DNA of 64,000 nucleotides from Nanobdellota archaeon (lineage in GTDB: Archaea; Nanobdellota; Nanobdellia; Pacearchaeales; GW2011-AR1), in contig JBBSZK010000009.1 in assembly GCA_038044745.1 (NCBI GenBank), positions 245 through 64,244 of the forward strand. The letters are read 5' to 3'. The position numbers were made by a program, and so were the translations under genes. The notes beneath the pieces were generated by a model. It saw nothing but the letters and a program-made list of their open reading frames with translations. It did not search any database and was not told the DNA's origin. Below are positions 1 to 64,000 of the stretch, one piece after another (position 1 is the first letter of the stretch; each line of letters opens with the position of its first letter).

Positions 1-1104
1 TGTAAGGTCGCCCACAATCTGTGCATCTATCTCTCGAGCTTTGCCCCCTGCATAGTCTCCGGTTTCAGGACCCAAGATGCCATCAACACCAACGGGGCAA
101 ATGATATCAAGGCCATTATGGTGCCCCACATCATAATCTTCTTTACCATGACCCGGTGCGCAGTGCACAAGTCCGGTTCCATCAGACACGGTTACGTATC
201 GTGGCGCAGATACCACGCGATATCCTTTTTTTACTTCAATGCGCGTGTGTCGTGAAACGGGGTTTTCATATGTCCACCCGACAAGATCGGCACCCTTCCA
301 TGTTGTAACTAACGTATAACCCATTTCAAATTCTTGCATACGTTGCGGTACGAGGTCCTGCGCTATAATCCAATGCTCTCCTGCACTCGTTTTAATTTCA
401 TTATAGGAAATGTCGGGATGCACCATAACGCCTGTGTTCGCAGGGAGCGTCCACGGCGTTGTCGTCCAAATAATCAGAAACGTGTTTTTTCGATTCTTGA
501 CCGGAAATTTGACGTACACGGCGCGATCTTTCTGCACACCATACTCAATTTCGTTAAATGCAACGGCCGTAGCACACCGAGGACATACGTGCACAGGGTA
601 CGCACCTTTATAGAGCAGTTTTTTTTCGTACGCCTTTTTCAAAACAGCCCATATAGACTCAATGTATTCATCAGAAAGCGTAATATATGGGTTATCCCAA
701 TCCATCCAGACGCCTAAATTTTTGAACTCTTCGTTCATAACGCCGATATATTGCGTTGCATATTCGCGACATTTCTTAATAAACGCTTCAACACCATACG
801 CTTCTATATCTTGTTTTGATCGTGAACCAATTTCCTTTTCAACTTGCAGCTCAATAGGGAGCCCATGAGTATCGTATCCGGGTCGATCGAAAACATCACG
901 CCCTTGCATACGTTGCGAACGTATGGCCACATCTTTGAGCACCTTGTTAAGGGCAGTACCCATATGAATGTGGCCTGTTGCATACGGAGGACCATCCATA
1001 AGGTAAAACGGTTTTCCATGCGCACACTTTTTCTTCACCTTCTGGTATATATGTTCTTTCTCCCAGAACGCAAGAACATCCTTTTCGGAAACAAGCGGTG
1101 GCAT
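1..1104 (-). CDS. ileS: Isoleucyl-tRNA synthetase, N-terminal 368 codons; the gene runs off the left window edge
   Basis: Absent from the ORF track because no stop lies in the window. Manual reverse translation from ATG at 1104-1102 gives MPPLVSEKDVLAFWEKE... It contains the class I HIGH-type motif PPYATGHIHMGTA, plus TTPWTLPAN and GTGLVHCAPGHGKEDY, all typical of IleRS. The frame stays open to position 1. Confidence 0.85.
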   Translation of the reverse strand, partial: MPPLVSEKDVLAFWEKEHIYQKVKKKCAHGKPFYLMDGPPYATGHIHMGTALNKVLKDVAIRSQRMQGRDVFDRPGYDTHGLPIELQVEKEIGSRSKQDIEAYGVEAFIKKCREYATQYIGVMNEEFKNLGVWMDWDNPYITLSDEYIESIWAVLKKAYEKKLLYKGAYPVHVCPRCATAVAFNEIEYGVQKDRAVYVKFPVKNRKNTFLIIWTTTPWTLPANTGVMVHPDISYNEIKTSAGEHWIIAQDLVPQRMQEFEMGYTLVTTWKGADLVGWTYENPVSRHTRIEVKKGYRVVSAPRYVTVSDGTGLVHCAPGHGKEDYDVGHHNGLDIICPVGVDGILGPETGDYAGGKAREIDAQIVGDLT

Positions 1105-1128
1105 ATCGTAAACCCGAGTGCGTTCCTT

Positions 1129-1533
1129 TTATACCTTACTCTCCCATGCGCCGCGAACACGGGTCCATCGACGTCGATAACTCAGGAATAATGCAATCCC
1201 CGAACAGGCAAATATCGCTCCCGATCCTTGAGCAATCGCCTCTTGTTCGAACACGAGCGAAAGCACCATTGCCAAAACACTCACTCCCATAAGAGCCATA
1301 AACCATGGTCTTCCGAGCACCAACTCATCGCGCCCCAGCCAGGCAAGGTACACTCCTAAAGGAATCACTCCTGCCATGAACAGCAAGGCGCTGTCGACAG
1401 ACCATGCCACAAAAAACAGAGTTGCAATCGTAGCTACAAGAGCCCCAATAAACAGGGCAGAATATTCTTTAGCCACAATAAGCACAATCGCAGTCACAAA
1501 AAAAACGCCACCCAATAGATAAAGTGTAAACAT
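1129..1533 (-). CDS. Small integral membrane protein (about 4 TM helices), function unknown
   Basis: ORF 1129..1614 trimmed to the internal Met (MFTLYLLGGVFFVTAIV...) so that it abuts the CBS gene. The sequence is strongly hydrophobic. Confidence 0.55.
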   Translation of the reverse strand: MFTLYLLGGVFFVTAIVLIVAKEYSALFIGALVATIATLFFVAWSVDSALLFMAGVIPLGVYLAWLGRDELVLGRPWFMALMGVSVLAMVLSLVFEQEAIAQGSGAIFACSGIALFLSYRRRWTRVRGAWESKV

Positions 1534-1534
1534 A

Positions 1535-1912
1535 TTAATCGAATAGAAAATCCTTCTCGTTCGATTCTTCCGCCTCGGGAAGCAAATCTTTGCTCGAAAC
1601 AATGCCCACAACAACCCTCTCTTTTAACAAAGGTATGAAATTAATTCTGTTCTTCTTGAGAATTTTTATGACTTGTGCAGGAGAATCATCTATATCTGCA
1701 AAAATAATGGAAGTGGTCATGATCTCAGAGACAAACTCTTTATGGCCAAAATGTTTCACTAAATCTTCTTTAGTAACTATTCCTTCAATTTTGTTCGGTT
1801 TCCCGACCAAGGCCCCCAAACTATTTGTCTTTGTTAACAGCTTCGCAACGTCCTCTAATTTTTCCTTGGAAGAAACAAACACGGGTTTTCTCATCACGTC
1901 TTTCAGACTCAT
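1535..1912 (-). CDS. CBS-pair domain protein
   Basis: 125 aa with two CBS-like repeats (VMRKPVFVS...GALVG...GIVTKEDL and IMTTSIIFADID...IPLLKERVVVGIVSSKDLL). Confidence 0.7.
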   Translation of the reverse strand: MSLKDVMRKPVFVSSKEKLEDVAKLLTKTNSLGALVGKPNKIEGIVTKEDLVKHFGHKEFVSEIMTTSIIFADIDDSPAQVIKILKKNRINFIPLLKERVVVGIVSSKDLLPEAEESNEKDFLFD

Positions 1913-1947
1913 AAGCCCGAGAAAAACGTCCTCTTATTTAAAAGTGC

Positions 1948-3195
1948 CTATCGTCCACGTCCACGACCGAACGAACCTCGAGAACCATATCGTCCGCTAC
2001 TACGCCCACTGCCTCGACGCGAATCAAACGGTCTGCCACGCCCACCGCCCCTAAATGAGCTCCTGCGTTCTATGCGCAGTTGAATGGGCTCGAGTTCAGG
2101 CACGGGAGTCTGTTCTATCTTGAGCGTGTCATCTCGTAAAACCATCCTAAAGTTATCATAATCTCGGTCAGACACCAAGCTCAAGGCCTTGCCTTCACTA
2201 CCTGCACGCGCAGTGCGTCCAATGCGATGAATGTATTCTTTGCTGTTGGGGGGAAGGTCATAATTATACACATGTGAAACGCCCTTGATGTCAAGTCCCC
2301 GCGCGGCAACATCAGTGCACACAAGTACATAGAACTCATTGGTTCGAAATATCTCCATAATTCGGTTGCGTCGAGATTGAGTAAGCCCCCCATGGATTGC
2401 GAGCGCTTGAACACCATTTGCCTTCAAATGCGTAGCTACAAAGTCAGCATTATGGCGAGTATTGCAAAAGACCATCACCAATCCGCGCTTTTCTTGTTTA
2501 AGCAGATGCACTAACAGTGAAAATTTCAAGTGCTTTGGAACATCATAAAACGTCTGAACCAATTTACTGGGGTCTACACGCTCGCCTGCAGAAACTTCCG
2601 AAGGAGATTTCATGTAGCGTTGTGCGATATGCGCAATATCGGGCGATATGGTCGCCGAGAACAAAAGGGTCTGTCTATCGCGAGGGCATGCTTCAATAAT
2701 GTGCGTAACGTCTTCGATAAATCCCATGTCCAGCATACGGTCCGCCTCATCAAGGATTAATACTTTTATTTTAGAAAGTCTGAAGCTTCCGCGCTCGAGA
2801 TGATCTAAAATACGCCCGGGTGTTCCAACAACAATATCTGCGCGTTCAAGCGCATCTATCTGCGGAGCCATGCCCACACCACCGTAAATAATCGCCGTGT
2901 GAAGTTTCGTATGGCGTGCGAATTTTTGTAAAGACACCCCCACCTGCTCGGCGAGCTCTCGCGTAGGGGCCAATATAAGGGATTGTATTCCTTCTCCATG
3001 ACGAAGGTTTTCAATGAGTCCTGCGCCAAATGCAAGCGTTTTACCCGACCCTGTTGCGGAACATCCGATAACATCTTTGCCCGCAAGCCCGAGGGGAATT
3101 GTTTTCTCCTGAATGTCGGTGGGTTCATGGATGTGCAACTGACTCAATGTGCGCAAAAACGCTTCACTCAATCCTAAATCGCTAAAGGAAACCAT
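1948..3195 (-). CDS. DEAD-box ATP-dependent RNA helicase with RGG-rich C-terminal tail
   Basis: Q-motif region, Walker A AxTGSGKT (SATGSGKTLAF), PTRELA, DEAD (ILDEADRM), SAT, HGGLTQSRR and the HRIGRTARAG motif. The tail is RGGGRGRPFDSRRGSGRSSGRYGSRGSFGRGRGR. Confidence 0.92.
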   Translation of the reverse strand: MVSFSDLGLSEAFLRTLSQLHIHEPTDIQEKTIPLGLAGKDVIGCSATGSGKTLAFGAGLIENLRHGEGIQSLILAPTRELAEQVGVSLQKFARHTKLHTAIIYGGVGMAPQIDALERADIVVGTPGRILDHLERGSFRLSKIKVLILDEADRMLDMGFIEDVTHIIEACPRDRQTLLFSATISPDIAHIAQRYMKSPSEVSAGERVDPSKLVQTFYDVPKHLKFSLLVHLLKQEKRGLVMVFCNTRHNADFVATHLKANGVQALAIHGGLTQSRRNRIMEIFRTNEFYVLVCTDVAARGLDIKGVSHVYNYDLPPNSKEYIHRIGRTARAGSEGKALSLVSDRDYDNFRMVLRDDTLKIEQTPVPELEPIQLRIERRSSFRGGGRGRPFDSRRGSGRSSGRYGSRGSFGRGRGR

Positions 3196-3243
3196 ATCGT
3201 ATATTCGACATAAAAATGCGCAAAAGTACCTTTTTATAGTTAA

Positions 3244-3654
3244 CTAATGAACGCCCATCTCTTTTGCTCGCTTTCTATGCGCGGCAAGTGAATCAATACT
3301 CCAAAAAGTAGCTCCCTGCAAGAAAAGAAAGAACGTCGCTGCTGCGAGTCCAAAATCTCGAACGCCTAAGGGCGTAAATCCTATGCTCACTGTGATTCCT
3401 AAAAGATGGAGTGACAGCACAAGAGCTGAAAACCTTGTATATAATCCGATAAGCAGGAACGTTCCTAGTGTTAATTCAAGAAGCCCATTGAACACAACGA
3501 TATTTGCCGAAGTGATTGCTACGCTGGTCAAAAAAGAGGGAACAAACCCTGTCCAATTATCAGGAGCATACACTTGTTGGAACCCAAAGTACAGAAAGAC
3601 GAACGCCATAGCTATTCGCAAAAATACGGGTGCGTAGAAGGGTAATGGTTTCAT
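3244..3654 (-). CDS. DoxX-family membrane protein
   Basis: 136 aa with 4 predicted TM segments. N-terminus LRIAMAFVFLYFGFQQV resembles DoxX. It lies 1 nt downstream of the cytochrome b5-like gene. Confidence 0.6.
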   Translation of the reverse strand: MKPLPFYAPVFLRIAMAFVFLYFGFQQVYAPDNWTGFVPSFLTSVAITSANIVVFNGLLELTLGTFLLIGLYTRFSALVLSLHLLGITVSIGFTPLGVRDFGLAAATFFLFLQGATFWSIDSLAAHRKRAKEMGVH

Positions 3655-3655
3655 G

Positions 3656-4102
3656 TTAGTTTCCCAAGGGCCCCTTCACATCAAAGTCCCCTATAAACGT
3701 GGCCACTTTTACAAGAAGTCCGGCTTTGCTTGTGCCGTGTTGTCGCGTGAATGCCTGCTCAAACTCACTCGCGCTACCACAATAACGAGCAATTGCGTTT
3801 GTACCGCCCGGATGTCGATCGAGGTACGAGGTCATATCGTACACTTTTCCTTTATACGCAATCCAGCAATCACTTGCACTCGCGTGTTGAGCCAAGGTAG
3901 CAATAGGAATCAGCGTCGACTCGGTTGTACCTCCCGTACCCGAAGAGGACTGGTTCGCAGACGCAGTAGTAGTGGCGGTAGCGTTTTCTATTCGAAGAAG
4001 GCTATCAGAGGTATCAGAGGTTCCTTGATACACGCGAACTAAAAAGCTGAATCCGAACACCAATAAAATAATAAGTCCTGCAAGAATAATCTTCAAATTC
4101 AT
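3656..4102 (-). CDS. Membrane-anchored cytochrome b5-like heme/steroid-binding domain protein
   Basis: N-terminal TM helix, Ser/Thr-rich linker, then HASASDCWIAYKGKVYDMTSYLDRHPGG, which matches the cyt b5-like HPGG core. Confidence 0.7.
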   Translation of the reverse strand: MNLKIILAGLIILLVFGFSFLVRVYQGTSDTSDSLLRIENATATTTASANQSSSGTGGTTESTLIPIATLAQHASASDCWIAYKGKVYDMTSYLDRHPGGTNAIARYCGSASEFEQAFTRQHGTSKAGLLVKVATFIGDFDVKGPLGN

Positions 4103-4159
4103 ACAAAAACGAAAGACAATTCCCTTATAAACATTATGAACAAACAGGAAACTAGTTAA

Positions 4160-4555
4160 ATGATCGCGCTTTTCATTAATATGCGAAAAGGAACTTCGCG
4201 TTGGCTTTATTGGACGCCAAGAATCATTTCAATCGTGTTTATTCTATTTTTAGCGCTGTTCTCCCTTGATGTTATAACTCCCGAAGCAACCTTTTGGCAA
4301 ATACTCGGAGGACTCGTTATGCACAACATCCCCGTGTTCATTTTAATCATCGTGCTTGTCGTTGCATGGAAACGCGAATATGTGGGTGCGATTGCATTCG
4401 CACTTGCAGGGCTGCTTTACCTCCTTCTCATGCTCATAAGCGCGATTAGAAATCCCCTCGAGTGGTATGCCCTCTCCTATTCGGTTATCATTGCAGGACC
4501 CGCATTTGGTATCGCCATGCTCTTTTATCTTAACTGGAAAAAGAAGAACCGTTAA
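4160..4555 (+). CDS. Integral membrane protein, unknown function
   Basis: 131 aa with 4 hydrophobic segments. An alternative start exists at Met8 (4181). Confidence 0.6.
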   Translation: MIALFINMRKGTSRWLYWTPRIISIVFILFLALFSLDVITPEATFWQILGGLVMHNIPVFILIIVLVVAWKREYVGAIAFALAGLLYLLLMLISAIRNPLEWYALSYSVIIAGPAFGIAMLFYLNWKKKNR

Positions 4556-5106
4556 AGGAGTCTCGTGCGTTTCTCTCGTGTATGGCTGACAATACGCTCA
4601 ATGCGTTTGTGCTGCGTCTCTACTTGTTTTGCACGAGCAAGCCAACGCAGGTAGGTTCGCCTTACAGAAGGTGAAAATGCCTGAAATTGTTTTAGAAGTC
4701 CTTCTTGTTCTAACGCCCGCTTCAACGAGGAGGGAATCTGAGGGTTTTTGGGGATTCCATGGTCATGCGTGGGTTTTGAAAGCCCTTCCTTATATCGTCG
4801 TATACCTTCAGGAGCCATCTTGCCTTCGGAGAGTAATTGCTTAGCATAGCGCAACGTGTTGTCACTCCATTTACTCGTGTCGGTTCGTCGAGCGAATCGC
4901 CGAACATACGTGTCCTCATCAATACGTTTAAGGATAGTGTCAATCCATCCAAAACAAATCGCATCATGCATTGCTTCCTGATGAGAAAGAGAAGGTCTGC
5001 CGGTATGTTTCTTGTATACAAGAAGTTCAACGCGTGTCTCTTTCAGATGATTATCAGAAAGCCATAGTCTCCATGCATCCCGCGTGTTAGCTTCAATACG
5101 CTTCAT
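4552..5106 (-). CDS. YdeI/OmpD-associated (bacteriocin-protection-like) family protein
   Basis: AICFGWIDTILKRIDEDTYVRRFARRTDTSKWSDNTLRYAKQLLSEGKMAPEG matches the remembered YdeI/OmdA family core. Confidence 0.6.
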   Translation of the reverse strand: MKRIEANTRDAWRLWLSDNHLKETRVELLVYKKHTGRPSLSHQEAMHDAICFGWIDTILKRIDEDTYVRRFARRTDTSKWSDNTLRYAKQLLSEGKMAPEGIRRYKEGLSKPTHDHGIPKNPQIPSSLKRALEQEGLLKQFQAFSPSVRRTYLRWLARAKQVETQHKRIERIVSHTREKRTRLL

Positions 5107-5142
5107 TTCTAAAAAAAGAAAAAGACCTACATAAAACTATCT

Positions 5143-5610
5143 TTAGTTTGCAGATTCGTCAGAATCCTCGGAGTCATCTGACGCGTCAGACTCAACGGAG
5201 TTTTCTGATTCTGTATCATCGCTTTCAAGAACGTCTTCGGATTCGTTATCACCGACCATTTCCAAGTCTGCGAGGGTAAGGAGTATTTTATCCAGTTTTG
5301 CATTAATCTGTTTGAGTTGGTCAAGGGATACGTTTGATTGCGGCCCCGTTCTTTCGGAAGTTCGCGGTCTAAACGACGGGCGTGCATCGCCGTCAGGCCT
5401 AAAGCATTCACTGCAAAAGACAGGTTTCGTACCAGTTGGCCGAAAAGGAACTTGACAATGTTTTCCACACTTACTACACTCTGCATCGTGCATCTGTGGT
5501 CGTCCTCGGTCCGCATTTCGATCGCGGTTAAATCTACTTCTGCTCTCAAAGCTACTTGGTCGACCACCAAATCTGCGACCTTCTCGATTATCTCGTCCAA
5601 AATCTCTCAT
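5143..5610 (-). CDS. CxxC-x17-CxxC zinc-finger protein with Arg-rich N-terminus and acidic tail
   Basis: CSKC-17 aa-CSEC exactly fits the CxxC-x17-CxxC domain. The N-terminus is RGG/RDR-rich and the C-terminus is an SDE-rich acidic tail. The overlapping ORF 5127..5600 is judged spurious. Confidence 0.7.
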   Translation of the reverse strand: MRDFGRDNREGRRFGGRPSSFESRSRFNRDRNADRGRPQMHDAECSKCGKHCQVPFRPTGTKPVFCSECFRPDGDARPSFRPRTSERTGPQSNVSLDQLKQINAKLDKILLTLADLEMVGDNESEDVLESDDTESENSVESDASDDSEDSDESAN

Positions 5611-5763
5611 AGAGAATCAGACAGAAGTGCTCTTATAAAGGTATGTATGGGTCTAAACAGCACCGAGGTAGTTGAGCACGTCTGCAGGCAGGGCACGTAA
5701 TCTTTGCTTTTTCATCCTATCCGTTACTCTCTCGTTATTTAAAATTTTCTTAGATTATGGCGT

Positions 5764-6084
5764 TTAACCAAAAAAACTAGCGTAGACCAATAAGGAAATA
5801 AAAAATACAAGCGTTATGAGGACAAGCATCCCAATCGTATGCCCAAGCAGAGAAATAGCCTCTTTCTTTTTTCCATCAACATATAACATGGCCGGCTTCC
5901 CAAACACCAAAAACCCTGTGATGGCAGCAGAGCAAACAAACAACAAAAGCATAGCCATGGGGATAAGTATAGTCTCCTTTGACCCTTGAAAAACCTGCAG
6001 AGAAAAAATAAATGTTACTATTAGGGCGATATAGGCTGCCGTTCCCACAGAATCAATAAGTGCCCGTTTTAGTAAGGGATTCAT
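5764..6084 (-). CDS. Small membrane protein (3 TM), unknown function
   Basis: ORF 5764..6153 trimmed to Met24 (MNPLLKRALIDS...). The upstream extension would read through the 13-bp att-like repeat at 6129-6141. Confidence 0.55.
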   Translation of the reverse strand: MNPLLKRALIDSVGTAAYIALIVTFIFSLQVFQGSKETILIPMAMLLLFVCSAAITGFLVFGKPAMLYVDGKKKEAISLLGHTIGMLVLITLVFFISLLVYASFFG

Positions 6085-6128
6085 GTCAAAGAATAGCGTT
6101 CGTCTTTTTAAACGATTGGAAAGATAAG

Positions 6129-6141
6129 TACGCCCGGACCA
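6129..6141. repeat. Direct repeat of the tRNA-Ser 3' end (distal att-like site)
   Basis: tacgcccggacca is 13/13 identical to 7298-7310 in the same orientation. That site comprises 2 flanking nt, the discriminator, the acceptor 3' strand and 3 nt of the T-stem of tRNA-Ser. Confidence 0.8.
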
Positions 6142-6230
6142 AACCCGGCTCACTTTTGCATAATCCGTGGGACTCTATTGATTAGGTACTTCTGTATGTT
6201 TCGCGAGTTTTATAAATCTTGTCGATAAGC
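6142..6230 (+). repeat. Conserved element left arm (copy S)
   Basis: Shares an ordered motif series with copies A and B: cac/catttg, attaggtac (6181-6189), and the TATA-like tttataaatcttgtcgata (6208-6226). Confidence 0.6.
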
Positions 6231-6277
6231 AAGTGACCAACGGAAGATTTATATACCGGTAAGATATTCTTACCTTC

Positions 6278-6544
6278 ATGGAAATAGAACTTACAAAAAT
6301 AAGTAGTAAGGGACAAATAGTCATACCCTTAGATGTGAGAAGAAAACTTGCTCTTAAGGATGGAGAAACATTTGCAGTTTCTACTGAAGATGATTTAATT
6401 GTATTGAAAAAGGTAAAAAACCCTATGGAAGCAGATGATTTGCGTACTCTTAAAGAGATAAAAGAGGCGTGGAAAGAGATTGCCAAAGGAAAATATCGAA
6501 AGATGAACAAAGAAGATTTCCTCAAGGAAATTGATACATGGTAA
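6278..6544 (+). CDS. AbrB/SpoVT-family antitoxin
   Basis: SSKGQIVIPLDVRRKLALKDGETFAV is a SpoVT/AbrB swapped-hairpin motif. The stop TAA is immediately followed by the ATG of the toxin gene. Confidence 0.8.
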   Translation: MEIELTKISSKGQIVIPLDVRRKLALKDGETFAVSTEDDLIVLKKVKNPMEADDLRTLKEIKEAWKEIAKGKYRKMNKEDFLKEIDTW

Positions 6545-6790
6545 ATGGTAGAATATATCTTTACAGAAAAATTTGAGAAGGAATTTAGAAAAGCAGACAA
6601 TTCTATTAAAGAAAAAGCACGAAAGCAAATAAAAAAGATACTTGAAGACCCAGAAACCGGAAAACCATTACGATACGATCTAAAAAGCGAGAGAACTGTT
6701 TATGTTAAACCCTTTAGAATAATCTACTCGTTCTCGAATAACACAATCTACTTCCTACGATTTGAACATCGTGGCGAAGTTTACGAGTAA
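6545..6790 (+). CDS. RelE/ParE-family toxin
   Basis: 81 aa. KFEKEFRK..., GKPLRYDLKSERTVYVKPFRIIYSF..NTIYFLRFEHRGEVY matches the RelE/ParE fold pattern. It is contiguous with the antitoxin gene. Confidence 0.8.
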   Translation: MVEYIFTEKFEKEFRKADNSIKEKARKQIKKILEDPETGKPLRYDLKSERTVYVKPFRIIYSFSNNTIYFLRFEHRGEVYE

Positions 6791-6843
6791 GAATCGGCAA
6801 TTCTATATTGGCTAATCTGCAGGAAGGCACTAACTAGATTGTG

Positions 6844-7203
6844 TTATGAGAAAAGCAAAAACTGATGTCCTTCTTCAACTTGAGGAATTTTTCCAGTTAA
6901 GTAAGTTTTGACGGTTTCCCAAAATCCTTTCGGTTTTCTTTCATTCAATATTCGACCCACATAGTCTTCTCCGTGTCTTCGCGTGAGCGCAACAACCGCT
7001 CCTCTCGCTTCGAAAGCTGGATGGTTATCACTTAAAGCTAGAAGTCGTTCGTTTTCATGAAAAGGTTTAGTTTTTTGTTGAGCAATGTAAAACTCAATTC
7101 TTGCTTCTAAAACATCTGATGACACAGAACTAAGTCTATCCGCTCTTGCTTGAACTTTCAGAGCATTATGGAACTCAAACGAGTAACCGAATCCACTTAT
7201 CAT
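6844..7203 (-). CDS. Hypothetical protein (119 aa), cargo of the tRNA-Ser islet
   Basis: Clean ORF with no recognisable motif. Confidence 0.5.
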   Translation of the reverse strand: MISGFGYSFEFHNALKVQARADRLSSVSSDVLEARIEFYIAQQKTKPFHENERLLALSDNHPAFEARGAVVALTRRHGEDYVGRILNERKPKGFWETVKTYLTGKIPQVEEGHQFLLFS

Positions 7204-7299
7204 ATAAAATCCTCTAAGACCAGCTTTTTAAGCCTTTCTAGAGTGCCCTCATTTAATCTGATTTTATCGAAGCCCCATGAAAAATGCAAAAGTGTAATA

Positions 7300-7384
7300 C
7301 GCCCGGACCAGGATTTGAACCTGGGAAACGCTTGCGCGTAACGAGATTAGCAATCTCGCGCCGTAACCGCTGGGCCATCCGGGC
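7300..7384 (-). tRNA. tRNA-Ser (anticodon GCU)
   Basis: Reverse complement is GCCCGGA TG GCC..GGC G CGAGA TTGCTAA TCTCG. It has a long variable arm (ACGC-GCAA-GCGT), T-arm CCAGG TTCAAAT CCTGG, acceptor TCCGGGC and discriminator G. CCA is not encoded. Confidence 0.9.
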
Positions 7385-7453
7385 ACGACTGTCCGAGATA
7401 AAAGTCGTTTATAAGTGTTGCCCTTGAAACAATCTGCCAAAAAGTAAGCGCAT

Positions 7454-7681
7454 TCATCGTTTCGCCTTCTTTTCAGCACGAATTATCATTTCTTTCTTAA
7501 GGCCCAAAAATACACCGCCTTCTTTACCTCCGACATACGTCGATTCACCAGGCTTGATGATATCGTTCAACGCGCTAAGTTCAACGTCAATATGAGTAAT
7601 CTGTGCACGCGATTTACCTTTCAGATGAATATACACATCAGCCGTGCCGATTTTCAGTTTGCCCTCGCCTGGCCCGCTCAT
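7454..7681 (-). CDS. Hypothetical small protein (75 aa)
   Basis: Start overlaps the stop of the upstream SGNH hydrolase gene by 4 nt (7678-7681), suggesting co-transcription. No motif recognised. Confidence 0.5.
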   Translation of the reverse strand: MSGPGEGKLKIGTADVYIHLKGKSRAQITHIDVELSALNDIIKPGESTYVGGKEGGVFLGLKKEMIIRAEKKAKR

Positions 7682-8340
7682 GGAATAAGCCTCTGCTTAA
7701 TAAGACTCTCACGAACGATTTCAAATATTTTTTGATGACCTTCATTGTTCAAATGTACTCCATCGGGAAACATCTTCTGATACCTCAACATCTTCTTGAT
7801 CGGGGTGTAAATATCAATAAATGGAGTCTTTTCTCTTGCACAAATCTGAGCAACGCGCGCATCGTACTGCTCAATGTATTTTTCTTTATACGAGCAGTCT
7901 TTCAACCAAGGAATCGGGTCAACACGCGACTCGTCAATAGGTTTGCTACTAAAGAAAATCACATGATTCGTATAGGTTTTGGCGATCTTGATAATCTTCC
8001 GAACATTCTCACCATAGGTATCAATAGAAACATGAAACTTTTTCGTTTTATTGTTAAATATTGCATCGTTCGTTCCGACTGAGACAAGTATAATGACCTC
8101 TTCGCCTTCGTCTTTGAGTTCTAAACGTCGCTCTGTTTCGAATGTAATGCGTTTCAGAATTCCTTCCGATGTATCTCCCGAAATTCCCAAATTGTAAACC
8201 ATATAATACAGACTAGCGTCTTTCAATTGTTTCTCATCAAGATAATGTCTGAAACGTTGTACCCACCCTCCTTCTAAATCCCAAGCCCCATAGGTAATAC
8301 TTGTGCCAAAGACAAGAATAATCGTCATTGGCCTACGCAA
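7678..8340 (-). CDS. SGNH/GDSL-family hydrolase
   Basis: Block I LVFGTSITYG, block II GISGDTS, block III VGTNDA, block V DGVHLNNEGH. Confidence 0.8.
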   Translation of the reverse strand: MRRPMTIILVFGTSITYGAWDLEGGWVQRFRHYLDEKQLKDASLYYMVYNLGISGDTSEGILKRITFETERRLELKDEGEEVIILVSVGTNDAIFNNKTKKFHVSIDTYGENVRKIIKIAKTYTNHVIFFSSKPIDESRVDPIPWLKDCSYKEKYIEQYDARVAQICAREKTPFIDIYTPIKKMLRYQKMFPDGVHLNNEGHQKIFEIVRESLIKQRLIP

Positions 8341-8361
8341 GAGAACAGGATTAAAATACCT

Positions 8362-8778
8362 TTACATCCAATAGCCAATAATCGCACCCTGTATCAGGAG
8401 TGCAACAAGCCAATGCGTCGCATTAATCAAAAAAAGAGTGATTGATTTACCTTCCCACAACACCGAGCCCAGTGTAATAGTGGCGACGAATCCAAGCCAG
8501 ACCCAAAAGCCCATCGAAATACCGCCAAGTACACCAATAGCACCACTCAACGAAACAAGAAACGCAAGCATCCATGCCATAACAATTTGTGCGATGAGCC
8601 CCACAATCATCGAAACGACCATAGAATTATTTTTTGATGCGCCCGCTTTAGAACGCTTCATTTCGCGCGCCCATACACCCCCGAACAGAACGGAAGAATA
8701 CCAGAACCATCCTGCCATAAAGCTCACAATGGCAGCAACAATAACCGGAAGTATAGAAACACTAAATGCAAACCCCAT
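8362..8778 (-). CDS. DUF1761-like membrane protein
   Basis: 138 aa with 4 TM segments. N-terminus ...IVSFMAGWFWYSSVLFGGVWAREM resembles DUF1761. Confidence 0.6.
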   Translation of the reverse strand: MGFAFSVSILPVIVAAIVSFMAGWFWYSSVLFGGVWAREMKRSKAGASKNNSMVVSMIVGLIAQIVMAWMLAFLVSLSGAIGVLGGISMGFWVWLGFVATITLGSVLWEGKSITLFLINATHWLVALLIQGAIIGYWM

Positions 8779-8853
8779 TCATGTACCAGAGGTTCGCTCT
8801 TTAAAAACCTGTCGAAGGAATGTTTAAAAGCCCTACGTGATGACAATATACAT

Positions 8854-8929
8854 AGCGGGGTAGAGCAGCCTGGAGTGCTCGTCGGGCCCATAACCCGGAG
8901 GTCGTGCGGTTCAAATCCCACCCCCGCTA
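8854..8929 (+). tRNA. tRNA-Met (anticodon CAU), initiator-like, with atypical features
   Basis: A1:U72 acceptor (AGCGGGG/CCCCGCT), D-stem GAGC/GCTC, anticodon stem with three G:C pairs (GGG/CCC) and loop CCCATAA. Position 33 reads C rather than U, and the T-stem only pairs if one C is bulged (GTG-C-GG / CCCAC). Confidence 0.75.
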
Positions 8930-8940
8930 CTCTAATTCCC

Positions 8941-9408
8941 ATGATTAGAAAAGCCACAGAAGTCGATTTCTCGAGCATATATGATTTGCATGTGGAAATG
9001 ATACAAAAATTGCTTACCCTCAATCCCAAAAGATTCGAATTAAAGAAAAATGAGCGAGAAACATTCAAGTCTTATTTTGCAGAATATCTGAAAGATCCGC
9101 GAAAATGCATATACGTATCGGAAAGAGACGGGCTTGTGATAGGGTACGGATCTGCAAGAATAGAAAGAAGCGTTAGCTTTGAAAAATATCCTGAACACGG
9201 ATGGGTGTCAGAGGTTTCCGTAAGAGAAGATTTTCAGAACAGGGGCATCGGAGGCGAGTTAATGGACGCGATTCTTGCCTTTTTCAAGAGCCATAATCTC
9301 GTCGCAACTTATTTTTTAGTTGAAACAAATAATCTGCAGAGTATAAGGGCATGGGAGAAAAAAGGGTTTGTGAAGGAGCTTGTTTGCTTCCACAAGGAGA
9401 TGTCATGA
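8941..9408 (+). CDS. GNAT-family N-acetyltransferase
   Basis: ORF 8875.. trimmed to Met23 because the upstream part overlaps the tRNA. The acetyl-CoA binding motif is VREDFQNRGIGGELMDAI. Confidence 0.75.
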   Translation: MIRKATEVDFSSIYDLHVEMIQKLLTLNPKRFELKKNERETFKSYFAEYLKDPRKCIYVSERDGLVIGYGSARIERSVSFEKYPEHGWVSEVSVREDFQNRGIGGELMDAILAFFKSHNLVATYFLVETNNLQSIRAWEKKGFVKELVCFHKEMS

Positions 9409-9974
9409 AACGTGTCTTCATCATACACGGCTGGGGCGGTTCACCACAAGAACGCATGATTGCGTCGATAGCACATCATCTTGAACTGCGTGGGCTCGAG
9501 GTACACGTGCTTACCATGCCCCACACGAACGAGCCTACTATTTCTGAGTGGGTTGCGCATCTTGTCGCCGAAGTTGGTACTATCGACAAAGACACGTTTT
9601 TTGTAGGTCACAGCATTGGTTGTCAGACAATTCTCCGTTTTCTTGAAAAACAAAAACGTGCGTGTGGTGGTGCTGTCTTTGTCGCAGGATGGTTTACTTT
9701 GCAAGGGCTTGAAACGCCCGAAGAAGAGGCCATCGCAGCACCATGGCTCGAAACGTCATTTGACTATGAAAAAATAAAGAAAAATCTCCCACGTTCAGTT
9801 GCAATCTTCTCGGACAACGACCCGTTTGTACCGCTCGATAACAAAGACATCTTCCGAGCGAAACTCGGGTCAGAGATTATCGTAGAAGACAACAAAGGCC
9901 ATTTCACCGAAGGCGACGGCGCCGTTGAATCTATAACGGTGTGCAATGCGCTCCTTAGACTTGCGAACGCATAA
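9405..9974 (+). CDS. Alpha/beta hydrolase, YdeN/RBBP9-like serine hydrolase
   Basis: Trimmed to MKRVFIIHGWGGSP (ATGA overlap with the GNAT stop). Nucleophile elbow is GHSIGC. Confidence 0.6.
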   Translation: MKRVFIIHGWGGSPQERMIASIAHHLELRGLEVHVLTMPHTNEPTISEWVAHLVAEVGTIDKDTFFVGHSIGCQTILRFLEKQKRACGGAVFVAGWFTLQGLETPEEEAIAAPWLETSFDYEKIKKNLPRSVAIFSDNDPFVPLDNKDIFRAKLGSEIIVEDNKGHFTEGDGAVESITVCNALLRLANA

Positions 9975-10023
9975 TATCTTTCTTTCCTCAGAACCTTTTT
10001 AAACCTTCATTCTACGACGTTGC

Positions 10024-10623
10024 ATGAAAAACGATGCCATCGTGTTTCTTTCCCCCAACGCGTATCAATCCCTTTTGGTCTCTGCGGTAGAGGTATATCC
10101 TCGAGAAACCAATGGCCTGCTCACGGGATACAAATTGCCTGATGGGAATTATCGAGTAGAACATGCCCATCCCTTTCAAACGTCAGAGCGAGGCTTTGAA
10201 TGGACTTGTGAAGGAAATAATTCGGCCGTAAAACGTGTACAAACGCTTCTTGCTGCGCTTAATGGACAACCATCGAGGCCCCATGCTATCGGAGGGTATC
10301 ACAGTCATCCTCAAAGAAGGGCTCTCGCAAAAGTTTCACCTTCAGAGAAAGACCTCGCATGGGTGCGCGAGAAACTCTCCCGAATACCTGAAGAAAACTC
10401 ATGGCTTGAACTTATCATGAGAGTTGACGTTCCGTTTCTCGAAAGACCTTCAGAGAAAGGGCCAACGCATTATCGCAGACTGAAAAAACTTAGAACAACC
10501 GTACGACACGCCCCCACAAAAGCGTATGGCTTTCTCACGGGTGCATTTCTCATACATCCTGAAGAAGGATATGATGAACTGCGGGTCGAATTAGCGCAAA
10601 AACCTCAACACGAATCAATTTAA
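10024..10623 (+). CDS. JAB/MPN (JAMM) domain metalloprotease-like protein
   Basis: E..NGLLTGY early, then GGYHSHPQRRALAKVSPSEKD (HSHP...S..D JAMM motif). Confidence 0.7.
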   Translation: MKNDAIVFLSPNAYQSLLVSAVEVYPRETNGLLTGYKLPDGNYRVEHAHPFQTSERGFEWTCEGNNSAVKRVQTLLAALNGQPSRPHAIGGYHSHPQRRALAKVSPSEKDLAWVREKLSRIPEENSWLELIMRVDVPFLERPSEKGPTHYRRLKKLRTTVRHAPTKAYGFLTGAFLIHPEEGYDELRVELAQKPQHESI

Positions 10624-10645
10624 ACTGCCTATTCTCACGATATTC

Positions 10646-11332
10646 ATGTTCCTCATAGGTATAGACGACGCAGGCCGAGGGCCGATTATCGGACCTATGA
10701 TACTTGCAGGCGTTTTGATTGAAAAAGAGCAGGAACAAGACCTCAAAAAACTTGGCGCAAAAGATTCCAAATTGCTGTCACATCCTGAACGTATGCGCAT
10801 TGCAGAACTCATTCACAAAGAAGTAAAAAAGTCTCACGTGGTGCTCGCAACACCTGCAGAAATCGATGAGGCTATTTTTTCCGGGGAAAATCTTAACACG
10901 CTCGAAGCACGCAAAATGGCGGACGTCATTAATAACCTCAATACCTCGTCAGAGAAAATTAAAGTTATTGTAGATTGTCCGTCGATTAACACGGTGGCGT
11001 GGCGCGAAAAGCTTTTATCCTTTATTAAGAAAAAAACAAATCTCGACGTCGTGTGTGAACATAAGGCCGATTTTAATCACCCTGTTGTATCGGCGGCATC
11101 CATACTCGCGAAAGTGCGCCGAGAAGAAGAAGTCGCGCAATTGAAAAAACGCTACGGTGAACTGGGTTCGGGATACCCTGCAGACCCCATAACAAAATCT
11201 TTTCTAAAAGAAAACGGCAAGGAATTAGAAACCACCGGTATTTTTCGTAAATCATGGGCAACCTGGAAAGAGATGTTTCCCGATAGCCTCACATCACACG
11301 AAAAAAGCGCACAACAAACAAAATTATTCTAA
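10646..11332 (+). CDS. rnhB: Ribonuclease HII
   Basis: IGIDDAGRGPIIGPMILAGV at the N-terminus, DSKLLS, and ASILAKVRREEE, typical of RNase HII. Confidence 0.9.
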   Translation: MFLIGIDDAGRGPIIGPMILAGVLIEKEQEQDLKKLGAKDSKLLSHPERMRIAELIHKEVKKSHVVLATPAEIDEAIFSGENLNTLEARKMADVINNLNTSSEKIKVIVDCPSINTVAWREKLLSFIKKKTNLDVVCEHKADFNHPVVSAASILAKVRREEEVAQLKKRYGELGSGYPADPITKSFLKENGKELETTGIFRKSWATWKEMFPDSLTSHEKSAQQTKLF

Positions 11333-11749
11333 TCCGGAAATATAGCTGTGCGTTGCTTCTCGGGTTTTATCCATAATTCTCAATTCTTCGGCAGGTAATT
11401 CTGGTTCATCATACCCTGGAGTCGTAATAAATCGAAGGCCGCTAACCGTACGCGCATCACAACCTATGTTGCTGTATCCCTCAAAGGGAAGCAGGTTTGC
11501 TCCCTTTTTTATTTGCTCAAGAGATGCGTACATCAGTCCAGAAATCTCGAGCGAATGCATCTCGGGAGGCGTAGCGGAAAGGAGAAGATCGGTTTCATGT
11601 TCTCGGGGAGGAGTGGTCATGCCTCGTCGTAGGATATATCCTATCTCTCGTACACCTAACGTTGTCTGTAAATGCCCCATAAGTCCTACAAGTTCCCCTT
11701 CTGCGAGAGGACGCTCGAATTCGACTGTACTTCGTTCTATTAACCCCAT
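11324..11749 (-). CDS. Hypothetical protein (141 aa)
   Basis: Clean ORF convergent with rnhB. No motif recognised. Confidence 0.5.
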   Translation of the reverse strand: MGLIERSTVEFERPLAEGELVGLMGHLQTTLGVREIGYILRRGMTTPPREHETDLLLSATPPEMHSLEISGLMYASLEQIKKGANLLPFEGYSNIGCDARTVSGLRFITTPGYDEPELPAEELRIMDKTREATHSYISGLE

Positions 11750-11843
11750 AGCAAGCTCTTTTTTAAGCGCTATTTAATCTTTGTGGCGGACGTCTTGTCA
11801 GCATCAGAGATTTTAAATAACTCCTCCTCGATAGCCGCTTAGT

Positions 11844-14786
11844 ATGGCATATATCAAGAAGCTGGTGATGCATGGGTTCAAATCGTTCGCGAATAAGACA
11901 GAAATCTTCTTTGATAAAGGAATCAATGTGATTATTGGCCCCAACGGTTCTGGAAAATCTAATATTTCAGATGCGCTTTGTTTTGTACTCGGTCGTTTGT
12001 CCACCAAGTCAATTCGTGCCGCAAAGGCAAAAAATCTTCTTTTCATGGGCTCTAAATATGTTAAACCTGCTCGAGAGGCCGTTGTTGAAATGGTGTTTGA
12101 CAATAGCGATAGCGCGTTCGGCGTACATGCGGATGAGGTGAGCATTATGCGCACAGTGCGCAATAACGGGTTGAGCGTGTACAAAATAAATGGCGAAGTG
12201 AAGACGCGTGCAGATATTATAGAGGCACTTGCGCAGGCAGGTATCGACCCCCATGGATTTAATCTCGTTCTCCAGGGTCAAATCCAAGCAGCTGTAGGCA
12301 TGCACCCTGAAGAACGCCGCAAGGTCGTCGAGGAAGTCGCAGGAATCTCTATTTACGAAGCGCGTAAAGAGAAGTCGTTGCACGAGCTTGAGAAAACCGA
12401 TGAAAAACTAAAGGAAATTAACGCCATCCTACGCGAGAGAACGGCCTTCTTAAGGAATCTAGAAAATGAACGCCAGCAAGCGCTCAAGTTCAAAGAGCTT
12501 GAACTGACGGTAAAACGCTGTAAGGCTTCCATATTGAGTCGCAGAGCTGCCGAAAAAGAAGATGAACTAGCGTCTATACAAACGTCTCTTGAGGAAAAGA
12601 CTGCTCAAAAAGACACATTACGCGGAAAAGTCGAATCCTTCCAAAAAGAAATAGAAGGGCTCAACGAACGCATACGTCAGATTAACAAGCATATTCAAAG
12701 CGCGACAGGTGTCGAACGCGAGGCGCTCCAGAATACAATCACCAATCTAAAAGCCGAATTAGAAGGGCTTCGCGTGAGAAAAGAAAACTTCGAACATCGT
12801 AAATCGGAGGTTGAACGTCGTATAGCCGAGATAACACGAGCAATTCCTCTGCATGAAACGGAAATAAAGGAACTTAAGAGAGAGTCTCCGCTCGCCGCAA
12901 AAAAACAGGCAGAAATCGCTCAAAAAAAACAGGAACTTGCCCGTATCGAAGAAGAGCGCCGCCATGCTTATTCACTCAAGACCGAACTCAACGCATTCAG
13001 AGACAGGATTAGGGACAAGGAAACACAGCGTGCCCGAATTACAGGGGAATCAGATGCACTCATTAAACAGCTCGAGGAGTACACGTACAATCTTATCTAC
13101 ACCGACGCCGAAGCATGTAAAAAAGCACTCATACATCTAACACAGACAGTTCAGCAAAAAAGAGCGCGTATCTCTGAGCTTGCGACAATGGAGCTTGAAG
13201 CTACAAAACTCGTTTCCATAGGGGAAACTGAGATAAGTGCGGCTCGAAAAATTCAAGGGCAAGTGGCACAAATAGATATTTGCCCGCTCTGTCAAAGTAA
13301 AATGACGCAGGAACACATTACCCATGTTGCGGAAGAAACCAACGCAACGATAGAACGAGCGACAAAAATACGTGAAACCGAATCACAGCGCATAAAAGAC
13401 ATACAGAAAGAACACACGCTTGTGCTTGCAGAAATACGTGAAACCGAAAGAAATCTTTCTGACCACGAACGCGAGCTTTCTCGCCATCACATCACGCTCG
13501 ATAAAAAAGAGTATCTCAAACGCCTCGTCGAACAAGAAAAAGCATTGGGAGTTGAACTAAAACAATTGAACGAGAAACGCGATACACTTCAGCAGAAAAC
13601 GCTCGATGTCGGCCACATAGAAGAAAGTTATGTGGCAAAAATGCATGAAATTGAAGAAATCTCCTCGCGCACCGATGAAAACATTGACCAAACACTCATA
13701 TTCAAAGAGCGCGAATTAGAAAAGCTTCGAGAAAAAATAAAGTTCGATACAGGAGAAATAGAACAGATTGCCTCGGAGATACACAATTTCGCAGCATCTA
13801 TAACCTCAAAATCGAAACTGCTCGACGTCAAGGTAAAAGAAGAAGAAGCGCTTGCTGTCCGTTTTAAAAAACTATTTGAAGAAAGAGATGCTTTACAAGA
13901 ATCGATTCAACATCAGAGTTTTGAAGCAAACGAAGTGCAGAGCCAGGTACGCCAGATCGAGGATCAAATGAACTATCTTAAAATAGGAAATGCAAAATTA
14001 GATGCTGAACGAGAAGCAATTCAAATGGAACTTTCCGAATATGCAGGGCTCGAACTCATTAAAGCATCCATGGCTATGCTCGAGGAGCGTTTGCAAAAAA
14101 CGCAGGCAACTCTGCACACGATTGGTTCCATCAATCTACGTGCACTCGACATTTACGACCAGATGAAGCAAGAGTATGACCGCGTGCAGGAAAAAGTAAA
14201 TACGCTTGTAAAAGAAAAAGAAGACATCCTCAAAATCATAGAAGAAATTGACAACAAGAAAAAGCGCACTTTTATGCGCACCTTTAATCAGATTAATGAA
14301 CTGTTCAGTACCAACTTTTCAAAACTCTCAACAAAAGGCCAGGCGTTTCTCCAAATAGAAAATGAAGAAGACTTGTTTGCGGGCGGCGTAAGTATTGTGA
14401 TTCGTATGGGCAAAGGTAAATATTTTGATGTGGCTTCACTGTCTGGAGGGGAAAAGACGCTGGTTGCGCTTTCACTCCTCTTTGCAATCCAGGAGTACAA
14501 GCCTTATCACTTCTATATCTTCGATGAGATAGACGCGGCACTCGATAAACGAAACTCAGAGCGACTTTCGGCCCTCCTACGGCAGTATATGCGTTCAGGC
14601 CAATATATTACCATCACGCATAACGATGCGCTCATCATGGACGCAAACATCCTCTACGGCGTAAGCATGCACGAAGGCGTATCAAAGATACTGAGCCTTA
14701 AGATGGGCGAAGAAGTCGCTGAAAAGGTCGCAGAAGTGTTCAAACCATCAGATAATCAGGATAACTCTGGAGACGTGTCCGCATAA
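11844..14786 (+). CDS. SMC-head ATPase (980 aa) with long coiled coils and a central CxxC hook-like motif instead of a hinge
   Basis: N-terminal FKSF...GPNGSGKSNISDALCFVLG (SMC Walker A). C-terminal LSGGEKTLVALSLLFAIQEYKPYHFYIFDEIDAALD (SMC signature plus Walker B). The middle is all heptad-like sequence, with ICPLCQ at nt 13281-13292 (about aa 480-483 of 980). No Gly-rich globular hinge segment is visible. Confidence 0.85.
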   Translation: MAYIKKLVMHGFKSFANKTEIFFDKGINVIIGPNGSGKSNISDALCFVLGRLSTKSIRAAKAKNLLFMGSKYVKPAREAVVEMVFDNSDSAFGVHADEVSIMRTVRNNGLSVYKINGEVKTRADIIEALAQAGIDPHGFNLVLQGQIQAAVGMHPEERRKVVEEVAGISIYEARKEKSLHELEKTDEKLKEINAILRERTAFLRNLENERQQALKFKELELTVKRCKASILSRRAAEKEDELASIQTSLEEKTAQKDTLRGKVESFQKEIEGLNERIRQINKHIQSATGVEREALQNTITNLKAELEGLRVRKENFEHRKSEVERRIAEITRAIPLHETEIKELKRESPLAAKKQAEIAQKKQELARIEEERRHAYSLKTELNAFRDRIRDKETQRARITGESDALIKQLEEYTYNLIYTDAEACKKALIHLTQTVQQKRARISELATMELEATKLVSIGETEISAARKIQGQVAQIDICPLCQSKMTQEHITHVAEETNATIERATKIRETESQRIKDIQKEHTLVLAEIRETERNLSDHERELSRHHITLDKKEYLKRLVEQEKALGVELKQLNEKRDTLQQKTLDVGHIEESYVAKMHEIEEISSRTDENIDQTLIFKERELEKLREKIKFDTGEIEQIASEIHNFAASITSKSKLLDVKVKEEEALAVRFKKLFEERDALQESIQHQSFEANEVQSQVRQIEDQMNYLKIGNAKLDAEREAIQMELSEYAGLELIKASMAMLEERLQKTQATLHTIGSINLRALDIYDQMKQEYDRVQEKVNTLVKEKEDILKIIEEIDNKKKRTFMRTFNQINELFSTNFSKLSTKGQAFLQIENEEDLFAGGVSIVIRMGKGKYFDVASLSGGEKTLVALSLLFAIQEYKPYHFYIFDEIDAALDKRNSERLSALLRQYMRSGQYITITHNDALIMDANILYGVSMHEGVSKILSLKMGEEVAEKVAEVFKPSDNQDNSGDVSA

Positions 14787-15250
14787 GCTCTCATCTCTTC
14801 TAAAAAAAGAGGAAGGGTTATTCCCTGTTTATGTAATATCTGGGCCCCCAAACACCCTTCTAACAAAAGAATGCCCCCTAGAAGACAATCAGGGTCAACC
14901 TCTCCTCGGTTTAACAGGCAAGTCATACGAGTGGCGTATTTGTTTTGAATGCAATCGTAAGCCCTGCTCGGAAGGAGATGTGTCGCCCCTATGATGGCTC
15001 TGTCAGGTTCAGAAACACGCCCACAAGGATTCCATTTATCAATAAGGGGCCACAAGCGAAGAGGAGGTGCCCTAAGCCGAATGAGCGTCATACTACACCC
15101 TCCTTGCTGTACGATCCCTGCAAGAAGATGGTCTGTCCGAATAAACTCCTGCCTCGATTCGTACGCAAAGTTACGTGCATTATTGAGAACAAGGTTTGCT
15201 GATTGCCCATAAGGGGTCTCGGGAGCATATCTTTCCACCATAGTTTCCAA
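14756..15250 (-). CDS. Clp N-terminal (double Clp_N repeat) domain protein
   Basis: Two repeats of the Clp_N type (FIRTDHLLAGIVQQGG... and VDPDCLLGGILLLEGCLGAQILHKQGIT). The 3' end overlaps the SMC-like gene by 31 nt (convergent). Confidence 0.5.
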   Translation of the reverse strand: METMVERYAPETPYGQSANLVLNNARNFAYESRQEFIRTDHLLAGIVQQGGCSMTLIRLRAPPLRLWPLIDKWNPCGRVSEPDRAIIGATHLLPSRAYDCIQNKYATRMTCLLNRGEVDPDCLLGGILLLEGCLGAQILHKQGITLPLFLEEMRAYADTSPELS

Positions 15251-15327
15251 TATAGTCTAAAGCCTATATAAAAATATATCCTCTCCCCTAAGGGAGAGTA
15301 AGTAAAAAAATAAAAAAATAAAGGGAG

Positions 15328-16542
15328 TTAGTAGTAACTCTCTCCGAATTCTTCCGATTTCTGTGGTTTTCTAGTTAAGAGTACGATGAGTACAATAACC
15401 AGAACGACAAAGATTACGGCAAGGACAACAGTGAGAACAACAGAGGCGTTAACCTTCTGTGCACTGCCCTCAACGGTCGCAGCAAAGCTCTCTTGTTTGA
15501 CGAGTTCGCCATCCGAGCTGATAGTAACGTCGAAGGTGTAGTCGCCCTCTTCAGAGGCCGATGCCGTCAACTGTACTGTCTTACTCGAACCAGCGGGGAC
15601 AACGACAAGGCCATCATCAGCTTCGACGGTTAGACCCTTCGAAGTTTTGATAACAAGGTCGTATACCTTGATTTCGTCACCAGAGTTTACAATCGTAATG
15701 CTGTAGACTTTTTCTTCGTCTGCAGCGAACGATTTGCTAGTGCTCGGCGAGAGTACGCGGCTTTCAGCGCCAGCGCCTACAACTACAATGCGCTTGGTGC
15801 GCACTGAGCTGGAGTCACTGTTGTATGCTTCAAGTTCGATGGTGTAAACACCAGGGGCTGCATTCTGCGGAATGTTCAAATACATTCTGCGTTCAACAGC
15901 GTCTTCCTTATCAGGGTGAGACTGGTCTTCAGCAGTTAAATCGCTGAAATACGCAGTGTTGCTCACACCGAGTTCAGGAATCGTGGCTCGAACATACGTG
16001 TCCTCAGCCATTTGGCGTCCGCGGTTCTTCAAGACCACATCAAGGGCAAGTGTTTGACCTGCCTTAAGTTGGTCTACGCTATCAACCGACAAGATTTCAA
16101 CAAGATATGACTCTCGTTGAACCTCAAGGTCGATACGGCGTTCACTCGCGAGACGAGCGTTACTTTCAACAGTGACGACAAGAACGAGGTCTTCGCTCGG
16201 GTCGATGTCGAAAGGCATCTTGATATTCAACAGCCTGCTATAGGTGTTGTTTGTCAGGACGTCAAAGCGCTCGCTGACTTCAGAAATACCGCTTTCTCCG
16301 ATGACTCGAGCCATGACGCGAACGTCTGTCTCGTCGCCCGTTGCCGTGAAAATAACACGGACAGGGACAGTCTCACCGGCAAAAACAGCGGCAGTTCCAT
16401 TGCCAAAGCTCTCGATACCGTTTACCGTAACCCGGTCAATAGATGCGAAAGCGCTCACGCTTGAAGCTAGGAAAGCTACAAGTGCGAGAATCGCAACCAT
16501 AGAAACCATAAGTTTCATTGACTTCATGGGTTGGTGGTTCAT
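15328..16542 (-). CDS. Cell-surface (S-layer-like, Ig/CARDB-type repeats) protein with signal peptide and C-terminal TM anchor
   Basis: N-terminal hydrophobic signal (LMVSMVAILALVAFLASSVSAFA), beta-rich repeated modules, and a C-terminal VVLTVVLAVIFVVLVIVLIVLL anchor followed by a basic stop-transfer. Confidence 0.6.
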   Translation of the reverse strand: MNHQPMKSMKLMVSMVAILALVAFLASSVSAFASIDRVTVNGIESFGNGTAAVFAGETVPVRVIFTATGDETDVRVMARVIGESGISEVSERFDVLTNNTYSRLLNIKMPFDIDPSEDLVLVVTVESNARLASERRIDLEVQRESYLVEILSVDSVDQLKAGQTLALDVVLKNRGRQMAEDTYVRATIPELGVSNTAYFSDLTAEDQSHPDKEDAVERRMYLNIPQNAAPGVYTIELEAYNSDSSSVRTKRIVVVGAGAESRVLSPSTSKSFAADEEKVYSITIVNSGDEIKVYDLVIKTSKGLTVEADDGLVVVPAGSSKTVQLTASASEEGDYTFDVTISSDGELVKQESFAATVEGSAQKVNASVVLTVVLAVIFVVLVIVLIVLLTRKPQKSEEFGESYY

Positions 16543-16569
16543 ATTTAATTGAAAATCAGACCCAGAAGT

Positions 16570-16586
16570 GCTTTATAAACTTTATG
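16570..16586. promoter_or_regulatory. TATA/BRE-like promoter cassette gctttataaactttatg
   Basis: The TATA centre lies about 35 nt upstream of the surface-protein ATG (16542, minus strand). The same 17-mer occurs at 39993-40009 upstream of the island gene at 40024. Confidence 0.45.
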
Positions 16587-16670
16587 GTAGCAACACTTTA
16601 TTAGTAATTATGGAGTGACAAAACTTATATATCCAGTATACCGCGATATACCAGATACTACGCGCGTACC

Positions 16671-16922
16671 ATGCCCACAACTACGATAAAACTTGATACT
16701 AAGACAAAAGAACGCATAGATAAGCTGCGCGTCTACAAGCGTGAAACATACGATGAAATCGTGCAATCTGTGCTTACCATACTTAATTTGTGTAAGGTAA
16801 ACCCCGAACGCGCTCGCGCGCGGCTCATGGCTATTGATAACGCCCGTCGCAAAGGAAAGATTACACGAGGCTCTGCTGATGAGCCAGCGCGAGCCCCACA
16901 ATACAATCGTCAATCATTGTAG
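16671..16922 (+). CDS. Small ribbon-helix-helix-like protein
   Basis: TIKLDTKTKERIDKLRVYKRETYDEIVQSVL resembles RHH antitoxin-like archaeal proteins. The 3' end overlaps the convergent endonuclease IV-like gene. Confidence 0.45.
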   Translation: MPTTTIKLDTKTKERIDKLRVYKRETYDEIVQSVLTILNLCKVNPERARARLMAIDNARRKGKITRGSADEPARAPQYNRQSL

Positions 16923-17640
16923 GTGATTCGTTAATAAGTGTGATTGCATGGTCTCGGGGAAGGTTCTCGAGGAGCGTTTTCCACGCTTCTTTTTCGGTAG
17001 TCAGGTGGTGTTTCTCTCCTTTCTCCCCATAGGCAATGCCCGAAAAATGCACATGCCAGTGTTTCTGCGGAAAGAGGACCTTTACTTTTTCATAATCAAC
17101 TCGTTTCTCCCGAGCCAGGATATGCGCAAAATCGATGCAAAATCCGCATCCCGTTTCCCGCACCAACCGCGCAATCTCTTCAACACTCCCGAATACATTC
17201 ACTTTCCCCATGGTTTCAGGAGCAAGAATGATGGTCCACGCATTTTGATGTATCTCTTTCATCAGCGCTTCAATCCCTTGTTTAATAGTTTGGTAACTCG
17301 CTTCTCTATCTTTCCCATAATACCCCGGATGAATAACGACACGATGTGCGCCCAGCCAGTGCCCTACCTTGCAACACTCAATAATGCGCTGATGAGTGGC
17401 TTTCCGTGTAGCAGGTTCTTCAGATGCGAGATTGACAAAGTACGGCGCATGAATACTCAAGGCAATGTCAAGCTCCTTGGCTTTCTTTCCTATTGCTCGT
17501 GCATCCGCCTCTTGCTTGATATACGCTCCATACGTGAATGCAATCTCACACGCCCGAAATCCATGTGCATGATACATCTCAAGCGTTGTAATCGCCGTTT
17601 TCACGGGTCCGAGGCCTGCGGGTCCTATAGACAGAGTCAT
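16861..17640 (-). CDS. Endonuclease IV-like / xylose-isomerase-like TIM-barrel protein
   Basis: LSIHAPYFVNLAS, VVIHPGYYG, APETMGK, CIDFAHILA and HVHFSG match the AP endonuclease family 2 metal-ligand pattern. Confidence 0.6.
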   Translation of the reverse strand: MTLSIGPAGLGPVKTAITTLEMYHAHGFRACEIAFTYGAYIKQEADARAIGKKAKELDIALSIHAPYFVNLASEEPATRKATHQRIIECCKVGHWLGAHRVVIHPGYYGKDREASYQTIKQGIEALMKEIHQNAWTIILAPETMGKVNVFGSVEEIARLVRETGCGFCIDFAHILAREKRVDYEKVKVLFPQKHWHVHFSGIAYGEKGEKHHLTTEKEAWKTLLENLPRDHAITLINESPTMIDDCIVGLALAHQQSLV

Positions 17641-18012
17641 AGCAAAAATTACTTAAACCAATTAATAAAGCCTCTGACATGAGCCTCAAGTTTACTTCTG
17701 GACAAGACCATGTTCTCTCTGCGCGAGGAGTGTATAAGGTGAGTCAACATGAGAGATGTATTTCATTAAGAGAAAAGTGTCGTAAAGAGCCAAATGTTTC
17801 CCTCATGTTCTTTCTACAATATAGCTCCTGCAACACGCAGCCTGCAAAGACAAGACGCAATCTTTTCGAGCGTATTGAATCAAAAGTTTTCGCAGAAGCA
17901 AGGCGTCACGAGGTCGTCTTGATTATGGACGTGAGTGCTTGTCCCGTGGGCAAGTTAGAAGGATACTCTGACGAAGGGTATTTAGTAACTGCACAAGGAT
18001 ATCAAGCACAAT

Positions 18013-18480
18013 CTACGAAGAGAATATAGTCGCGTTCTGTAGCGCACCTTTCACATCAGCGATATTCTCAATGAGGTATTGGTGCAACTTTTTAATAATC
18101 AATCCTTGCAAGTCTTCTTTTAATCTCCCATGACAGAGCGACATGTCTTTATGAGGGTATGCCACGACGCCAAGCGGATAACTGCATAACATACCATGCC
18201 CTTCAAATGTACGCAACTCCAAGTCCCCTTCCTTCGCTTGTAGCAAGGTTACCTCAATTTCACATACGTCTCCCACGCGCCGAACAAGGGTATACGTCCA
18301 CGAAGCTTCAGATTCTTCGTTTATGTACGAAGCACGTGAACAACCAGCCATATGGTCTTGAAAACAGGCGTACGTTTCGCACGGAGTAGGTTTGAACGTG
18401 TAATAAAGTGCAAATGCTACTGCAAGCGCAAGAAGCAATACCAACACAATAGTCCCCGTCTCTTTTTGCATATAACGCAC
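18013..18480 (-). CDS. Hypothetical membrane-anchored Cys-containing protein
   Basis: N-terminal TM (IVLVLLLALAVAFALYY) followed by a domain containing 6 Cys. Confidence 0.5.
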   Translation of the reverse strand: MRYMQKETGTIVLVLLLALAVAFALYYTFKPTPCETYACFQDHMAGCSRASYINEESEASWTYTLVRRVGDVCEIEVTLLQAKEGDLELRTFEGHGMLCSYPLGVVAYPHKDMSLCHGRLKEDLQGLIIKKLHQYLIENIADVKGALQNATIFSS

Positions 18481-18524
18481 AAGAAATTATTCTATTTAAA
18501 GATACCTTCCAAGAAATGCAAATC

Positions 18525-19682
18525 TTACAAACTAATAAGTTCTACTTTCGTGTCTTCAACATTCGAGAAAGTTCGTGCGGCTACGTACGAAACACCCACT
18601 TCCTCACAGGCGCGAATAACGCCTCCTGTTGCAGCACCATCAATCACAAGCGCGAACACAGGGTCGCGTGAGCGTTCAATACCGGTGACAAGAGAGAGCG
18701 AAGAAATAACTTTCATAACTTCCAGAGAACGATTGAGAAGCGCAGCTTTCTTGGTGTCCTTAATTGTAAGATAGACTTCTTTTATCTTTTTTTTTACGTC
18801 GTCTTTGGAAAGCGAAGGTGTTTCTACAACCTCTGTAGTTTCAGATACACCCTCATCGCCCATGCGTCGCAACCGATAGAGAAATTCAGACGTAGGCCAG
18901 CGCTTGCGAAGACTCATCAAAATCTCTTTGCCTTCAAGTTCTTCAACTTCCTTTCCATCAGGGGCAACCGCCACATACGCAATTTTTGCATGGGTAGTAA
19001 CATTTTTAGCAATAAGGCGACCTCCACGGTCTCCATCTACAAAAAGAGTAATCTCTTTTTCTTCACTTAAACGTGCAATATCTTTAGGCAGCTTTGCCCC
19101 AGTCATACCAATTACATTGTTAACGCGATTTTTTATGAGGTTGACGACGTCTGCACGGCCTTCAACTACAATAATTTCATTACCTGAAATATCTCCGCAT
19201 GGGAGCTTATCCTCTCCGTACTCCGCAATACGCGCAATACGCGCTTCTTCTCGAACGCTCTTTGCAAGCGAACTTCCTTCGTTCGGGTCAAGTCCTTCAA
19301 GCAGTTTCTTTGCACGTTCAACAATATAATCTCGCTTATTTCCTCGTACATCCTCAATCTTCATAACCTCTATCTTGGCTTCGGTTGGTCCGATACGATC
19401 AATTGTTTCAAGCGTAGCCGCAATAATAGTCGTTTCAGATTTATCAAGTGCACTCGGGAGGCGTATTTCTCCGACGGATTTGCCATCGACTATATTCAAA
19501 TCAACTTCGATACGACCAATTTTACCTTCTTTCTGTAATTCACGCATCTCAAGTTCAGCACCAAGTAATCCTTCAGTCTGGCCAAAGATAGCTCCGATTA
19601 CATCAGGTTTTTCGACAGGCCCTTCAGCTCGAAAGCTGGCGTAGACCATGTACTTTATCGATACGGGGCTTATTTTTGCCAT
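18525..19682 (-). CDS. dnaG: Archaeal DnaG-type primase (Toprim domain)
   Basis: N-terminus MAKISPVSIKYMVYASFRAEGPVEKPDVIGAIFGQTEGLLG is characteristic of archaeal DnaG. Toprim motifs are IVVEGRADV and FVDGDRGG. Confidence 0.88.
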   Translation of the reverse strand: MAKISPVSIKYMVYASFRAEGPVEKPDVIGAIFGQTEGLLGAELEMRELQKEGKIGRIEVDLNIVDGKSVGEIRLPSALDKSETTIIAATLETIDRIGPTEAKIEVMKIEDVRGNKRDYIVERAKKLLEGLDPNEGSSLAKSVREEARIARIAEYGEDKLPCGDISGNEIIVVEGRADVVNLIKNRVNNVIGMTGAKLPKDIARLSEEKEITLFVDGDRGGRLIAKNVTTHAKIAYVAVAPDGKEVEELEGKEILMSLRKRWPTSEFLYRLRRMGDEGVSETTEVVETPSLSKDDVKKKIKEVYLTIKDTKKAALLNRSLEVMKVISSLSLVTGIERSRDPVFALVIDGAATGGVIRACEEVGVSYVAARTFSNVEDTKVELISL

Positions 19683-20126
19683 AGTTTTTTTCTACTTACA
19701 CATCTCTAAGAAACCAGTACTCTCTTGCGAGAGGGACTCAATCGAGTTCAGTGAATATGATTGTGATGGTCTCTACACGTAGTGTAAATTATCAATCTTG
19801 GTAGAAACGCCTATTTAAACCTTCTCTTCAAAGAAAGATGCAAAAAGCACGAGCAATATCTCCTTTATATTTCTTTCTGCTAAAAAAATAATCGATAAAA
19901 ACATAAGAATATTTATATACCCCGTCGGTATTCAGGGCTCGTAAAAAAGATGGTGACGAAATCAAATCGTGCTGTAGCCGAACCGTCGTTCTCGGCTTCA
20001 GAAGAAACAGAGGAATTCGATGTAACGCTCGAAGACCTTGCCGACGGTCTTGACTCCATGTCAGAAGACTAATTCTTTTTATTTTATTTTTGCAAACTTT
20101 TTTAAAGAAGACCTCGTGAAAAAGAC

Positions 20127-20624
20127 ATGTCTTTTTTTCATCGTCGAACCGTTCTTGGAAAAAAAAAGGTTCCCTTTGTACAATATAAAATTCGTACAAT
20201 GCATGAAGGATCTGAAAATAATCGTAAAGACCTTGCCGACTTAACGGGGCTTGACGGTTTAGGAAAACCTCGCAATGATCCAAGAATTACCCCGATAGGA
20301 ATACATCTTCGTAAGTATGGTCTCGACGAGCTCCCTCAACTATACAATCTGCTTCGCGGAGACATGACTTTTGTGGGCATACGACCTCATACCGAATCAG
20401 AATGGGCTAGCTTTTCAGAAGATCATAGAAAAAATGCCCTCGAATATAAACCGGGGCTATTCCCTGCGGCGCTTGCAGAAGGTATCCCCGATACAATCGA
20501 CAGATTAATTCTTTCTGAGCAAAAATATCTTGCCTCAAAAAAAGAACGCCCATTCAAAACCGACGCAATTTATCTTGCCAAATTGTTCTATCAGTTTATT
20601 TGGAAAGGTCTACGAAGTCGTTAA
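20127..20624 (+). CDS. Bacterial-type sugar (phosphoglycosyl) transferase catalytic domain, lacking the N-terminal membrane helix
   Basis: VQYKIRTM, RITPIGIHLRKYGLDELPQLYNLLRGDMTFVGIRP match the Bac_transf core. An in-frame stop lies 21 nt upstream of the ATG. Confidence 0.7.
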   Translation: MSFFHRRTVLGKKKVPFVQYKIRTMHEGSENNRKDLADLTGLDGLGKPRNDPRITPIGIHLRKYGLDELPQLYNLLRGDMTFVGIRPHTESEWASFSEDHRKNALEYKPGLFPAALAEGIPDTIDRLILSEQKYLASKKERPFKTDAIYLAKLFYQFIWKGLRSR

Positions 20625-20637
20625 GATTATTAAAAAA

Positions 20638-21231
20638 TTACCTTACAAAAGAATTGTTCATGCTCTCTTTCAGCTTGAAGTAATCTCTAATGTTCCCTAA
20701 TTTTTCATACAATGCGAGTAGCTGTTGTTGAGCTTCATGTTTTTCGGGGGCAGTGAGTTCAAGAGTAAGAAGTTTCTCATACGCCTTCTTAGCTTGATTG
20801 CGTTTATCTACACGGAGAAAATTCTTAGCCTCGACCGCATAATAATTCTTGAGCAACGTTCGCAAGCCAGATTTTTCAATTTCCGTTGCGAGCGCAAGCG
20901 TCTGCTGAAATACAAAATCGGCTTCAGAATAGTTGCCTCCCTTAATGTATAATTCAATCGATTTCATAAAATCGTTTATCTTCGCTTTAAACGTCGTGTT
21001 AATATCTGCAGCGTTGCGAAGCAAGCGTGCAGATTCAAGATACATGGATTTTGATTCGTACAGGCGCGATAAAATAGTCATCACGTGCTTCTTCGTATCA
21101 AAGTCAAGTCCCGACGACAACGCACGTTGTAAATAATCAATCTTGACATAATCGCCCATCGTCGCAAGTTTAGCATCAATTTCTTGCCGCGACCTCTCTT
21201 GAATCCCTCTCATGTATGCCAAAAAGCGCAT
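20638..21231 (-). CDS. Hypothetical all-helical (TPR-like) protein
   Basis: 197 aa with helical-repeat character. No catalytic motif. Confidence 0.5.
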   Translation of the reverse strand: MRFLAYMRGIQERSRQEIDAKLATMGDYVKIDYLQRALSSGLDFDTKKHVMTILSRLYESKSMYLESARLLRNAADINTTFKAKINDFMKSIELYIKGGNYSEADFVFQQTLALATEIEKSGLRTLLKNYYAVEAKNFLRVDKRNQAKKAYEKLLTLELTAPEKHEAQQQLLALYEKLGNIRDYFKLKESMNNSFVR

Positions 21232-21464
21232 TTCTTTTTAAGCATTATGGTGTTCTATACCGCAACACGTACTAATCCTCAAGTTTAGAGGGTTTCTTGC
21301 ATACCCGGTGTAAGTGATGCCCAATTCACCTGCGACAGAAGCGGCAGGCGTCTACGTCCCCCACACCACACGCGAGAGCGATATGCGAGCCCGTTGACTA
21401 AGTTCTTCGACAATTGCTTCCTGTTCAGTCATAGCTCTAAGAATAAAGTAATCTTTTTTAAACG

Positions 21465-21599
21465 TTAGCGTTTCTTTTTTTTATGCGTTGCATTCCAGCG
21501 TTTTAACTTACGCACTTTAGAAGCTTTGGACTTGCCACTTGCGCCACGACTATGCTTTGAATTCTTTTTCGCTACTTTTTTCTTTGTTTTCCGTTTCAT
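21465..21599 (-). CDS. Possible 44-aa highly basic micro-protein
   Basis: Below the ORF-track cutoff. Manual translation gives MKRKTKKKVAKKNSKHSRGASGKSKASKVRKLKRWNATHKKKKR. Its composition resembles small ribosomal or nucleic-acid-binding proteins. Confidence 0.3.
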   Translation of the reverse strand: MKRKTKKKVAKKNSKHSRGASGKSKASKVRKLKRWNATHKKKKR

Positions 21600-21994
21600 G
21601 AGTATAGCCGACGCACCGGACTCGGTGAATAAGTGCCGTCAACACTCCTCGTGTCAATCTTAACCTATCGATGCGTTGTAACGGTGATCTTACTCGCCCA
21701 TGATGTCAGGCGTAACATGCGCAGATTTCATGTGAAGAGTTATAGTCCGGTCTTCACATTCATAGTCGAACGCATGACAGAGGCCGCATCAGTAGCATCC
21801 TTTCCAGGACAACCGCTGATTGCGTCAGCAGAGGACTCACTTAATCGAGGTATTTAATCATAACCTATCACTAAAGAAGCACTACACGTTCACTCAATGA
21901 AAACAAGACGCACGAAGGTCTCATGGAGTAAATAATAAACCTTATAGTAGTAACTAAGCTAAACTTTTAAATAGGGCTTGTTTGTGGAAAAACC

Positions 21995-22786
21995 ATGACA
22001 GAAACACAGTATGGTATGAAAAAAGCAACGCACTCGTTGCCTGAACGAAGTATACTAGTAGTTCCCCACAAAGATAAGAATTTGCAAGTTAGTTATCCTG
22101 CCTTTGGGCCTAGGGGGTATAACGCCAATGTAACTGAAATGAACAAGAAATATTCTCATTCAGCAGAACGTCCCGAAATCTCGTTTCGAGAACCAATGAC
22201 TTCGGAATCTATTGCTGCAGTCGCTTATGGGTTCGGAAGTAAAGGAGATGTCGATGCCAAACGTGATATTCTCGATCCGCGATGGTTACAACTTGGCAGA
22301 ATTATTCTAACCTCTGAAGGCGTATTTGCTAATCCCCCACGCGACGCACAGGGGAATATCTTTTCTGATGAAAAAAGTCTTAAAGCGCTCTTAAACAGGG
22401 TCACAAACGTTAATGGTATTTATCTAGCCCCTAACAATGTTGGTTTTGCCCCCTATGAAAGCTTTACGCGAGGCGTACAAGATTGCAATACCTTTGCCGA
22501 AGGTGGGCTTGCACGCCTTTTAGAACATACGCCTGCCAAGATGGCTGAACAGTTGCGCGCCATTGCATCACCTAAGAACTACAAGAACGGCGTTAATGTC
22601 TGGGGATTTGACTCTGTAAGCACGCCTGTTGTGAATGTTGCGAGTCTGTTTTTCAGCTGGGTCTTCGACGAGAGGTTGGTTGTCGACGGCGGCGGATGGG
22701 GCGACGGCGGCGGATGGGGCGACGGCGGCGGCTATGCGTTTGGGGTGTTAAGGTCTGGCGAAGCCAGTGCGCAAAAAAGTAAATAG
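21995..22786 (+). CDS. Hypothetical protein with C-terminal GGGWGD tandem repeats
   Basis: 263 aa with no recognised domain. The C-terminus is VVDGGGWGDGGGWGDGGGYAFG. Confidence 0.6.
   Translation: MTETQYGMKKATHSLPERSILVVPHKDKNLQVSYPAFGPRGYNANVTEMNKKYSHSAERPEISFREPMTSESIAAVAYGFGSKGDVDAKRDILDPRWLQLGRIILTSEGVFANPPRDAQGNIFSDEKSLKALLNRVTNVNGIYLAPNNVGFAPYESFTRGVQDCNTFAEGGLARLLEHTPAKMAEQLRAIASPKNYKNGVNVWGFDSVSTPVVNVASLFFSWVFDERLVVDGGGWGDGGGWGDGGGYAFGVLRSGEASAQKSK
22685..22733 (+). repeat. 18-bp tandem repeat (2.7 copies) gacggcggcggatggggc, coding
   Basis: Units at 22685-22702 and 22703-22720, plus a partial unit at 22721-22733. They encode DGGGWG repeats. Confidence 0.85.
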
Positions 22787-22995
22787 AGAGTTTTATACCC
22801 TTAAAAAGACCTTACAGTCCAAGCAGGTATCTCTTGCTCGCTATCTCGTTTAATCTACCCCTCTTTAAAGTCCCGAAGATGCAACAATACAGATTTGAAT
22901 ACGTTCGAGTTATTTGCAAGATGCTTACAAAAACGCACCAATTCTTTTAGTCTTAGGAAAAAATATTAAGAGAAATATAAACCAAAAACAGAGTT

Positions 22996-24276
22996 TTAAA
23001 CTTTCTTCGGAGTAATCTCGATGCAGACACCCGCAGCAACAGTGGCTCCGGCATCACGAATAGCAAACTGTGCCATCTTCGGATTCTTCGCCTGTGTTTC
23101 CAAAACCAAGTTACCAATAGGTTTGATTCGTACCTTAGCAAGATCCCCATTCTTCAAGAAGTCAGGGTTAGCTGTCTTCTGCCCATCGGGACTAATTTTT
23201 TCAATCAACTCAACGAATGAGCAAGGCACTTGTGCCGTGTGCACGTGAAAGACGGGCGTATACCCCTTCGCAATAACGGTCGGATGTGAAATAACTGCAA
23301 TCTGAGCAACAAATTCTTCTGCAATAGTTGCAGGGTTAGCTGCATCGCAAACAACATCTCCGCGTGCAACGTCTTTCTTTCCAATACCTCGAATGTTAAT
23401 TCCTACGTTATCTCCCGCTTCAGCAGAAGGCAACTGTTCATGGTGCATTTCAATCGTCTTGATTTCACCATTGACTCCAGTTCCCGATCTTCCCGGAAGA
23501 ATAACCACTTTCTGGTTGAGCTTCATAACACCGGTCGCAATCTTTCCAACAGGAACCGTTCCAATACCCGTAATTTCATACACGTCCTGAAGAGGCATGC
23601 GAAGCGGCAAGTTCGTCAGCTTCTCAGGCATGGCAAACAAATCGAGTTGCTCAAGGACCGTGGGACCTTTGTACCAAGACATATTCGCCGACTTCTTGGC
23701 AACATTGTCTCCCTTGAATCCAGAGACTGCAAGGAAAGTAATAGTATCCACCTTAAATCCGGCCTGCTTCAATACGGCAGAAACATCTTCTTTGGTCTTG
23801 TTAAATGCATCTTCTTTGTAATCTACAGCGTCCATCTTATTAATAACAACAGCAACTTGCTTAACACCCATCGTTCGAAGCAACCACGCATGTTCCTTCG
23901 TTTGGGGTTGGGTTCCATCTTTAGCAGAAACGGTTAAGAATGCACAGTCTGCTTGAGACGCGCCCGTAATCATGTTCTTAATGAAGTCTTTGTGTCCGGG
24001 AGCATCAATAATAGTAACTTCATACTTGTTCGTAACTAACTTTTGATACGAAAGGTCAATTGTAACTCCACGCTCTCTTTCTTCCTTGAACTTGTCCATA
24101 ACGAACGCAAACTCAAAACCAACTTTACCCTTCTCTTGAGCTTCCTGCTTCAACTTATCAATCTCTTGCTGAGAAATCTTTCCAGAATCAAACATAAGGC
24201 GACCTATTGTCGTCGATTTACCGTGGTCAACGTGCCCAACGAACACAACGTTCAAGATTGGTTTTTCTTTTGCCAT
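22996..24276 (-). CDS. tuf: Translation elongation factor EF-1alpha (aEF1A)
   Basis: [18 protein letters not shown] and the full three-domain length of 426 aa. Confidence 0.95.
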
Positions 24277-24348
24277 GTTTAGTAACGTGTGTAAAAAATC
24301 AGGGTATTTAAACTTTTCGCGCTTTAAAAAAAAGACGCGCGCCTTTTC

Positions 24349-24936
24349 TTATCGAGCATCTCGTTCACCGGCACGTTCCGCTTTCAAAATCCATTTCACC
24401 TTCTTGTGATGCGAAGTCCACGGCGTATTCAAGCTTGTTATTTCCGTTACTCTCGTCGGAGAAATACCCACAAACCACAATGCGGCCCATTGTATCATTT
24501 TGATGCCGGGCACGCGATAGATAATATGATTTAATGCCCACGGCCCGCCCGTCGTGGTAATGAGTCGCGCACTTCGTCCTTTAAGATAGCGGTGCCACCC
24601 CCATCCGCCTCGACGATACCTAAATGCAAACCCTGATGTCAACACACGGTCAAGAAAACCCTTCAAGAGCGCAGGTGGCCCGCCCCACCACGTCGGATAC
24701 ACCAACACAAGATGATCTGCCCAAAGAATAAGCTTCTGCATTTTCTGCAAGTCACTTTCAAGTGCAGGAGCACCTCGATAATCGTGAGCACCGATCGCAT
24801 CAAACTCCAAGTCAATCAGTTTAACATATCTAACAGTAGCTTTATTTCGTTTCGCCCCCCTGATGTACGCATCAGCAAGTGCGCCACAATAACTTTTAAC
24901 ACGGGGATGCCCCAGAATAACAAGAATCTTCTTCAT
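24349..24936 (-). CDS. Flavodoxin-like fold NAD(P)H-dependent oxidoreductase (quinone reductase type)
   Basis: Trimmed to MKKILVILGHPRVKSYCGALADAY... The sequence YPTWWGGPPALLKGFLDRV is typical of the Flavodoxin_2 family. Confidence 0.7.
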   Translation of the reverse strand: MKKILVILGHPRVKSYCGALADAYIRGAKRNKATVRYVKLIDLEFDAIGAHDYRGAPALESDLQKMQKLILWADHLVLVYPTWWGGPPALLKGFLDRVLTSGFAFRYRRGGWGWHRYLKGRSARLITTTGGPWALNHIIYRVPGIKMIQWAALWFVGISPTRVTEITSLNTPWTSHHKKVKWILKAERAGERDAR

Positions 24937-24986
24937 AACAACAAAACGACACAAACCTTATTAAACTTGTTCTTCTCTAAAAAAAT

Positions 24987-25181
24987 ATGGACCACCAAAA
25001 AGAGGCCGTTGTTGGAGGAGACACCGTCGTTGAAGATGGAAGTTACAAACTCGTCGCAACCTTGCAACCGTTCGAAATAACGCATCTCGTATTAACAAGT
25101 TCGAAAGGTGACAAGCGCGTCTGGCGCGTGCAAGAATTGTCAGAAAAAGATGTTTCTTTTAAAATTGAGAAGTTTAACTAG
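24987..25181 (+). CDS. Hypothetical small protein (64 aa)
   Basis: Beta-rich small ORF with a promoter-like AT tract upstream. Confidence 0.4.
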   Translation: MDHQKEAVVGGDTVVEDGSYKLVATLQPFEITHLVLTSSKGDKRVWRVQELSEKDVSFKIEKFN

Positions 25182-25402
25182 CAAAACTTATGCATAGGAT
25201 GTTCGTTTGACAGGGTTTTCAAAGCGGGCGATTTTTTCACAACCTCTGAATCAATAATACGTCCCTTGCTTTGTTCGATGCGCATGACTTCTTCGCTAAT
25301 AAATCGTTCAATTTGTTTACTCATACTAATACCCTCTTTCTTGCAATGGCTCGAATATTTCTTGTAAATACTTTCGTCCAGATTGAATGTTTTCAAGGCC
25401 AT
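25178..25402 (-). CDS. Small CopG/RHH-like protein
   Basis: Trimmed to MALKTFNLDESIYKKYSSHCKKEGISMSKQIERFI (RHH-like strand-helix-helix). Confidence 0.45.
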   Translation of the reverse strand: MALKTFNLDESIYKKYSSHCKKEGISMSKQIERFISEEVMRIEQSKGRIIDSEVVKKSPALKTLSNEHPMHKFC

Positions 25403-25516
25403 TATCGTCCCTTTAATTACATAAATAATCTTAATAAACATTTCGCCAGAATGCCGCAGTAAATGTACCCAAACATAAAACAGCAATAAATTATTAAATA
25501 AGGTTATTTAATTACC

Positions 25517-25765
25517 CTAGGGCGTCTGATTCGTGCTGGCGTTCTCAAAGAGCGCATGTATGCGCGCCTTCGCATTCTCATCAAGAGCACCAGAGCGCAA
25601 GTCGCAATAAGTCCCCATGGGTAAACAAATTTCGATTGCACACTCGGAGGTAGCATAATTACTAAACGTTGTTCGAAATCCGCAAAAAGGATTAAAAAAG
25701 TAATAGGTGGCCGCGATTGCGACCACGGCGATAATTATTGCCATAATCCAAAGAGCTCTTCTCAT
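25517..25765 (-). CDS. Small membrane-anchored Cys-containing protein
   Basis: N-terminal TM (ALWIMAIIIAVVAIAATYYFF), then 4 Cys. Confidence 0.45.
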   Translation of the reverse strand: MRRALWIMAIIIAVVAIAATYYFFNPFCGFRTTFSNYATSECAIEICLPMGTYCDLRSGALDENAKARIHALFENASTNQTP

Positions 25766-25813
25766 AATCCATAACTTCCTCCTTTATTTAAATACATTTA
25801 CTCTCTCTTTTAT

Positions 25814-26224
25814 TTAATGCAGTCTTCCTTGTTCTTCACGAAATATCTTAAGCGCACACTCGTAATCAAAACCATCATGGGTGTCTCTAAACTCCCTCCA
25901 TTCATGGTCCAGAAAATTAGATCCCGAATGGCTACTAGACCCAAAACGAAGTGCAGGATCGTATCCGGTATGGCGAGCAGCACATGTAAATTGGGCTCGT
26001 GCAAAATCTTCTTTTCCCGCAGCTAAATCACAGAGCGCCGCAAGGTAGTGCATATCGGCCATGCATTCGTTGTGATATCCTCGATTCTCACCCCAGACCG
26101 CACGTGTTGCTAGTTTTGTCGCATGAACAAAATCATGGCCTTTTTGGTCTAATCTTCTAGGATCAATACCAATCGTAGCACACCCAATACGTCCAGGGTC
26201 TAACAAATCAAGAGCCGTACGCAT
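25814..26224 (-). CDS. Hypothetical protein (136 aa)
   Basis: Clean ORF directly downstream of EF-2. No motif recognised. The overlapping ORF 25810..26004 was rejected. Confidence 0.5.
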   Translation of the reverse strand: MRTALDLLDPGRIGCATIGIDPRRLDQKGHDFVHATKLATRAVWGENRGYHNECMADMHYLAALCDLAAGKEDFARAQFTCAARHTGYDPALRFGSSSHSGSNFLDHEWREFRDTHDGFDYECALKIFREEQGRLH

Positions 26225-26254
26225 AGAGTGTTCTAAAAAATGGAGCTTATAAAA

Positions 26255-28447
26255 TTATTGGTTCTCGCTCAAACCCTTGCGAGTACGAATTTTAGCGACC
26301 ACGGCAAGTTGTAATTCACGCGGGAGCGGTTTGAAATGCTGGTCCACAAGGCTCGAAATACCTCTGCCCTCAGTAGCGCTTCGCAAATCATTACTCCATC
26401 CAATCATCTCGGCAACAGGAATATGCGCCTTAACCACGACTTGCCCTGCTTCCTGTTGTACATCAACCAATACGCCTCGCTTACTCGCAACTAAGTTCGT
26501 GACGGTACCCATAAAATCAAGAGGTGCCTCAATAAGGTGGGTTTGAATAGGTTCGAGCATACCAGCTCCTGCCGCACGCATACCATCAACACAAGCCGCG
26601 CGAACAGCAGGGTACACTTGCGCAGGACCCCTATGCATATGGTCTACATGAATCTTAATATCCTGCAAGATGACTTTCGTCTTTGTGAGCTGCTCTCGTG
26701 CAAGCGGACCGCCGTCAACCACAAGCTTCCATCCATCTAGCAATGATTCAATAATTTCCCCCAAGAGAACGATTCCTCTCGTTCGGTCTTCAAACACGTT
26801 TCCTTTGTAAATTTCTTTGTACTGGCGTGCTTCTTCACCATCGATGCCCATTTCTTCAAGCTTTTTCCATACTTCTTCTGCTTTTTTCTTGAATCGCGTT
26901 TCGGGTAACTTTCCTTCTTGAATCGCTTGGAATACGGCATCTTCCAAAGGCTCAATGCTCATAAAAAAGATGTTGTGTCCATTTGGTGTACGCGCTTCAA
27001 TCTTACCCGATGCCTTGCTTACCGTCTCACGGTAGACTACAATCGGAGGACCCATCTTAACTTCGAGCCCCTTTTCCGTCTTGATTCTGTTTTCAATAAT
27101 CTCCAGATGCAGTTCTCCCATGCCTGACATTAAGTTCTCCCCCGTTTCTTCATTGATTTCAATTTTAATGCTCGGGTCTTCCTTTCCTACCTTTCTAAGA
27201 ACATCAATCAGTTTAGGCAAATCTGCAGAACGAACGACTTCAATCGATTTGGTAATAACGGGCTGGAAAATATGTTTAATGGCCTCAAAAGCAGGTACAT
27301 CTTCAGTTGAAATCGTGTCTCCAACGTCCGTGTTCAGACCGACCAATGCAATAACGTTTCCCGCAGGAACGTTATCAACTTGTCGAGGTTTGATGCCCTC
27401 ATACACGAGAACTTGCTGAATTCTTGTCTTTTGTTTGGTTAACGTAGAATATACTTCCATACCATTGGTTATCGTGCCAGAGAATAATCGTCCGGCATAA
27501 ACTTCCTTGCCCACACGAGGATCAATAATAATACGTGTCACCACGAATGCAACCTTTCCCGATTTGTCGCACATCATAAGATTTTGACCAAACTGGCTCT
27601 CGAGTTCACCGCTCCATATTTTTGGAATGCGGTACTTCTGAGCTTCAAGCGGGTTAGGCAAGTGTTTAACAACCATGTCTAAAATAACTTCATGCAAAGG
27701 CGCGTTTTCCCACACCCAATCCTTGCGCTGCTTTTCATCTTCAAACTCATAAATTTTGTAAATATCCTTGAAACTAATATTCTTCTTCTTCATGTACGGC
27801 ACGCTCAACGCCCAGTTTTCTCGGGCGCTTCCAAATGCGACACTTCCATCAGCAACGTTCACTTGCCACTTTGCGGCGTATTCCGGTTCAGCAATCTGTT
27901 GCAAGAGTAAGTTAAACTGAGCAATAATCTTCATGAATCGCTCCTGCATCTGTTCAGGCGTAACCTTCAATTCTTTGATAAGACGGTCAACTTTATTGAT
28001 GAACAACACAGGCTTCACGCGCTCGCGCAACGCTTGTTTGAGCACCGTTTCAGTTTGGGGCATAATGCCCTCAACAGCACAGACCAGAACAACGGTTCCA
28101 TCAATTGCGCGCATGGCCCGTGTAACGTTTCCCGAGAAGTCCACGTGACCGGGTGTGTCAATTAAATTAATAAGATATTCTTGTCCATGAAATTCGTGCG
28201 GCATCGAAACGTTCGCCGCATCAACCGTCATAAGCCTTTCTTGTTCGTCTGAATGTTGCCAAGTCGTCATTCCCTCTTCAAGGTCTCCCGCATTCTTAGA
28301 TGCCATCATACCTGCGGCTGCAAGCAGGTTATCAGTAAACGCCGTTTTACCATGGTGAATGTGCGCACTCGTCGCTATATTGCGGATGTTAGCCTGGTGG
28401 CTAATCAAACGACTAATCTTGCTCAATCCTGTTTCCTTATCTGCCAT
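26255..28447 (-). CDS. fusA: Translation elongation factor EF-2 (aEF2)
   Basis: AHIHHGKT, DTPGHVDF, NKVDR, and the diphthamide-loop HVDHMHRGPAQ. Length 730 aa. Confidence 0.95.
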   Translation of the reverse strand: MADKETGLSKISRLISHQANIRNIATSAHIHHGKTAFTDNLLAAAGMMASKNAGDLEEGMTTWQHSDEQERLMTVDAANVSMPHEFHGQEYLINLIDTPGHVDFSGNVTRAMRAIDGTVVLVCAVEGIMPQTETVLKQALRERVKPVLFINKVDRLIKELKVTPEQMQERFMKIIAQFNLLLQQIAEPEYAAKWQVNVADGSVAFGSARENWALSVPYMKKKNISFKDIYKIYEFEDEKQRKDWVWENAPLHEVILDMVVKHLPNPLEAQKYRIPKIWSGELESQFGQNLMMCDKSGKVAFVVTRIIIDPRVGKEVYAGRLFSGTITNGMEVYSTLTKQKTRIQQVLVYEGIKPRQVDNVPAGNVIALVGLNTDVGDTISTEDVPAFEAIKHIFQPVITKSIEVVRSADLPKLIDVLRKVGKEDPSIKIEINEETGENLMSGMGELHLEIIENRIKTEKGLEVKMGPPIVVYRETVSKASGKIEARTPNGHNIFFMSIEPLEDAVFQAIQEGKLPETRFKKKAEEVWKKLEEMGIDGEEARQYKEIYKGNVFEDRTRGIVLLGEIIESLLDGWKLVVDGGPLAREQLTKTKVILQDIKIHVDHMHRGPAQVYPAVRAACVDGMRAAGAGMLEPIQTHLIEAPLDFMGTVTNLVASKRGVLVDVQQEAGQVVVKAHIPVAEMIGWSNDLRSATEGRGISSLVDQHFKPLPRELQLAVVAKIRTRKGLSENQ

Positions 28448-28471
28448 CGTAAATTGCGTAAGCGTTCATAC

Positions 28472-28494
28472 AAAAAACGCTTTTTAAAAGTTCC
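28472..28494 (-). promoter_or_regulatory. Promoter (TATA/BRE) of the EF-2 gene
   Basis: Plus strand reads aaaaaacgctttttaaaagttcc. The TATA-like core at 28481-28490 is centred about 39 nt upstream of the ATG. It is 22/23 identical to 30161-30183. Confidence 0.55.
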
Positions 28495-28550
28495 TATTGA
28501 GCAAAAAAAGAATAAAACAGAAAAATAAAAATAAATGAAAAACGTTGTTC

Positions 28551-28763
28551 TTATTTGAACAACTGTATCAACATCCAAAGTCCCGATAAGGCAACTAAGA
28601 TGTAGACAATAGAGGCAAGCATTGGAATGCTGCCCAACAAAAGGGCTACAAGATCCCAGCTGTAATTGACGCCGCTAAAACTGGCAAGGCCTACAAGACC
28701 CCAGTTTAACGCACCAATAACCACCAAGATTGATGCAATCCATTCAAGTGCACTTCTTCCCAT
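28551..28763 (-). CDS. DUF378-family small membrane protein
   Basis: VVIGALNWGLVGL... and two TM helices are characteristic of DUF378. Confidence 0.65.
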   Translation of the reverse strand: MGRSALEWIASILVVIGALNWGLVGLASFSGVNYSWDLVALLLGSIPMLASIVYILVALSGLWMLIQLFK

Positions 28764-28813
28764 ATAACACCTCCTTGAAACACCGACGAGAAACGAATAT
28801 TTAAAGGTTCTGT

Positions 28814-29134
28814 TTATCTGTTTTTTATTGTTCTAAAATACGTTGGATTTACAGGGCAAAATTTGCATAGTTCAGTTGTTTGCGATATATTTAAAATCGT
28901 TTGATCTTCATACATAGAATTAAGGTAATCAAACCGAGTAAGTGCGCAGACTTCTCCTGCAAGATAAATTATCTCTTTAATCTGAACATCGAGCATTTCT
29001 TTAGGCATACTTCCTGCGTCCATCATCCATAAAACTTTGGACTCTCTCGTTTTTTGTACAAGTTCCTCGAGCTCGCTTAGACGAGTTTCCCACCTAACGA
29101 AATCAATCGCAGAAATTGGAAAAAGAACATCCAT
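28814..29134 (-). CDS. Hypothetical protein (106 aa) directly downstream of rps7
   Basis: The start lies 2 nt after the S7 stop. AT-rich orphan with no motif recognised. Confidence 0.5.
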   Translation of the reverse strand: MDVLFPISAIDFVRWETRLSELEELVQKTRESKVLWMMDAGSMPKEMLDVQIKEIIYLAGEVCALTRFDYLNSMYEDQTILNISQTTELCKFCPVNPTYFRTIKNR

Positions 29135-29136
29135 TG

Positions 29137-29730
29137 TTAACGAGCAGCGTCTGCTTGCTTCTCGGCGTCATTCTTCTTGCTCAACGCATAACTTTCCATG
29201 TTTCCATCAGCCGCTTTAATTATTTCATTGGCAAGTGACTCGGCCATTTTAATTTTCTTTCCAAACGATTTTTGATAGGCCCCTTGCACAATCCATCTAA
29301 TCGCAAGATTTACACGGCGAAGTGGACTTACGTCAACGGCCTGAGGATAGCGCGCGCCACCGTATTCAATCGTCGTCGTTTCATCACGAGGAGACGCATT
29401 TTCAATGGCTTTCACTAGTATCTGAAGTGGATTTTCTTTTTTCTTTTCTTGAATAATGCGAAGCGTCTCAATAACCATTCCCATGTTTTTATTGTATTTT
29501 CCCGAGGACCACGAAGTGATAATTTTATGCTTCTTACCTACGTGTCCCGGAACTGCAAGTCGGTTCGCAATGCGTTCTAACAAATGCGTTTTCGCAGCAC
29601 CAAACTTAGTGACATGTCGTCCATGCGACTTGACAAGCAACCGAGGCTCAATGTTAACATACGGCTTCAAAGCTTGGTCGTTCACTACAACATTTTCCAC
29701 AGAATACAAATCAAGTGTGTTAAAACTCAT
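29137..29730 (-). CDS. rps7: 30S ribosomal protein S7
   Basis: 197 aa. ...LLERIANRLAVPGHVGKKHK... and the NASPRDETTTIEYGGARYPQAVDVSPLRR core of archaeal uS7. Confidence 0.92.
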   Translation of the reverse strand: MSFNTLDLYSVENVVVNDQALKPYVNIEPRLLVKSHGRHVTKFGAAKTHLLERIANRLAVPGHVGKKHKIITSWSSGKYNKNMGMVIETLRIIQEKKKENPLQILVKAIENASPRDETTTIEYGGARYPQAVDVSPLRRVNLAIRWIVQGAYQKSFGKKIKMAESLANEIIKAADGNMESYALSKKNDAEKQADAAR

Positions 29731-29731
29731 A

Positions 29732-30148
29732 TTAACGACGTCCCTTCTCTATCTTACCCTTCCACAAAAGGTGAAGTGGCTGATCATTTACTTTAATCAC
29801 TTTGTAACGAATACCGGGAATATCTCCTTTGGTACGCCCTTGTTTTCCGCCAATGCGTTCAATGATAACTTCATCATGTTCATCAACAAACTTCTGTGCA
29901 AGATTACCAGGAATAAATGCGCCGACTGAAGTGCCATTCTTAATCAGCTGAACTTTGCAACACTTTCTCATCGCAGAGTTGGGCTGCTTTGCTTCTTTCT
30001 GGAATTTAGAAACAACAATTCCCTTGGCCTGATGTGAACCTCCGGTAGGATCAAATTTCTTTCGAGTAACACGCTTTTTGAATGCCTTCTGTCTCCATTT
30101 AAATCGACGAGCGTCCTTCTTTATTTTGCGCGCATTCATTAATCCCAT
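29732..30148 (-). CDS. rps12: 30S ribosomal protein S12
   Basis: KQPNSAMRKCCKVQLIKNG...AFIPG... is typical of uS12. Confidence 0.92.
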   Translation of the reverse strand: MGLMNARKIKKDARRFKWRQKAFKKRVTRKKFDPTGGSHQAKGIVVSKFQKEAKQPNSAMRKCCKVQLIKNGTSVGAFIPGNLAQKFVDEHDEVIIERIGGKQGRTKGDIPGIRYKVIKVNDQPLHLLWKGKIEKGRR

Positions 30149-30160
30149 GGTCGTCCTTAG

Positions 30161-30183
30161 AAAAAACGCTTTTTAAATGTTCC
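30161..30183 (-). promoter_or_regulatory. Promoter (TATA/BRE) of the S12-S7 unit
   Basis: Plus strand reads aaaaaacgctttttaaatgttcc, with the TATA centre about 27 nt upstream of the S12 ATG. Near-identical to the EF-2 promoter. Confidence 0.55.
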
Positions 30184-30185
30184 CT

Positions 30186-30599
30186 CTATACAATCTTAAT
30201 TTGTTTGCCAAACAAATCATACACAATTGCAGAGAGCTCAAGTAGACGCGCCTTATTGCGTCCAATCAACGCCGCTTTATACTGTCCTCCGGCAGTTATA
30301 ACCGCTTCCTCACCCTGAACTTCTAGAGATTTAAATCCTACAGGTTCAACAATATCCCGCACAAACCGTTCAATATCTTCAATCCCTCTCGCTTCTTTAA
30401 TCACTTTTATTTTTCTGCCAAGTGTGTCCTGGATTTCGCGAACATTTCTTCCGCTTGTACCTATAGCTTTACTCATCAAGTCACTGGGCACCGCAAAAAC
30501 GATGGCATTATTATACACAAAACAGTTATGGGTCTTTATTCGCGTAACGCGGTCAAACAAATTAATGTATCGCATGGTCTGCATATTAATGATTGTCAT
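30186..30599 (-). CDS. nusA: Archaeal NusA-like protein (two KH domains)
   Basis: 137 aa in the conserved position between L30e and S12. KH GxxG-like motifs are present (GTSGRNV, GRNKARL). Confidence 0.85.
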   Translation of the reverse strand: MTIINMQTMRYINLFDRVTRIKTHNCFVYNNAIVFAVPSDLMSKAIGTSGRNVREIQDTLGRKIKVIKEARGIEDIERFVRDIVEPVGFKSLEVQGEEAVITAGGQYKAALIGRNKARLLELSAIVYDLFGKQIKIV

Positions 30600-30835
30600 T
30601 TTTTAACTCCAAACGCTTCGCAAAAGAATGCAAGCGCAAGCTTGTCAGTCAGTTCACGCTTATTCAATTCAAGATGCTCTATTTCAACCCCTGTTTTTTC
30701 TAAGGATGCAAGCAATCCAACACGAACGTCGCTCGGAACAAAAACTTTTTGAATTTTCTTAGCATGTTTAGTGCATTCCCGTACACCAAAAAATATTTTA
30801 TCAGCCTTAATAAACGCGTGTAATTCAGACACCAT
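30596..30835 (-). CDS. rpl30e: 50S ribosomal protein L30e (short, 79 aa)
   Basis: Conserved position downstream of rpoA and L7Ae/L30e-like sequence (FGVRECTKHAK...VFVPSD...). Shorter than the usual length of about 100 aa. Confidence 0.7.
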   Translation of the reverse strand: MVSELHAFIKADKIFFGVRECTKHAKKIQKVFVPSDVRVGLLASLEKTGVEIEHLELNKRELTDKLALAFFCEAFGVKK

Positions 30836-30878
30836 TTTTAATAATTCTCCAGTAGGTTACTATATAAATGTATTGCCG

Positions 30879-33800
30879 TTATTCGGACTTTTTCGCTTTC
30901 TCTTTCTCGATTTCTTTATTTACAAGCGGACCCGTAACCTTCACCAGCAGACCGGGAAGCCCAGTACCGACGGGAACAGGCTGGTTGAGAATAATGTTCT
31001 CAATAACTGAAGAGAGTTCGTCTTTCTTGCCTTGAATTGTTGCATTGATAAATTCTTTATCTGGAGTTTCAAACGCCGCACGAGCGAACACGCTTGACTT
31101 GTCCGAAACGATTCCCATACGCGTGACTCCCTTCACCATTCCTCCAGAGGTCATTGCATCAGAAATCAAGTCAAGATGGCGCAAGTTAATTTCCAAACCC
31201 TGACTATCTATAACTTTTTTAATTTCATTCATAATCGTTTGCCGCGCAGCCTCAATGCCGAGTACATTCGCCACCTCGTGGATATCGTTCGAAGTAACTT
31301 TATCCTTGTTGATTCCTTTAACAGTCATAACATCTTGCAAGTTGCTTCCTGCAGTAAGAACGACATAATCCTTGTCGCGCTGAGCCACAACAACTTGAGC
31401 GATGTTCTTAAGCCCAGACACTGCAGTTCGCTTCAACTTTTCTTTGAGCTTATACATGTCTCTGAAAGTCATTTCTTCAGCGTTAATTGTCACGCGCAAA
31501 TCTTTGCCTTTACACGAGAATCCCTTATCGTTAAGGCGGTCAACAATTGTTTGCGCTCCCACGTGCACCTGTTTGAGCGCATTAGCATCAAGCTCAATTT
31601 CAATTTTTTTACCAGAAAAGTCGATTTTTACTTCTCTCATAATCTCTTCAAGCTTCACTTCTTTTATCTTCTCAGCAATCACACGAGCGTCTTTCTCATT
31701 GTTATGTTCTTTGTCAAGATAAATCTCCATAAGAGGGGTACTTGGTTTCTTTCGAGCGTCAAATATTTCAATAAGACGTGGAAGTCCCAAGGTAATCTGC
31801 ATTTCCGCAACTCCTGCCGAGTGGAACACGTTCAATACCATTTGCGTTGAAGCTTCACCGAACGATTGTGCGGTTACCACACCCACTGCTTCTCCCGCAG
31901 GAACTTCTTTGCCAAGATGCAACATTGAAACATCAATGCCGTCGCCCCCAAATGCAAACTGCACGATGTTACCTGAAGCATCACGAACCGTATGGTCATA
32001 TTCTACGCGGAGGTCTTGCAGTGCGCTAACGAGCCGACGATATAAGTATCCAGACTTAGGGGTTCTGAGTGCTGTGTCCATAAGCGCGTCTCGCCCGGTA
32101 ATCGCCCCAAAGAAGTACTCGGTAGGTTTGAGTCCTTGGAAGAAAGATGACTTGATGAATCCACGTGCTTCCGGCCCAAGATCGCCACGTGCGAAGAACG
32201 GCAACGTTCTGCCACTGTATCCAAAATTAATACGTTGGCTCCAAAGAATCTGTTGCCCTACCGAACATCCGATTTGCGTAATGTTAAGTGCGCTTCCTCC
32301 AGCCTTAGACGCAATCATCTTGTTAATATTGCTATCAACAGGGAAGTTTGACTTAACGATGTTACCTGCACGCGAACGCACCTCGTTCAACACTTGTGAA
32401 ATCTTAACTTCTCGCGTTTCCGCAACCGTCTTGCCGGGGATGGGCGTAAGATTCCCTGCATCCGCATCACGAATAATCTCCTGTGTCTTTCGTTCAGCAT
32501 CTTCAATAATTTCGTTCGTGCTTTCCTTCACCTTGGCGGGCACGTTCAAGTCTTGAAGTGAAAGAGTATATCCACGTCTTGTCAAGTAATTAGCACCCAA
32601 TGTAAATGCGCGTTGAACTGTTTGAAGCGCGTCATCGCGTCCGCACTGTTTGTCAATTGCTTTAATCAAATCGCCAGCTTCAGCCGCAAAGGTCCCATCT
32701 CCAATAAGTTCTCGAGGCAATACAATCTTGGAATTTTCAGGAAGTATTTTTGAGAACACATCGACGCCGACTGCCTCTTTGGTTTTCTGATTATTGAGAA
32801 CGCCGCATGCAAAGAGCAATTGGTCCGCTTCCGCTTTAGAAATGGTATCGGTACTCATAATATAGGCACCCGTAACCGCGTCGGCAATGGTTCCGATAAG
32901 ATTGATATTGTTCTTGGAAGACATGATATTTTGTTTAACTTCAAGCAAAATTGTCGCCTCAGCACGCGCTTCCTCAGTCTGTGGGGAGTGAATGTTCATT
33001 TCATCTCCATCGAAGTCAGCGTTATAGGGGAAACATACGGCCGGATGTAACCTGAACGTTCGGTTGGGGAGTACACGCACATAGTGGGCCATAAGACTTT
33101 GTTTGTGCAATGAGGGGTGTCGGTTGAACAGAACAATATCTCCGTCCTCTAAATGACGCTCAATCTTATATCCAGGCTGAATCTCATTGCATAATTCTTC
33201 TTTTAATTCTGCAGTGATGCGTTTGCGTTTTCCATCGGGGCGCATGACGTAGTTGGCTCCGGGGTGTTCATCGCCACGTCGAATCAAGTTTTTCATACGG
33301 TCCATATTCATAGTCGTAACGCTCTCGGAAACAGTAATTGTTTTTGCAATCTCAAGCGGAATGCCTACTTCATTTATGTTCAAATAGGGGTCAGAGGACA
33401 CGACGGTACGCGCAGAAAAGTTAACACGCTTTCCAGCAAGGTTCTTACGAATGCGTCCTTCCTTTCCTTTAATACGCTCGGTAATCGTCTTCAACGGCTG
33501 ACCCGAACGGTGTCTTGCAGGAGGAATCTTGGTCAAGGTATTATCAAAATACGTCGTTACGTGATATTGCAATAAGTCCCACAGGTCTTCAATAATAACT
33601 TCGGGCGCCCCCGCATTCAGGTTTTCCCATAGGCGCTGGTTAGCACGAATAATATCCGACATCTTGTGCGTCAAGTCGTCTTCACTGCGCTCTCCAGATT
33701 CAAGTGTGATGCTCGGTCGCACGTTAACGCTTGGTACGAGCAACTGAGACAAAATGGCCCATTCAGGACGACAGTTCTTCGAGTTAACACCAACTTTGCG

Positions 33801-34322
33801 CATTTCTTCATCAGAAATTTTAATTAAAATCTCTCTGATTTCTGTGGGAAAGATACGTTTGGTGCCCACCATGAATGAACTGGGCTTTTCAAGCTTAACT
33901 TTTTCATGAGGTTCATTGCAATGCGGACATACTTTTTTGTCACGCGCTTTTTTTGCACGATCAACCGGACCTAATGCCGCTTGTTTTTCATCACTTAACA
34001 AGAGCTTACCACATTTGAGGCAAAAACTTCGCAAAAATAGTTCGATAAGCGGAATATACTTAATGTGAATAACAGGTCGTGCAAGTTCGATGCTTCCAGG
34101 GTATCCTGGGCATTCCTTCATCGTTGCACCGTCGGTACGACAGCGCACGCCAGGATCGATCGCACCCAATCGGAGATCCATAAGACCTCCATCCACGGGG
34201 AAACCGTCAACGTCATACAATTCGGGCGTAACAATCTTGGCGACGCTCAACTTCTTAATCAAGTCGGGACTAAGCAAACTGAAGCGCAATGCTTTCACTC
34301 GTTTTCTTACAGGGTATTCCAT
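30879..34322 (-). CDS. rpoA: DNA-directed RNA polymerase subunit A, A' and A'' regions fused in one 1147-aa ORF
   Basis: Zinc-binding N-terminus, NADFDGDEMN active site (about aa 434-443), bridge-helix region. It continues without a stop (about aa 800-815, nt about 31880-31925) into GEAVGVVTAQSFGEASTQMVLNVFHSAGV...TLGLPRLIEIFDARK and GIEAAR...RHLDLISDAMT...NQPVPVGTG, which are A'' hallmarks. Confidence 0.92.
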   Translation of the reverse strand: MEYPVRKRVKALRFSLLSPDLIKKLSVAKIVTPELYDVDGFPVDGGLMDLRLGAIDPGVRCRTDGATMKECPGYPGSIELARPVIHIKYIPLIELFLRSFCLKCGKLLLSDEKQAALGPVDRAKKARDKKVCPHCNEPHEKVKLEKPSSFMVGTKRIFPTEIREILIKISDEEMRKVGVNSKNCRPEWAILSQLLVPSVNVRPSITLESGERSEDDLTHKMSDIIRANQRLWENLNAGAPEVIIEDLWDLLQYHVTTYFDNTLTKIPPARHRSGQPLKTITERIKGKEGRIRKNLAGKRVNFSARTVVSSDPYLNINEVGIPLEIAKTITVSESVTTMNMDRMKNLIRRGDEHPGANYVMRPDGKRKRITAELKEELCNEIQPGYKIERHLEDGDIVLFNRHPSLHKQSLMAHYVRVLPNRTFRLHPAVCFPYNADFDGDEMNIHSPQTEEARAEATILLEVKQNIMSSKNNINLIGTIADAVTGAYIMSTDTISKAEADQLLFACGVLNNQKTKEAVGVDVFSKILPENSKIVLPRELIGDGTFAAEAGDLIKAIDKQCGRDDALQTVQRAFTLGANYLTRRGYTLSLQDLNVPAKVKESTNEIIEDAERKTQEIIRDADAGNLTPIPGKTVAETREVKISQVLNEVRSRAGNIVKSNFPVDSNINKMIASKAGGSALNITQIGCSVGQQILWSQRINFGYSGRTLPFFARGDLGPEARGFIKSSFFQGLKPTEYFFGAITGRDALMDTALRTPKSGYLYRRLVSALQDLRVEYDHTVRDASGNIVQFAFGGDGIDVSMLHLGKEVPAGEAVGVVTAQSFGEASTQMVLNVFHSAGVAEMQITLGLPRLIEIFDARKKPSTPLMEIYLDKEHNNEKDARVIAEKIKEVKLEEIMREVKIDFSGKKIEIELDANALKQVHVGAQTIVDRLNDKGFSCKGKDLRVTINAEEMTFRDMYKLKEKLKRTAVSGLKNIAQVVVAQRDKDYVVLTAGSNLQDVMTVKGINKDKVTSNDIHEVANVLGIEAARQTIMNEIKKVIDSQGLEINLRHLDLISDAMTSGGMVKGVTRMGIVSDKSSVFARAAFETPDKEFINATIQGKKDELSSVIENIILNQPVPVGTGLPGLLVKVTGPLVNKEIEKEKAKKSE

Positions 34323-34323
34323 G

Positions 34324-37300
34324 TTATTCGTATTTGTTCTTCAACTCAAACGTTGTAAGAATGTGCATAGCCAATAGTTCATCAACAAGCAATTTAAATG
34401 CATAGGATACTTCGATAGGTTCAACGTCCGTGCTTCCCGTGACAGGACAGTACGTTTTGTTTCTAATACGGTCTCGTATCGCAAGGTGGCCGCTGTTCGT
34501 TGCAACGTATAAGGTTGTTTTATCTGAATCGTACCGTTCTTTCAAGAGGAGCGATGCTCCGTGAGCCACAAGCGCTTGTTGTTCCATCTCTCCCAATCGA
34601 AGCGCGCCACCACGTGCACGACCTTCAGTCGGCTGGCGCGTCAAAAGCGCAACTTTACCCGATGCACGCGCATGAATCTTATTACTCACCATATATCGTA
34701 GCTTAAGATAATACATGGTGCCGATGTAAATCTTGGCTTCCATCTTCTTACCCGTAATCCCGTTATACATAGTTTCTTTACCATCATATCGGAAGCCCAT
34801 CTCTCGGAGAGTGCCCTCAAGCTCTTCGACTTTCGCACCCGTAAACGCCGTACCATCAACATGTCGTCCGCTCACCGCAGCAGTTTTACCTGCAAGGAGT
34901 TCAATCAGATATCCAAGAGTCATACGACTCGGAATACCATGCGGATTGAATATCAAGTCAGGCCTGATTCCACGAGAAGTAAAGGGAATATCTCTTGGAT
35001 CTGCAATAAGTCCCACAACTCCTTTCTGCCCGTGCGGTGTAGAGAACTTATCTCCAGGTTCGGGCAATCGCAAGTCGCGAATACGTACTTGTGCAATTTT
35101 GTTTCCATCGTTGTCTGCCGTGATAAATACGGCATCAACCGTGCCCTTCTCTTCTTGACGTATAACGGTACTTGCTTCTTTCTTCGATTGAATGCTAATG
35201 TCTTTCGCCTCAGACAAGAATTTAGGCGGCGTGGTTTTTCCAATAACAACGTCTCCCGAGTGAACGGCTGCTTCAGGATACGCAATTCCATCATCTTCAA
35301 GATATTGATACGAGGCTTCAGTACGATATCCCGCGACGTCTTTATCAGGTACAAGAATCTCATCTTTAAGTCCGCCCGTATATTGCAATTCGGTCGCCTT
35401 ATAGGGTCGGAAGTACGTGCTGCGCCCCATACCACGGTCAACGCTTCCTCTATTAAGGATAACGGCGTCTTCTACGTTGTATCCCTCAAAGGGCATAATC
35501 GCAACAACAAGGTTCTGTCCCGACGGATACGCTTCAAGTGTATCATACATGAAACTCTTGACAAGCGGATGCTGCGGATAATGAAGGATGGAAACATCGG
35601 TATCTAATCGTGTAAGATAATTAGCTGCATAAATACCGAGTGACTGTTTAAGAGTCTTGCTTCCACGATTGAGACGAGAAGACTGGTCATGGTTGCCGAA
35701 CGGTACGAGCGAAGTGATAAGCCCAAAGACATCAATTAAGTCTACTTCAAGATGTGTCGTCGTTTCGTTGATTTTATCGGGATAGAGCGCAACAAATGCG
35801 TCTTCTTCTTCAGAAGCATCAAGGTATTCAATAATTCCTTCTTTAACCAAGTCAGTCCAGCTCAATTTTCCTTGTTCAAGCATCAAGATGTGTTCATCCT
35901 TCAACAGAGGCGAACCCTCTTTAACAATAATAAGGGGGCGCAGTACACGACCAATCTCTGTAGAAATGACCGCTGAACCCGTCTCACTCTTACTTTGAAT
36001 GCTCAATTCAGGGGGAAATTCTCCCTGTCGTCGTGCTTCACGAACACTGCGAACAAAATCAACTACCGATCGTACGCTTCCGATAAATCGTCCATTGAAG
36101 AAGACATCAGTCCCTTGACCTTCAGAGCTCAATCCAAGACTTTGGAATCGCTTGAGTGCACGCGCTTCATCAAACTGTACGGTCGTAGAAACACGAGCAA
36201 GAATCGCAAGGTTCTTGCGCAGACCGATCTCGGTACCTTCAGGTGTTTCGGTGGGACAGAATCGACCGTAGTGTGTCGGGTGCAAGGTTCGTGCCATGAA
36301 ATTTTCCTGCTCTCCTGGGAGCATACTTGAGACGCGCTGTAACTGTGAAAGAATCGCAAGGTAATTAGTCTTATCCATGTTTTGCGTAACACCTGTGCGC
36401 TCGCCAATCCACGAACCAGTCGCGATAGCGCTCTCAATACGTTGTGTGAATAGAGTAGATTTAGCGACGGTCTTAATAGAATAGAACTTCTTTCGCTTCA
36501 TAACTTTCTGAAGCGAATATTGAATATCTCTCACAAGAATGCTTAAGTTGATTCTGAACAAATCGGAAAGTAAGTCTCCCGTAAGCTTGACGCGCTTGTT
36601 TGCATAATGGTCTTTGTCGGTGCGCATCTTGGTATCCATCTTTGCATTAAGAAATTGTTTGATGAGCTTACAGAGCGTGACTGCCTTTTCTTCACGCGCG
36701 TTCTTATCAAGTCCAATGTGTGGCAAAAGAAAATCATCAATGCGTTTCTTTGTGCGATCAAGAATTTCTTTCTTCGTGCCCTGAATAGACGCCTTTTCTG
36801 CAATAGAGAGCAGAGCATCTTCAGGTGTTTGGATAGATGCGTATTCATATAGATTGACAATAACACAATCATCTTCTTTACCGATGTGCTTTGCAATGTC
36901 TGCTTCCTTTGTAAGGCCAAGTGCCTTTAACAACACGACTGCAGGAATATTCTTCAATCGGCTGAACGTAACGTCAAGAATACCTTCATTAGTTTCAGTA
37001 ATAGTGGTAGGGATACGATATGTCCCACGTTGTGAGAAAAGGCGAAGCATGAGGCCGTTGCGTCCCTCTTCAAGGAACGGCTGATTGGATGCAAGGTCCT
37101 CGGCCATGACCATGATACGCTCATTTCCATTGACAACGAAATATCCGCCCGGGTCAAGCGGGTCGATATAGTTCTCAACAAGTTCCTCTTTGTTCATACC
37201 AAATGTATTACAAGCCGCGCTACGAACCATAATGGGAATACGTCCGATTTCAACTTCGCCACTATCGTTCTGATCGCCGTACTTGGCGCTCAATTCGACA

Positions 37301-37569
37301 AAAACGGGAGCAGAGTACGTCAGGCTTCGCAAACGCGCTTCGGTAGGAGTAATTTGGCTAACACTTCCATCTGCTTCAATTGTATCAGGCTTACCAATGC
37401 GGACTTTTCCAAGTGTCACATCAACATCTTCTTTATTTGAGGTTTCATTAACTTCGTTCACAATTTGCTGCATGCGATTGTGCACAAAATCGTTGAAGCT
37501 TCGAATGTTTGATTCAACAAGCGAGTGCTGCTCAAGATATTTTTTGATAAGGAGATGTTTTTCTTTCAT
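34324..37569 (-). CDS. rpoB: DNA-directed RNA polymerase subunit B (unsplit, 1081 aa)
   Basis: Full-length Rpb2-like sequence, including HGQKGV, GEMEQQALVAHGA and a C-terminal Cys cluster region. Confidence 0.95.
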   Translation of the reverse strand: MKEKHLLIKKYLEQHSLVESNIRSFNDFVHNRMQQIVNEVNETSNKEDVDVTLGKVRIGKPDTIEADGSVSQITPTEARLRSLTYSAPVFVELSAKYGDQNDSGEVEIGRIPIMVRSAACNTFGMNKEELVENYIDPLDPGGYFVVNGNERIMVMAEDLASNQPFLEEGRNGLMLRLFSQRGTYRIPTTITETNEGILDVTFSRLKNIPAVVLLKALGLTKEADIAKHIGKEDDCVIVNLYEYASIQTPEDALLSIAEKASIQGTKKEILDRTKKRIDDFLLPHIGLDKNAREEKAVTLCKLIKQFLNAKMDTKMRTDKDHYANKRVKLTGDLLSDLFRINLSILVRDIQYSLQKVMKRKKFYSIKTVAKSTLFTQRIESAIATGSWIGERTGVTQNMDKTNYLAILSQLQRVSSMLPGEQENFMARTLHPTHYGRFCPTETPEGTEIGLRKNLAILARVSTTVQFDEARALKRFQSLGLSSEGQGTDVFFNGRFIGSVRSVVDFVRSVREARRQGEFPPELSIQSKSETGSAVISTEIGRVLRPLIIVKEGSPLLKDEHILMLEQGKLSWTDLVKEGIIEYLDASEEEDAFVALYPDKINETTTHLEVDLIDVFGLITSLVPFGNHDQSSRLNRGSKTLKQSLGIYAANYLTRLDTDVSILHYPQHPLVKSFMYDTLEAYPSGQNLVVAIMPFEGYNVEDAVILNRGSVDRGMGRSTYFRPYKATELQYTGGLKDEILVPDKDVAGYRTEASYQYLEDDGIAYPEAAVHSGDVVIGKTTPPKFLSEAKDISIQSKKEASTVIRQEEKGTVDAVFITADNDGNKIAQVRIRDLRLPEPGDKFSTPHGQKGVVGLIADPRDIPFTSRGIRPDLIFNPHGIPSRMTLGYLIELLAGKTAAVSGRHVDGTAFTGAKVEELEGTLREMGFRYDGKETMYNGITGKKMEAKIYIGTMYYLKLRYMVSNKIHARASGKVALLTRQPTEGRARGGALRLGEMEQQALVAHGASLLLKERYDSDKTTLYVATNSGHLAIRDRIRNKTYCPVTGSTDVEPIEVSYAFKLLVDELLAMHILTTFELKNKYE

Positions 37570-37775
37570 CAGATGACGACCCGATAGTATTCTTGTTTAC
37601 CATCTCCTACAATTCGCTCAATTTTTATGACATCGCCTCGTTGCGCGCCTTCCGGAACACCAGAATCAGTCGCCTTTATCTTCGGTAATTGTCCAACAGA
37701 AATACGGAACGTATCTAGAAGTTTTTTCAACTCTTCCGGTTTTAGCTTCGTGTGTTTGGGCTGTAGGATGTGCAT
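37569..37775 (-). CDS. rpoH: DNA-directed RNA polymerase subunit H
   Basis: 68 aa. HILQPKHTKLKPEELKKLLDTFRISVGQLPKI...DVIKIER is Rpb5-C-like, in the conserved position upstream of rpoB. Confidence 0.88.
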   Translation of the reverse strand: MHILQPKHTKLKPEELKKLLDTFRISVGQLPKIKATDSGVPEGAQRGDVIKIERIVGDGKQEYYRVVI

Positions 37776-37881
37776 TTGTAACGGCGAAATGACGTTGGTA
37801 AACGGGATAACAATTCTGTATAAAAGTGGCTTTTTAAATGTATCGCCCGCACCCTAATTTCAGGCAACATAGTGCTGGTCT

Positions 37882-37892
37882 CCGACGGGATT
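37882..37892. repeat. Fossil fragment of the tRNA-Lys T-arm
   Basis: ccgacgggatt is identical to 50029-50039 in the same orientation, 64 nt left of att copy A. Confidence 0.45.
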
Positions 37893-37955
37893 CCCGAAGG
37901 TTCAAAAGAACCGAGGGGGACTAAGGATTGCAATCCTTAGGATGTTCAAATCCAA

Positions 37956-37967
37956 ATGGCCCCGACG
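37956..37967. repeat. Direct repeat of the tRNA-Lys 3' end (att copy A)
   Basis: atggccccgacg is 12/13 identical to 50023-50035 in the same orientation. Confidence 0.7.
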
Positions 37968-38064
37968 ACCCTAACGCATTTTGACTAAAACTTGGCGTAT
38001 TATTAGGTACAAGTTTTATACAAGATTATGTGATCTTCAGAATTTTTAAGGATTGTCGAGATAC
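37968..38064 (+). repeat. Conserved element left arm (copy A)
   Basis: Aligns with 39296-39388 and 6142-6230 through an ordered series: cattttg, ggcgta, attaggtac (38002-38010), ttatac, and atttttaaggattgtcgaga (38042-38061). Confidence 0.65.
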
Positions 38065-38074
38065 AGTCTATCGA

Positions 38075-38398
38075 TTAGAAACCAAAAAGTCTTTCGTAAT
38101 CTTTGTGATTCATCCAATTGAGTAATGCTGCGATTATCTCAATTTGTCCTCCAGATGTAATAGAATAGAGCAATCTCCAACCAGTCGGAAGATCATAAAT
38201 CCATAAGTTATTTAGATTATATTTATCAATCAACTTTTTAGGAATTAACTCTTTTTTCACGTTTCTTCCGCAAGAGAAGTTTTCCTGAATTGCACCTACT
38301 GCGCGTATTATTCCTTTCTTTATTGGGTCGTTATCAGATAACTCATTAAAGCTTTCTTCAAGTTCTTGGTCTACAAAGATCACTTTATCAGGTTTCAT
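38075..38398 (-). CDS. RelE/ParE-like toxin (107 aa)
   Basis: C-terminal NLWIYDLPTGWRLLYSITSGGQIEIIAALLNWMNHKDYERLF fits the RelE/ParE pattern (..W.....yRl.Y.i.....i.i..i..H..Y). It overlaps the upstream partner gene by 4 nt. Confidence 0.5.
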   Translation of the reverse strand: MKPDKVIFVDQELEESFNELSDNDPIKKGIIRAVGAIQENFSCGRNVKKELIPKKLIDKYNLNNLWIYDLPTGWRLLYSITSGGQIEIIAALLNWMNHKDYERLFGF

Positions 38399-38685
38399 AG
38401 TTTAATGGCCGGTCTGTTCTTTATTTTTTCAAAGAATGCAGGATTCCAAATATAAACGAGAAATCCTTCATTATCATATGCTATCTTTCCAATGCTTTCC
38501 AGATATTCAATAATAACTTGAAACGTTTGCCACATTACCTTGCGAGGAAGATTATTGAACAGTTCTGTTTTTTTGAATTCTCCGCTATGTTTCTCAATAA
38601 ATTTCTCAGCCATTAGCACAGTCTGTAAGGTGGGAGATCGTGCAAATTCTGATTTCTTCTCGCTTGTTAGTTCCATATCAATCAT
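38395..38685 (-). CDS. Putative antitoxin / winged-helix protein (96 aa)
   Basis: Translationally coupled (ATGA overlap) to the RelE-like gene. No strong motif. Confidence 0.4.
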   Translation of the reverse strand: MIDMELTSEKKSEFARSPTLQTVLMAEKFIEKHSGEFKKTELFNNLPRKVMWQTFQVIIEYLESIGKIAYDNEGFLVYIWNPAFFEKIKNRPAIKL

Positions 38686-38776
38686 ATCAATTGATATTAT
38701 TTAAACTTTCCGGTTTTAATGATTGTCGAGAAGAGAAATCGTTAAAGTCTACGATTTAAAGCGAATATCTTTCTCT

Positions 38777-39172
38777 TTACTTAACTCTTTTACTTCTACC
38801 TTCTAAGTCCTTTCTCATCTTATCAAGATTATGTTTCGAAGGAAATACTATAAGTCCATCAACTTGGTGCTTGTTTCCATCATACTCAAAATACCCGAGA
38901 TTGTATAAACTAAACCAAGATTTTTCTACAGTAGTGAATTTCCAAGACTTAGGAATATCAGCAGGTTCATTCATAACAATAACTAAATCAATATCAGAAC
39001 CGATTTGATTTCTATAAGGTTCTTTGTAAAGACCAAATTTTCTTTCAGCAAGAGAGGCCCAAACATAGGCTTCTTTGACACTACTAGATTTAGATAGAAG
39101 TTTTTTAATAAAGTCTTCAGCTTTAACCCAGACGTCATCCTGGTCAGCATATAGGATTTTTTCTGGTTTCAT
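38777..39172 (-). CDS. Minimal nucleotidyltransferase-domain protein
   Basis: GSDIDLVIV (G-S...D-x-D NTase motif). 131 aa. No adjacent HEPN partner. Confidence 0.6.
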   Translation of the reverse strand: MKPEKILYADQDDVWVKAEDFIKKLLSKSSSVKEAYVWASLAERKFGLYKEPYRNQIGSDIDLVIVMNEPADIPKSWKFTTVEKSWFSLYNLGYFEYDGNKHQVDGLIVFPSKHNLDKMRKDLEGRSKRVK

Positions 39173-39178
39173 AAAGAT

Positions 39179-39198
39179 TCTCGATATTATCTAAACTG
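39179..39198 (-). repeat. Inverted copy of the terminal TATA-like/ATCGAGA motif (right end of islet 1); probably also the NTase promoter
   Basis: Plus strand tctcgatattatctaaactg. The reverse complement tttagataatatcgaga lies 7-27 nt upstream of the NTase ATG. Confidence 0.45.
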
Positions 39199-39282
39199 AA
39201 TAACTTAACTATAAAAGTCTTATTAAGCGACTTGTATAATCCTTGTACATACAAAAACTACGAAATTTGACAAAAATATATG

Positions 39283-39295
39283 ATGGCCCCGACGG
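39283..39295. repeat. Direct repeat of the tRNA-Lys 3' end (att copy B)
   Basis: atggccccgacgg is 13/13 identical to 50023-50035 in the same orientation. Confidence 0.8.
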
Positions 39296-39388
39296 CCCTA
39301 GTACATTTTGTCCATTTTTCGGCGTAGTGATTGGTACAAGCCTTATACAGATTCTCTAGACATAAGCGATTTATAAATATTGTCTAGA
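39296..39388 (+). repeat. Conserved element left arm (copy B), ending in the 23-nt TIR gcgatttataaatattgtctaga
   Basis: See copy A. The TIR partner lies at 49936-49958. Confidence 0.65.
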
Positions 39389-39421
39389 AGAATTGCAAAA
39401 ATCAATCTGAGGTTGTTCTAC

Positions 39422-39958
39422 TTATGCTGTTCCAGGTCGGATATAAAAATAACCTTTGCAATTTTCAGAAACTCCGGACAAATCCCTCTTAAGAATTTTT
39501 TCAGAGTCAATACCTTTTCCACCAATCCATAAAGGCGATTGATGACCTGAATTGAGAGGCAATCCATTGTAGTGGCTGTCTATTTCTAGTAATCTAGAAA
39601 GATTGCCTGGACCTTGAGCAAATCCTCGTGAACCTGCCCCATCTCTAATTTCTGCAGCAATAAGGGTAACGCAAGAGGGTTTTCCAAATTTACCTGTCGC
39701 AATGTCTACAAGGTGCTTACCATATTTAGTGCTAACCGAAACAATTCCTGAAGCGTATTTTATTCCTTCAGAAGCCGTCTTTGCATCTCCTTGATAAGCG
39801 GCTACTTCATGTAGTTGCGCATATAGTGTTGCTGAACCCTCGCGTCCTACAACAAAAACACGTCCTAATAGATCTTGAGCCACATCAACTGCAGGTCTAG
39901 CAAAAAAGTCATGACTAAGCTGTGTCTTTCGATGTGGAATGTCAAATCCTTTGGCCAT
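39422..39958 (-). CDS. DNA-3-methyladenine glycosylase (MPG/AAG family)
   Basis: FFARPAVDVAQDLLGRVFVV...EVAAYQGD...A...GPGNLSRLLEID matches the MPG family layout. Confidence 0.7.
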   Translation of the reverse strand: MAKGFDIPHRKTQLSHDFFARPAVDVAQDLLGRVFVVGREGSATLYAQLHEVAAYQGDAKTASEGIKYASGIVSVSTKYGKHLVDIATGKFGKPSCVTLIAAEIRDGAGSRGFAQGPGNLSRLLEIDSHYNGLPLNSGHQSPLWIGGKGIDSEKILKRDLSGVSENCKGYFYIRPGTA

Positions 39959-39992
39959 TATGTGTTACTCTGTAATGGTTACATAAACATAA

Positions 39993-40009
39993 GCTTTATA
40001 AACTTTATG
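39993..40009 (+). promoter_or_regulatory. TATA/BRE-like promoter cassette gctttataaactttatg
   Basis: TATA centre about 24 nt upstream of the ATG at 40024. Identical 17-mer at 16570-16586. Confidence 0.5.
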
Positions 40010-40023
40010 CTGACCCTCTTTAT

Positions 40024-41040
40024 ATGGAAAAAAGACCCGAATATAAGGGGACTTTTCAAGACCTCTGTGTAGACCAAGTAAGGCGTGGAAATAGCTATGC
40101 GTCTGGTTTTTTAAAAGATGGTAAAAGTGCTCTTGCTCTTGCATTAGAACGTGCGAAACGTATTGGTCTTCCTACTGAGGTAATACATAGAGCAGAAGAA
40201 AGAGGCATGCTTGAATCAGAAGCAGGTAAGTCCGTACTTGCTAACAGTTCTTACAGCCTTTTAATGAGACAAAAGCCCGCAGTTATTAATAGTGTGAAGA
40301 AAACCTTTTTCTTGAGCGATTCAGAAGTAAATCATCTTCTCACGGCCGCTGTGGGGGATGGTCTTCTTCTTATGGATGATGAACATTCTGAAATTAAAAT
40401 CCTCGCGTCAGACGAAGAACATACTATTATTACGACTAATGCTGATGAGGTACTCGCTACTAGAAAAGTTGAGACGGAAAGCGAAAGATTAGACAGGGTA
40501 CAAAAAGAAATTAACAAACAAATAGATAACAGAAATAAAAGAGAGAAAGTAAGAGTAATCAAAGGAGACGATTGCATCTCCTCTAAAAATCTGTCAGAAA
40601 GCGCACTAGAATACCTCAGAAAGAACAAGTATAAGGAAATCTCATTCAAAGGAATAATATCGGGAAATAAGCAGAAATATTTCATTAAGCCTAAAAAGAG
40701 TGAAAGTCCGCAACACATATTCTGCGTGTATGATATTGCATCATATCTGAAAAGCTTCACAGAAAAAGTGTTTACCTATCATGCCGTTAAAGCAGATATC
40801 GTGTTTGAAGTGAATGGAAAAGAATATGCGATTGAAGTTGAAACAGGCAAGATGATGAAACATAAAAAAGAAGAGCTAAAGAAGAAAGTAGAGAATCTTA
40901 ACAATAAATATCAAGACAGATGGTTCTTTGTTGTGACTGATAGAAATTTAAGAACAAAATATGCTAAATTAGGTACGACCTATGATAAAAGACACCTAAC
41001 AAGCGTTATTAATCGCATTGTCAGTGATTCTGCCAACTGA
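40024..41040 (+). CDS. Chimeric protein: N-terminal segment resembling the extreme C-terminus of VirB4/HerA-FtsK-type transfer ATPases (no P-loop) plus a C-terminal PD-(D/E)xK nuclease-like domain
   Basis: N-terminal part: ...FFLSDSEVNHLLTAAVGDGLLLMDDEHSEIKILASDEEHTIITTNADEV. C-terminal part: VKADIVFEVNGKEYAIEVETGK (D...E.E.K-like). No Walker A motif anywhere. Confidence 0.4.
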   Translation: MEKRPEYKGTFQDLCVDQVRRGNSYASGFLKDGKSALALALERAKRIGLPTEVIHRAEERGMLESEAGKSVLANSSYSLLMRQKPAVINSVKKTFFLSDSEVNHLLTAAVGDGLLLMDDEHSEIKILASDEEHTIITTNADEVLATRKVETESERLDRVQKEINKQIDNRNKREKVRVIKGDDCISSKNLSESALEYLRKNKYKEISFKGIISGNKQKYFIKPKKSESPQHIFCVYDIASYLKSFTEKVFTYHAVKADIVFEVNGKEYAIEVETGKMMKHKKEELKKKVENLNNKYQDRWFFVVTDRNLRTKYAKLGTTYDKRHLTSVINRIVSDSAN

Positions 41041-41131
41041 CAGCCTATTGTCAGTAGGATTTAAGGTCTTTTCAGCCAAATTTCAGCCGTTCATCGACGA
41101 ACTTATAAAAGTAGGACTGCGTATTGTCAGT
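41017..41131 (+). repeat. Three direct copies of ATTGTCAGT (iteron-like)
   Basis: Copies at 41017-41025, 41047-41055 and 41123-41131. The second forms the palindrome actgaca-gcctat-tgtcagt with upstream sequence. Related to the ATTGTCGAGA end motif. Confidence 0.5.
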
Positions 41132-41221
41132 TAACGATTTCTCTCTTTCTCTTCTTCTCTCTGCCTCTCGGACAGATGGTGGGGGCCGGTGCAGCGCTAG
41201 GAATTACATTTTTAATAAGCG

Positions 41222-41257
41222 ACACCACGTCTTTTTTTTGAAGAACTGACGTGGTGT
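41222..41257. terminator. Hairpin with T8 loop between convergent island genes
   Basis: 10-bp stem acaccacgtc / gacgtggtgt (41222-41231 and 41248-41257). The 16-nt loop begins with tttttttt. Confidence 0.35.
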
Positions 41258-41280
41258 GCTTTGGGCTACCCGAGTATTAA

Positions 41281-42831
41281 TTAAAATTTAGTCGCGTTGA
41301 TAAACGCAGAAACTTGATTTACAATTTCTGAATAAGTTATGCTCTGATTTTCCCACACATTCAAGATACGGAAAAGAGAAGGCATGTTAGTAAACGACTC
41401 TCCTGTAATGATATAGTTAAACACCCACGTTTGATTATTGAGAACGGTTGCTCTATTGAAATTGCCTAAATATTGTTCTCCCAATTGGTTAAACAAATAA
41501 ACTTGTCGATTATTGAGGATAAAATTATTAGGTAGGGAGGCATTGATACCCTGCTCTATGGCCAAATCTCCTTCACTATTGTTTGCCCCATATACAACTA
41601 CAAGTTTTGGCCTGCGGCTTACATTTGTGTCGTCTTTGCCTGCTATTCTCACTTCTTTTCCAGTTGTATAAAAGCCAACGAAACCAGTGCTAAATCTATC
41701 ACTCGTAAGTCCCTTTTCAAAGTCTCGACCTGCTTCTTCTGATAAAGGAATGTCTATAAATTCAAGCGTTTGATAACCATTCTCGCTGTAGAACGATGCA
41801 TTGCCCATATCGTTATAAAATTGACAATTGCCCTGACAGCTAGGAGTGGTATCGCTGTAACTTCCGCTCCATCCCTCCATGGGGGTAACTCCTAGATATA
41901 CGTTTTGTGAAGAAGGTGAGGCGGTTGTAAGAAATAACTCAAGATTCACAGATTGCACTGCTGAAGAATCTGATATTGAAGAAATATTCCAGTCTATATT
42001 TGCACGAGCCATACGCCCCAGATCAGAAGGAATCACTATAAGTTCTCCCGCCTGAAGATAGGTCGAAGGATTATTAGTTCTAGTGTAAGTAGAGGTCGTA
42101 GCATTGGTACGATTGATAATATAGCCATTCCATAAAATTGCACTCGAATCCAAACTTAGACTGGGATCAATAATAAGAGGATATTGTATATCGGGATATG
42201 CCAAAAATGAAGTAGGAACATGTACAGTAATGTTACTTCCAGTATTTTCATAGACAAGATCAAGACACAGACCTTTTGCATCACATATAAATGGGGGAAG
42301 AATAGTGAAGTCTGCATCTCCCTCCTTAGAAAATACCAAATTAATGCCTTCTTGTGATGAGGCCCCTAGGGGATTATTAATAACGATTTCTTCCTTGAGT
42401 AAAGTTGGCAAATAATGATATCTCACATCAACATCATTAATGACATTAGAATAAAATATACTATTTTCTCGCATTGAAGGAGTAAATGTTGGGGTCGCGC
42501 CATTAATCTCTATGAGTTTCATAGAAATACTTTGTCCATGACGGAAAGCAGTGATAGTTCCATCAGCACGAGCTTCCGCACGATAGTAATAATCTCTTGT
42601 GCAGTATTTAGTAATTTCAGATTCTGAGCACTGGGAGAAACTTTCATCAATCTCCCCCCAACGTCCATTGTTACCTTTCCAATACTTATCGTAAGAGTAG
42701 ATTTGAGCAGTACACGAACTACCCTCGCAGACAGTATCCCAATTGGAGCCGTAATTTGTTTCTTGAGCATATACGAAGGTCGAACTAATAAATATCAGAA
42801 AAATGGTCAACATAAAGTAAATCTTACTCAT
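41281..42831 (-). CDS. Secreted protein (516 aa), possibly with a DNRLRE-like beta-sandwich
   Basis: Signal peptide MSKIYFMLTIFLIFISSTFVYAQE. Asn/Ser/Thr-rich and beta-rich. The segment ANIDWNISSISDSSAVQSVNLELFLT is reminiscent of DNRLRE domains. Confidence 0.7.
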   Translation of the reverse strand: MSKIYFMLTIFLIFISSTFVYAQETNYGSNWDTVCEGSSCTAQIYSYDKYWKGNNGRWGEIDESFSQCSESEITKYCTRDYYYRAEARADGTITAFRHGQSISMKLIEINGATPTFTPSMRENSIFYSNVINDVDVRYHYLPTLLKEEIVINNPLGASSQEGINLVFSKEGDADFTILPPFICDAKGLCLDLVYENTGSNITVHVPTSFLAYPDIQYPLIIDPSLSLDSSAILWNGYIINRTNATTSTYTRTNNPSTYLQAGELIVIPSDLGRMARANIDWNISSISDSSAVQSVNLELFLTTASPSSQNVYLGVTPMEGWSGSYSDTTPSCQGNCQFYNDMGNASFYSENGYQTLEFIDIPLSEEAGRDFEKGLTSDRFSTGFVGFYTTGKEVRIAGKDDTNVSRRPKLVVVYGANNSEGDLAIEQGINASLPNNFILNNRQVYLFNQLGEQYLGNFNRATVLNNQTWVFNYIITGESFTNMPSLFRILNVWENQSITYSEIVNQVSAFINATKF

Positions 42832-43160
42832 AGTTTCTGTTTACCTCCATATTTCAACCAAGCAATTGAACAGGATAACAGATAAGCCACGAATAAGGGC
42901 ATTAATACAATGAAAAGATATGTTAATATCAACTCATTGAATGTCGTACAGCTACAATGACAGCCCACTTTTATGATAAGATACTTACTGTAGTCCGTAC
43001 AGCCATCAAATCCGCCTCTTTCACAAAAACATCTCATGCTTCCAAATACAGTCCAGGATAATATTAGCCAGAATACAAATAATATTACGAGAGTAACTAT
43101 TTTAAATCGAGTTGGTCGCCAAAACCCATTCGTCTTTTGTTGCAGCACTATCTTTTTCAT
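42828..43160 (-). CDS. Cys-rich small membrane protein (110 aa)
   Basis: Two TM helices flank CFCERGGFDGCTDYSKYLIIKVGCHCSC. The ORF has a 4-nt overlap with the downstream gene. Confidence 0.6.
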   Translation of the reverse strand: MKKIVLQQKTNGFWRPTRFKIVTLVILFVFWLILSWTVFGSMRCFCERGGFDGCTDYSKYLIIKVGCHCSCTTFNELILTYLFIVLMPLFVAYLLSCSIAWLKYGGKQKL

Positions 43161-43161
43161 C

Positions 43162-46100
43162 CTAAATTGTAACTCCTATTCTATCCATTTCTATGTAGTT
43201 ACTACTGGTTGCTAAAAATGTAGCATTATAACTTCCAGAAGTGGAATAATTATGATAAATATATACAAAAATAGCTTCCGCAGGCTGTAAATGAAATAGC
43301 AGAGTAGAATCCTTGATATCCTCTCCAGAATCAAATTGCCAGGTTATATTTGCTATATTGAAGTTGGCAGTATTGTTCAATTCTACTAAAAAGACACGTT
43401 CAGTACTATTCGTATAAACTTCCTTGAAATTAACAATTTGTAAGTCATTGTCTACCCCGAAGGTGTTGGTCATTGCACTAGAATTCGTGTTAGCACCATC
43501 ACTTGCTAATACCTTGATTTTATAAGTAGTGCCATCTGGAAGATCGCTTGAATTTATAGAGTAAGAAGTCTGATTGAGATCAAGAGCCACCGTACTATAA
43601 GTAGTCCCGTTATCGGGACTGACTAAGATGGCATAACTTAATGTATCTCCATCTGAGTCAGAAGCAGTCCAATTTATGGTTAGTTCCTGATTACTAAATA
43701 TTTGACTACCTGGATAAGAAGTTAAAGTGAGAGCAGGCACATGTGCGGATACATTTCGCGTATCTTTAGTCACACCGTCTTTCTTTAATATGAATTTGGA
43801 AAAGCTCTGATTAAAGGGGATAGTAAATGCAAAGGCAGTTTCATTTATTTGAGTAGAATTGCTTCCAAGTAAAAAGTAAGTAAAAGAAACATCGAAACTA
43901 AAGTTGTAAACTAAACCGTTAGTACTGTTATAGGCTTCAATAGTATAATTTCCAGTTTGATATTCAGTTTGATTAATTGCTAAACCCGCACCCACCGTGT
44001 AGAAGTTTTCAAATCTTCCCGTATCAGAAGATCCATTGATAATCCCCGATACAACAATACGGGATGTTGTAGATATAGGGGTTGCATGTTTAAATTCCTG
44101 AAGTAGATGCTCATAAGACTCGTCAGAAATCCAGTTTCTCTTTGTAACCAAAAGATTCCCCATAAAGTTAGATAAGGGATCTGTATAAAGGGGATCGACT
44201 GTAAGAGGGCTCAAGGTGGAGGCAGGGCAACCATCTGGAGCGCATCCCGCATCCAAGATCTCATCATTGTTGGCATCACCATTTGGACAAAGATCCGTAA
44301 AGCCAAGGAAAGAATTTTGAGACGACCATTCATCACTATCGTATTCATCACAAAATCCATAAGTGTGACCGAGTTCATGGGCGGCAACATGATCTAGAAC
44401 ATTATAGTCTTCGAGGTCAGCTTCGACTAGCACTCCATTGTTAAACATACTACTAACTCCATGTGTACCTTGGTCTCCAAAGATGTTATCTGCAAACCAA
44501 TGAAAAGGAACTATCCCGACAGCTCTTTCAGGGAGTTCGCCAGCTATCAACGTGCTTCTATAAACTCTATGCATCAATAAGGGGAAACCAACCCCATAAG
44601 GGGCTCTTTCGGCTATATTGCTTTGGATACCTGTTCGATTAGTCTTTGCGATTAAACCAGTATCGCTTAAAGGATAGGTTTTCTTTATAAAATCAATAGA
44701 ATCACTAGCCACATTATCAAAGTTCCCAGCATTATCAACAGAAACAAAAGTCACGCTTAGGTTCCTAGTAGCGCTTACATTAACTACCTTTTTAGCGACT
44801 CCACCGAAGACCGCAACCTTCACTTCCTTATTATTGCCGGCAACATCGGGTTTAAAGTAGAAATCAATAGTTTTCATAGTCTCTGTTGCGTTAAATATAG
44901 CGGTAGTTGAATTCTTTAAAACATTATCAAAATACAAACTAACCAAAACTTGTGAATTGGAAGAAGCGTTTATCTCAGTTCTGACTAAAGTTTTTCGGTC
45001 CTTAACTAATTCTGTGTTTTCGATGACCTGGGCTAATCTCATGCTATTTATATTTCCAGACCCGTTGTTTTCATACCATTCTACAAAATCTGTAAAACCT
45101 CGCGCACCCACTACATCTATAGCCTCATCCCCATTTAAGTCTACACTCTGTAAAAAGGAAACTCCGTTGCCAGTGGAAGTTATAGTTTTCCTAGTCCAAT
45201 TCAATGACGAACCACTGTTCTCATACCACGATATTTTAAAATCATTATCTGATCCGCTTACAACATCAACATCTCCATCGCCGTCAAAATCTGCTGCAGA
45301 TACAGCAACTGCTCCGTCAGCGCTTGTGTTAATTATTCTACCGGTCCAACCTGCAGGAATTGAACCATTGTTCTCATACCAAGCAACCTTATCATCGTTT
45401 CGAGAAGCACTTAATACATCCATATCTCCATCACTATCCAAGTCAGTTGCATATACGGAACGAGCGTCATCCGCTGTGGTGTTTATAGTTCTTGTTGTCC
45501 AAGTCAGGGGGCTTCCACCATTATTTTGATACCATTCTATTTTATCGTTATCTCTTGATGCACTAATAACATCAGTATCATTGTCCTTGTCCATATCTAT
45601 AGCATATAACGATCGTATCTCTCCAACTGATGAAACCAATACATTCTCCGTCCAGGTTGGGGGAGACCCACCATTATTTTTAATAAAATAAATTTCGCCC
45701 AAGCCTAAACTTTCACCAACTATAATGTCCATTCGTCCATCTTTGTCTAAGTCCGCAACAATTACAGTTCTTGGAGAATAAGGAGGCCCGAGATTGCTCA
45801 CAGTTCGGTTTGTCCATCCTGGCGGACTCGATCCGTTGTTCTGGTACCAAATGACTTGGCCATTATCAACACCGGTATGAGATACACTTACAACATCGAT
45901 ATAAGTATCATTATTTATATCTGCTGCGAAAACTGCTTTAGGCGAAAGAAAGGAAGTGGCTATTGATCTCTCAATCCAAGTTGAGCCATTGTTTTCGTAC
46001 CAAGCTATCTTCTTATCATTCTCTGATGAACTTACTACATCAAGATCCCCGTCTTTGTCTATGTCTGCAGTATACAATCCAGTTGCCCAGTCTGCAGAAG

Positions 46101-46827
46101 AACCGATTACATGTGTGGTCCATCCCAATTCAGGGTCAATTGCTAATTCCTGCAATTGAGCCAAATCCACGTTTAGTTCTAAATCAATATAATTGCGATT
46201 TTCTTTAGAATAAACTGATACCTTATAATCAAAGTTTAAAATATCTTTAAAATCATAATAATTGTTCCCAAAATAAATAACATTCCCATCTAAATAAGTC
46301 TCTTCATCAGTTGAAGAGGCATCTCTTTTGTTCTCAAAGGCTCTAAAATATGTCGGAACAGTCGACAAAGTATAATTTGTCCCATTCCAAATAACTGTGG
46401 AAGAATCAATTTCGTATCTTACATTAAGTTTTACAGTTCTTGATTCAGCTAGTAAGTTTTTAATAAAATAAGTTTGTTTCACAGGTTTTTCTTTAGTGTT
46501 AAAGAGACTTGTATCGTGCTGGCGATAATCACTTTTAACTTCTAGATTGTTGAATTTAAATGTGCTACCATGTTCACCATTCGTTTTCTGGATGTTCTCT
46601 GTGTTAAAATCCTTAGAAGAAGAGATATCAAAAACTATATTTTTATATCCCTTTAAATATGAAAATTTAGTTAAAGCGTTTGTATCGTCGAGATTTTTTA
46701 TTTCTTTATTCTTAACTATTCCTACTTGGTCCTTAGAAATTACAAAATTAGCTTGGAACAAAACAAGAAAAAGCACACCGAGGGCAATAAATCCTATAGA
46801 AAATAGATATGCTCCTCTTCTACCCAT
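43162..46827 (-). CDS. Giant surface protein: TM anchor, 7 FG-GAP/VCBS repeats (beta-propeller), HExxH zinc-metalloprotease domain, Ig/FN3-like modules
   Basis: Trimmed to MGRRGAYLFSIGFIALGVLFLVLF. Seven DxDxDGxxD-type repeats (ADIDKDGDLDVVSSS ... VDLNGDEAIDVVGA), each followed by WYENNGS-like strands. HVAAHELGHTYGFCDEY. C-terminal LTINWTASDSDGDTLSY module. Confidence 0.8.
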   Translation of the reverse strand: MGRRGAYLFSIGFIALGVLFLVLFQANFVISKDQVGIVKNKEIKNLDDTNALTKFSYLKGYKNIVFDISSSKDFNTENIQKTNGEHGSTFKFNNLEVKSDYRQHDTSLFNTKEKPVKQTYFIKNLLAESRTVKLNVRYEIDSSTVIWNGTNYTLSTVPTYFRAFENKRDASSTDEETYLDGNVIYFGNNYYDFKDILNFDYKVSVYSKENRNYIDLELNVDLAQLQELAIDPELGWTTHVIGSSADWATGLYTADIDKDGDLDVVSSSENDKKIAWYENNGSTWIERSIATSFLSPKAVFAADINNDTYIDVVSVSHTGVDNGQVIWYQNNGSSPPGWTNRTVSNLGPPYSPRTVIVADLDKDGRMDIIVGESLGLGEIYFIKNNGGSPPTWTENVLVSSVGEIRSLYAIDMDKDNDTDVISASRDNDKIEWYQNNGGSPLTWTTRTINTTADDARSVYATDLDSDGDMDVLSASRNDDKVAWYENNGSIPAGWTGRIINTSADGAVAVSAADFDGDGDVDVVSGSDNDFKISWYENSGSSLNWTRKTITSTGNGVSFLQSVDLNGDEAIDVVGARGFTDFVEWYENNGSGNINSMRLAQVIENTELVKDRKTLVRTEINASSNSQVLVSLYFDNVLKNSTTAIFNATETMKTIDFYFKPDVAGNNKEVKVAVFGGVAKKVVNVSATRNLSVTFVSVDNAGNFDNVASDSIDFIKKTYPLSDTGLIAKTNRTGIQSNIAERAPYGVGFPLLMHRVYRSTLIAGELPERAVGIVPFHWFADNIFGDQGTHGVSSMFNNGVLVEADLEDYNVLDHVAAHELGHTYGFCDEYDSDEWSSQNSFLGFTDLCPNGDANNDEILDAGCAPDGCPASTLSPLTVDPLYTDPLSNFMGNLLVTKRNWISDESYEHLLQEFKHATPISTTSRIVVSGIINGSSDTGRFENFYTVGAGLAINQTEYQTGNYTIEAYNSTNGLVYNFSFDVSFTYFLLGSNSTQINETAFAFTIPFNQSFSKFILKKDGVTKDTRNVSAHVPALTLTSYPGSQIFSNQELTINWTASDSDGDTLSYAILVSPDNGTTYSTVALDLNQTSYSINSSDLPDGTTYKIKVLASDGANTNSSAMTNTFGVDNDLQIVNFKEVYTNSTERVFLVELNNTANFNIANITWQFDSGEDIKDSTLLFHLQPAEAIFVYIYHNYSTSGSYNATFLATSSNYIEMDRIGVTI

Positions 46828-46849
46828 CTCCGACCGATGAGAGTCTACT

Positions 46850-48595
46850 TTAAATAAGTTTCTGTAGCTGGATTCTGGAAAGAGGAAGATTGTCAACATT
46901 GTTATTATCTCCATTGAACAGATAGGTCTCATCGCAGAATCCGTCTTTCTGCTTGTCTAAACAAGTCTCGCTAAAGCCTGTTCCATCAGGCTTCGCCCAA
47001 TAATTCCCGCCGACAAAGGGGCCACCCACAATATTTGAACTCTTCTGCTTAGTAGTATTTCCATAATTAGACCCAGTTACACCTGCATTATTCCAATTAT
47101 TGAAATAATTATTGTATAGTTTATTCCCAAAGGTAGTAGGGCCATCCATCCGCAACCCTTGAGCGTTAGAATAAATATAATTTTGAGTAAACGTGTTTAA
47201 AGAAGATTCCGATAAATAAAAGCCGTAAGTGTCAATCGATCTCACAGTATTGTTTATGAGAGTATTGTTTCGAGAGTTAGTAAACCTAAACCCGTAGGTT
47301 GCAAAGATGTCTCCGCCATCAATAAGATTATTGGAGAATTTGTTGCTATTTGAATTTTCAGCGACTATGGAAATGTAAATCGATTCAAACTTATTGTCTT
47401 TTATAATATTATTTCCTTGTTTTAAATGCATTCCCCATCCAGGGATATTAAAGAAAGTATTGTTTATAATAAGCCCGCTGGAATGAGTTTTCATGCCCAC
47501 ATCGTAATCTGAAATTATACAATTTTTTACTGTTACTCCTGACTGTAAAACAGTTATCCCCGCAGCGTCATGAGGAGAATAAATATGCGCATAATTACAG
47601 TCCAAGGTAATTCCTGCCTTATTTATCTTAATTCCTTGTGGTAGTCGATAAGAACCTAAGCACAATTTGGTGTCATTCATTATCACAAACCCATCGGTAG
47701 GAGATACGCAGTGCCAACCATCAAATTCAATAAAGGGAAGATGATCTTGATTTTGCTCGTCTATTATGAGCGGGTTATCACAGATGCCATCTCTATCGGA
47801 GTCTCCACAAAACTCATCCCTATTATCGTAATTACTCCAATAATTACCTCCTATAGGAAGAGAGAAATCCCATACATTTCCACCGTTATTGACGACTTGA
47901 ACTTCGTTTTCGACAAAATTATTGTTGTAAACCTCGTTACTTGGAGAAACAATAGATATTCCCCTTTTATTATAGGTTATATCGTTATCCTTGACCTCAT
48001 TGAAACTTGATCCAGAACCTAAAGATACTCCATTTTCATTAGAAAAGACTACATTGCTAATAAAACTATTATTAGTAGACGAATCGACGACTATCCCACT
48101 AGCCTTATTGTCCGAAATATTATTATTTAAAAGGGCAATAGTCTGGGAGTTAGATATTAAAAAAGCGTTAGAGTTATGATATAATGCATTATTAGAGAAA
48201 GTATTATTGCTAGAGCCAGCAATAGATAGGGCATAGTCGTTAGTCGAAAGAACGTTATTAGTTACGAGATTATGTGCAGAGTTATTAAAATAAATTCCTT
48301 GAGAGAAGTTCTCAATCTTACCATATTTTACTGAAAAAGAATCGAATCCATTATTTAGAACTCCCGTACCTTCGCCATTGCCTACAATTTTATGGCCGAA
48401 TAGATTTAAGTAAACATTATTTGCTTGGATTGTCAGGCAAGTTCCACTTGCTGCGATATCGTTCTGTAAAACATAAATTTCATTCTCAACGTCTAAGGTC
48501 TGACAACCGTATAAATTGCGAGCGCTTGTAAAATTTAATATAAATACAAGAAGGAATAAAATAGAAACTAATCTTATCAACCTCATTCGTAGCAC
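46850..48595 (-). CDS. Right-handed parallel beta-helix (PbH1/NosD-like) repeat protein, secreted or anchored
   Basis: N-terminal hydrophobic segment, then many N-x-I/V-x-x-N repeats (NNVLSTNDYALSIAGSSNNTFSNNALYHNSNAF...). Confidence 0.75.
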   Translation of the reverse strand: MLRMRLIRLVSILFLLVFILNFTSARNLYGCQTLDVENEIYVLQNDIAASGTCLTIQANNVYLNLFGHKIVGNGEGTGVLNNGFDSFSVKYGKIENFSQGIYFNNSAHNLVTNNVLSTNDYALSIAGSSNNTFSNNALYHNSNAFLISNSQTIALLNNNISDNKASGIVVDSSTNNSFISNVVFSNENGVSLGSGSSFNEVKDNDITYNKRGISIVSPSNEVYNNNFVENEVQVVNNGGNVWDFSLPIGGNYWSNYDNRDEFCGDSDRDGICDNPLIIDEQNQDHLPFIEFDGWHCVSPTDGFVIMNDTKLCLGSYRLPQGIKINKAGITLDCNYAHIYSPHDAAGITVLQSGVTVKNCIISDYDVGMKTHSSGLIINNTFFNIPGWGMHLKQGNNIIKDNKFESIYISIVAENSNSNKFSNNLIDGGDIFATYGFRFTNSRNNTLINNTVRSIDTYGFYLSESSLNTFTQNYIYSNAQGLRMDGPTTFGNKLYNNYFNNWNNAGVTGSNYGNTTKQKSSNIVGGPFVGGNYWAKPDGTGFSETCLDKQKDGFCDETYLFNGDNNNVDNLPLSRIQLQKLI

Positions 48596-48660
48596 AATAA
48601 TAAAGAGTATTTAGATTTTTTCTTTTATAGTCTTCTTTTATAGATCTTCTGCGGTTGATT

Positions 48661-49797
48661 TTAACACCCTTGATGTTGTCCTCTATCCGAAGTTATCAAC
48701 TTGCCTTCAGAATTAAAATGAGACAAACCATTATGCTCAAAAACATGGTCAATACAACACATATCGGGACGATAATCTAGAATCATAATCTCTCCTGGTT
48801 TTGTATTAACTCTGTCCTTAAGGTCTTGCGGTAGATGACGTTCCATAGCAGCCTGATGCCATTTTAGAACTATTTGTTTAGGATCTGCATGATTAGGATA
48901 AAATCCACACACTTCTAGTTTTCCAAAATCGTGTGACGCAAGTAAGACGCCTTTTTTCTCTAAACCGCTTAGATGTCTTTTTGACTCCTCAACATTAGCA
49001 GAGGCTTCATGCAAGGGTATTCCATATTGTTCAACTTCTCGTACGGGCATGAAAACGGTAAGATAATAAGAAATTATTTTATTATCTAAGAACCTCTGTT
49101 GTAGATCAACCAACGTAGGAACACTATCATTAACTCCTCTAATGATTGCAGGCTGACCCCTTATTTGTACACCTGCTTGTTGCAGTTTTCGTGTAGTCTC
49201 GCCTGAATGTTCATTCATCTCCCCCGGATGGTTAATCTGTGCAATAACGCTTACTTGCTTTCCTTTTCGTTGATTTGTTTCGTAAAAGAAATCAAGCAAT
49301 TGTTCATCTCGTAAGTGTTCTGGATTGTACGCCAGACTTTTAGTTGCGAATCTAACCAATCTTACGCCATCATGGTCTATTAATCTTTTGATGACTTCGG
49401 CAAGCTTCTGCGTTTTAATAAGTGCAGCAGGATCGCCCCCAGTGAATAGAATATTATTTACTTCAGGATGATCGGCTAGATACTCTAAAGCTCTATCAAC
49501 TCTTTGCTCAATAGGAACTCGTTCTTTATCTTCATGTCTAATTTCATTGACCTTATAACAAAACTGACAGTTAGAAACACATCGATCATCTAAATGGAAT
49601 AGTAATGTCGGTTTGTATTTGTGTTGAATAAAATGATCCCCATTATGTCTATAAGAAGCATTTCCATAAGGGTCAAACCTTCCTTTAAAGGGTTTAGAGG
49701 CAATAGGAGGAACAACAACGTTAGTCATTTGAGTTCTATAAGGCTCAGATTGAGAGGCAATAAGATCAGTATAGAATCGAGTCACCTTGAAAGGCAT
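48661..49797 (-). CDS. KamA-family radical SAM enzyme (lysine 2,3-aminomutase-like)
   Basis: HKYKPTLLFHLDDRCVSNCQFCYK (CxxxCxxC in the KamA context), followed by FTGGDP. Confidence 0.75.
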   Translation of the reverse strand: MPFKVTRFYTDLIASQSEPYRTQMTNVVVPPIASKPFKGRFDPYGNASYRHNGDHFIQHKYKPTLLFHLDDRCVSNCQFCYKVNEIRHEDKERVPIEQRVDRALEYLADHPEVNNILFTGGDPAALIKTQKLAEVIKRLIDHDGVRLVRFATKSLAYNPEHLRDEQLLDFFYETNQRKGKQVSVIAQINHPGEMNEHSGETTRKLQQAGVQIRGQPAIIRGVNDSVPTLVDLQQRFLDNKIISYYLTVFMPVREVEQYGIPLHEASANVEESKRHLSGLEKKGVLLASHDFGKLEVCGFYPNHADPKQIVLKWHQAAMERHLPQDLKDRVNTKPGEIMILDYRPDMCCIDHVFEHNGLSHFNSEGKLITSDRGQHQGC

Positions 49798-49935
49798 GTG
49801 AGATTCGCCTAAAGCTTGGGATCGTGCAGACCCTTTTTACAATACTACAATATTTTAAATCTTAAATCGACTGTCTGTATGGAAAACGGACTCAGATCCA
49901 TCATCCTTTAAATAAAAAATTACCGATATACTCCA

Positions 49936-49958
49936 TCTCGACAATACTTATAAATCGC
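49936..49958 (-). repeat. Right terminal inverted repeat of the 10.7 kb island
   Basis: The reverse complement gcgatttataagtattgtcgaga matches 39366-39388 at 21 of 23 positions. Confidence 0.6.
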
Positions 49959-50023
49959 CCCAATCTTAATGTGCTACTTATCTGCTTACAAAAAACCCGC
50001 TCTGTGATGTGCCAAAATGGTTA

Positions 50024-50155
50024 TGGCCCCGACGGGATTTGAACCCGCGACACCTGGATTACCTCAACAAAGATTCTTCATTGTCTTTTTGAGGGACAAC
50101 GGAAATCGCTCTGTTGTAAAAGTCCAGTACTCTAACCGGGCTGAGCTACGGAGCC
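50024..50155 (-). tRNA. tRNA-Lys (anticodon UUU) with 57-nt intron at the canonical 37/38 position
   Basis: Reverse complement GGCTCCG TA GCTC..GAGT A CTGGA CTTTTA [57-nt intron] A TCCAG GTGTC GCGGG TTCAAAT CCCGT CGGGGCC A. The intron ends can pair (CAACA / TGTTG), consistent with a bulge-helix-bulge. The 3' end overlaps the att core. Confidence 0.85.
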
Positions 50156-50194
50156 GTACCGAAAAACAGTTTAGTTAATTTTTAAATGCTCGCT

Positions 50195-50518
50195 TTAAGA
50201 AAAACTTTCTTGCGCCTTGCGTTCAATCATATCCGCAGTTAATGCGCCGGTATGGCGGTCCACGAGCTCACCTTTCTTGAAAAACAACGTGGTCGGAATA
50301 GACATCACGCGGAAACGTCCCGCAAGTTCATACTGTTCATCAACATCGACCTTCCCAAAGTGTATCTTGCTAAGCTTTTCAGCCGCCTTTTTGAACTGGG
50401 GCTCCATCATTTTGCACGGACCACACCATTCGGCATGAAAATCAACAATAGCGTTTCCTTGGGAGATAAACGCATCAAACGACGCAGAGTCAAGCTCCTT
50501 AATCATCTTTCTACTCAC
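50195..50518 (-). CDS. trxA: Thioredoxin
   Basis: WCGPCK active site. 107 aa. Lies downstream of the RNR gene. Confidence 0.9.
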   Translation of the reverse strand: MSRKMIKELDSASFDAFISQGNAIVDFHAEWCGPCKMMEPQFKKAAEKLSKIHFGKVDVDEQYELAGRFRVMSIPTTLFFKKGELVDRHTGALTADMIERKAQESFS

Positions 50519-50592
50519 GTGCTACGATTAATAAATCTTTGTTCGATAGGGTTCGGATAAAAATCTTCAATTATCTTCGCTAAAGGGAGTAG

Positions 50593-53500
50593 TTATTCGC
50601 CGCATCCAGAACGCGTCGTCTGGTTGCACGAGTTACACGTAATCGCGCAGTTACCAATGCGTTTAGCAGGTCCACCACACAGCGGGCAGACAATGCCTTC
50701 ATTGAGTCCGAAATCTTTAATCGTCTTTTGTTCTTCAATCGTTTCAATCTCAGGCATAGTTTTTATTTCGAACTCAACTTTTCCCGCACCCGGGCCAAAA
50801 TTATTGAGCATAAATTGAGCGACATAGTCAACAATTGAACTCGCATTCCGAATGCGAACGGCTTTCTCATCAAGTTCTCCACCGTTAACATTTTTCACAA
50901 ACCCGGCGGGCTCAAACTTTGAGTATCGGAATTTATTGAACAAGATATCGACAGGAATCCCATATTGCAAGTTGAGTGAAACGGAAGTAGCCCACGAGTC
51001 CATAAGTCCCCTAATCGTCGATCCTTGCTTGGACATTGTAACAAAAATCTCTCCAGGCGAACCGTCATCGTACAATCCAACCGTGATGTACCCCTCATGC
51101 CCTGTAATATCAAATTTATGAGTAACTGACTTGCGCGTCTGAGGCAGCCTCCTACGTTCACTTATCGATTCTATGGTCGCTTCTTTCTTTACGCGTTCTC
51201 CTTCGGTCTTTTGTGTGTTAAGGGGCTGACTGCGCTTGCTGTTTTCACGGTAAATCGCTACTGCTTTCAAGCCCTGCTCCCATGCAAATACATACGTTTC
51301 AGCAATATCATCAACCGTCGTATGCTCGGGCATGTTAACTGTCTTGCTAATCGCTCCTGAGACAAACGGTTGCGTAACTCCCATCATCTTAATGTGCCCA
51401 CGATGATGAATATATCGTTTTCCCTTCGCGGCCTTGAACGCGCAATCAAATATCGCTAAGTGCTCATCACGAAGTTCAGCAGCGCCTTCAATCGTGTCAT
51501 TAGCATCAATGTAATTAACAATAGCCTGAATCGCTTCAGGACTGTACCCAAGCGTTTTGAGTGCAAGGGGCACCGAGCGATTGACTATTTTGAGCATACC
51601 TCCTCCCGCAAGTACCTTGTATTTCACAAGCGCAATATCAGGTTCAACACCGGTTGTATCGCAGTCCATCATGAACGCGATAGTTCCCGTCGGAGCAAGT
51701 ACTGTCATTTGCGAATTACGGTATCCATAAATCTCACCCAAGCGTACGGCGTCATCCCAGCAGTCCCACGCCTCGTTAACGAGGTATCGTAAATCGGAAG
51801 GAATCTTATTGACTTCAATCTTCTTAACCGCATCGCGATGCATTCGCATAACTTCAAGCATAGGTTCGCGATTGCGTGCGAATCCGGGGAAGGGCCCCAC
51901 CGCGTGCGCGACCTCTGCGGACATGCGATACGCCTCACCGCACATAATCGCGGTAACGGCCGCGGCAACTGCGCGACCTTCATCGGAATCGTATGGCAAA
52001 CCCAAACTCATCAGGAGTGCGCCAAGGTTTGCATATCCCAATCCGAGGGGTCGATAATCGTGTGAGTTGCGGGCAATCTTAGCAGTAGGATAACTCGAGC
52101 CATCAACAAAAAGCTCCATCGCGAGTGAAAACGTACGAACAACGCGCTTAAATCGCTCGACATCAAACTTGCCCTCTTCCGTTCTAAATCGCATGAGGTT
52201 TATGGATGCAAGATTACACGCACTATCGTCAAGGAACATGTATTCGCTGCAATTGTGAATAGTAATACCATTAGCAACAAAACTATGCGTTATCGGTTCA
52301 GTCAAATCGTATACGGATTGTACTCCTTCATACACGAGGGAAGCCACACGTTCGAAGGGAACGTCCCTATAGCTTTCAACGTGTACATTCAATCTTTCTA
52401 ATGCTTTTTGCTTAGGAGACTCAGACATAAATCCGATAAGCTTTTGAAAGACGTGTCGGCTCGAACGAGAAATACGCAACGAATACATCTCTCGTATGGT
52501 ATATTCTTTAAGTCCTCCTTTTCCATCAGGTAACAATGAAGTCGATTTACCCGCTCGACGATTTTTGTATAATTTACTTCTGATACCAAATCCAAGCAGC
52601 ATAAGTTGCACATCTTTTAGCAGTTGTAAACTAGTTGAATCGAGAGCAACATATTGAGATTTGTCACCATAATTGGCCACGGTTCCATCGGCACTAAACA
52701 ATCCTTGCAGGACATACTTTTGAGCTCCCAGAGGGAGGGCAAAAATAGCATCAGAGAGACATTTTTGATGTGAAAGATTAGAAATGTTTACCAACCGACT
52801 GATTTCTTGTATCAAAGTAGTGTTCGTTACGACATATTTTCCTGACGTTTGTGTAAGTTGTACCGTAGCAGGAGATAATTTATGGGTTTGTCGTTCATAG
52901 TTCTCTGCGACATAGGCCGCAAACTTTTGTAGAATAGATGCTTCCTGCTCTTTATGCATGGTGATCTGTATTCCTCGGTTGGCATTAACAGTTCCGCCAC
53001 ATCCATCCCCTAAATAAACCCCTATCAATTGATACAACGTTTGATCTTTTTCATCAATGGTTTCAAGAGGTGCCACAGCAGAATTAGGTATGAGGAGCAA
53101 ATCATCTTTTGTCAACTCACACGCGGAAACGAATCCTCTATTTACGGTAAACACTTTATGATCTCCCGTTAATTTTAGCTCGTAACCCGATTCGGTGGAG
53201 AGTGTATAAACAGGTTTTTCTCCAGTTTTAAAAGAGCCCTTTATAGCCGACGCTTGAATGAATCCCGTGTTGGTTAAAATAGTCGTTGGTTTTTCAAGAA
53301 GAGAATCGATACGGCGCCATGTTCCATTCTCACTGAGCACACGAGTATCTCCAGTTACACAAGGATTGCTTGCGTTAATGCGCCCACTGTTCTTGCATGT
53401 ATGCCAGGTATTAACTGTCGTGTCAAACTGCACGCCCGGATCACCGCAAATCCAGGTTCCCTCAGCTATTTTATGCATAATCTCTTTTGCCTTGAACGTT

Positions 53501-54582
53501 TCGCAGGGCTTAGCGGTGCTTACAAACCGTGTCTGCCAGTCACCCTCGTGCTTAACCGCTTCCATAAAGCTATCGGGCGCGCGCACCGACATGTTACAGT
53601 TCTGAAACGCAATAGAACTATATGCTTCTCCGTTAAGCCCTCCACTATATCCTTGTTCAATCAAAGCCCATGCTTTTTTCTCCTCTTTCTGCTTGGATTC
53701 AATGAATTCAATAACATCGGGATGGTCGACATTAAGAATTTCCATCTTGGCCGCACGTCGAGTCTTTCCGCCAGACTTGATGATGCCCGCATACGCATCG
53801 TATCCTTTCATAAATGAAACGGGACCCGAGGCACGACCGCCACCCGTCAATTTTTCTTTTGAACTTCTAAGCGGAGAACGATTAGTACCGGTTCCTGAAC
53901 CTGCCTTAAAAAGCATAGCTTCTGATTGTTGAAGGGCCATGATGGAGTCCATATTATCCTCGATGCTTTGAATGAAACACGCAGAACATTGGGGGCGATC
54001 ATCTGATCGCTCGGCGTGCACGATACTATCGGTGGCAGCATCCCACTTCCAGGCAGACACACCGCCCGCATTGCGATCATATTCTTGGTTAGTTCCTGCA
54101 TTAAACCACACGGGAGAGTTAAACACGGCCATTTGGCTAAGGCAGATTGCCGCAACCTCATCGCGCAACCGTTCTGAACCTGCTAAATCCAAATATCCCT
54201 GCTTCAGCGCCTGACGGGCAGTATAACGTGCAACTCGCCCAATAAGTTGCTCAACCGAATGTTCACGTTCGCCTTTCGCTTGATCTCCCCAGAAATATTT
54301 GCTTGCTACAACTTTAATTGCGAGAGGCGACCAAAAGTCAGGGCGTTTAACGTTCGGCTGAACAAAAATAACTTTTCCCATATCATCGGTGACCTTAACT
54401 TCTTCCGTAACCCATGATAAAGGATTACCGTAAATATCGTATTCAAACGGGCTTTTTCCTTCGTACGTGAAAAATCGTTCAAGCACAAGCGGGCGAACCT
54501 GACTTGAGGGCTGAACGCTCGCTCGTACGAGGTCGAACCCGCCGATACCTTCTCCCGATCCTGTTTCGCTTAATGGTTGCAT
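50593..54582 (-). CDS. nrdJ: Class II (B12-dependent type) ribonucleotide reductase, interrupted by one intein; C-terminal Cys4 zinc ribbon
   Basis: RNR core motifs (GSGTGTNRSPLRSS...GGGRASGPVSFM; NASNP-C...-CSEYMFLDD catalytic loop). C-terminal CPLCGG...CAITCNSC. 959 aa without the intein. Confidence 0.85.
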   Translation of the reverse strand: MQPLSETGSGEGIGGFDLVRASVQPSSQVRPLVLERFFTYEGKSPFEYDIYGNPLSWVTEEVKVTDDMGKVIFVQPNVKRPDFWSPLAIKVVASKYFWGDQAKGEREHSVEQLIGRVARYTARQALKQGYLDLAGSERLRDEVAAICLSQMAVFNSPVWFNAGTNQEYDRNAGGVSAWKWDAATDSIVHAERSDDRPQCSACFIQSIEDNMDSIMALQQSEAMLFKAGSGTGTNRSPLRSSKEKLTGGGRASGPVSFMKGYDAYAGIIKSGGKTRRAAKMEILNVDHPDVIEFIESKQKEEKKAWALIEQGYSGGLNGEAYSSIAFQNCNMSVRAPDSFMEAVKHEGDWQTRFVSTAKPCETFKAKEIMHKIAEGTWICGDPGVQFDTTVNTWHTCKNSGRINASNPCVTGDTRVLSENGTWRRIDSLLEKPTTILTNTGFIQASAIKGSFKTGEKPVYTLSTESGYELKLTGDHKVFTVNRGFVSACELTKDDLLLIPNSAVAPLETIDEKDQTLYQLIGVYLGDGCGGTVNANRGIQITMHKEQEASILQKFAAYVAENYERQTHKLSPATVQLTQTSGKYVVTNTTLIQEISRLVNISNLSHQKCLSDAIFALPLGAQKYVLQGLFSADGTVANYGDKSQYVALDSTSLQLLKDVQLMLLGFGIRSKLYKNRRAGKSTSLLPDGKGGLKEYTIREMYSLRISRSSRHVFQKLIGFMSESPKQKALERLNVHVESYRDVPFERVASLVYEGVQSVYDLTEPITHSFVANGITIHNCSEYMFLDDSACNLASINLMRFRTEEGKFDVERFKRVVRTFSLAMELFVDGSSYPTAKIARNSHDYRPLGLGYANLGALLMSLGLPYDSDEGRAVAAAVTAIMCGEAYRMSAEVAHAVGPFPGFARNREPMLEVMRMHRDAVKKIEVNKIPSDLRYLVNEAWDCWDDAVRLGEIYGYRNSQMTVLAPTGTIAFMMDCDTTGVEPDIALVKYKVLAGGGMLKIVNRSVPLALKTLGYSPEAIQAIVNYIDANDTIEGAAELRDEHLAIFDCAFKAAKGKRYIHHRGHIKMMGVTQPFVSGAISKTVNMPEHTTVDDIAETYVFAWEQGLKAVAIYRENSKRSQPLNTQKTEGERVKKEATIESISERRRLPQTRKSVTHKFDITGHEGYITVGLYDDGSPGEIFVTMSKQGSTIRGLMDSWATSVSLNLQYGIPVDILFNKFRYSKFEPAGFVKNVNGGELDEKAVRIRNASSIVDYVAQFMLNNFGPGAGKVEFEIKTMPEIETIEEQKTIKDFGLNEGIVCPLCGGPAKRIGNCAITCNSCNQTTRSGCGE
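52252..53361 (-). mobile_element. Intein (370 aa) with LAGLIDADG homing-endonuclease domain, inserted in the RNR catalytic NPC/SE loop
   Basis: Starts CVTGDTRVL (aa 408). Block B is TGDHKV. LAGLIDADG motifs are LIGVYLGDGCG and VLQGLFSADGTV. It ends VANGITIHN followed by +1 Cys (aa 778). Removal restores ...INASNP-CSEYMFLDD. Confidence 0.88.
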
Positions 54583-54588
54583 AGAGTG

Positions 54589-55029
54589 TTATACTAGTGA
54601 TTTAATTTCTTTTTTGAAGTCAGAAACATCGGTGAAATCCCGATAGACTGACGCAAAACGTATGTAGGCCACCTTATCAACCTTACGCAATTCATGAGAC
54701 ACGAGTTCACCAATAACGGTTGTTTTTATTTCTTTGCCTTTTTTTCGTACACGTTCTTCAATTCGATTTGTCATAGCTTCAATTTGTTCCTCACTCACGG
54801 GGCGTTTCTCGCAGGCTTTATGTATTCCTGTTATTATCTTGATGCGGTCGAACGGTTCACGCCGCCCATCTTTTTTGATAACGCGCAGTTCACTCCATTC
54901 CACTGTTTCTCGGGTCGAGAAGCGTCTGCCACATTTAAGGCATTCGCGTCGGCGCCGAGTAATGGCATCGGTATCCCGCTTATCGGTCACTTTGGTCTCC
55001 GCATGGGAGCAAAACGGGCACTGCATCAA
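54589..55029 (-). CDS. nrdR: Transcriptional repressor NrdR (zinc ribbon plus ATP-cone)
   Basis: MQCPFCSHAETKVTDKRD...RRRRECLKCGRRFST...VAYIRFASVYRDF closely matches bacterial NrdR. It lies 6 nt upstream of the RNR gene. Confidence 0.9.
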   Translation of the reverse strand: MMQCPFCSHAETKVTDKRDTDAITRRRRECLKCGRRFSTRETVEWSELRVIKKDGRREPFDRIKIITGIHKACEKRPVSEEQIEAMTNRIEERVRKKGKEIKTTVIGELVSHELRKVDKVAYIRFASVYRDFTDVSDFKKEIKSLV

Positions 55030-55056
55030 TATCCTCCTTTTGTAACTCTGAAATTA

Positions 55057-55072
55057 ACACAACCTGTTGTGT
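55057..55072 (-). promoter_or_regulatory. NrdR box 1 (16-bp palindrome acacaacctgttgtgt)
   Basis: Arms ACACAAC / GTTGTGT are perfectly complementary. It lies 28-43 nt upstream of the nrdR ATG. Confidence 0.65.
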
Positions 55073-55088
55073 TAAACGCCTCGTAAAA

Positions 55089-55104
55089 ACACAACTGCTT
55101 GTGG
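55089..55104 (-). promoter_or_regulatory. NrdR box 2 (acacaactgcttgtgg)
   Basis: Imperfect palindrome (CACAA/TTGTG). Its start is 32 bp from box 1, about three helical turns, which is the usual tandem NrdR-box spacing. Confidence 0.55.
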
Positions 55105-55181
55105 TAAACCCTTAGATTCTTTTTTAGAACTATTTAAACATTTATGTTCCACACGCATTACTTCATAGCATTTATAAAGAA

Positions 55182-55457
55182 ATGTTCGTGTTATACGCTA
55201 TGGATCCTTTCCTCGAACAACTTGCATCACAAATGGGGATTCCCATAGGGCTTCTTATCATTGCCTTGATTTGGTCGCTTGTCTGGAAGGCAATTGCTTT
55301 TTGGAAGACTGCGCGCAATAATCATATCATCTGGTTCGTTATATTTTTCATAGTTCACACGTTTGGAATTCTTGAAATTCTATACCTCTTTCTCTTCTCG
55401 AAGATATCTCTTGATAAAAATAAAACGTTGTCAAAAAAATCGAGGAAACGTCAATGA
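55182..55457 (+). CDS. DUF5652-like small membrane protein
   Basis: LIWSLVWKAIAFWKTARNNHIIWFVIFFIVHTFGILEILYLF matches the remembered DUF5652 core. The start may be Met7 (55200). Confidence 0.55.
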   Translation: MFVLYAMDPFLEQLASQMGIPIGLLIIALIWSLVWKAIAFWKTARNNHIIWFVIFFIVHTFGILEILYLFLFSKISLDKNKTLSKKSRKRQ

Positions 55458-55681
55458 ACACTCTATTCAAACGGCACCAAAAAGTGCGATTGCTCGTTGC
55501 TCCCCACGAAGAAGACATCGAGCCTTACACAGATCCTCCAGTAAAAATTGGCGCAGGAGCTATGGGATTCATCAATATTCTTCTGCCTAATGGAAGATAT
55601 CATGTGAAAATTCAGGACCAAGAAGGCAACGAACTTGCATACGTGGCCATGGACGAGGAACAACTAGAGGCATCAGCCTGA
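55454..55681 (+). CDS. Hypothetical small protein (75 aa)
   Basis: Overlaps both neighbouring genes by 1-4 nt, consistent with an operon. No motif. Confidence 0.5.
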   Translation: MNTLFKRHQKVRLLVAPHEEDIEPYTDPPVKIGAGAMGFINILLPNGRYHVKIQDQEGNELAYVAMDEEQLEASA

Positions 55682-56556
55682 TGATTTCGGTCGTCATCGC
55701 CTCGTATAAAGAGCCGCGAACGATTGGAAAAGCAATCAAAGTGTTAGCGTTACAACTTACGAAAAATGATGAAATTATCGTAACGGCTCCTGACATAGAA
55801 ACAAGAAACGCGGCTCGCGCAACACGTACAAACGGCATTCCGCTCGTTATACTCGTCGATAAAGGCAAGGGAAAACCGGCGGCGCTCAATCGCGCAGTAC
55901 AGAAAGCAAAATATCCTTTACTTCTGCTCACGGATGGAGACGTGCGTGTATCTTCAAACGCAGTTGAACGTTTAAAACAGCACAGCGCCAATATTCGCGT
56001 CGGCATTGTGACGGGTCGCGTTGTCGCCACCAATGCAAAAAAAACAATGCTCGGATTTTGGGCGTATGCGCTAAGTGAAGCGTTTCACGAATTGCGATTA
56101 AAGCGGCAACAGAAGGAAGGCGTTATCGCCACAGGGTATCTCTATCTCATACGGAAAAATCTCTTCCCCTTTATACCCGAAGACACGTTAGCCGACGATG
56201 CGTACGTGTCACATCACGTTCTCGCAACGGGGCACACTATCGTATACGAGCCTCGTGCCGAGGTCTACGTCAAATACCCCGCAAGCCTTCCTGACTGGTT
56301 GCGACAAAAAAAGAGAACAGCGGGTCGTGTGTATCAACTGGCTAAATTCTATCATATATCAAAACTACATTCATTCACGCAAGAGGTATCAGTCGGAGTA
56401 CTTGTACTTAAAAAAATAAGTTCTCTACAAGAAGTGTTCTGGCTCCTAGGGCTCTTCATCTTCAAACTATACGTGTGGGCACGTGTCTTCTTTGACTATC
56501 GTCTTTGGAAGCGCACGTTTAGCAAAGCGTGGGAACGAGTAGAAAGCACAAAGTAA
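55681..56556 (+). CDS. Family 2 glycosyltransferase
   Basis: ISVVIASYKEP..., LLLLTDGD (DxD), and a C-terminal TM segment. Confidence 0.75.
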   Translation: MISVVIASYKEPRTIGKAIKVLALQLTKNDEIIVTAPDIETRNAARATRTNGIPLVILVDKGKGKPAALNRAVQKAKYPLLLLTDGDVRVSSNAVERLKQHSANIRVGIVTGRVVATNAKKTMLGFWAYALSEAFHELRLKRQQKEGVIATGYLYLIRKNLFPFIPEDTLADDAYVSHHVLATGHTIVYEPRAEVYVKYPASLPDWLRQKKRTAGRVYQLAKFYHISKLHSFTQEVSVGVLVLKKISSLQEVFWLLGLFIFKLYVWARVFFDYRLWKRTFSKAWERVESTK

Positions 56557-56595
56557 CCAGTAACTTTTAATACGCATTCTTTTTCTCAAGAGCAA

Positions 56596-56669
56596 GGGGC
56601 CATGGGGTAGCCTAGTTAGCCTTCTACCATGGGGTGGTAGCGACCCCGGTGCGAATCCGGGTGGCCCCA
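56596..56669 (+). tRNA. tRNA-Pro (anticodon GGG)
   Basis: GGGGCCA TG GGGT..GCCT T CTACC ATGGGGT GGTAG CGAC CCCGG TGCGAAT CCGGG TGGCCCC A. Confidence 0.85.
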
Positions 56670-56681
56670 TTTATTCCCTAA

Positions 56682-56948
56682 TTAACTGCTCTTAATAAAA
56701 TAGACAAACCAAATAACAAATGTCATAACGGCAAGCACTATAAGAACAGTAATAATTTCGTTAAAAATTTTCTTTCTCTCTTCCTTGGGGCCCTCATAAT
56801 TAAGTCTCTTTACCGCCTCTCGATAAGTCTCTTTTTCTTCTTCACTCAACTCGCCCTGCGTCAACCCGCTTTGTTTAGGCTCAGATTTCTTATGGTCGTA
56901 CACGAATCGATGAGCTCCCCCCGTATTAACAATTTCTCGTATACCCAT
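56682..56948 (-). CDS. Hypothetical protein with C-terminal TM anchor (88 aa)
   Basis: Charged N-terminal part and C-terminal VLIVLAVMTFVIWFVYFI. Confidence 0.5.
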   Translation of the reverse strand: MGIREIVNTGGAHRFVYDHKKSEPKQSGLTQGELSEEEKETYREAVKRLNYEGPKEERKKIFNEIITVLIVLAVMTFVIWFVYFIKSS

Positions 56949-56994
56949 ATCTCTTTAGGATAAATCTGATATTTATATCTTGCTTATAGTAGAG

Positions 56995-58101
56995 TTAAAT
57001 AAGAGAATTCTTAATCTCTTTCACAATCCGTTGTATCTGCGTAGAAGAAAGCGCATCCCACAAACTTATTCTGATTGAACCATCAATCTCTTTCTTTCCA
57101 AGTCCGAGTGCGCGCAGCACGTAATCTTCTTTATCCCCATGCGATTCACACGCGCTACCCGTTGATATATAGATTCCTTTCTGTGAAAGGCGCGTAACAA
57201 GCATTTCGGCATCAACACGAGGAAATGAGACATGCACATTGTTTGCAAGTCGGTATACGCGAGAACCATTAACAACGCCCCCCATTTTTTCCAATTCATT
57301 CATTAAGAGATCTCTACTATGTGCTATCTTCTTCCAGTCTTTTTTCTTGACGTCTGCAACGGCAGTCGCAAACCCAACCGCCCCCGCTACGTTTTCCGTG
57401 CCACTACGAATTCCACGTTCCTGTCCTCCCCCAAACATCGCAGCCCCGAGATTGATTCCTTCTCGTACATACAAAATCCCGATGCCCTTGGGACCCCCGA
57501 TTTTATGCGCGGACGCTGAAAGCAAGTCAATGTTCATCGCTCGAACATCAATTCTTTCCTTTCCAAAACTCTGTGCCGCATCGGTATGAAAGAGCACATT
57601 TTTCTTGTGACAAAGAGTTCCAATTGTTCCAATGTCCTGTAACGTCCCCACAACGTTATTTGCATGCATGACTGACACAACAAGCGTGTTTTCATCGACC
57701 TCTTTTTCAAGCTGTGCGAAATCAATAAATCCCTCTGAATTGACAGGAAGCGTTACAATCGTGTACCCCCACGAACGCAAATACTCACACGGAGCCTTCA
57801 TCGACGCGTGTTCAATTGCGCTTACAATAATCTTTTTCTTTTTCGAGTGATGGGCAAGTCCGAAGAGGGCAAGGTTATTCGACTCGGTTGCTCCCGACGT
57901 GAAAATAAGCTCATGCGGTTTCGCGTGCAGTTCGCGAGCAAGACGCGTACGTGCATCGTTCAGTGCTTTGAGCGCCTGCTCTCCGAACGCATGGGGTGAA
58001 CTAGGGTTCCCATACGTGTGAGAAAAGTAAGGCCCCATCATCTTAACAACATTAGGAAAAACAGGCGTTGTCGATGCAGCATCAAGGTAGAGGGGATTCA
58101 T
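56995..58101 (-). CDS. Cysteine desulfurase (class V aminotransferase, NifS/IscS-like)
   Basis: PLP-lysine motif SAHKIGGPKGIG and active-site TGSACES. 368 aa. Confidence 0.85.
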   Translation of the reverse strand: MNPLYLDAASTTPVFPNVVKMMGPYFSHTYGNPSSPHAFGEQALKALNDARTRLARELHAKPHELIFTSGATESNNLALFGLAHHSKKKKIIVSAIEHASMKAPCEYLRSWGYTIVTLPVNSEGFIDFAQLEKEVDENTLVVSVMHANNVVGTLQDIGTIGTLCHKKNVLFHTDAAQSFGKERIDVRAMNIDLLSASAHKIGGPKGIGILYVREGINLGAAMFGGGQERGIRSGTENVAGAVGFATAVADVKKKDWKKIAHSRDLLMNELEKMGGVVNGSRVYRLANNVHVSFPRVDAEMLVTRLSQKGIYISTGSACESHGDKEDYVLRALGLGKKEIDGSIRISLWDALSSTQIQRIVKEIKNSLI

Positions 58102-58175
58102 TGCCTTCTAAAGGAAAAGTACTCTTAAAACCTTTCGGGCGCAAGGATTTTATAGCGTATTGTTCTCTCAAAGGC

Positions 58176-58814
58176 ATGCCTCTTTCGCTCAAAGTAAAAC
58201 GGCGCGTTATCGTATCAAGCTGGGTCGTGCTGGTGGTCCTCTTGTATATGTTCAAGAACGCTTCTTTTTTGGCTCGCGTTCTTTCAACCATGGGGCTCGT
58301 AGCCCTGTTTTACACAGTGGATCATTACTTCAAGGCCGATTTCAAACCTCGCCATTACCTTTTCATTTACTTTATGGCGGCAGCAGGATTTCTGCTGAGC
58401 CCACTCTATTATCTGTACTCCCTATACGATAAAATCCTGCATCTCATAGTCCCTATTTTGTTTTCATCGATAGTGTTTCATCTTGTCTCAAAATTACGGC
58501 TTGAGAAAAAGTGGGAGCTCTTCTTCACGTTTGCGATTGTGTTAGGTTCGCTGGCGCTTTTCGAGCTCGGAGAATTCGGCCTCGATTATTTCTTCAATAT
58601 GCAAATGCAAGGCGTCTATATGCGAGACGCCTCTGGCCTTGAAAAGTATGATATTCTTATGGACCGAAACGATGACACGATGGTCGACATACTATTGGGA
58701 ACGATTGGCTCGGGAGCGTATTGGCTTACTCGATTAACGCGCCACTCTATGCAGCAACGCGCTCGTCAGAAGCGGGTCGAATATCACAGGTCGAAATCAC
58801 ATCGAGCTCGCTAA
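58176..58814 (+). CDS. Integral membrane protein, unknown function
   Basis: ORF 58068.. trimmed to Met37 to avoid a divergent 5' overlap with the desulfurase gene. About 6 TM segments. Confidence 0.5.
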   Translation: MPLSLKVKRRVIVSSWVVLVVLLYMFKNASFLARVLSTMGLVALFYTVDHYFKADFKPRHYLFIYFMAAAGFLLSPLYYLYSLYDKILHLIVPILFSSIVFHLVSKLRLEKKWELFFTFAIVLGSLALFELGEFGLDYFFNMQMQGVYMRDASGLEKYDILMDRNDDTMVDILLGTIGSGAYWLTRLTRHSMQQRARQKRVEYHRSKSHRAR

Positions 58815-59175
58815 ATTCTTTGAACCCATAGTAAAACTTTCCTTCAAGCTCCCATGCAGGCAGCGAGGCAAGCCCCACACATTTAGTTTGAGCATCACAC
58901 GCACGTTTTTCAATAAGTTCCCATGCGACTATGCCAAAGAGCGCGTGTTGCGCATCGCAGTCGGCGCAATTTGCTGTTTCATAAAATACGGTTCCTTTTG
59001 AAGCGAGGCATTCAGCAAAAGCCATTTTTTGGTCTTCTCCCAATACATAGCCCGTTGTTTTAGAAAACCAATCTGAAAATAAATAGGTGCCTACAATAAT
59101 CACTACAAGCACGAAAAAAGTTGCAAAGACACGCGTTTGGGTGTTCATCTCTTCTAACGGACTAGAAACGTTCAT
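58747..59175 (-). CDS. Membrane-anchored thioredoxin-fold protein (VKOR-partner-like, CxxC = CADC)
   Basis: Trimmed to MNVSSPLEE... There is a TM helix, then GTVFYETANCADCDAQHALFG...C...LPAWELEGKFYYG, resembling the Trx-like domain found with VKOR/DsbB-type systems. Confidence 0.5.
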   Translation of the reverse strand: MNVSSPLEEMNTQTRVFATFFVLVVIIVGTYLFSDWFSKTTGYVLGEDQKMAFAECLASKGTVFYETANCADCDAQHALFGIVAWELIEKRACDAQTKCVGLASLPAWELEGKFYYGFKEFSELDVISTCDIRPASDERVAA

Positions 59176-59208
59176 AATGTTTATAAAGATACGGTTCACT
59201 AAACGACC

Positions 59209-59757
59209 ATGATAGGCTGGATTATTGGAGGCATTGGTGTTCTTGTCTTGCTCATTTTTATCTATTACTACAATCGCTTTAAAACGCTTGAGAATCGCAT
59301 TGACAACTCCCTGTCGCAGATTGACGTACAGCTCAAGAAACGAGCAGACCTTGTTCCGAATTTGATTGAGACCGTGAAAGGCTATGCCAAGCACGAAAAG
59401 TCCATTATGTTGGAAGTCACAAAAGCACGCGCCAGTGTGCTCGGTGCTTCAGATATACAAGGAAAAATGAAGGCCGGTGTTAAATTACAATCTGCGCTCG
59501 GTTCACTCTTTGCAGTTGCAGAAAACTATCCGCAGCTTAAGGCAAATGAAAACTTCGTACACTTGCAACAAGAATTATCTGCCATAGAGGACAAAGTGGC
59601 CTATGCGCGTCAGGCGTACACCGATTCAATTCTCGCATACAACAACAGCGTAGAAACCTTCCCTGGCGCCTTCTTCGCTAAATTGTACAGTCACAAAGAA
59701 AAGCCTTCGTTCCAAATTCCCGCAGAAGAACGGAAAGTGCCTAAAGTTAGTTTCTAA
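59209..59757 (+). CDS. lemA: LemA family protein
   Basis: N-terminal TM, then YNRFKTLENRIDNSLSQIDVQLKKRADLVPNLIETVKGYAKHE, a typical LemA sequence. Confidence 0.9.
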   Translation: MIGWIIGGIGVLVLLIFIYYYNRFKTLENRIDNSLSQIDVQLKKRADLVPNLIETVKGYAKHEKSIMLEVTKARASVLGASDIQGKMKAGVKLQSALGSLFAVAENYPQLKANENFVHLQQELSAIEDKVAYARQAYTDSILAYNNSVETFPGAFFAKLYSHKEKPSFQIPAEERKVPKVSF

Positions 59758-60284
59758 TGAAAGGCCCGCATGTTAATATAGAATTCAAGGCTCGCTGTTC
59801 AGATCTTGAGAGAGTTCGTATTATTCTTAAAGAGAGAGGGGCAGATTTCAAAGGTGTTGATCATCAGGTGGACACCTATTTTAACGTGAGAAAAGGAAGA
59901 CTCAAGCTCAGAGAGGGCTCGATTGAAAACCATCTCATTTTTTATGAACGTCAGGACACGTCAGGCTCCAAGCAGTCTAACGTCATTCTTTTTCCTACAG
60001 AACCTGATTCTATTATCAAATCAATGCTCACAAAGTCAAATGGTATCCTCGCGGTCGTGGATAAAAAGCGAGAGATTTATTTTATTGATAATGTAAAATT
60101 TCATCTTGACACCGTGGAAGGACTCGGTTCTTTTGTCGAAGTTGAAGCGATTGACTACGAGGGTTCCATGGGTGTGGATAAATTAAAAGCCCAATGCGAT
60201 TCGTACCAGGAATTGCTGAAAATACGCTCTGAAGACTTTATTGCCCATTCATATAGCGATATGATCCTGCAAGGCAATCTTTAA
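59757..60284 (+). CDS. CYTH-domain protein (class IV adenylyl cyclase / triphosphatase-like)
   Basis: NIEFKAR, QVDTYF, RLKLRE, LIFYER, and VEGLGSFVEVEA are CYTH signature strands. Confidence 0.8.
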   Translation: MKGPHVNIEFKARCSDLERVRIILKERGADFKGVDHQVDTYFNVRKGRLKLREGSIENHLIFYERQDTSGSKQSNVILFPTEPDSIIKSMLTKSNGILAVVDKKREIYFIDNVKFHLDTVEGLGSFVEVEAIDYEGSMGVDKLKAQCDSYQELLKIRSEDFIAHSYSDMILQGNL

Positions 60285-60308
60285 ATACAAACTTCTCGTC
60301 AGAGGAAA

Positions 60309-60902
60309 GTGAAAAAAGAGTTGTTTGTTTTCTTCTGTATGGGCCTTCTTTCTTTAAGTATGGTCCTTGTTACCGCAGAAGGCGCTTCTACGGGAGGCAC
60401 CACGACAGGCACCGAACGAACCGTTAACGCCGTTAATGCAGTGGCGTGCGAGACACGCGCAACAGTAAAAGAAAGAATACAATGTCGTATGCAATTCAGG
60501 TCAAACGTACAGTCTATCGAAGAGTCCTGTCGTGCGCTCTCTATAGACAAACAAGCTGCATGCAATCGCCTACAAAATGATGCGGCCCCGTGTTACGACA
60601 AGCCTGCAACCGAAAAAGCACTCTGTCTTCGAACCAACGCAGGTGTAGGAGCCGGAAAGCTCAATCGTTACGCAGCTACCGAACGACGTCACTATGCCGC
60701 GCTTTTAATGTACGAATTGCAAGAACGGATTGAGGCCAAGCAAGAAGCCGGAGCATTGACCGACGAACAGGCTGCCGACCTCATTGCACAGATAGTTGAC
60801 ATCAAGCAGGCGTTGCTCGCCAACGCGCCCCTCGATGAAGTCAAAACAAAAATGAGTGCATTCAAAGTCGCGTATCAAACGGCCATGGGGGCAACCGCAT
60901 GA
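60309..60902 (+). CDS. Secreted helical Cys-containing hypothetical protein
   Basis: Signal peptide MKKELFVFFCMGLLSLSMVLVTAEG. Confidence 0.55.
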   Translation: MKKELFVFFCMGLLSLSMVLVTAEGASTGGTTTGTERTVNAVNAVACETRATVKERIQCRMQFRSNVQSIEESCRALSIDKQAACNRLQNDAAPCYDKPATEKALCLRTNAGVGAGKLNRYAATERRHYAALLMYELQERIEAKQEAGALTDEQAADLIAQIVDIKQALLANAPLDEVKTKMSAFKVAYQTAMGATA

Positions 60903-61105
60903 AACAAAGCATTCTCATCGGCGCAGGTGTGCTTATAGCGCTTATCCTTGTAGGGTATATCATGTTCGGCAATGACGCCGACAATACTCCGGAACCCCGT
61001 ACGGATGGAATCAACGAAGAACTTTCCATTCAAGAGGAGCCTTCGCTCTCATCAGACGCTGACGTTTTCAACGAGTTTGACGCAGCACTTGACGGTCTCA
61101 GCTAA
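60899..61105 (+). CDS. Small membrane protein with acidic tail (68 aa)
   Basis: TM helix ILIGAGVLIALILVGYIMF. 4-nt overlap with the upstream gene. Confidence 0.5.
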   Translation: MKQSILIGAGVLIALILVGYIMFGNDADNTPEPRTDGINEELSIQEEPSLSSDADVFNEFDAALDGLS

Positions 61106-61146
61106 TCTTTCATCAGTTTTATATACTAAATTCGCAAAAGGTTTCT

Positions 61147-62043
61147 ATGCAACGCGTATCATTTGAAGACCAGATAACCAAGAACAAGCTCAAATCGGTG
61201 CTTCTCATGACGATAGTCATCGCCTTCTTTATCGTACTGGGTTACGTCGTTGCTCAACTGTTTGACCCCTCTTATTTTTTCATAATCATGATTATTTCAA
61301 TCATTTTCTCATTGGGGTATACGATTTTCAGCTATTATAACTCCGATAAAATTGCGCTCGCCTCAGTGAATGCAAAGCCCGCCTCGCCTACCGAACATCG
61401 TATGCTATTTCATGCAACCGAAAGCATGGCTATTTCTGCGGGACTACCTATGCCACGCCTATACGTAATGAATTCATCCGAAATAAACGCATTCGCATCA
61501 GGTCGCGACCCCAAACATGCAGTCATCTGTGTAACAACGGGGATGCTTGAAAAACTGAATAAACAAGAACTTGAAGGCGTCGTCGCACACGAAATGTCCC
61601 ACATTGCCAATTTTGACATCCGATTTATGACCGCAACTGCCATTCTCATTGGCATGATTTCTATTATTGCCGAACTCTTTCTTCGTAGCCTTTGGTTCTC
61701 AAATAATGATGAACGCGGAGGACGAGCCCAGCTCGTATTTCTCCTTGTAGGAATCGTGCTTTCTATCCTTGCCCCGATAGCCGCACAACTCGTTTCGCTT
61801 GCCATCTCGAGAAAGCGCGAATATCTCGCCGACGCAACGGGTGCAAAGTTCACACGGTATCCGCAAGGTCTCGCCAACGCCCTCAAAAAAATAAAGCACG
61901 AACATGTTTCAAAAAGCGAAATGCACCGATTTAACCGTGCAGTTGCGCCGTTATGTATTGCGAATCCCTTCAAGAAAGTATCTGGACTATTTGCGACACA
62001 TCCCGATATTAACGATCGAATTAGACGTTTGGAGCAGATGTAG
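61147..62043 (+). CDS. htpX: HtpX-like M48 zinc metalloprotease
   Basis: HEMSHI zinc motif, 4 TM segments, and REYLADATG downstream. Confidence 0.88.
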   Translation: MQRVSFEDQITKNKLKSVLLMTIVIAFFIVLGYVVAQLFDPSYFFIIMIISIIFSLGYTIFSYYNSDKIALASVNAKPASPTEHRMLFHATESMAISAGLPMPRLYVMNSSEINAFASGRDPKHAVICVTTGMLEKLNKQELEGVVAHEMSHIANFDIRFMTATAILIGMISIIAELFLRSLWFSNNDERGGRAQLVFLLVGIVLSILAPIAAQLVSLAISRKREYLADATGAKFTRYPQGLANALKKIKHEHVSKSEMHRFNRAVAPLCIANPFKKVSGLFATHPDINDRIRRLEQM

Positions 62044-63052
62044 ACTTTCTTCTTTCTAAATAAACAGGTAAATTTAATTCTTGGTAGAGCACAGACATGT
62101 TTACTATGTTTCTTATGTTTGAAATGTTAAAATGTTTTTCTAACTCTTTCCCTGAAGGGTATCTTTTTTCATTTTTTATTATCCTCAATATATATTTTTT
62201 AAATTCCTCTTTCCATAAATTAATGAGCGCAATATCCGGGATTTTAGCTCTTTTTCCGCCCATATTTCGTAAAGGGGGTACCAGATCAAGTATTTTATAA
62301 ATCTCGAATAAACTCTTGAAATAACTATAAAGGTCAAGATTTAATTCTTTTAATATTTCATTATAACCAGGTTTTATTTTTTCTTTTAGGTATTTATTCA
62401 GAACATAATTTAATATTTTCTCTCTCTTCAATTTCTTGCTTATATCTTCTTGATTCACAGAATGATCAAGGATAAAATCAAGATTATGCGTATCTTCAAT
62501 TTTTAAAGTTTTCATTAATTCTCCTCCTCTAATCAATCTGATATCTCCTCGTAAATTTAAATTATGGTCGCATAGGTCTGTGGTAGTTATTATAATTGCC
62601 TTATCTAAACTCTCTTTTCTTATAAAACTTTCAACCTGTTTTAGATCTCGTGATTTAAATTTTTCAAACTTATTATATGCCTTAAGCTCTATGCCTACTT
62701 TATCTTTTCCGTCAGTGGCTATGATGTCTATGCCTCTCTCCCTTATATTTCTATATTTAACTAATCTTAGGCCTAAATTTCCGATATTTTCTATTACAAT
62801 TTCAAGCAATAGTTGCGCTTTCCGGGACTTAATCTCTTGATTAGCAGTTATTTTATAAGTCAATCCCGCTTCTTTATATAAAAAATCAATGCTTTCTTCT
62901 ATTTTTAATTTGAAATTTCTTTGTAGTTCTCTTTTACTTGGAATATGTCCTCTTTTGTACTCTGCTCTAATGTAATCCATTAATTCCTTTTTTACTTGGG
63001 ATTTGGAGTTATTAGGTCTCTTTCCTTTGTAAAACAAAAGAACATAACTCAT
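62021..63052 (-). CDS. Mrr-like restriction-endonuclease-fold protein flanked by three HEARO-like (homing-endonuclease-associated) helical repeats
   Basis: Core RERGIDIIATDGKDKVGIELKAY (D...E.K). Repeats are KRGHIPSKRELQRNF...LYKEAGL, IKPGYNEILKEL...IYKILDL and KRYPSGKELEKHF...LYQELNL. Very AT-rich. Confidence 0.55.
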   Translation of the reverse strand: MSYVLLFYKGKRPNNSKSQVKKELMDYIRAEYKRGHIPSKRELQRNFKLKIEESIDFLYKEAGLTYKITANQEIKSRKAQLLLEIVIENIGNLGLRLVKYRNIRERGIDIIATDGKDKVGIELKAYNKFEKFKSRDLKQVESFIRKESLDKAIIITTTDLCDHNLNLRGDIRLIRGGELMKTLKIEDTHNLDFILDHSVNQEDISKKLKREKILNYVLNKYLKEKIKPGYNEILKELNLDLYSYFKSLFEIYKILDLVPPLRNMGGKRAKIPDIALINLWKEEFKKYILRIIKNEKRYPSGKELEKHFNISNIRNIVNMSVLYQELNLPVYLERRKSTSAPNV

Positions 63053-63207
63053 TTAGCTCTATGATTTTCTTCTATTTATATTTTTCTCATTTACCGATTG
63101 ATGAACGCATACGAAGATTAGAAGCAAGGTAATACGCGCCCTTCGCAGTTCCCAGCATTTTTTAGGTTTCATGCAAACAACTATATAACTGAGAAACCGT
63201 TCTAAGC

Positions 63208-63962
63208 ATGACTGAAGACCAAATATTGAATGCTTTCGAATCAGTGGGCATTCCTAAGATGCAAACAATCGTCTATTTAGATCTTCTTAAGAATAAAGAA
63301 TCTACAGCTCCCAAGTCTCAAAAAAACTAAAATGCATAGGGCTAATATATACGATACGTTAACAAAACTTAAAGAGAGAAACCTCGTCTACCTATTAAAT
63401 AAAGATGGAAAACAGGTGTTTGCCACACTATCAACTGATTTGATTATCAACGAAGAAAAAAATAAGTTAGAAAATCTAAAATCAGCGATGAATTACATAA
63501 AAACGACCTATGTATCTGGGCAAACTCCTAAAGTATACGCCTTAGAAGGGATTAACGCCGTAAAAAGCGTTTTATTCAGTCTTTTAGAAAAAATTCGGAC
63601 ATGTGGATTTATGGTCTTGCAGAAAACGAAAAAGTTATCAACGTTCTTAATGACAGGCTAATGCATTCATTTCATCTAGAACGAATAAAGAAACGACTTA
63701 ATCTCAAGCTTCTTTTTTATAAAATTCCTATAGAAGAAATAAAAACCCTCAGCAATCTTAAGTTTACCGAAGCCAGACTTTTGCCAAAAAAAACAACAGT
63801 CTAAAACGTCCCAAATTACTCAGATAGTCTGCGAAAAACTCAGTGTATATCCCGCTTTGGATTCAGCCCATTTACACGATTGTAATCGAAAGCGAAGTTA
63901 TCGCAAAAGAATACACTGATTTATATGATCTCATCTGGAGTTATTCTAAAAAAGTAATATAA
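63208..63962 (+). pseudogene. TrmB-family transcriptional regulator, disrupted by at least three frameshifts
   Basis: MTEDQILNAFESVGIPKMQTIVYLDLLKNKESTA... stops after the A7 run at 63320-63326. It continues in another frame as (K)MHRANIYDTLTKLKERNLVYL, then in further frames (MWIYGLAENEK..., ...VIESEVIAKEYTDLYDLIWSYSKKVI). Confidence 0.6.
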
Positions 63963-64000
63963 GTTTTCGAGGAGAAACGTCTTCTTTCATACAACAATTA

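Follow-up and report, generated by a model that had tools for sequence, protein, structure and literature searches.

Five open reading frames are packed together on the minus strand of the window (by which we mean the whole 64-kb stretch of DNA that was analyzed). In the order in which they would be transcribed, these encode a radical SAM enzyme (rSAM; 48661–49797, 378 aa) with the motif CVSNCQFC, a beta-helix protein (46850–48595, 581 aa), a large protein that combines an FG-GAP propeller with a zincin module (43162–46827; hereafter the cargo protein), a protein of 110 aa (p110; 42828–43160), and a protein of 516 aa (p516; 41281–42831). When coordinates and motifs were re-read in the sequence, the five frames proved to be as a preliminary description of this DNA had given them, and so did the spacings that separate them (65 nt, 22 nt and 1 nt, followed by a 4-nt overlap). 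That description had presented the KamA-type aminomutase and the adhesin/protease genes as one association, and had allowed, as a fallback, that the aminomutase is an unrelated passenger gene.

The region appears to be the cargo of an integrated element, as had been proposed, and both its low GC content and the direct repeats of a tRNA 3' end support this. The integration site is the 3' end of a tRNA-Lys(UUU) gene (50024–50155, minus strand) that contains a 58-nt intron after position 37; the gene, for which ARAGORN gave no call, scored 53.8 bits with the Rfam tRNA model and has an anticodon loop that reads CUUUUA and then runs into the intron, and its orthologue in L091 is intron-less, with the loop CTTTTAA. 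The 12-nt tRNA 3' end, ATGGCCCCGACG on the plus strand, has exactly three copies in the window, always on the same strand, at 37956, 39283 and 50023 (the chance expectation is ~0.004 matches per strand for each extra copy). The first att core copy (50023–50034), which is the acceptor end of the tRNA itself, forms the right boundary of a 10.7-kb element, and the second, together with ~55 nt of element-end sequence (39283–39349), forms the left boundary. The third, with related element-end sequence (37956–38022), is the outer boundary of a second, 1.3-kb low-GC islet (GC 0.325); a repeat search indicated that these last two stretches of 67 nt are 75% identical. Genes of the island have a GC content of 0.35–0.415, as against 0.45–0.46 for the flanking housekeeping genes, and L090, a contig of the same population, breaks off in assembly exactly at the first att core copy.

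Also within the element, on the plus strand, is orf338 (40024–41040), a 5'-truncated relic of a TraG/VirB4/HerA-type ATPase gene. Its product is 60% identical to the C-terminal ~280 aa encoded by a gene of at least 659 codons in L014/L015 (P-loop_TraG, 1e-25; DUF87, 5e-16), and that gene lies 146 nt from the closest relative of the rSAM gene and converges with it, which marks orf338 as the ancestral convergent neighbor of rSAM. The tRNA 3'-end direct repeats, the low GC content, the tandem second islet, the TraG/VirB4-type ATPase relics and the assembly break at the att core are all features of tRNA-integrated islands and integrative conjugative elements. The element differs from these in that its att core is only 12–13 nt and in that it has no integrase left, since searches with Pfam, NCBIfam and PHROGs found no integrase gene in it. 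Thus, the 10.7-kb element looks both immobilized and eroded.

To place the rSAM gene product, we compared it with curated families and with a structurally characterized enzyme. CVSNCQFC (aa 73–80) is invariant in the family alignment, and the protein matches the Pfam Radical_SAM model (8e-09). Its best NCBIfam model is that of the KamA family (TIGR00238), with which it scored 139.5 bits, below the cutoff of 199.2. Neither of two named equivalogs accommodates it: it scored 92.3 bits against a cutoff of 525.4 for AblA/KamA (TIGR03820), with no ablB-type acetyltransferase gene found in the island by Pfam or NCBIfam, and 107.6 bits against 369.3 for EpmB (TIGR03821), the host being an archaeon and no EpmA or EF-P-like neighbor being present in any of 36 rSAM loci. 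An alignment with the Clostridium subterminale LAM structure (2A5H) spans ~220 residues (E 3e-20) and places Asp293 of LAM, which we take to be the ligand of the lysine ε-amine, opposite the invariant Met250 of rSAM, and Arg134 of LAM opposite an invariant Lys (the roles of both residues are here assumed from the LAM structure). This alignment stops at rSAM residue 279, short of the PLP lysine of LAM, Lys337; the invariant K293 within the rSAM motif SHDFGK is its plausible counterpart. Like KamA/AblA, EpmB and the glutamate and arginine 2,3-aminomutases, rSAM has the CxxxCxxC motif, and it can be aligned with LAM; its invariant DFGK lysine may correspond to the one that binds PLP. Unlike the KamA/AblA and EpmB families, it lacks an AblB, EpmA or EF-P context and has as its partner a YbaK-like tRNA_edit protein. 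Judged by its sequence, rSAM appears to be a divergent relative of the KamA family that falls outside curated membership, and it belongs to a distinct aminomutase clade.

The partner of this clade is evident from the neighborhoods of rSAM homologues. A YbaK-like tRNA_edit domain (PF04073) adjoins rSAM or is fused to it in all archaeal and CPR relatives at 57% identity or above and lies directly upstream in all of these except L036; we found no description of this clade-specific partner in the literature. Many bacterial family members have no tRNA_edit gene. Homologues in Brevibacillus are found in an NRPS context and those in Lachnospiraceae beside an adenylation-thiolation (A-T) didomain, and membership in NRPS clusters implies a role in the supply of β-amino acids. 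No tRNA_edit gene was found across the entire 64-kb window (best tblastn E 0.28), and the rSAM ATG lies just 226 nt from tRNA-Lys. The rSAM gene of the window is thus the orphan of a tRNA_edit/rSAM pair and stands outside the cassette formed by the other four genes. The backbone of the element would once have carried the YbaK-like tRNA_edit gene and the KamA-family aminomutase gene, tail-to-tail with the gene for a TraG/VirB4-like ATPase. Here, the aminomutase would since have lost its N-terminal extension, the tRNA_edit gene would have disappeared, and the ATPase would have been reduced to its C-terminal third.

The loss of that extension raises the question of whether the rSAM gene still functions. 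Homologues have ~37 more N-terminal residues, and a decayed remnant of the extension is recognizable at 49798–49830 (minus strand), directly downstream of the proximal in-frame stop: tblastn with the N-terminus of P0004 matched 49830–49732 (E 7e-13), and the upstream frame reads RFKI-stop-NIVVL-stop-KGSARSQALGESH, followed by MPFKVT at the start of the rSAM frame, with the second in-frame stop being the one further upstream. The two stops, the missing partner, the clear truncation of the backbone neighbor orf338 and the absence of an integrase from the element would all suit a dead relic, a recently inactivated pseudogene that has been shorn of its N-terminal extension, its partner and its regulator and still looks intact. 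We consider this unlikely. The body of rSAM is under purifying selection (dN/dS 0.036–0.042), its private substitutions at otherwise invariant columns (5/185) are no more frequent than in intact relatives, all of the invariant family residues are kept, and the frame begins at the invariant Met of the family, in which members with a short N-terminus (394–397 aa) occur naturally. Moreover, many bacterial members work without tRNA_edit, and a TATA-like motif, TTTAAAATA, lies ~55 nt upstream of the rSAM ATG. Most likely, the enzyme would make a β-amino acid other than β-lysine, and would do so from its own promoter and independently of the genes downstream.

Whether these downstream genes have anything to do with rSAM was assessed by surveying both kinds of locus. 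Among the 36 rSAM loci, none has a homologue of the beta-helix, FG-GAP, p110 or p516 genes within 8 kb, and none of 48 p516 loci has rSAM nearby. The set of five genes is therefore not conserved in the surveyed loci, which the preliminary description had itself named beforehand as grounds for abandoning its proposal, and it is rSAM that is missing from the set. The model in question holds that the five genes work as one system, with the KamA-like enzyme supplying a β-amino acid for the adhesin/protease proteins or modifying them in some other way; a common strand, short gaps, a shared low-GC island and an intact, constrained rSAM body fit with it. We regard it as highly improbable, and as largely refuted by the survey, given also that the conserved partner of rSAM is a different one (tRNA_edit or NRPS), that TATA-like boxes separate rSAM from the beta-helix gene, and that the contigs of the closest relative, L014/L015, carry no cassette in the 146 nt between the rSAM stop and its ancestral neighbor, the orf338 homologue. 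The fallback reading, that the aminomutase gene is an unrelated passenger, is the correct one. The five neighboring genes are two unrelated things, a four-gene surface module and an orphaned aminomutase gene; what had been read as an aminomutase-adhesin system would have come about by chance within a mosaic island.

The cassette is a 7.6-kb module set between the 3' ends of the rSAM and ATPase genes, in the order beta-helix protein, cargo protein, two-TM protein and p516, and it was apparently inserted beside rSAM: in the window it sits between rSAM and orf338, whereas the homologues of these two genes in L014/L015 adjoin each other, and an AG-rich tract that follows the rSAM stop in L014 is found beyond the p516 terminator in the window. 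Alternatively, the cassette could have been deleted in the L014/L015 lineage, and the fact that neither a target-site duplication nor terminal repeats flank it is in keeping with such a deletion. The cassette probably has a TATA promoter and a terminator hairpin of its own. By direct reading, two TATA-box-like motifs, TATAAAAG, lie in the 65-nt gap between the rSAM and beta-helix genes (48622–48642, minus strand) and form a candidate promoter of the four-gene unit, and the p516 stop is followed by a hairpin (GCACACCACGTC ... GACGTGGTGTC; 41221–41259, minus strand) whose loop contains eight consecutive A and which likely marks where the transcription unit ends. The cassette may also be transcribed by read-through from the rSAM promoter.

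The first gene of the cassette encodes a secreted or anchored protein, a double right-handed beta-helix of the NosD/PbH1 type, with an N-terminal hydrophobic segment and strong Pfam matches (NosD, 8e-57; Beta_helix, 5e-30). Beta-helix surface proteins are common among archaeal envelope proteins. This one resembles NosD (7O0Y) weakly and is no NosD orthologue, as it scored 97.5 against a cutoff of 300 with TIGR04247 and satisfied only the domain models PF05048 and PF13229; in further contrast to NosD, it is a double beta-helix surface protein and has no nosZ, nosF or nosY gene around it, there being no nos genes in the window.

The cargo protein is 1221 aa long from its second ATG (1256 aa from the first) and consists of an N-terminal hydrophobic anchor (aa 4–32), a seven-bladed FG-GAP propeller, a zincin module, Ig/fn3 domains and a conserved C-terminal domain. 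Pfam detected FG-GAP_3 (3.3e-45, in six stretches), FG-GAP (1.9e-09) and fn3. The propeller (45028–46068, minus strand; aa ~254–600) does have the seven repeats previously claimed, with seven D-x-D-x-D-G-D blades apparent by direct reading and six by regular expression; the likeness to integrin-α-type propellers, that is, seven repeats with DxDxDG loops of the Ca-binding kind, was read from the sequence. Full-length homologues are present in L049 (46% identity) and L062 (35%). The metalloprotease-like zincin module (43948–44760, minus strand; aa ~690–960) contains AHELGHTYGFCDEYD at aa 815–829, with HELGH at aa 817, together with Cys pairs and NFMG. In 12 homologues the H, E, H, E, D and M columns are invariant, the Cys pairs are conserved, and the motif HELGHTYGFCDEY is invariant or nearly so. 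The putative assignment as a protease is thus based on motifs: AHELGHTYGFCDEYD fits the pattern HExxHxxGxxD(x)Y of M6 (immune inhibitor A) and M7 (snapalysin) zincins, which also share the conserved downstream Met. Matches to the M6 domain model (TIGR03296) are weak, occurring in 9 of the 12 homologues at 19–22 bits (cutoff, 110.8). Of the enzymes in the PDB, snapalysin matched best (E 0.06), with ADAM17 likewise sub-significant, and an AF2 model (pLDDT 40) is unusable for the fold. The module also differs from M6/M7 zincins in its Cys-rich insert (CPNGD...C...GC) and in its setting, with a head (propeller, beta-helix or laminin-G) on one side and Ig domains on the other. The Ig/PKD-like C-terminal domain (43165–43542, minus strand; aa ~1096–1221) was found with a local HMM in 36 ORFs, 35 of which end with it, and is common to unrelated giant proteins encoded upstream of p516 homologues.

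The earlier depiction of p110 as a two-TM, Cys-rich protein holds, with two hydrophobic segments, seven Cys, an FWRPT motif before TM1 and a Cys-rich loop, the last of which is not conserved in homologues. Public annotations of the same genome leave the gene uncalled; that it is a real gene is supported by positional homologues elsewhere. A homologue in L049/L050 is detectable with weak similarity (tblastn E 8e-5, 25% identity), and other loci encode a small protein with the position, topology and motif of p110, which is the positional partner of the cargo C-terminal domain. The N-terminal segment of p516 is signal-like, as had been reported. Its AF2 model (pLDDT 76) matched, at Foldseek probability 1.0, a chondroitin-sulfate CBM (8WAB), an alginate CBM (7VBO) and the BMP9 prodomain, of the TGF-β prodomain fold; these matches cover one domain only (TMq 0.2–0.25; 8–12% sequence identity), and an HMM match to DNRLRE (aa 247–325) is weak. 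The model suggests a beta-sandwich, CBM-like (DNRLRE-like) body followed by a separate C-terminal module of ~100 aa (41284–41598); this module and an N-terminal beta-rich domain, for which there is no confident match, set p516 apart from DNRLRE/CBM proteins. No Pfam, NCBIfam or PHROG model exists for p516, for the cargo C-terminal domain or for the small TM protein with the FFRPT motif.

As a set, these four genes recur among groundwater DPANN archaea, in which they make up a cell-surface module. In L049/L050, p516 is followed by the full-length FG-GAP/zincin homologue and then by the p110 homologue. Elsewhere, the chassis of zincin, Ig and C-terminal domains is fused to a beta-helix (L055/L057/L058) or to Laminin_G (L061), and the gene that ends in the cargo C-terminal domain has downstream of it, in most cases overlapping by 4 nt, a gene for either a p516-type or a small TM protein. 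The surface or host-interaction cassette that had been postulated is supported for the beta-helix, FG-GAP/zincin, small membrane and signal-peptide proteins, which in other archaeal contigs recur together, are fused or are translationally coupled, and is not supported for rSAM.

Archaeal T4P loci often encode large secreted adhesin-like proteins (PMC4858521; Makarova, Koonin & Albers 2016), and the large signal-peptide proteins, small membrane proteins and ~500-aa secreted proteins described there beside pilin, ATPase and platform genes resemble those of the cassette. The cassette might then be a type IV pilus accessory, with p516 and the cargo protein as pilus-associated adhesins or enzymes and the T4P machine encoded elsewhere. 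Indeed, the p516, FG-GAP/zincin and p110 set of L049/L050 has Pilin_N pilin genes on one side and T2SSE/T2SSF genes on the other, and T2SSE/T2SSF genes flank the p516 locus of L011/L043. These are, however, the only two of ~14–16 distinct full-length p516 loci with T4P genes within 10 kb; most such loci, and the window, have none nearby, the window island being devoid of pilin, T2SSE ATPase and T2SSF platform genes. In addition, the N-termini of p516 and the cargo protein are ordinary signals or anchors and not class III pilin signals, and we judge this role distinctly unlikely. One further p516 locus contains a lone pilin-like ORF.

That the gene for a large secreted protein is strictly paired with an overlapping one for a small membrane protein is also what would be seen with an effector/immunity-like pair, that is, a secreted zincin weapon against hosts or competitors and a membrane protein that protects the producer. 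Tandem arrays in L055 with short 'orphan' C-terminal ORFs, each with a small TM gene of its own, and mobile or variable genomic locations point in the same direction. Polymorphic toxins have a variable C-terminal tip and a conserved N-terminus. The arrangement here is the reverse: the Ig/PKD-like C-terminal domain of the cargo protein is conserved, the predicted catalytic zincin is internal and conserved as well, and Pfam and NCBIfam recognize no toxin domain, so that such a weapon seems quite improbable.

Taken together, our results make it probable that the region is a mosaic, in which an eroded tRNA-Lys element backbone carries a separate four-gene DPANN cell-surface cassette. All four products of the cassette are predicted to be exported or inserted into the membrane. 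The cargo protein would present a zincin protease on an Ig stalk behind a swappable N-terminal binding domain, which is FG-GAP here and a beta-helix or laminin-G in relatives; we propose that its C-terminal Ig-like domain docks on the co-translated small two-TM protein, and p516 may add a lectin-like (CBM-type) glycan-binding subunit. The proteins of the cassette would thus jointly bind, and locally cut or remodel, the envelope of a partner cell, and the likely role of the module is in the binding and remodeling of the host surface.

The five minus-strand open reading frames of the island stand as the preliminary description gave them in position, spacing and motifs, with direct reading of the frames and Pfam searches in agreement. 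The first encodes a KamA-like radical SAM enzyme (rSAM; 48661–49797, minus strand, 378 aa, with the cluster motif CVSNCQFC and a Pfam Radical_SAM match), and it is followed by a gene for a beta-helix protein (46850–48595, minus strand, 581 aa; Pfam NosD 8e-57, Beta_helix 5e-30) that resembles NosD in fold only. Next come a protein that we refer to as the cargo (43162–46827, minus strand, 1221 aa; Pfam FG-GAP_3 3e-45 plus fn3), a small protein, p110 (42828–43160, minus strand), in which two TM segments and seven Cys residues can be read directly, and a secreted protein, p516 (41281–42831, minus strand), without a Pfam, NCBIfam or PHROG family. The genes are spaced by 65 nt, 22 nt and 1 nt, and those for p110 and p516 overlap by 4 nt; for the cargo we chose the ATG that gives the 22-nt gap, a start on which the public annotation agrees. 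Direct checks located seven FG-GAP blades and an HELGH motif at aa 817 in the cargo, and showed that the three large secreted proteins each have a single hydrophobic segment at the N terminus.

The association of a KamA-type aminomutase with an adhesin/protease module, proposed in the preliminary description as a possible system, did not survive comparison with homologous loci. Across 36 loci encoding rSAM relatives, homologues of the beta-helix, FG-GAP, p110 and p516 proteins were found at none within 8 kb, and rSAM was found at none of the 48 p516 loci that we surveyed. The other option raised there, that the aminomutase is an unrelated passenger, was borne out, since close archaeal and CPR relatives of rSAM have a partner of their own, a tRNA_edit protein, and some bacterial relatives lie in a non-ribosomal peptide synthetase (NRPS) setting. 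The aminomutase–adhesin association is thus an artefact produced by the mosaic make-up of an eroded, probably integrative element, and recognizing the aminomutase as a bystander removes a misleading "new system".

The rSAM family (126 matches, 40–85% identity) extends over DPANN archaea, CPR bacteria, Chloroflexota, Bacillota and others. The best model for the window protein is the KamA family, at a sub-cutoff score (139.5 against a cutoff of 199.2), and the protein scores far under the AblA, EpmB, glutamate and arginine aminomutase equivalogs. It can be aligned with lysine 2,3-aminomutase (LAM; 2A5H, E 3e-20); the positions of LAM Asp293 and Arg134, which we take from the LAM structure to be lysine ligands, are occupied in the rSAM family by an invariant Met and an invariant Lys, respectively, so that lysine is an unlikely substrate.

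In all archaeal and CPR relatives of at least 57% identity, a gene for a PF04073 tRNA_edit protein of ~165 aa, a divergent YbaK/EbsC-like protein, is fused to the rSAM gene or immediately adjacent to it (upstream except in L036), where it abuts or overlaps the start of rSAM. Pairs of this kind occupy 7499–9257 in L001, 5616–7377 in L003, 7510–9245 in L004, 3159–4936 in L007, 7866–9607 in L036 and, as a fusion, 6867–8672 in L041; the carriers of coupled or fused pairs are DPANN archaea, one CPR bacterium and one Verrucomicrobiales MAG. A 389-aa ArsR-type gene often lies divergently upstream of the pair, and in L004 the pair sits amid translation genes (PheRS, RtcB, RNase P and aIF genes). A different setting is found for members of the same aminomutase clade that are 62–63% identical (L018–L024 and L028, from Brevibacillus and Paenibacillus, and L039). 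In Brevibacillus the rSAM gene is flanked by NRPS genes whose modules comprise condensation, adenylation and thiolation domains, as identified by Pfam on L018; in Paenibacillus (L023) it lies between comparably giant ORFs, the NRPS domains having been shown by Pfam for L018 only; and in a Lachnospiraceae MAG (L039) it lies beside an adenylation–thiolation didomain. The NRPS setting implies that this clade would supply a beta-amino acid building block for a peptide, and in ultra-small archaea and CPR bacteria the coupling or fusion of a YbaK-like domain to an aminomutase may point to some connection of beta-amino acids with tRNA. A literature search returned no description of an aminomutase/YbaK pairing and nothing useful on the product of the Brevibacillus aminomutase. 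The combination of a YbaK-like editing domain with a KamA-type aminomutase in DPANN and CPR lineages is a lead separate from the island.

The window thus holds an orphaned member of this uncharacterized KamA-like clade whose usual partner is a YbaK-like editing protein, and a tRNA_edit gene is absent throughout the 64 kb. The window rSAM begins at the family's invariant Met, and of the ~37 codons that homologues carry upstream, all that persists is an in-frame stretch interrupted by two stops (RFKI*NIVVL*KGSARSQALGESH|MPFKVT). The coding body itself is not in decay: dN/dS is 0.036–0.042 against relatives of 85% and 81% identity, and private changes affect 5 of 185 otherwise invariant columns, as many as in intact relatives. 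Short N-termini also occur naturally among family members. On these grounds we take the window copy to be probably a functional orphan.

How rSAM and the other four genes came together is indicated by the closest relative of rSAM, P0002. In both contigs that carry it (L014 and L015), a gene convergent with rSAM lies 146 nt away; its product is a P-loop ATPase of the TraG/VirB4/HerA type, at least 659 aa long. The window contains a relic of such a gene, orf338 (40024–41040, plus strand), which is 60% identical to the C-terminal ~280 aa of that ATPase and is without the P-loop half. We therefore consider the tail-to-tail arrangement of rSAM and ATPase ancestral, on a backbone resembling a conjugative element. 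The 3' ends of rSAM and orf338 are separated in the window by 7.6 kb containing the other four genes, and an AG-rich tract that follows the rSAM stop codon in L014 is found past the hairpin downstream of p516. That hairpin is GC-rich, with a run of eight A in its loop. Two TATAAAAG boxes lie in the 65-nt gap after the rSAM stop codon, ~27–50 nt upstream of the beta-helix start, and none lies in the next gap (22 nt, between the beta-helix and cargo genes). Together, the boxes, the shifted tract and the hairpin suggest that the four genes may form a transcription unit of their own. The cassette is not bordered by a target-site duplication or by inverted repeats, and the junction DNA is too diverged from L014 for exact breakpoints to be placed. 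In L045, from the same aquifer, a fragment homologous to the orf338 C terminus (11717–11947, 61% identity) lies convergently, directly after a different p516/cargo pair; TraG-like ATPase genes and p516 cassettes therefore meet at a like junction more than once.

The island is embedded among core archaeal genes (RNA polymerase B and A subunits, EF-2, EF-1alpha, SMC, class II ribonucleotide reductase and thioredoxin) with a GC content of 0.45–0.46, as against 0.35–0.415 in the island genes. At its edge, Rfam identified a 132-nt tRNA gene (50024–50155, minus strand) that ARAGORN missed, in which a 58-nt intron interrupts the gene at the canonical position, after the anticodon-loop sequence CUUUUA; we assign it to tRNA-Lys(UUU) because the intron-less orthologue in a related strain (L091 890–1005) has a loop reading CTTTTAA. 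The 12-nt 3' end of this tRNA occurs in three exact copies on a single strand of the window (50023, 39283 and 37956), with ~55 nt of related sequence after each of the two distal copies. These repeats therefore delimit a putative integrated element of 10.7 kb (39283–50034) and a tandem 1.3-kb islet. No integrase was found in the element with Pfam, NCBIfam or PHROGs. The L090 contig, from the same aquifer population, breaks off precisely where the att core ends (window 50023–50034); contigs L089 and L091, from related strains, stop inside the tRNA-Lys gene beside the thioredoxin gene. These contig ends suggest that the contents beyond the tRNA vary between strains. An empty-site variant was not among the related contigs recovered, which stop at or near the tRNA. 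A phage origin was rejected, as viral contigs were without p516 or rSAM relatives and PHROGs gave no matches to island proteins. A functional adjacency of rSAM to tRNA-Lys was likewise rejected, because the tRNA is explained as an att site; the other rSAM loci scanned were without an adjacent tRNA, one having a distant tRNA-Ser.

Several further features of the region were recorded. The islet between the att copies (37968–39282, GC 0.325) contains an overlapping 107-aa/96-aa gene pair, which may be a mobile toxin–antitoxin-like pair, and a 131-aa nucleotidyltransferase-like ORF; homologues of the pair (41–49% identity) lie just downstream of a p516 locus (L013 12906–13496). An Rfam scan of 37570–38080, where an odd RNA was suspected beside the third att copy, gave no match. 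Between the second att copy and orf338 lies a methylpurine-DNA glycosylase homologue (39422–39958; Pfam 1e-14, under NCBIfam cutoffs) whose GC content, 0.415, is between island and host values. The class II ribonucleotide reductase (50593–54582, 1329 aa) carries an intein with a LAGLIDADG endonuclease, and that of a related strain (L089 3989–6868, 959 aa) is without one. GC falls steeply a second time, to 0.29–0.335, at 62001–64000, possibly a further acquired or defence region, where a 343-aa ORF (62021–63052) has an Mrr_cat restriction-endonuclease domain.

The preliminary idea of a mobile surface or host-interaction cassette held for the beta-helix, cargo, p110 and p516 genes, which recur or are fused elsewhere, and failed for rSAM. 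L049 and L050 encode p516, a full-length homologue of the FG-GAP/zincin protein (46% over aa 1–1221) and a p110 homologue, in that order. In L054–L058, the gene after p516 encodes a protein that over its C-terminal 620 aa is 44–46% identical to the zincin–Ig part of the cargo, and in the three of these scanned (L055, L057 and L058) the N-terminal half is NosD/Beta_helix. These fusions link the separate beta-helix gene of the window to the zincin protein. With Laminin_G_3 at the head in L061 and FG-GAP in L062, the comparison shows a predicted zincin–Ig chassis with exchangeable binding heads.

A locally built HMM covering the final ~125 residues of the cargo matched 36 ORFs, at the extreme C terminus in 35; among them are giant proteins that are otherwise unrelated (S8 protease, Laminin_G, beta-helix). 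The gene that follows this domain, usually with a 4-nt overlap, encodes either a small TM protein (80–141 aa, one to three TM segments) or a p516-type protein; in the window both are present, in series. It is quite unlikely, in our view, that these cargo/small-TM pairs are effector/immunity pairs. Several of the small partners, and p110 likewise, have an F[FW]RPT-like motif ahead of their first TM segment; we rejected the Cys-rich loop as the conserved feature of p110, since the loop varies, and it is TM topology and the FFRPT motif that recur. A tandem array in L055 (5817–15657) comprises at least five ORFs ending in the cargo C-terminal domain, some of just 177–183 aa (fn3-like plus the C-terminal domain); a small membrane-protein gene follows four of the five (one of a different, single-TM type), and the fifth reaches the contig end. 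The array resembles a cassette store for surface-protein variation. The four genes form a previously undescribed surface cassette that recurs among DPANN archaea and follows a clear gene grammar.

With the full p516 profile, 132 representative clusters were matched at E<=1e-30, and the number rose to 769 at E<=1e-10. The all-beta p516 model (pLDDT 76, confident for aa 23–415) has domain-level matches, at Foldseek probability 1.0, to glycan-binding CBMs (8WAB, 7VBO) and to TGF-beta/BMP prodomains, and a weak DNRLRE match agrees with a CBM-like fold. The last ~100 aa (window 41284–41598) form a separate module (…NVWENQS.SY.EIV.QV..FIN.T..), for which AlphaFold confidence is low. Among the module-only matches listed, 22 of 22 end three residues or fewer from the protein C terminus, and many of the carriers (P0225–P0283) are otherwise different proteins of 120–1011 aa, with the module always C-terminal; it may be a sorting or anchoring domain.

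The zincin assignment is putative, resting on the motif and weak profile matches. A word-indexed search with the region gave 4 proteins; 12 homologues have an invariant AHExxHxYxxCDE, conserved Cys pairs and a downstream NxMG. The M6-domain model matched 9 of the 12 weakly, and a profile of the 12 sequences matched snapalysin and ADAM17 in the PDB at sub-significant levels. A sequence search of the PDB with the C-terminal half of the cargo gave nothing meaningful, and a structure predicted from a 5-sequence alignment (pLDDT 40) was unusable.

Attachment to host cells is the presumed way of life of DPANN archaea, and to our knowledge the molecules that mediate it are almost unknown. Export or membrane signals are predicted in all four cassette products. 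At the cell surface the cargo would be held by its N-terminal anchor, and its C-terminal Ig-like domain might dock on the co-translated 2-TM protein as a second display route; the propeller and the beta-helix protein would offer binding surfaces, p516 would add lectin-like glycan binding, and the putative zincin could cut envelope proteins of the partner cell. Such a host-contact role fits published views that contact between Nanoarchaeota and their hosts is mediated by rapidly evolving surface proteins and type IV pili (PMC6142677), and the finding that archaeal T4P loci encode secreted adhesin-like proteins (PMC4858521). That the cassette is itself a type IV pilus accessory strikes us as unlikely: two homologous loci do sit among pilin, T2SSE and T2SSF genes, but most, like the window, lie outside such settings.

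Lateral exchange of genes for host interaction would agree with the position of the cassette, which lies in an integrated element that apparently varies between strains. Tentatively, we entertain the possibility that the gene syntax defines a previously undescribed surface-display or sorting system of DPANN archaea. In this syntax a large secreted enzyme or adhesin that ends in a dedicated Ig-like domain is followed by an overlapping gene for a 2-TM "FFRPT" protein, by a p516-family protein with a strictly C-terminal module of ~100 aa of its own, or by both; the C-terminal domains may be address tags recognized by the small membrane partner. The grammar of the cassette, with its zincin–Ig chassis, exchangeable heads, C-terminal domain, paired small membrane protein and lectin-like p516, can be searched for across metagenomes. 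If the display reading is true, swappable heads (propeller, beta-helix, laminin-G and S8 protease) would diversify host targeting.
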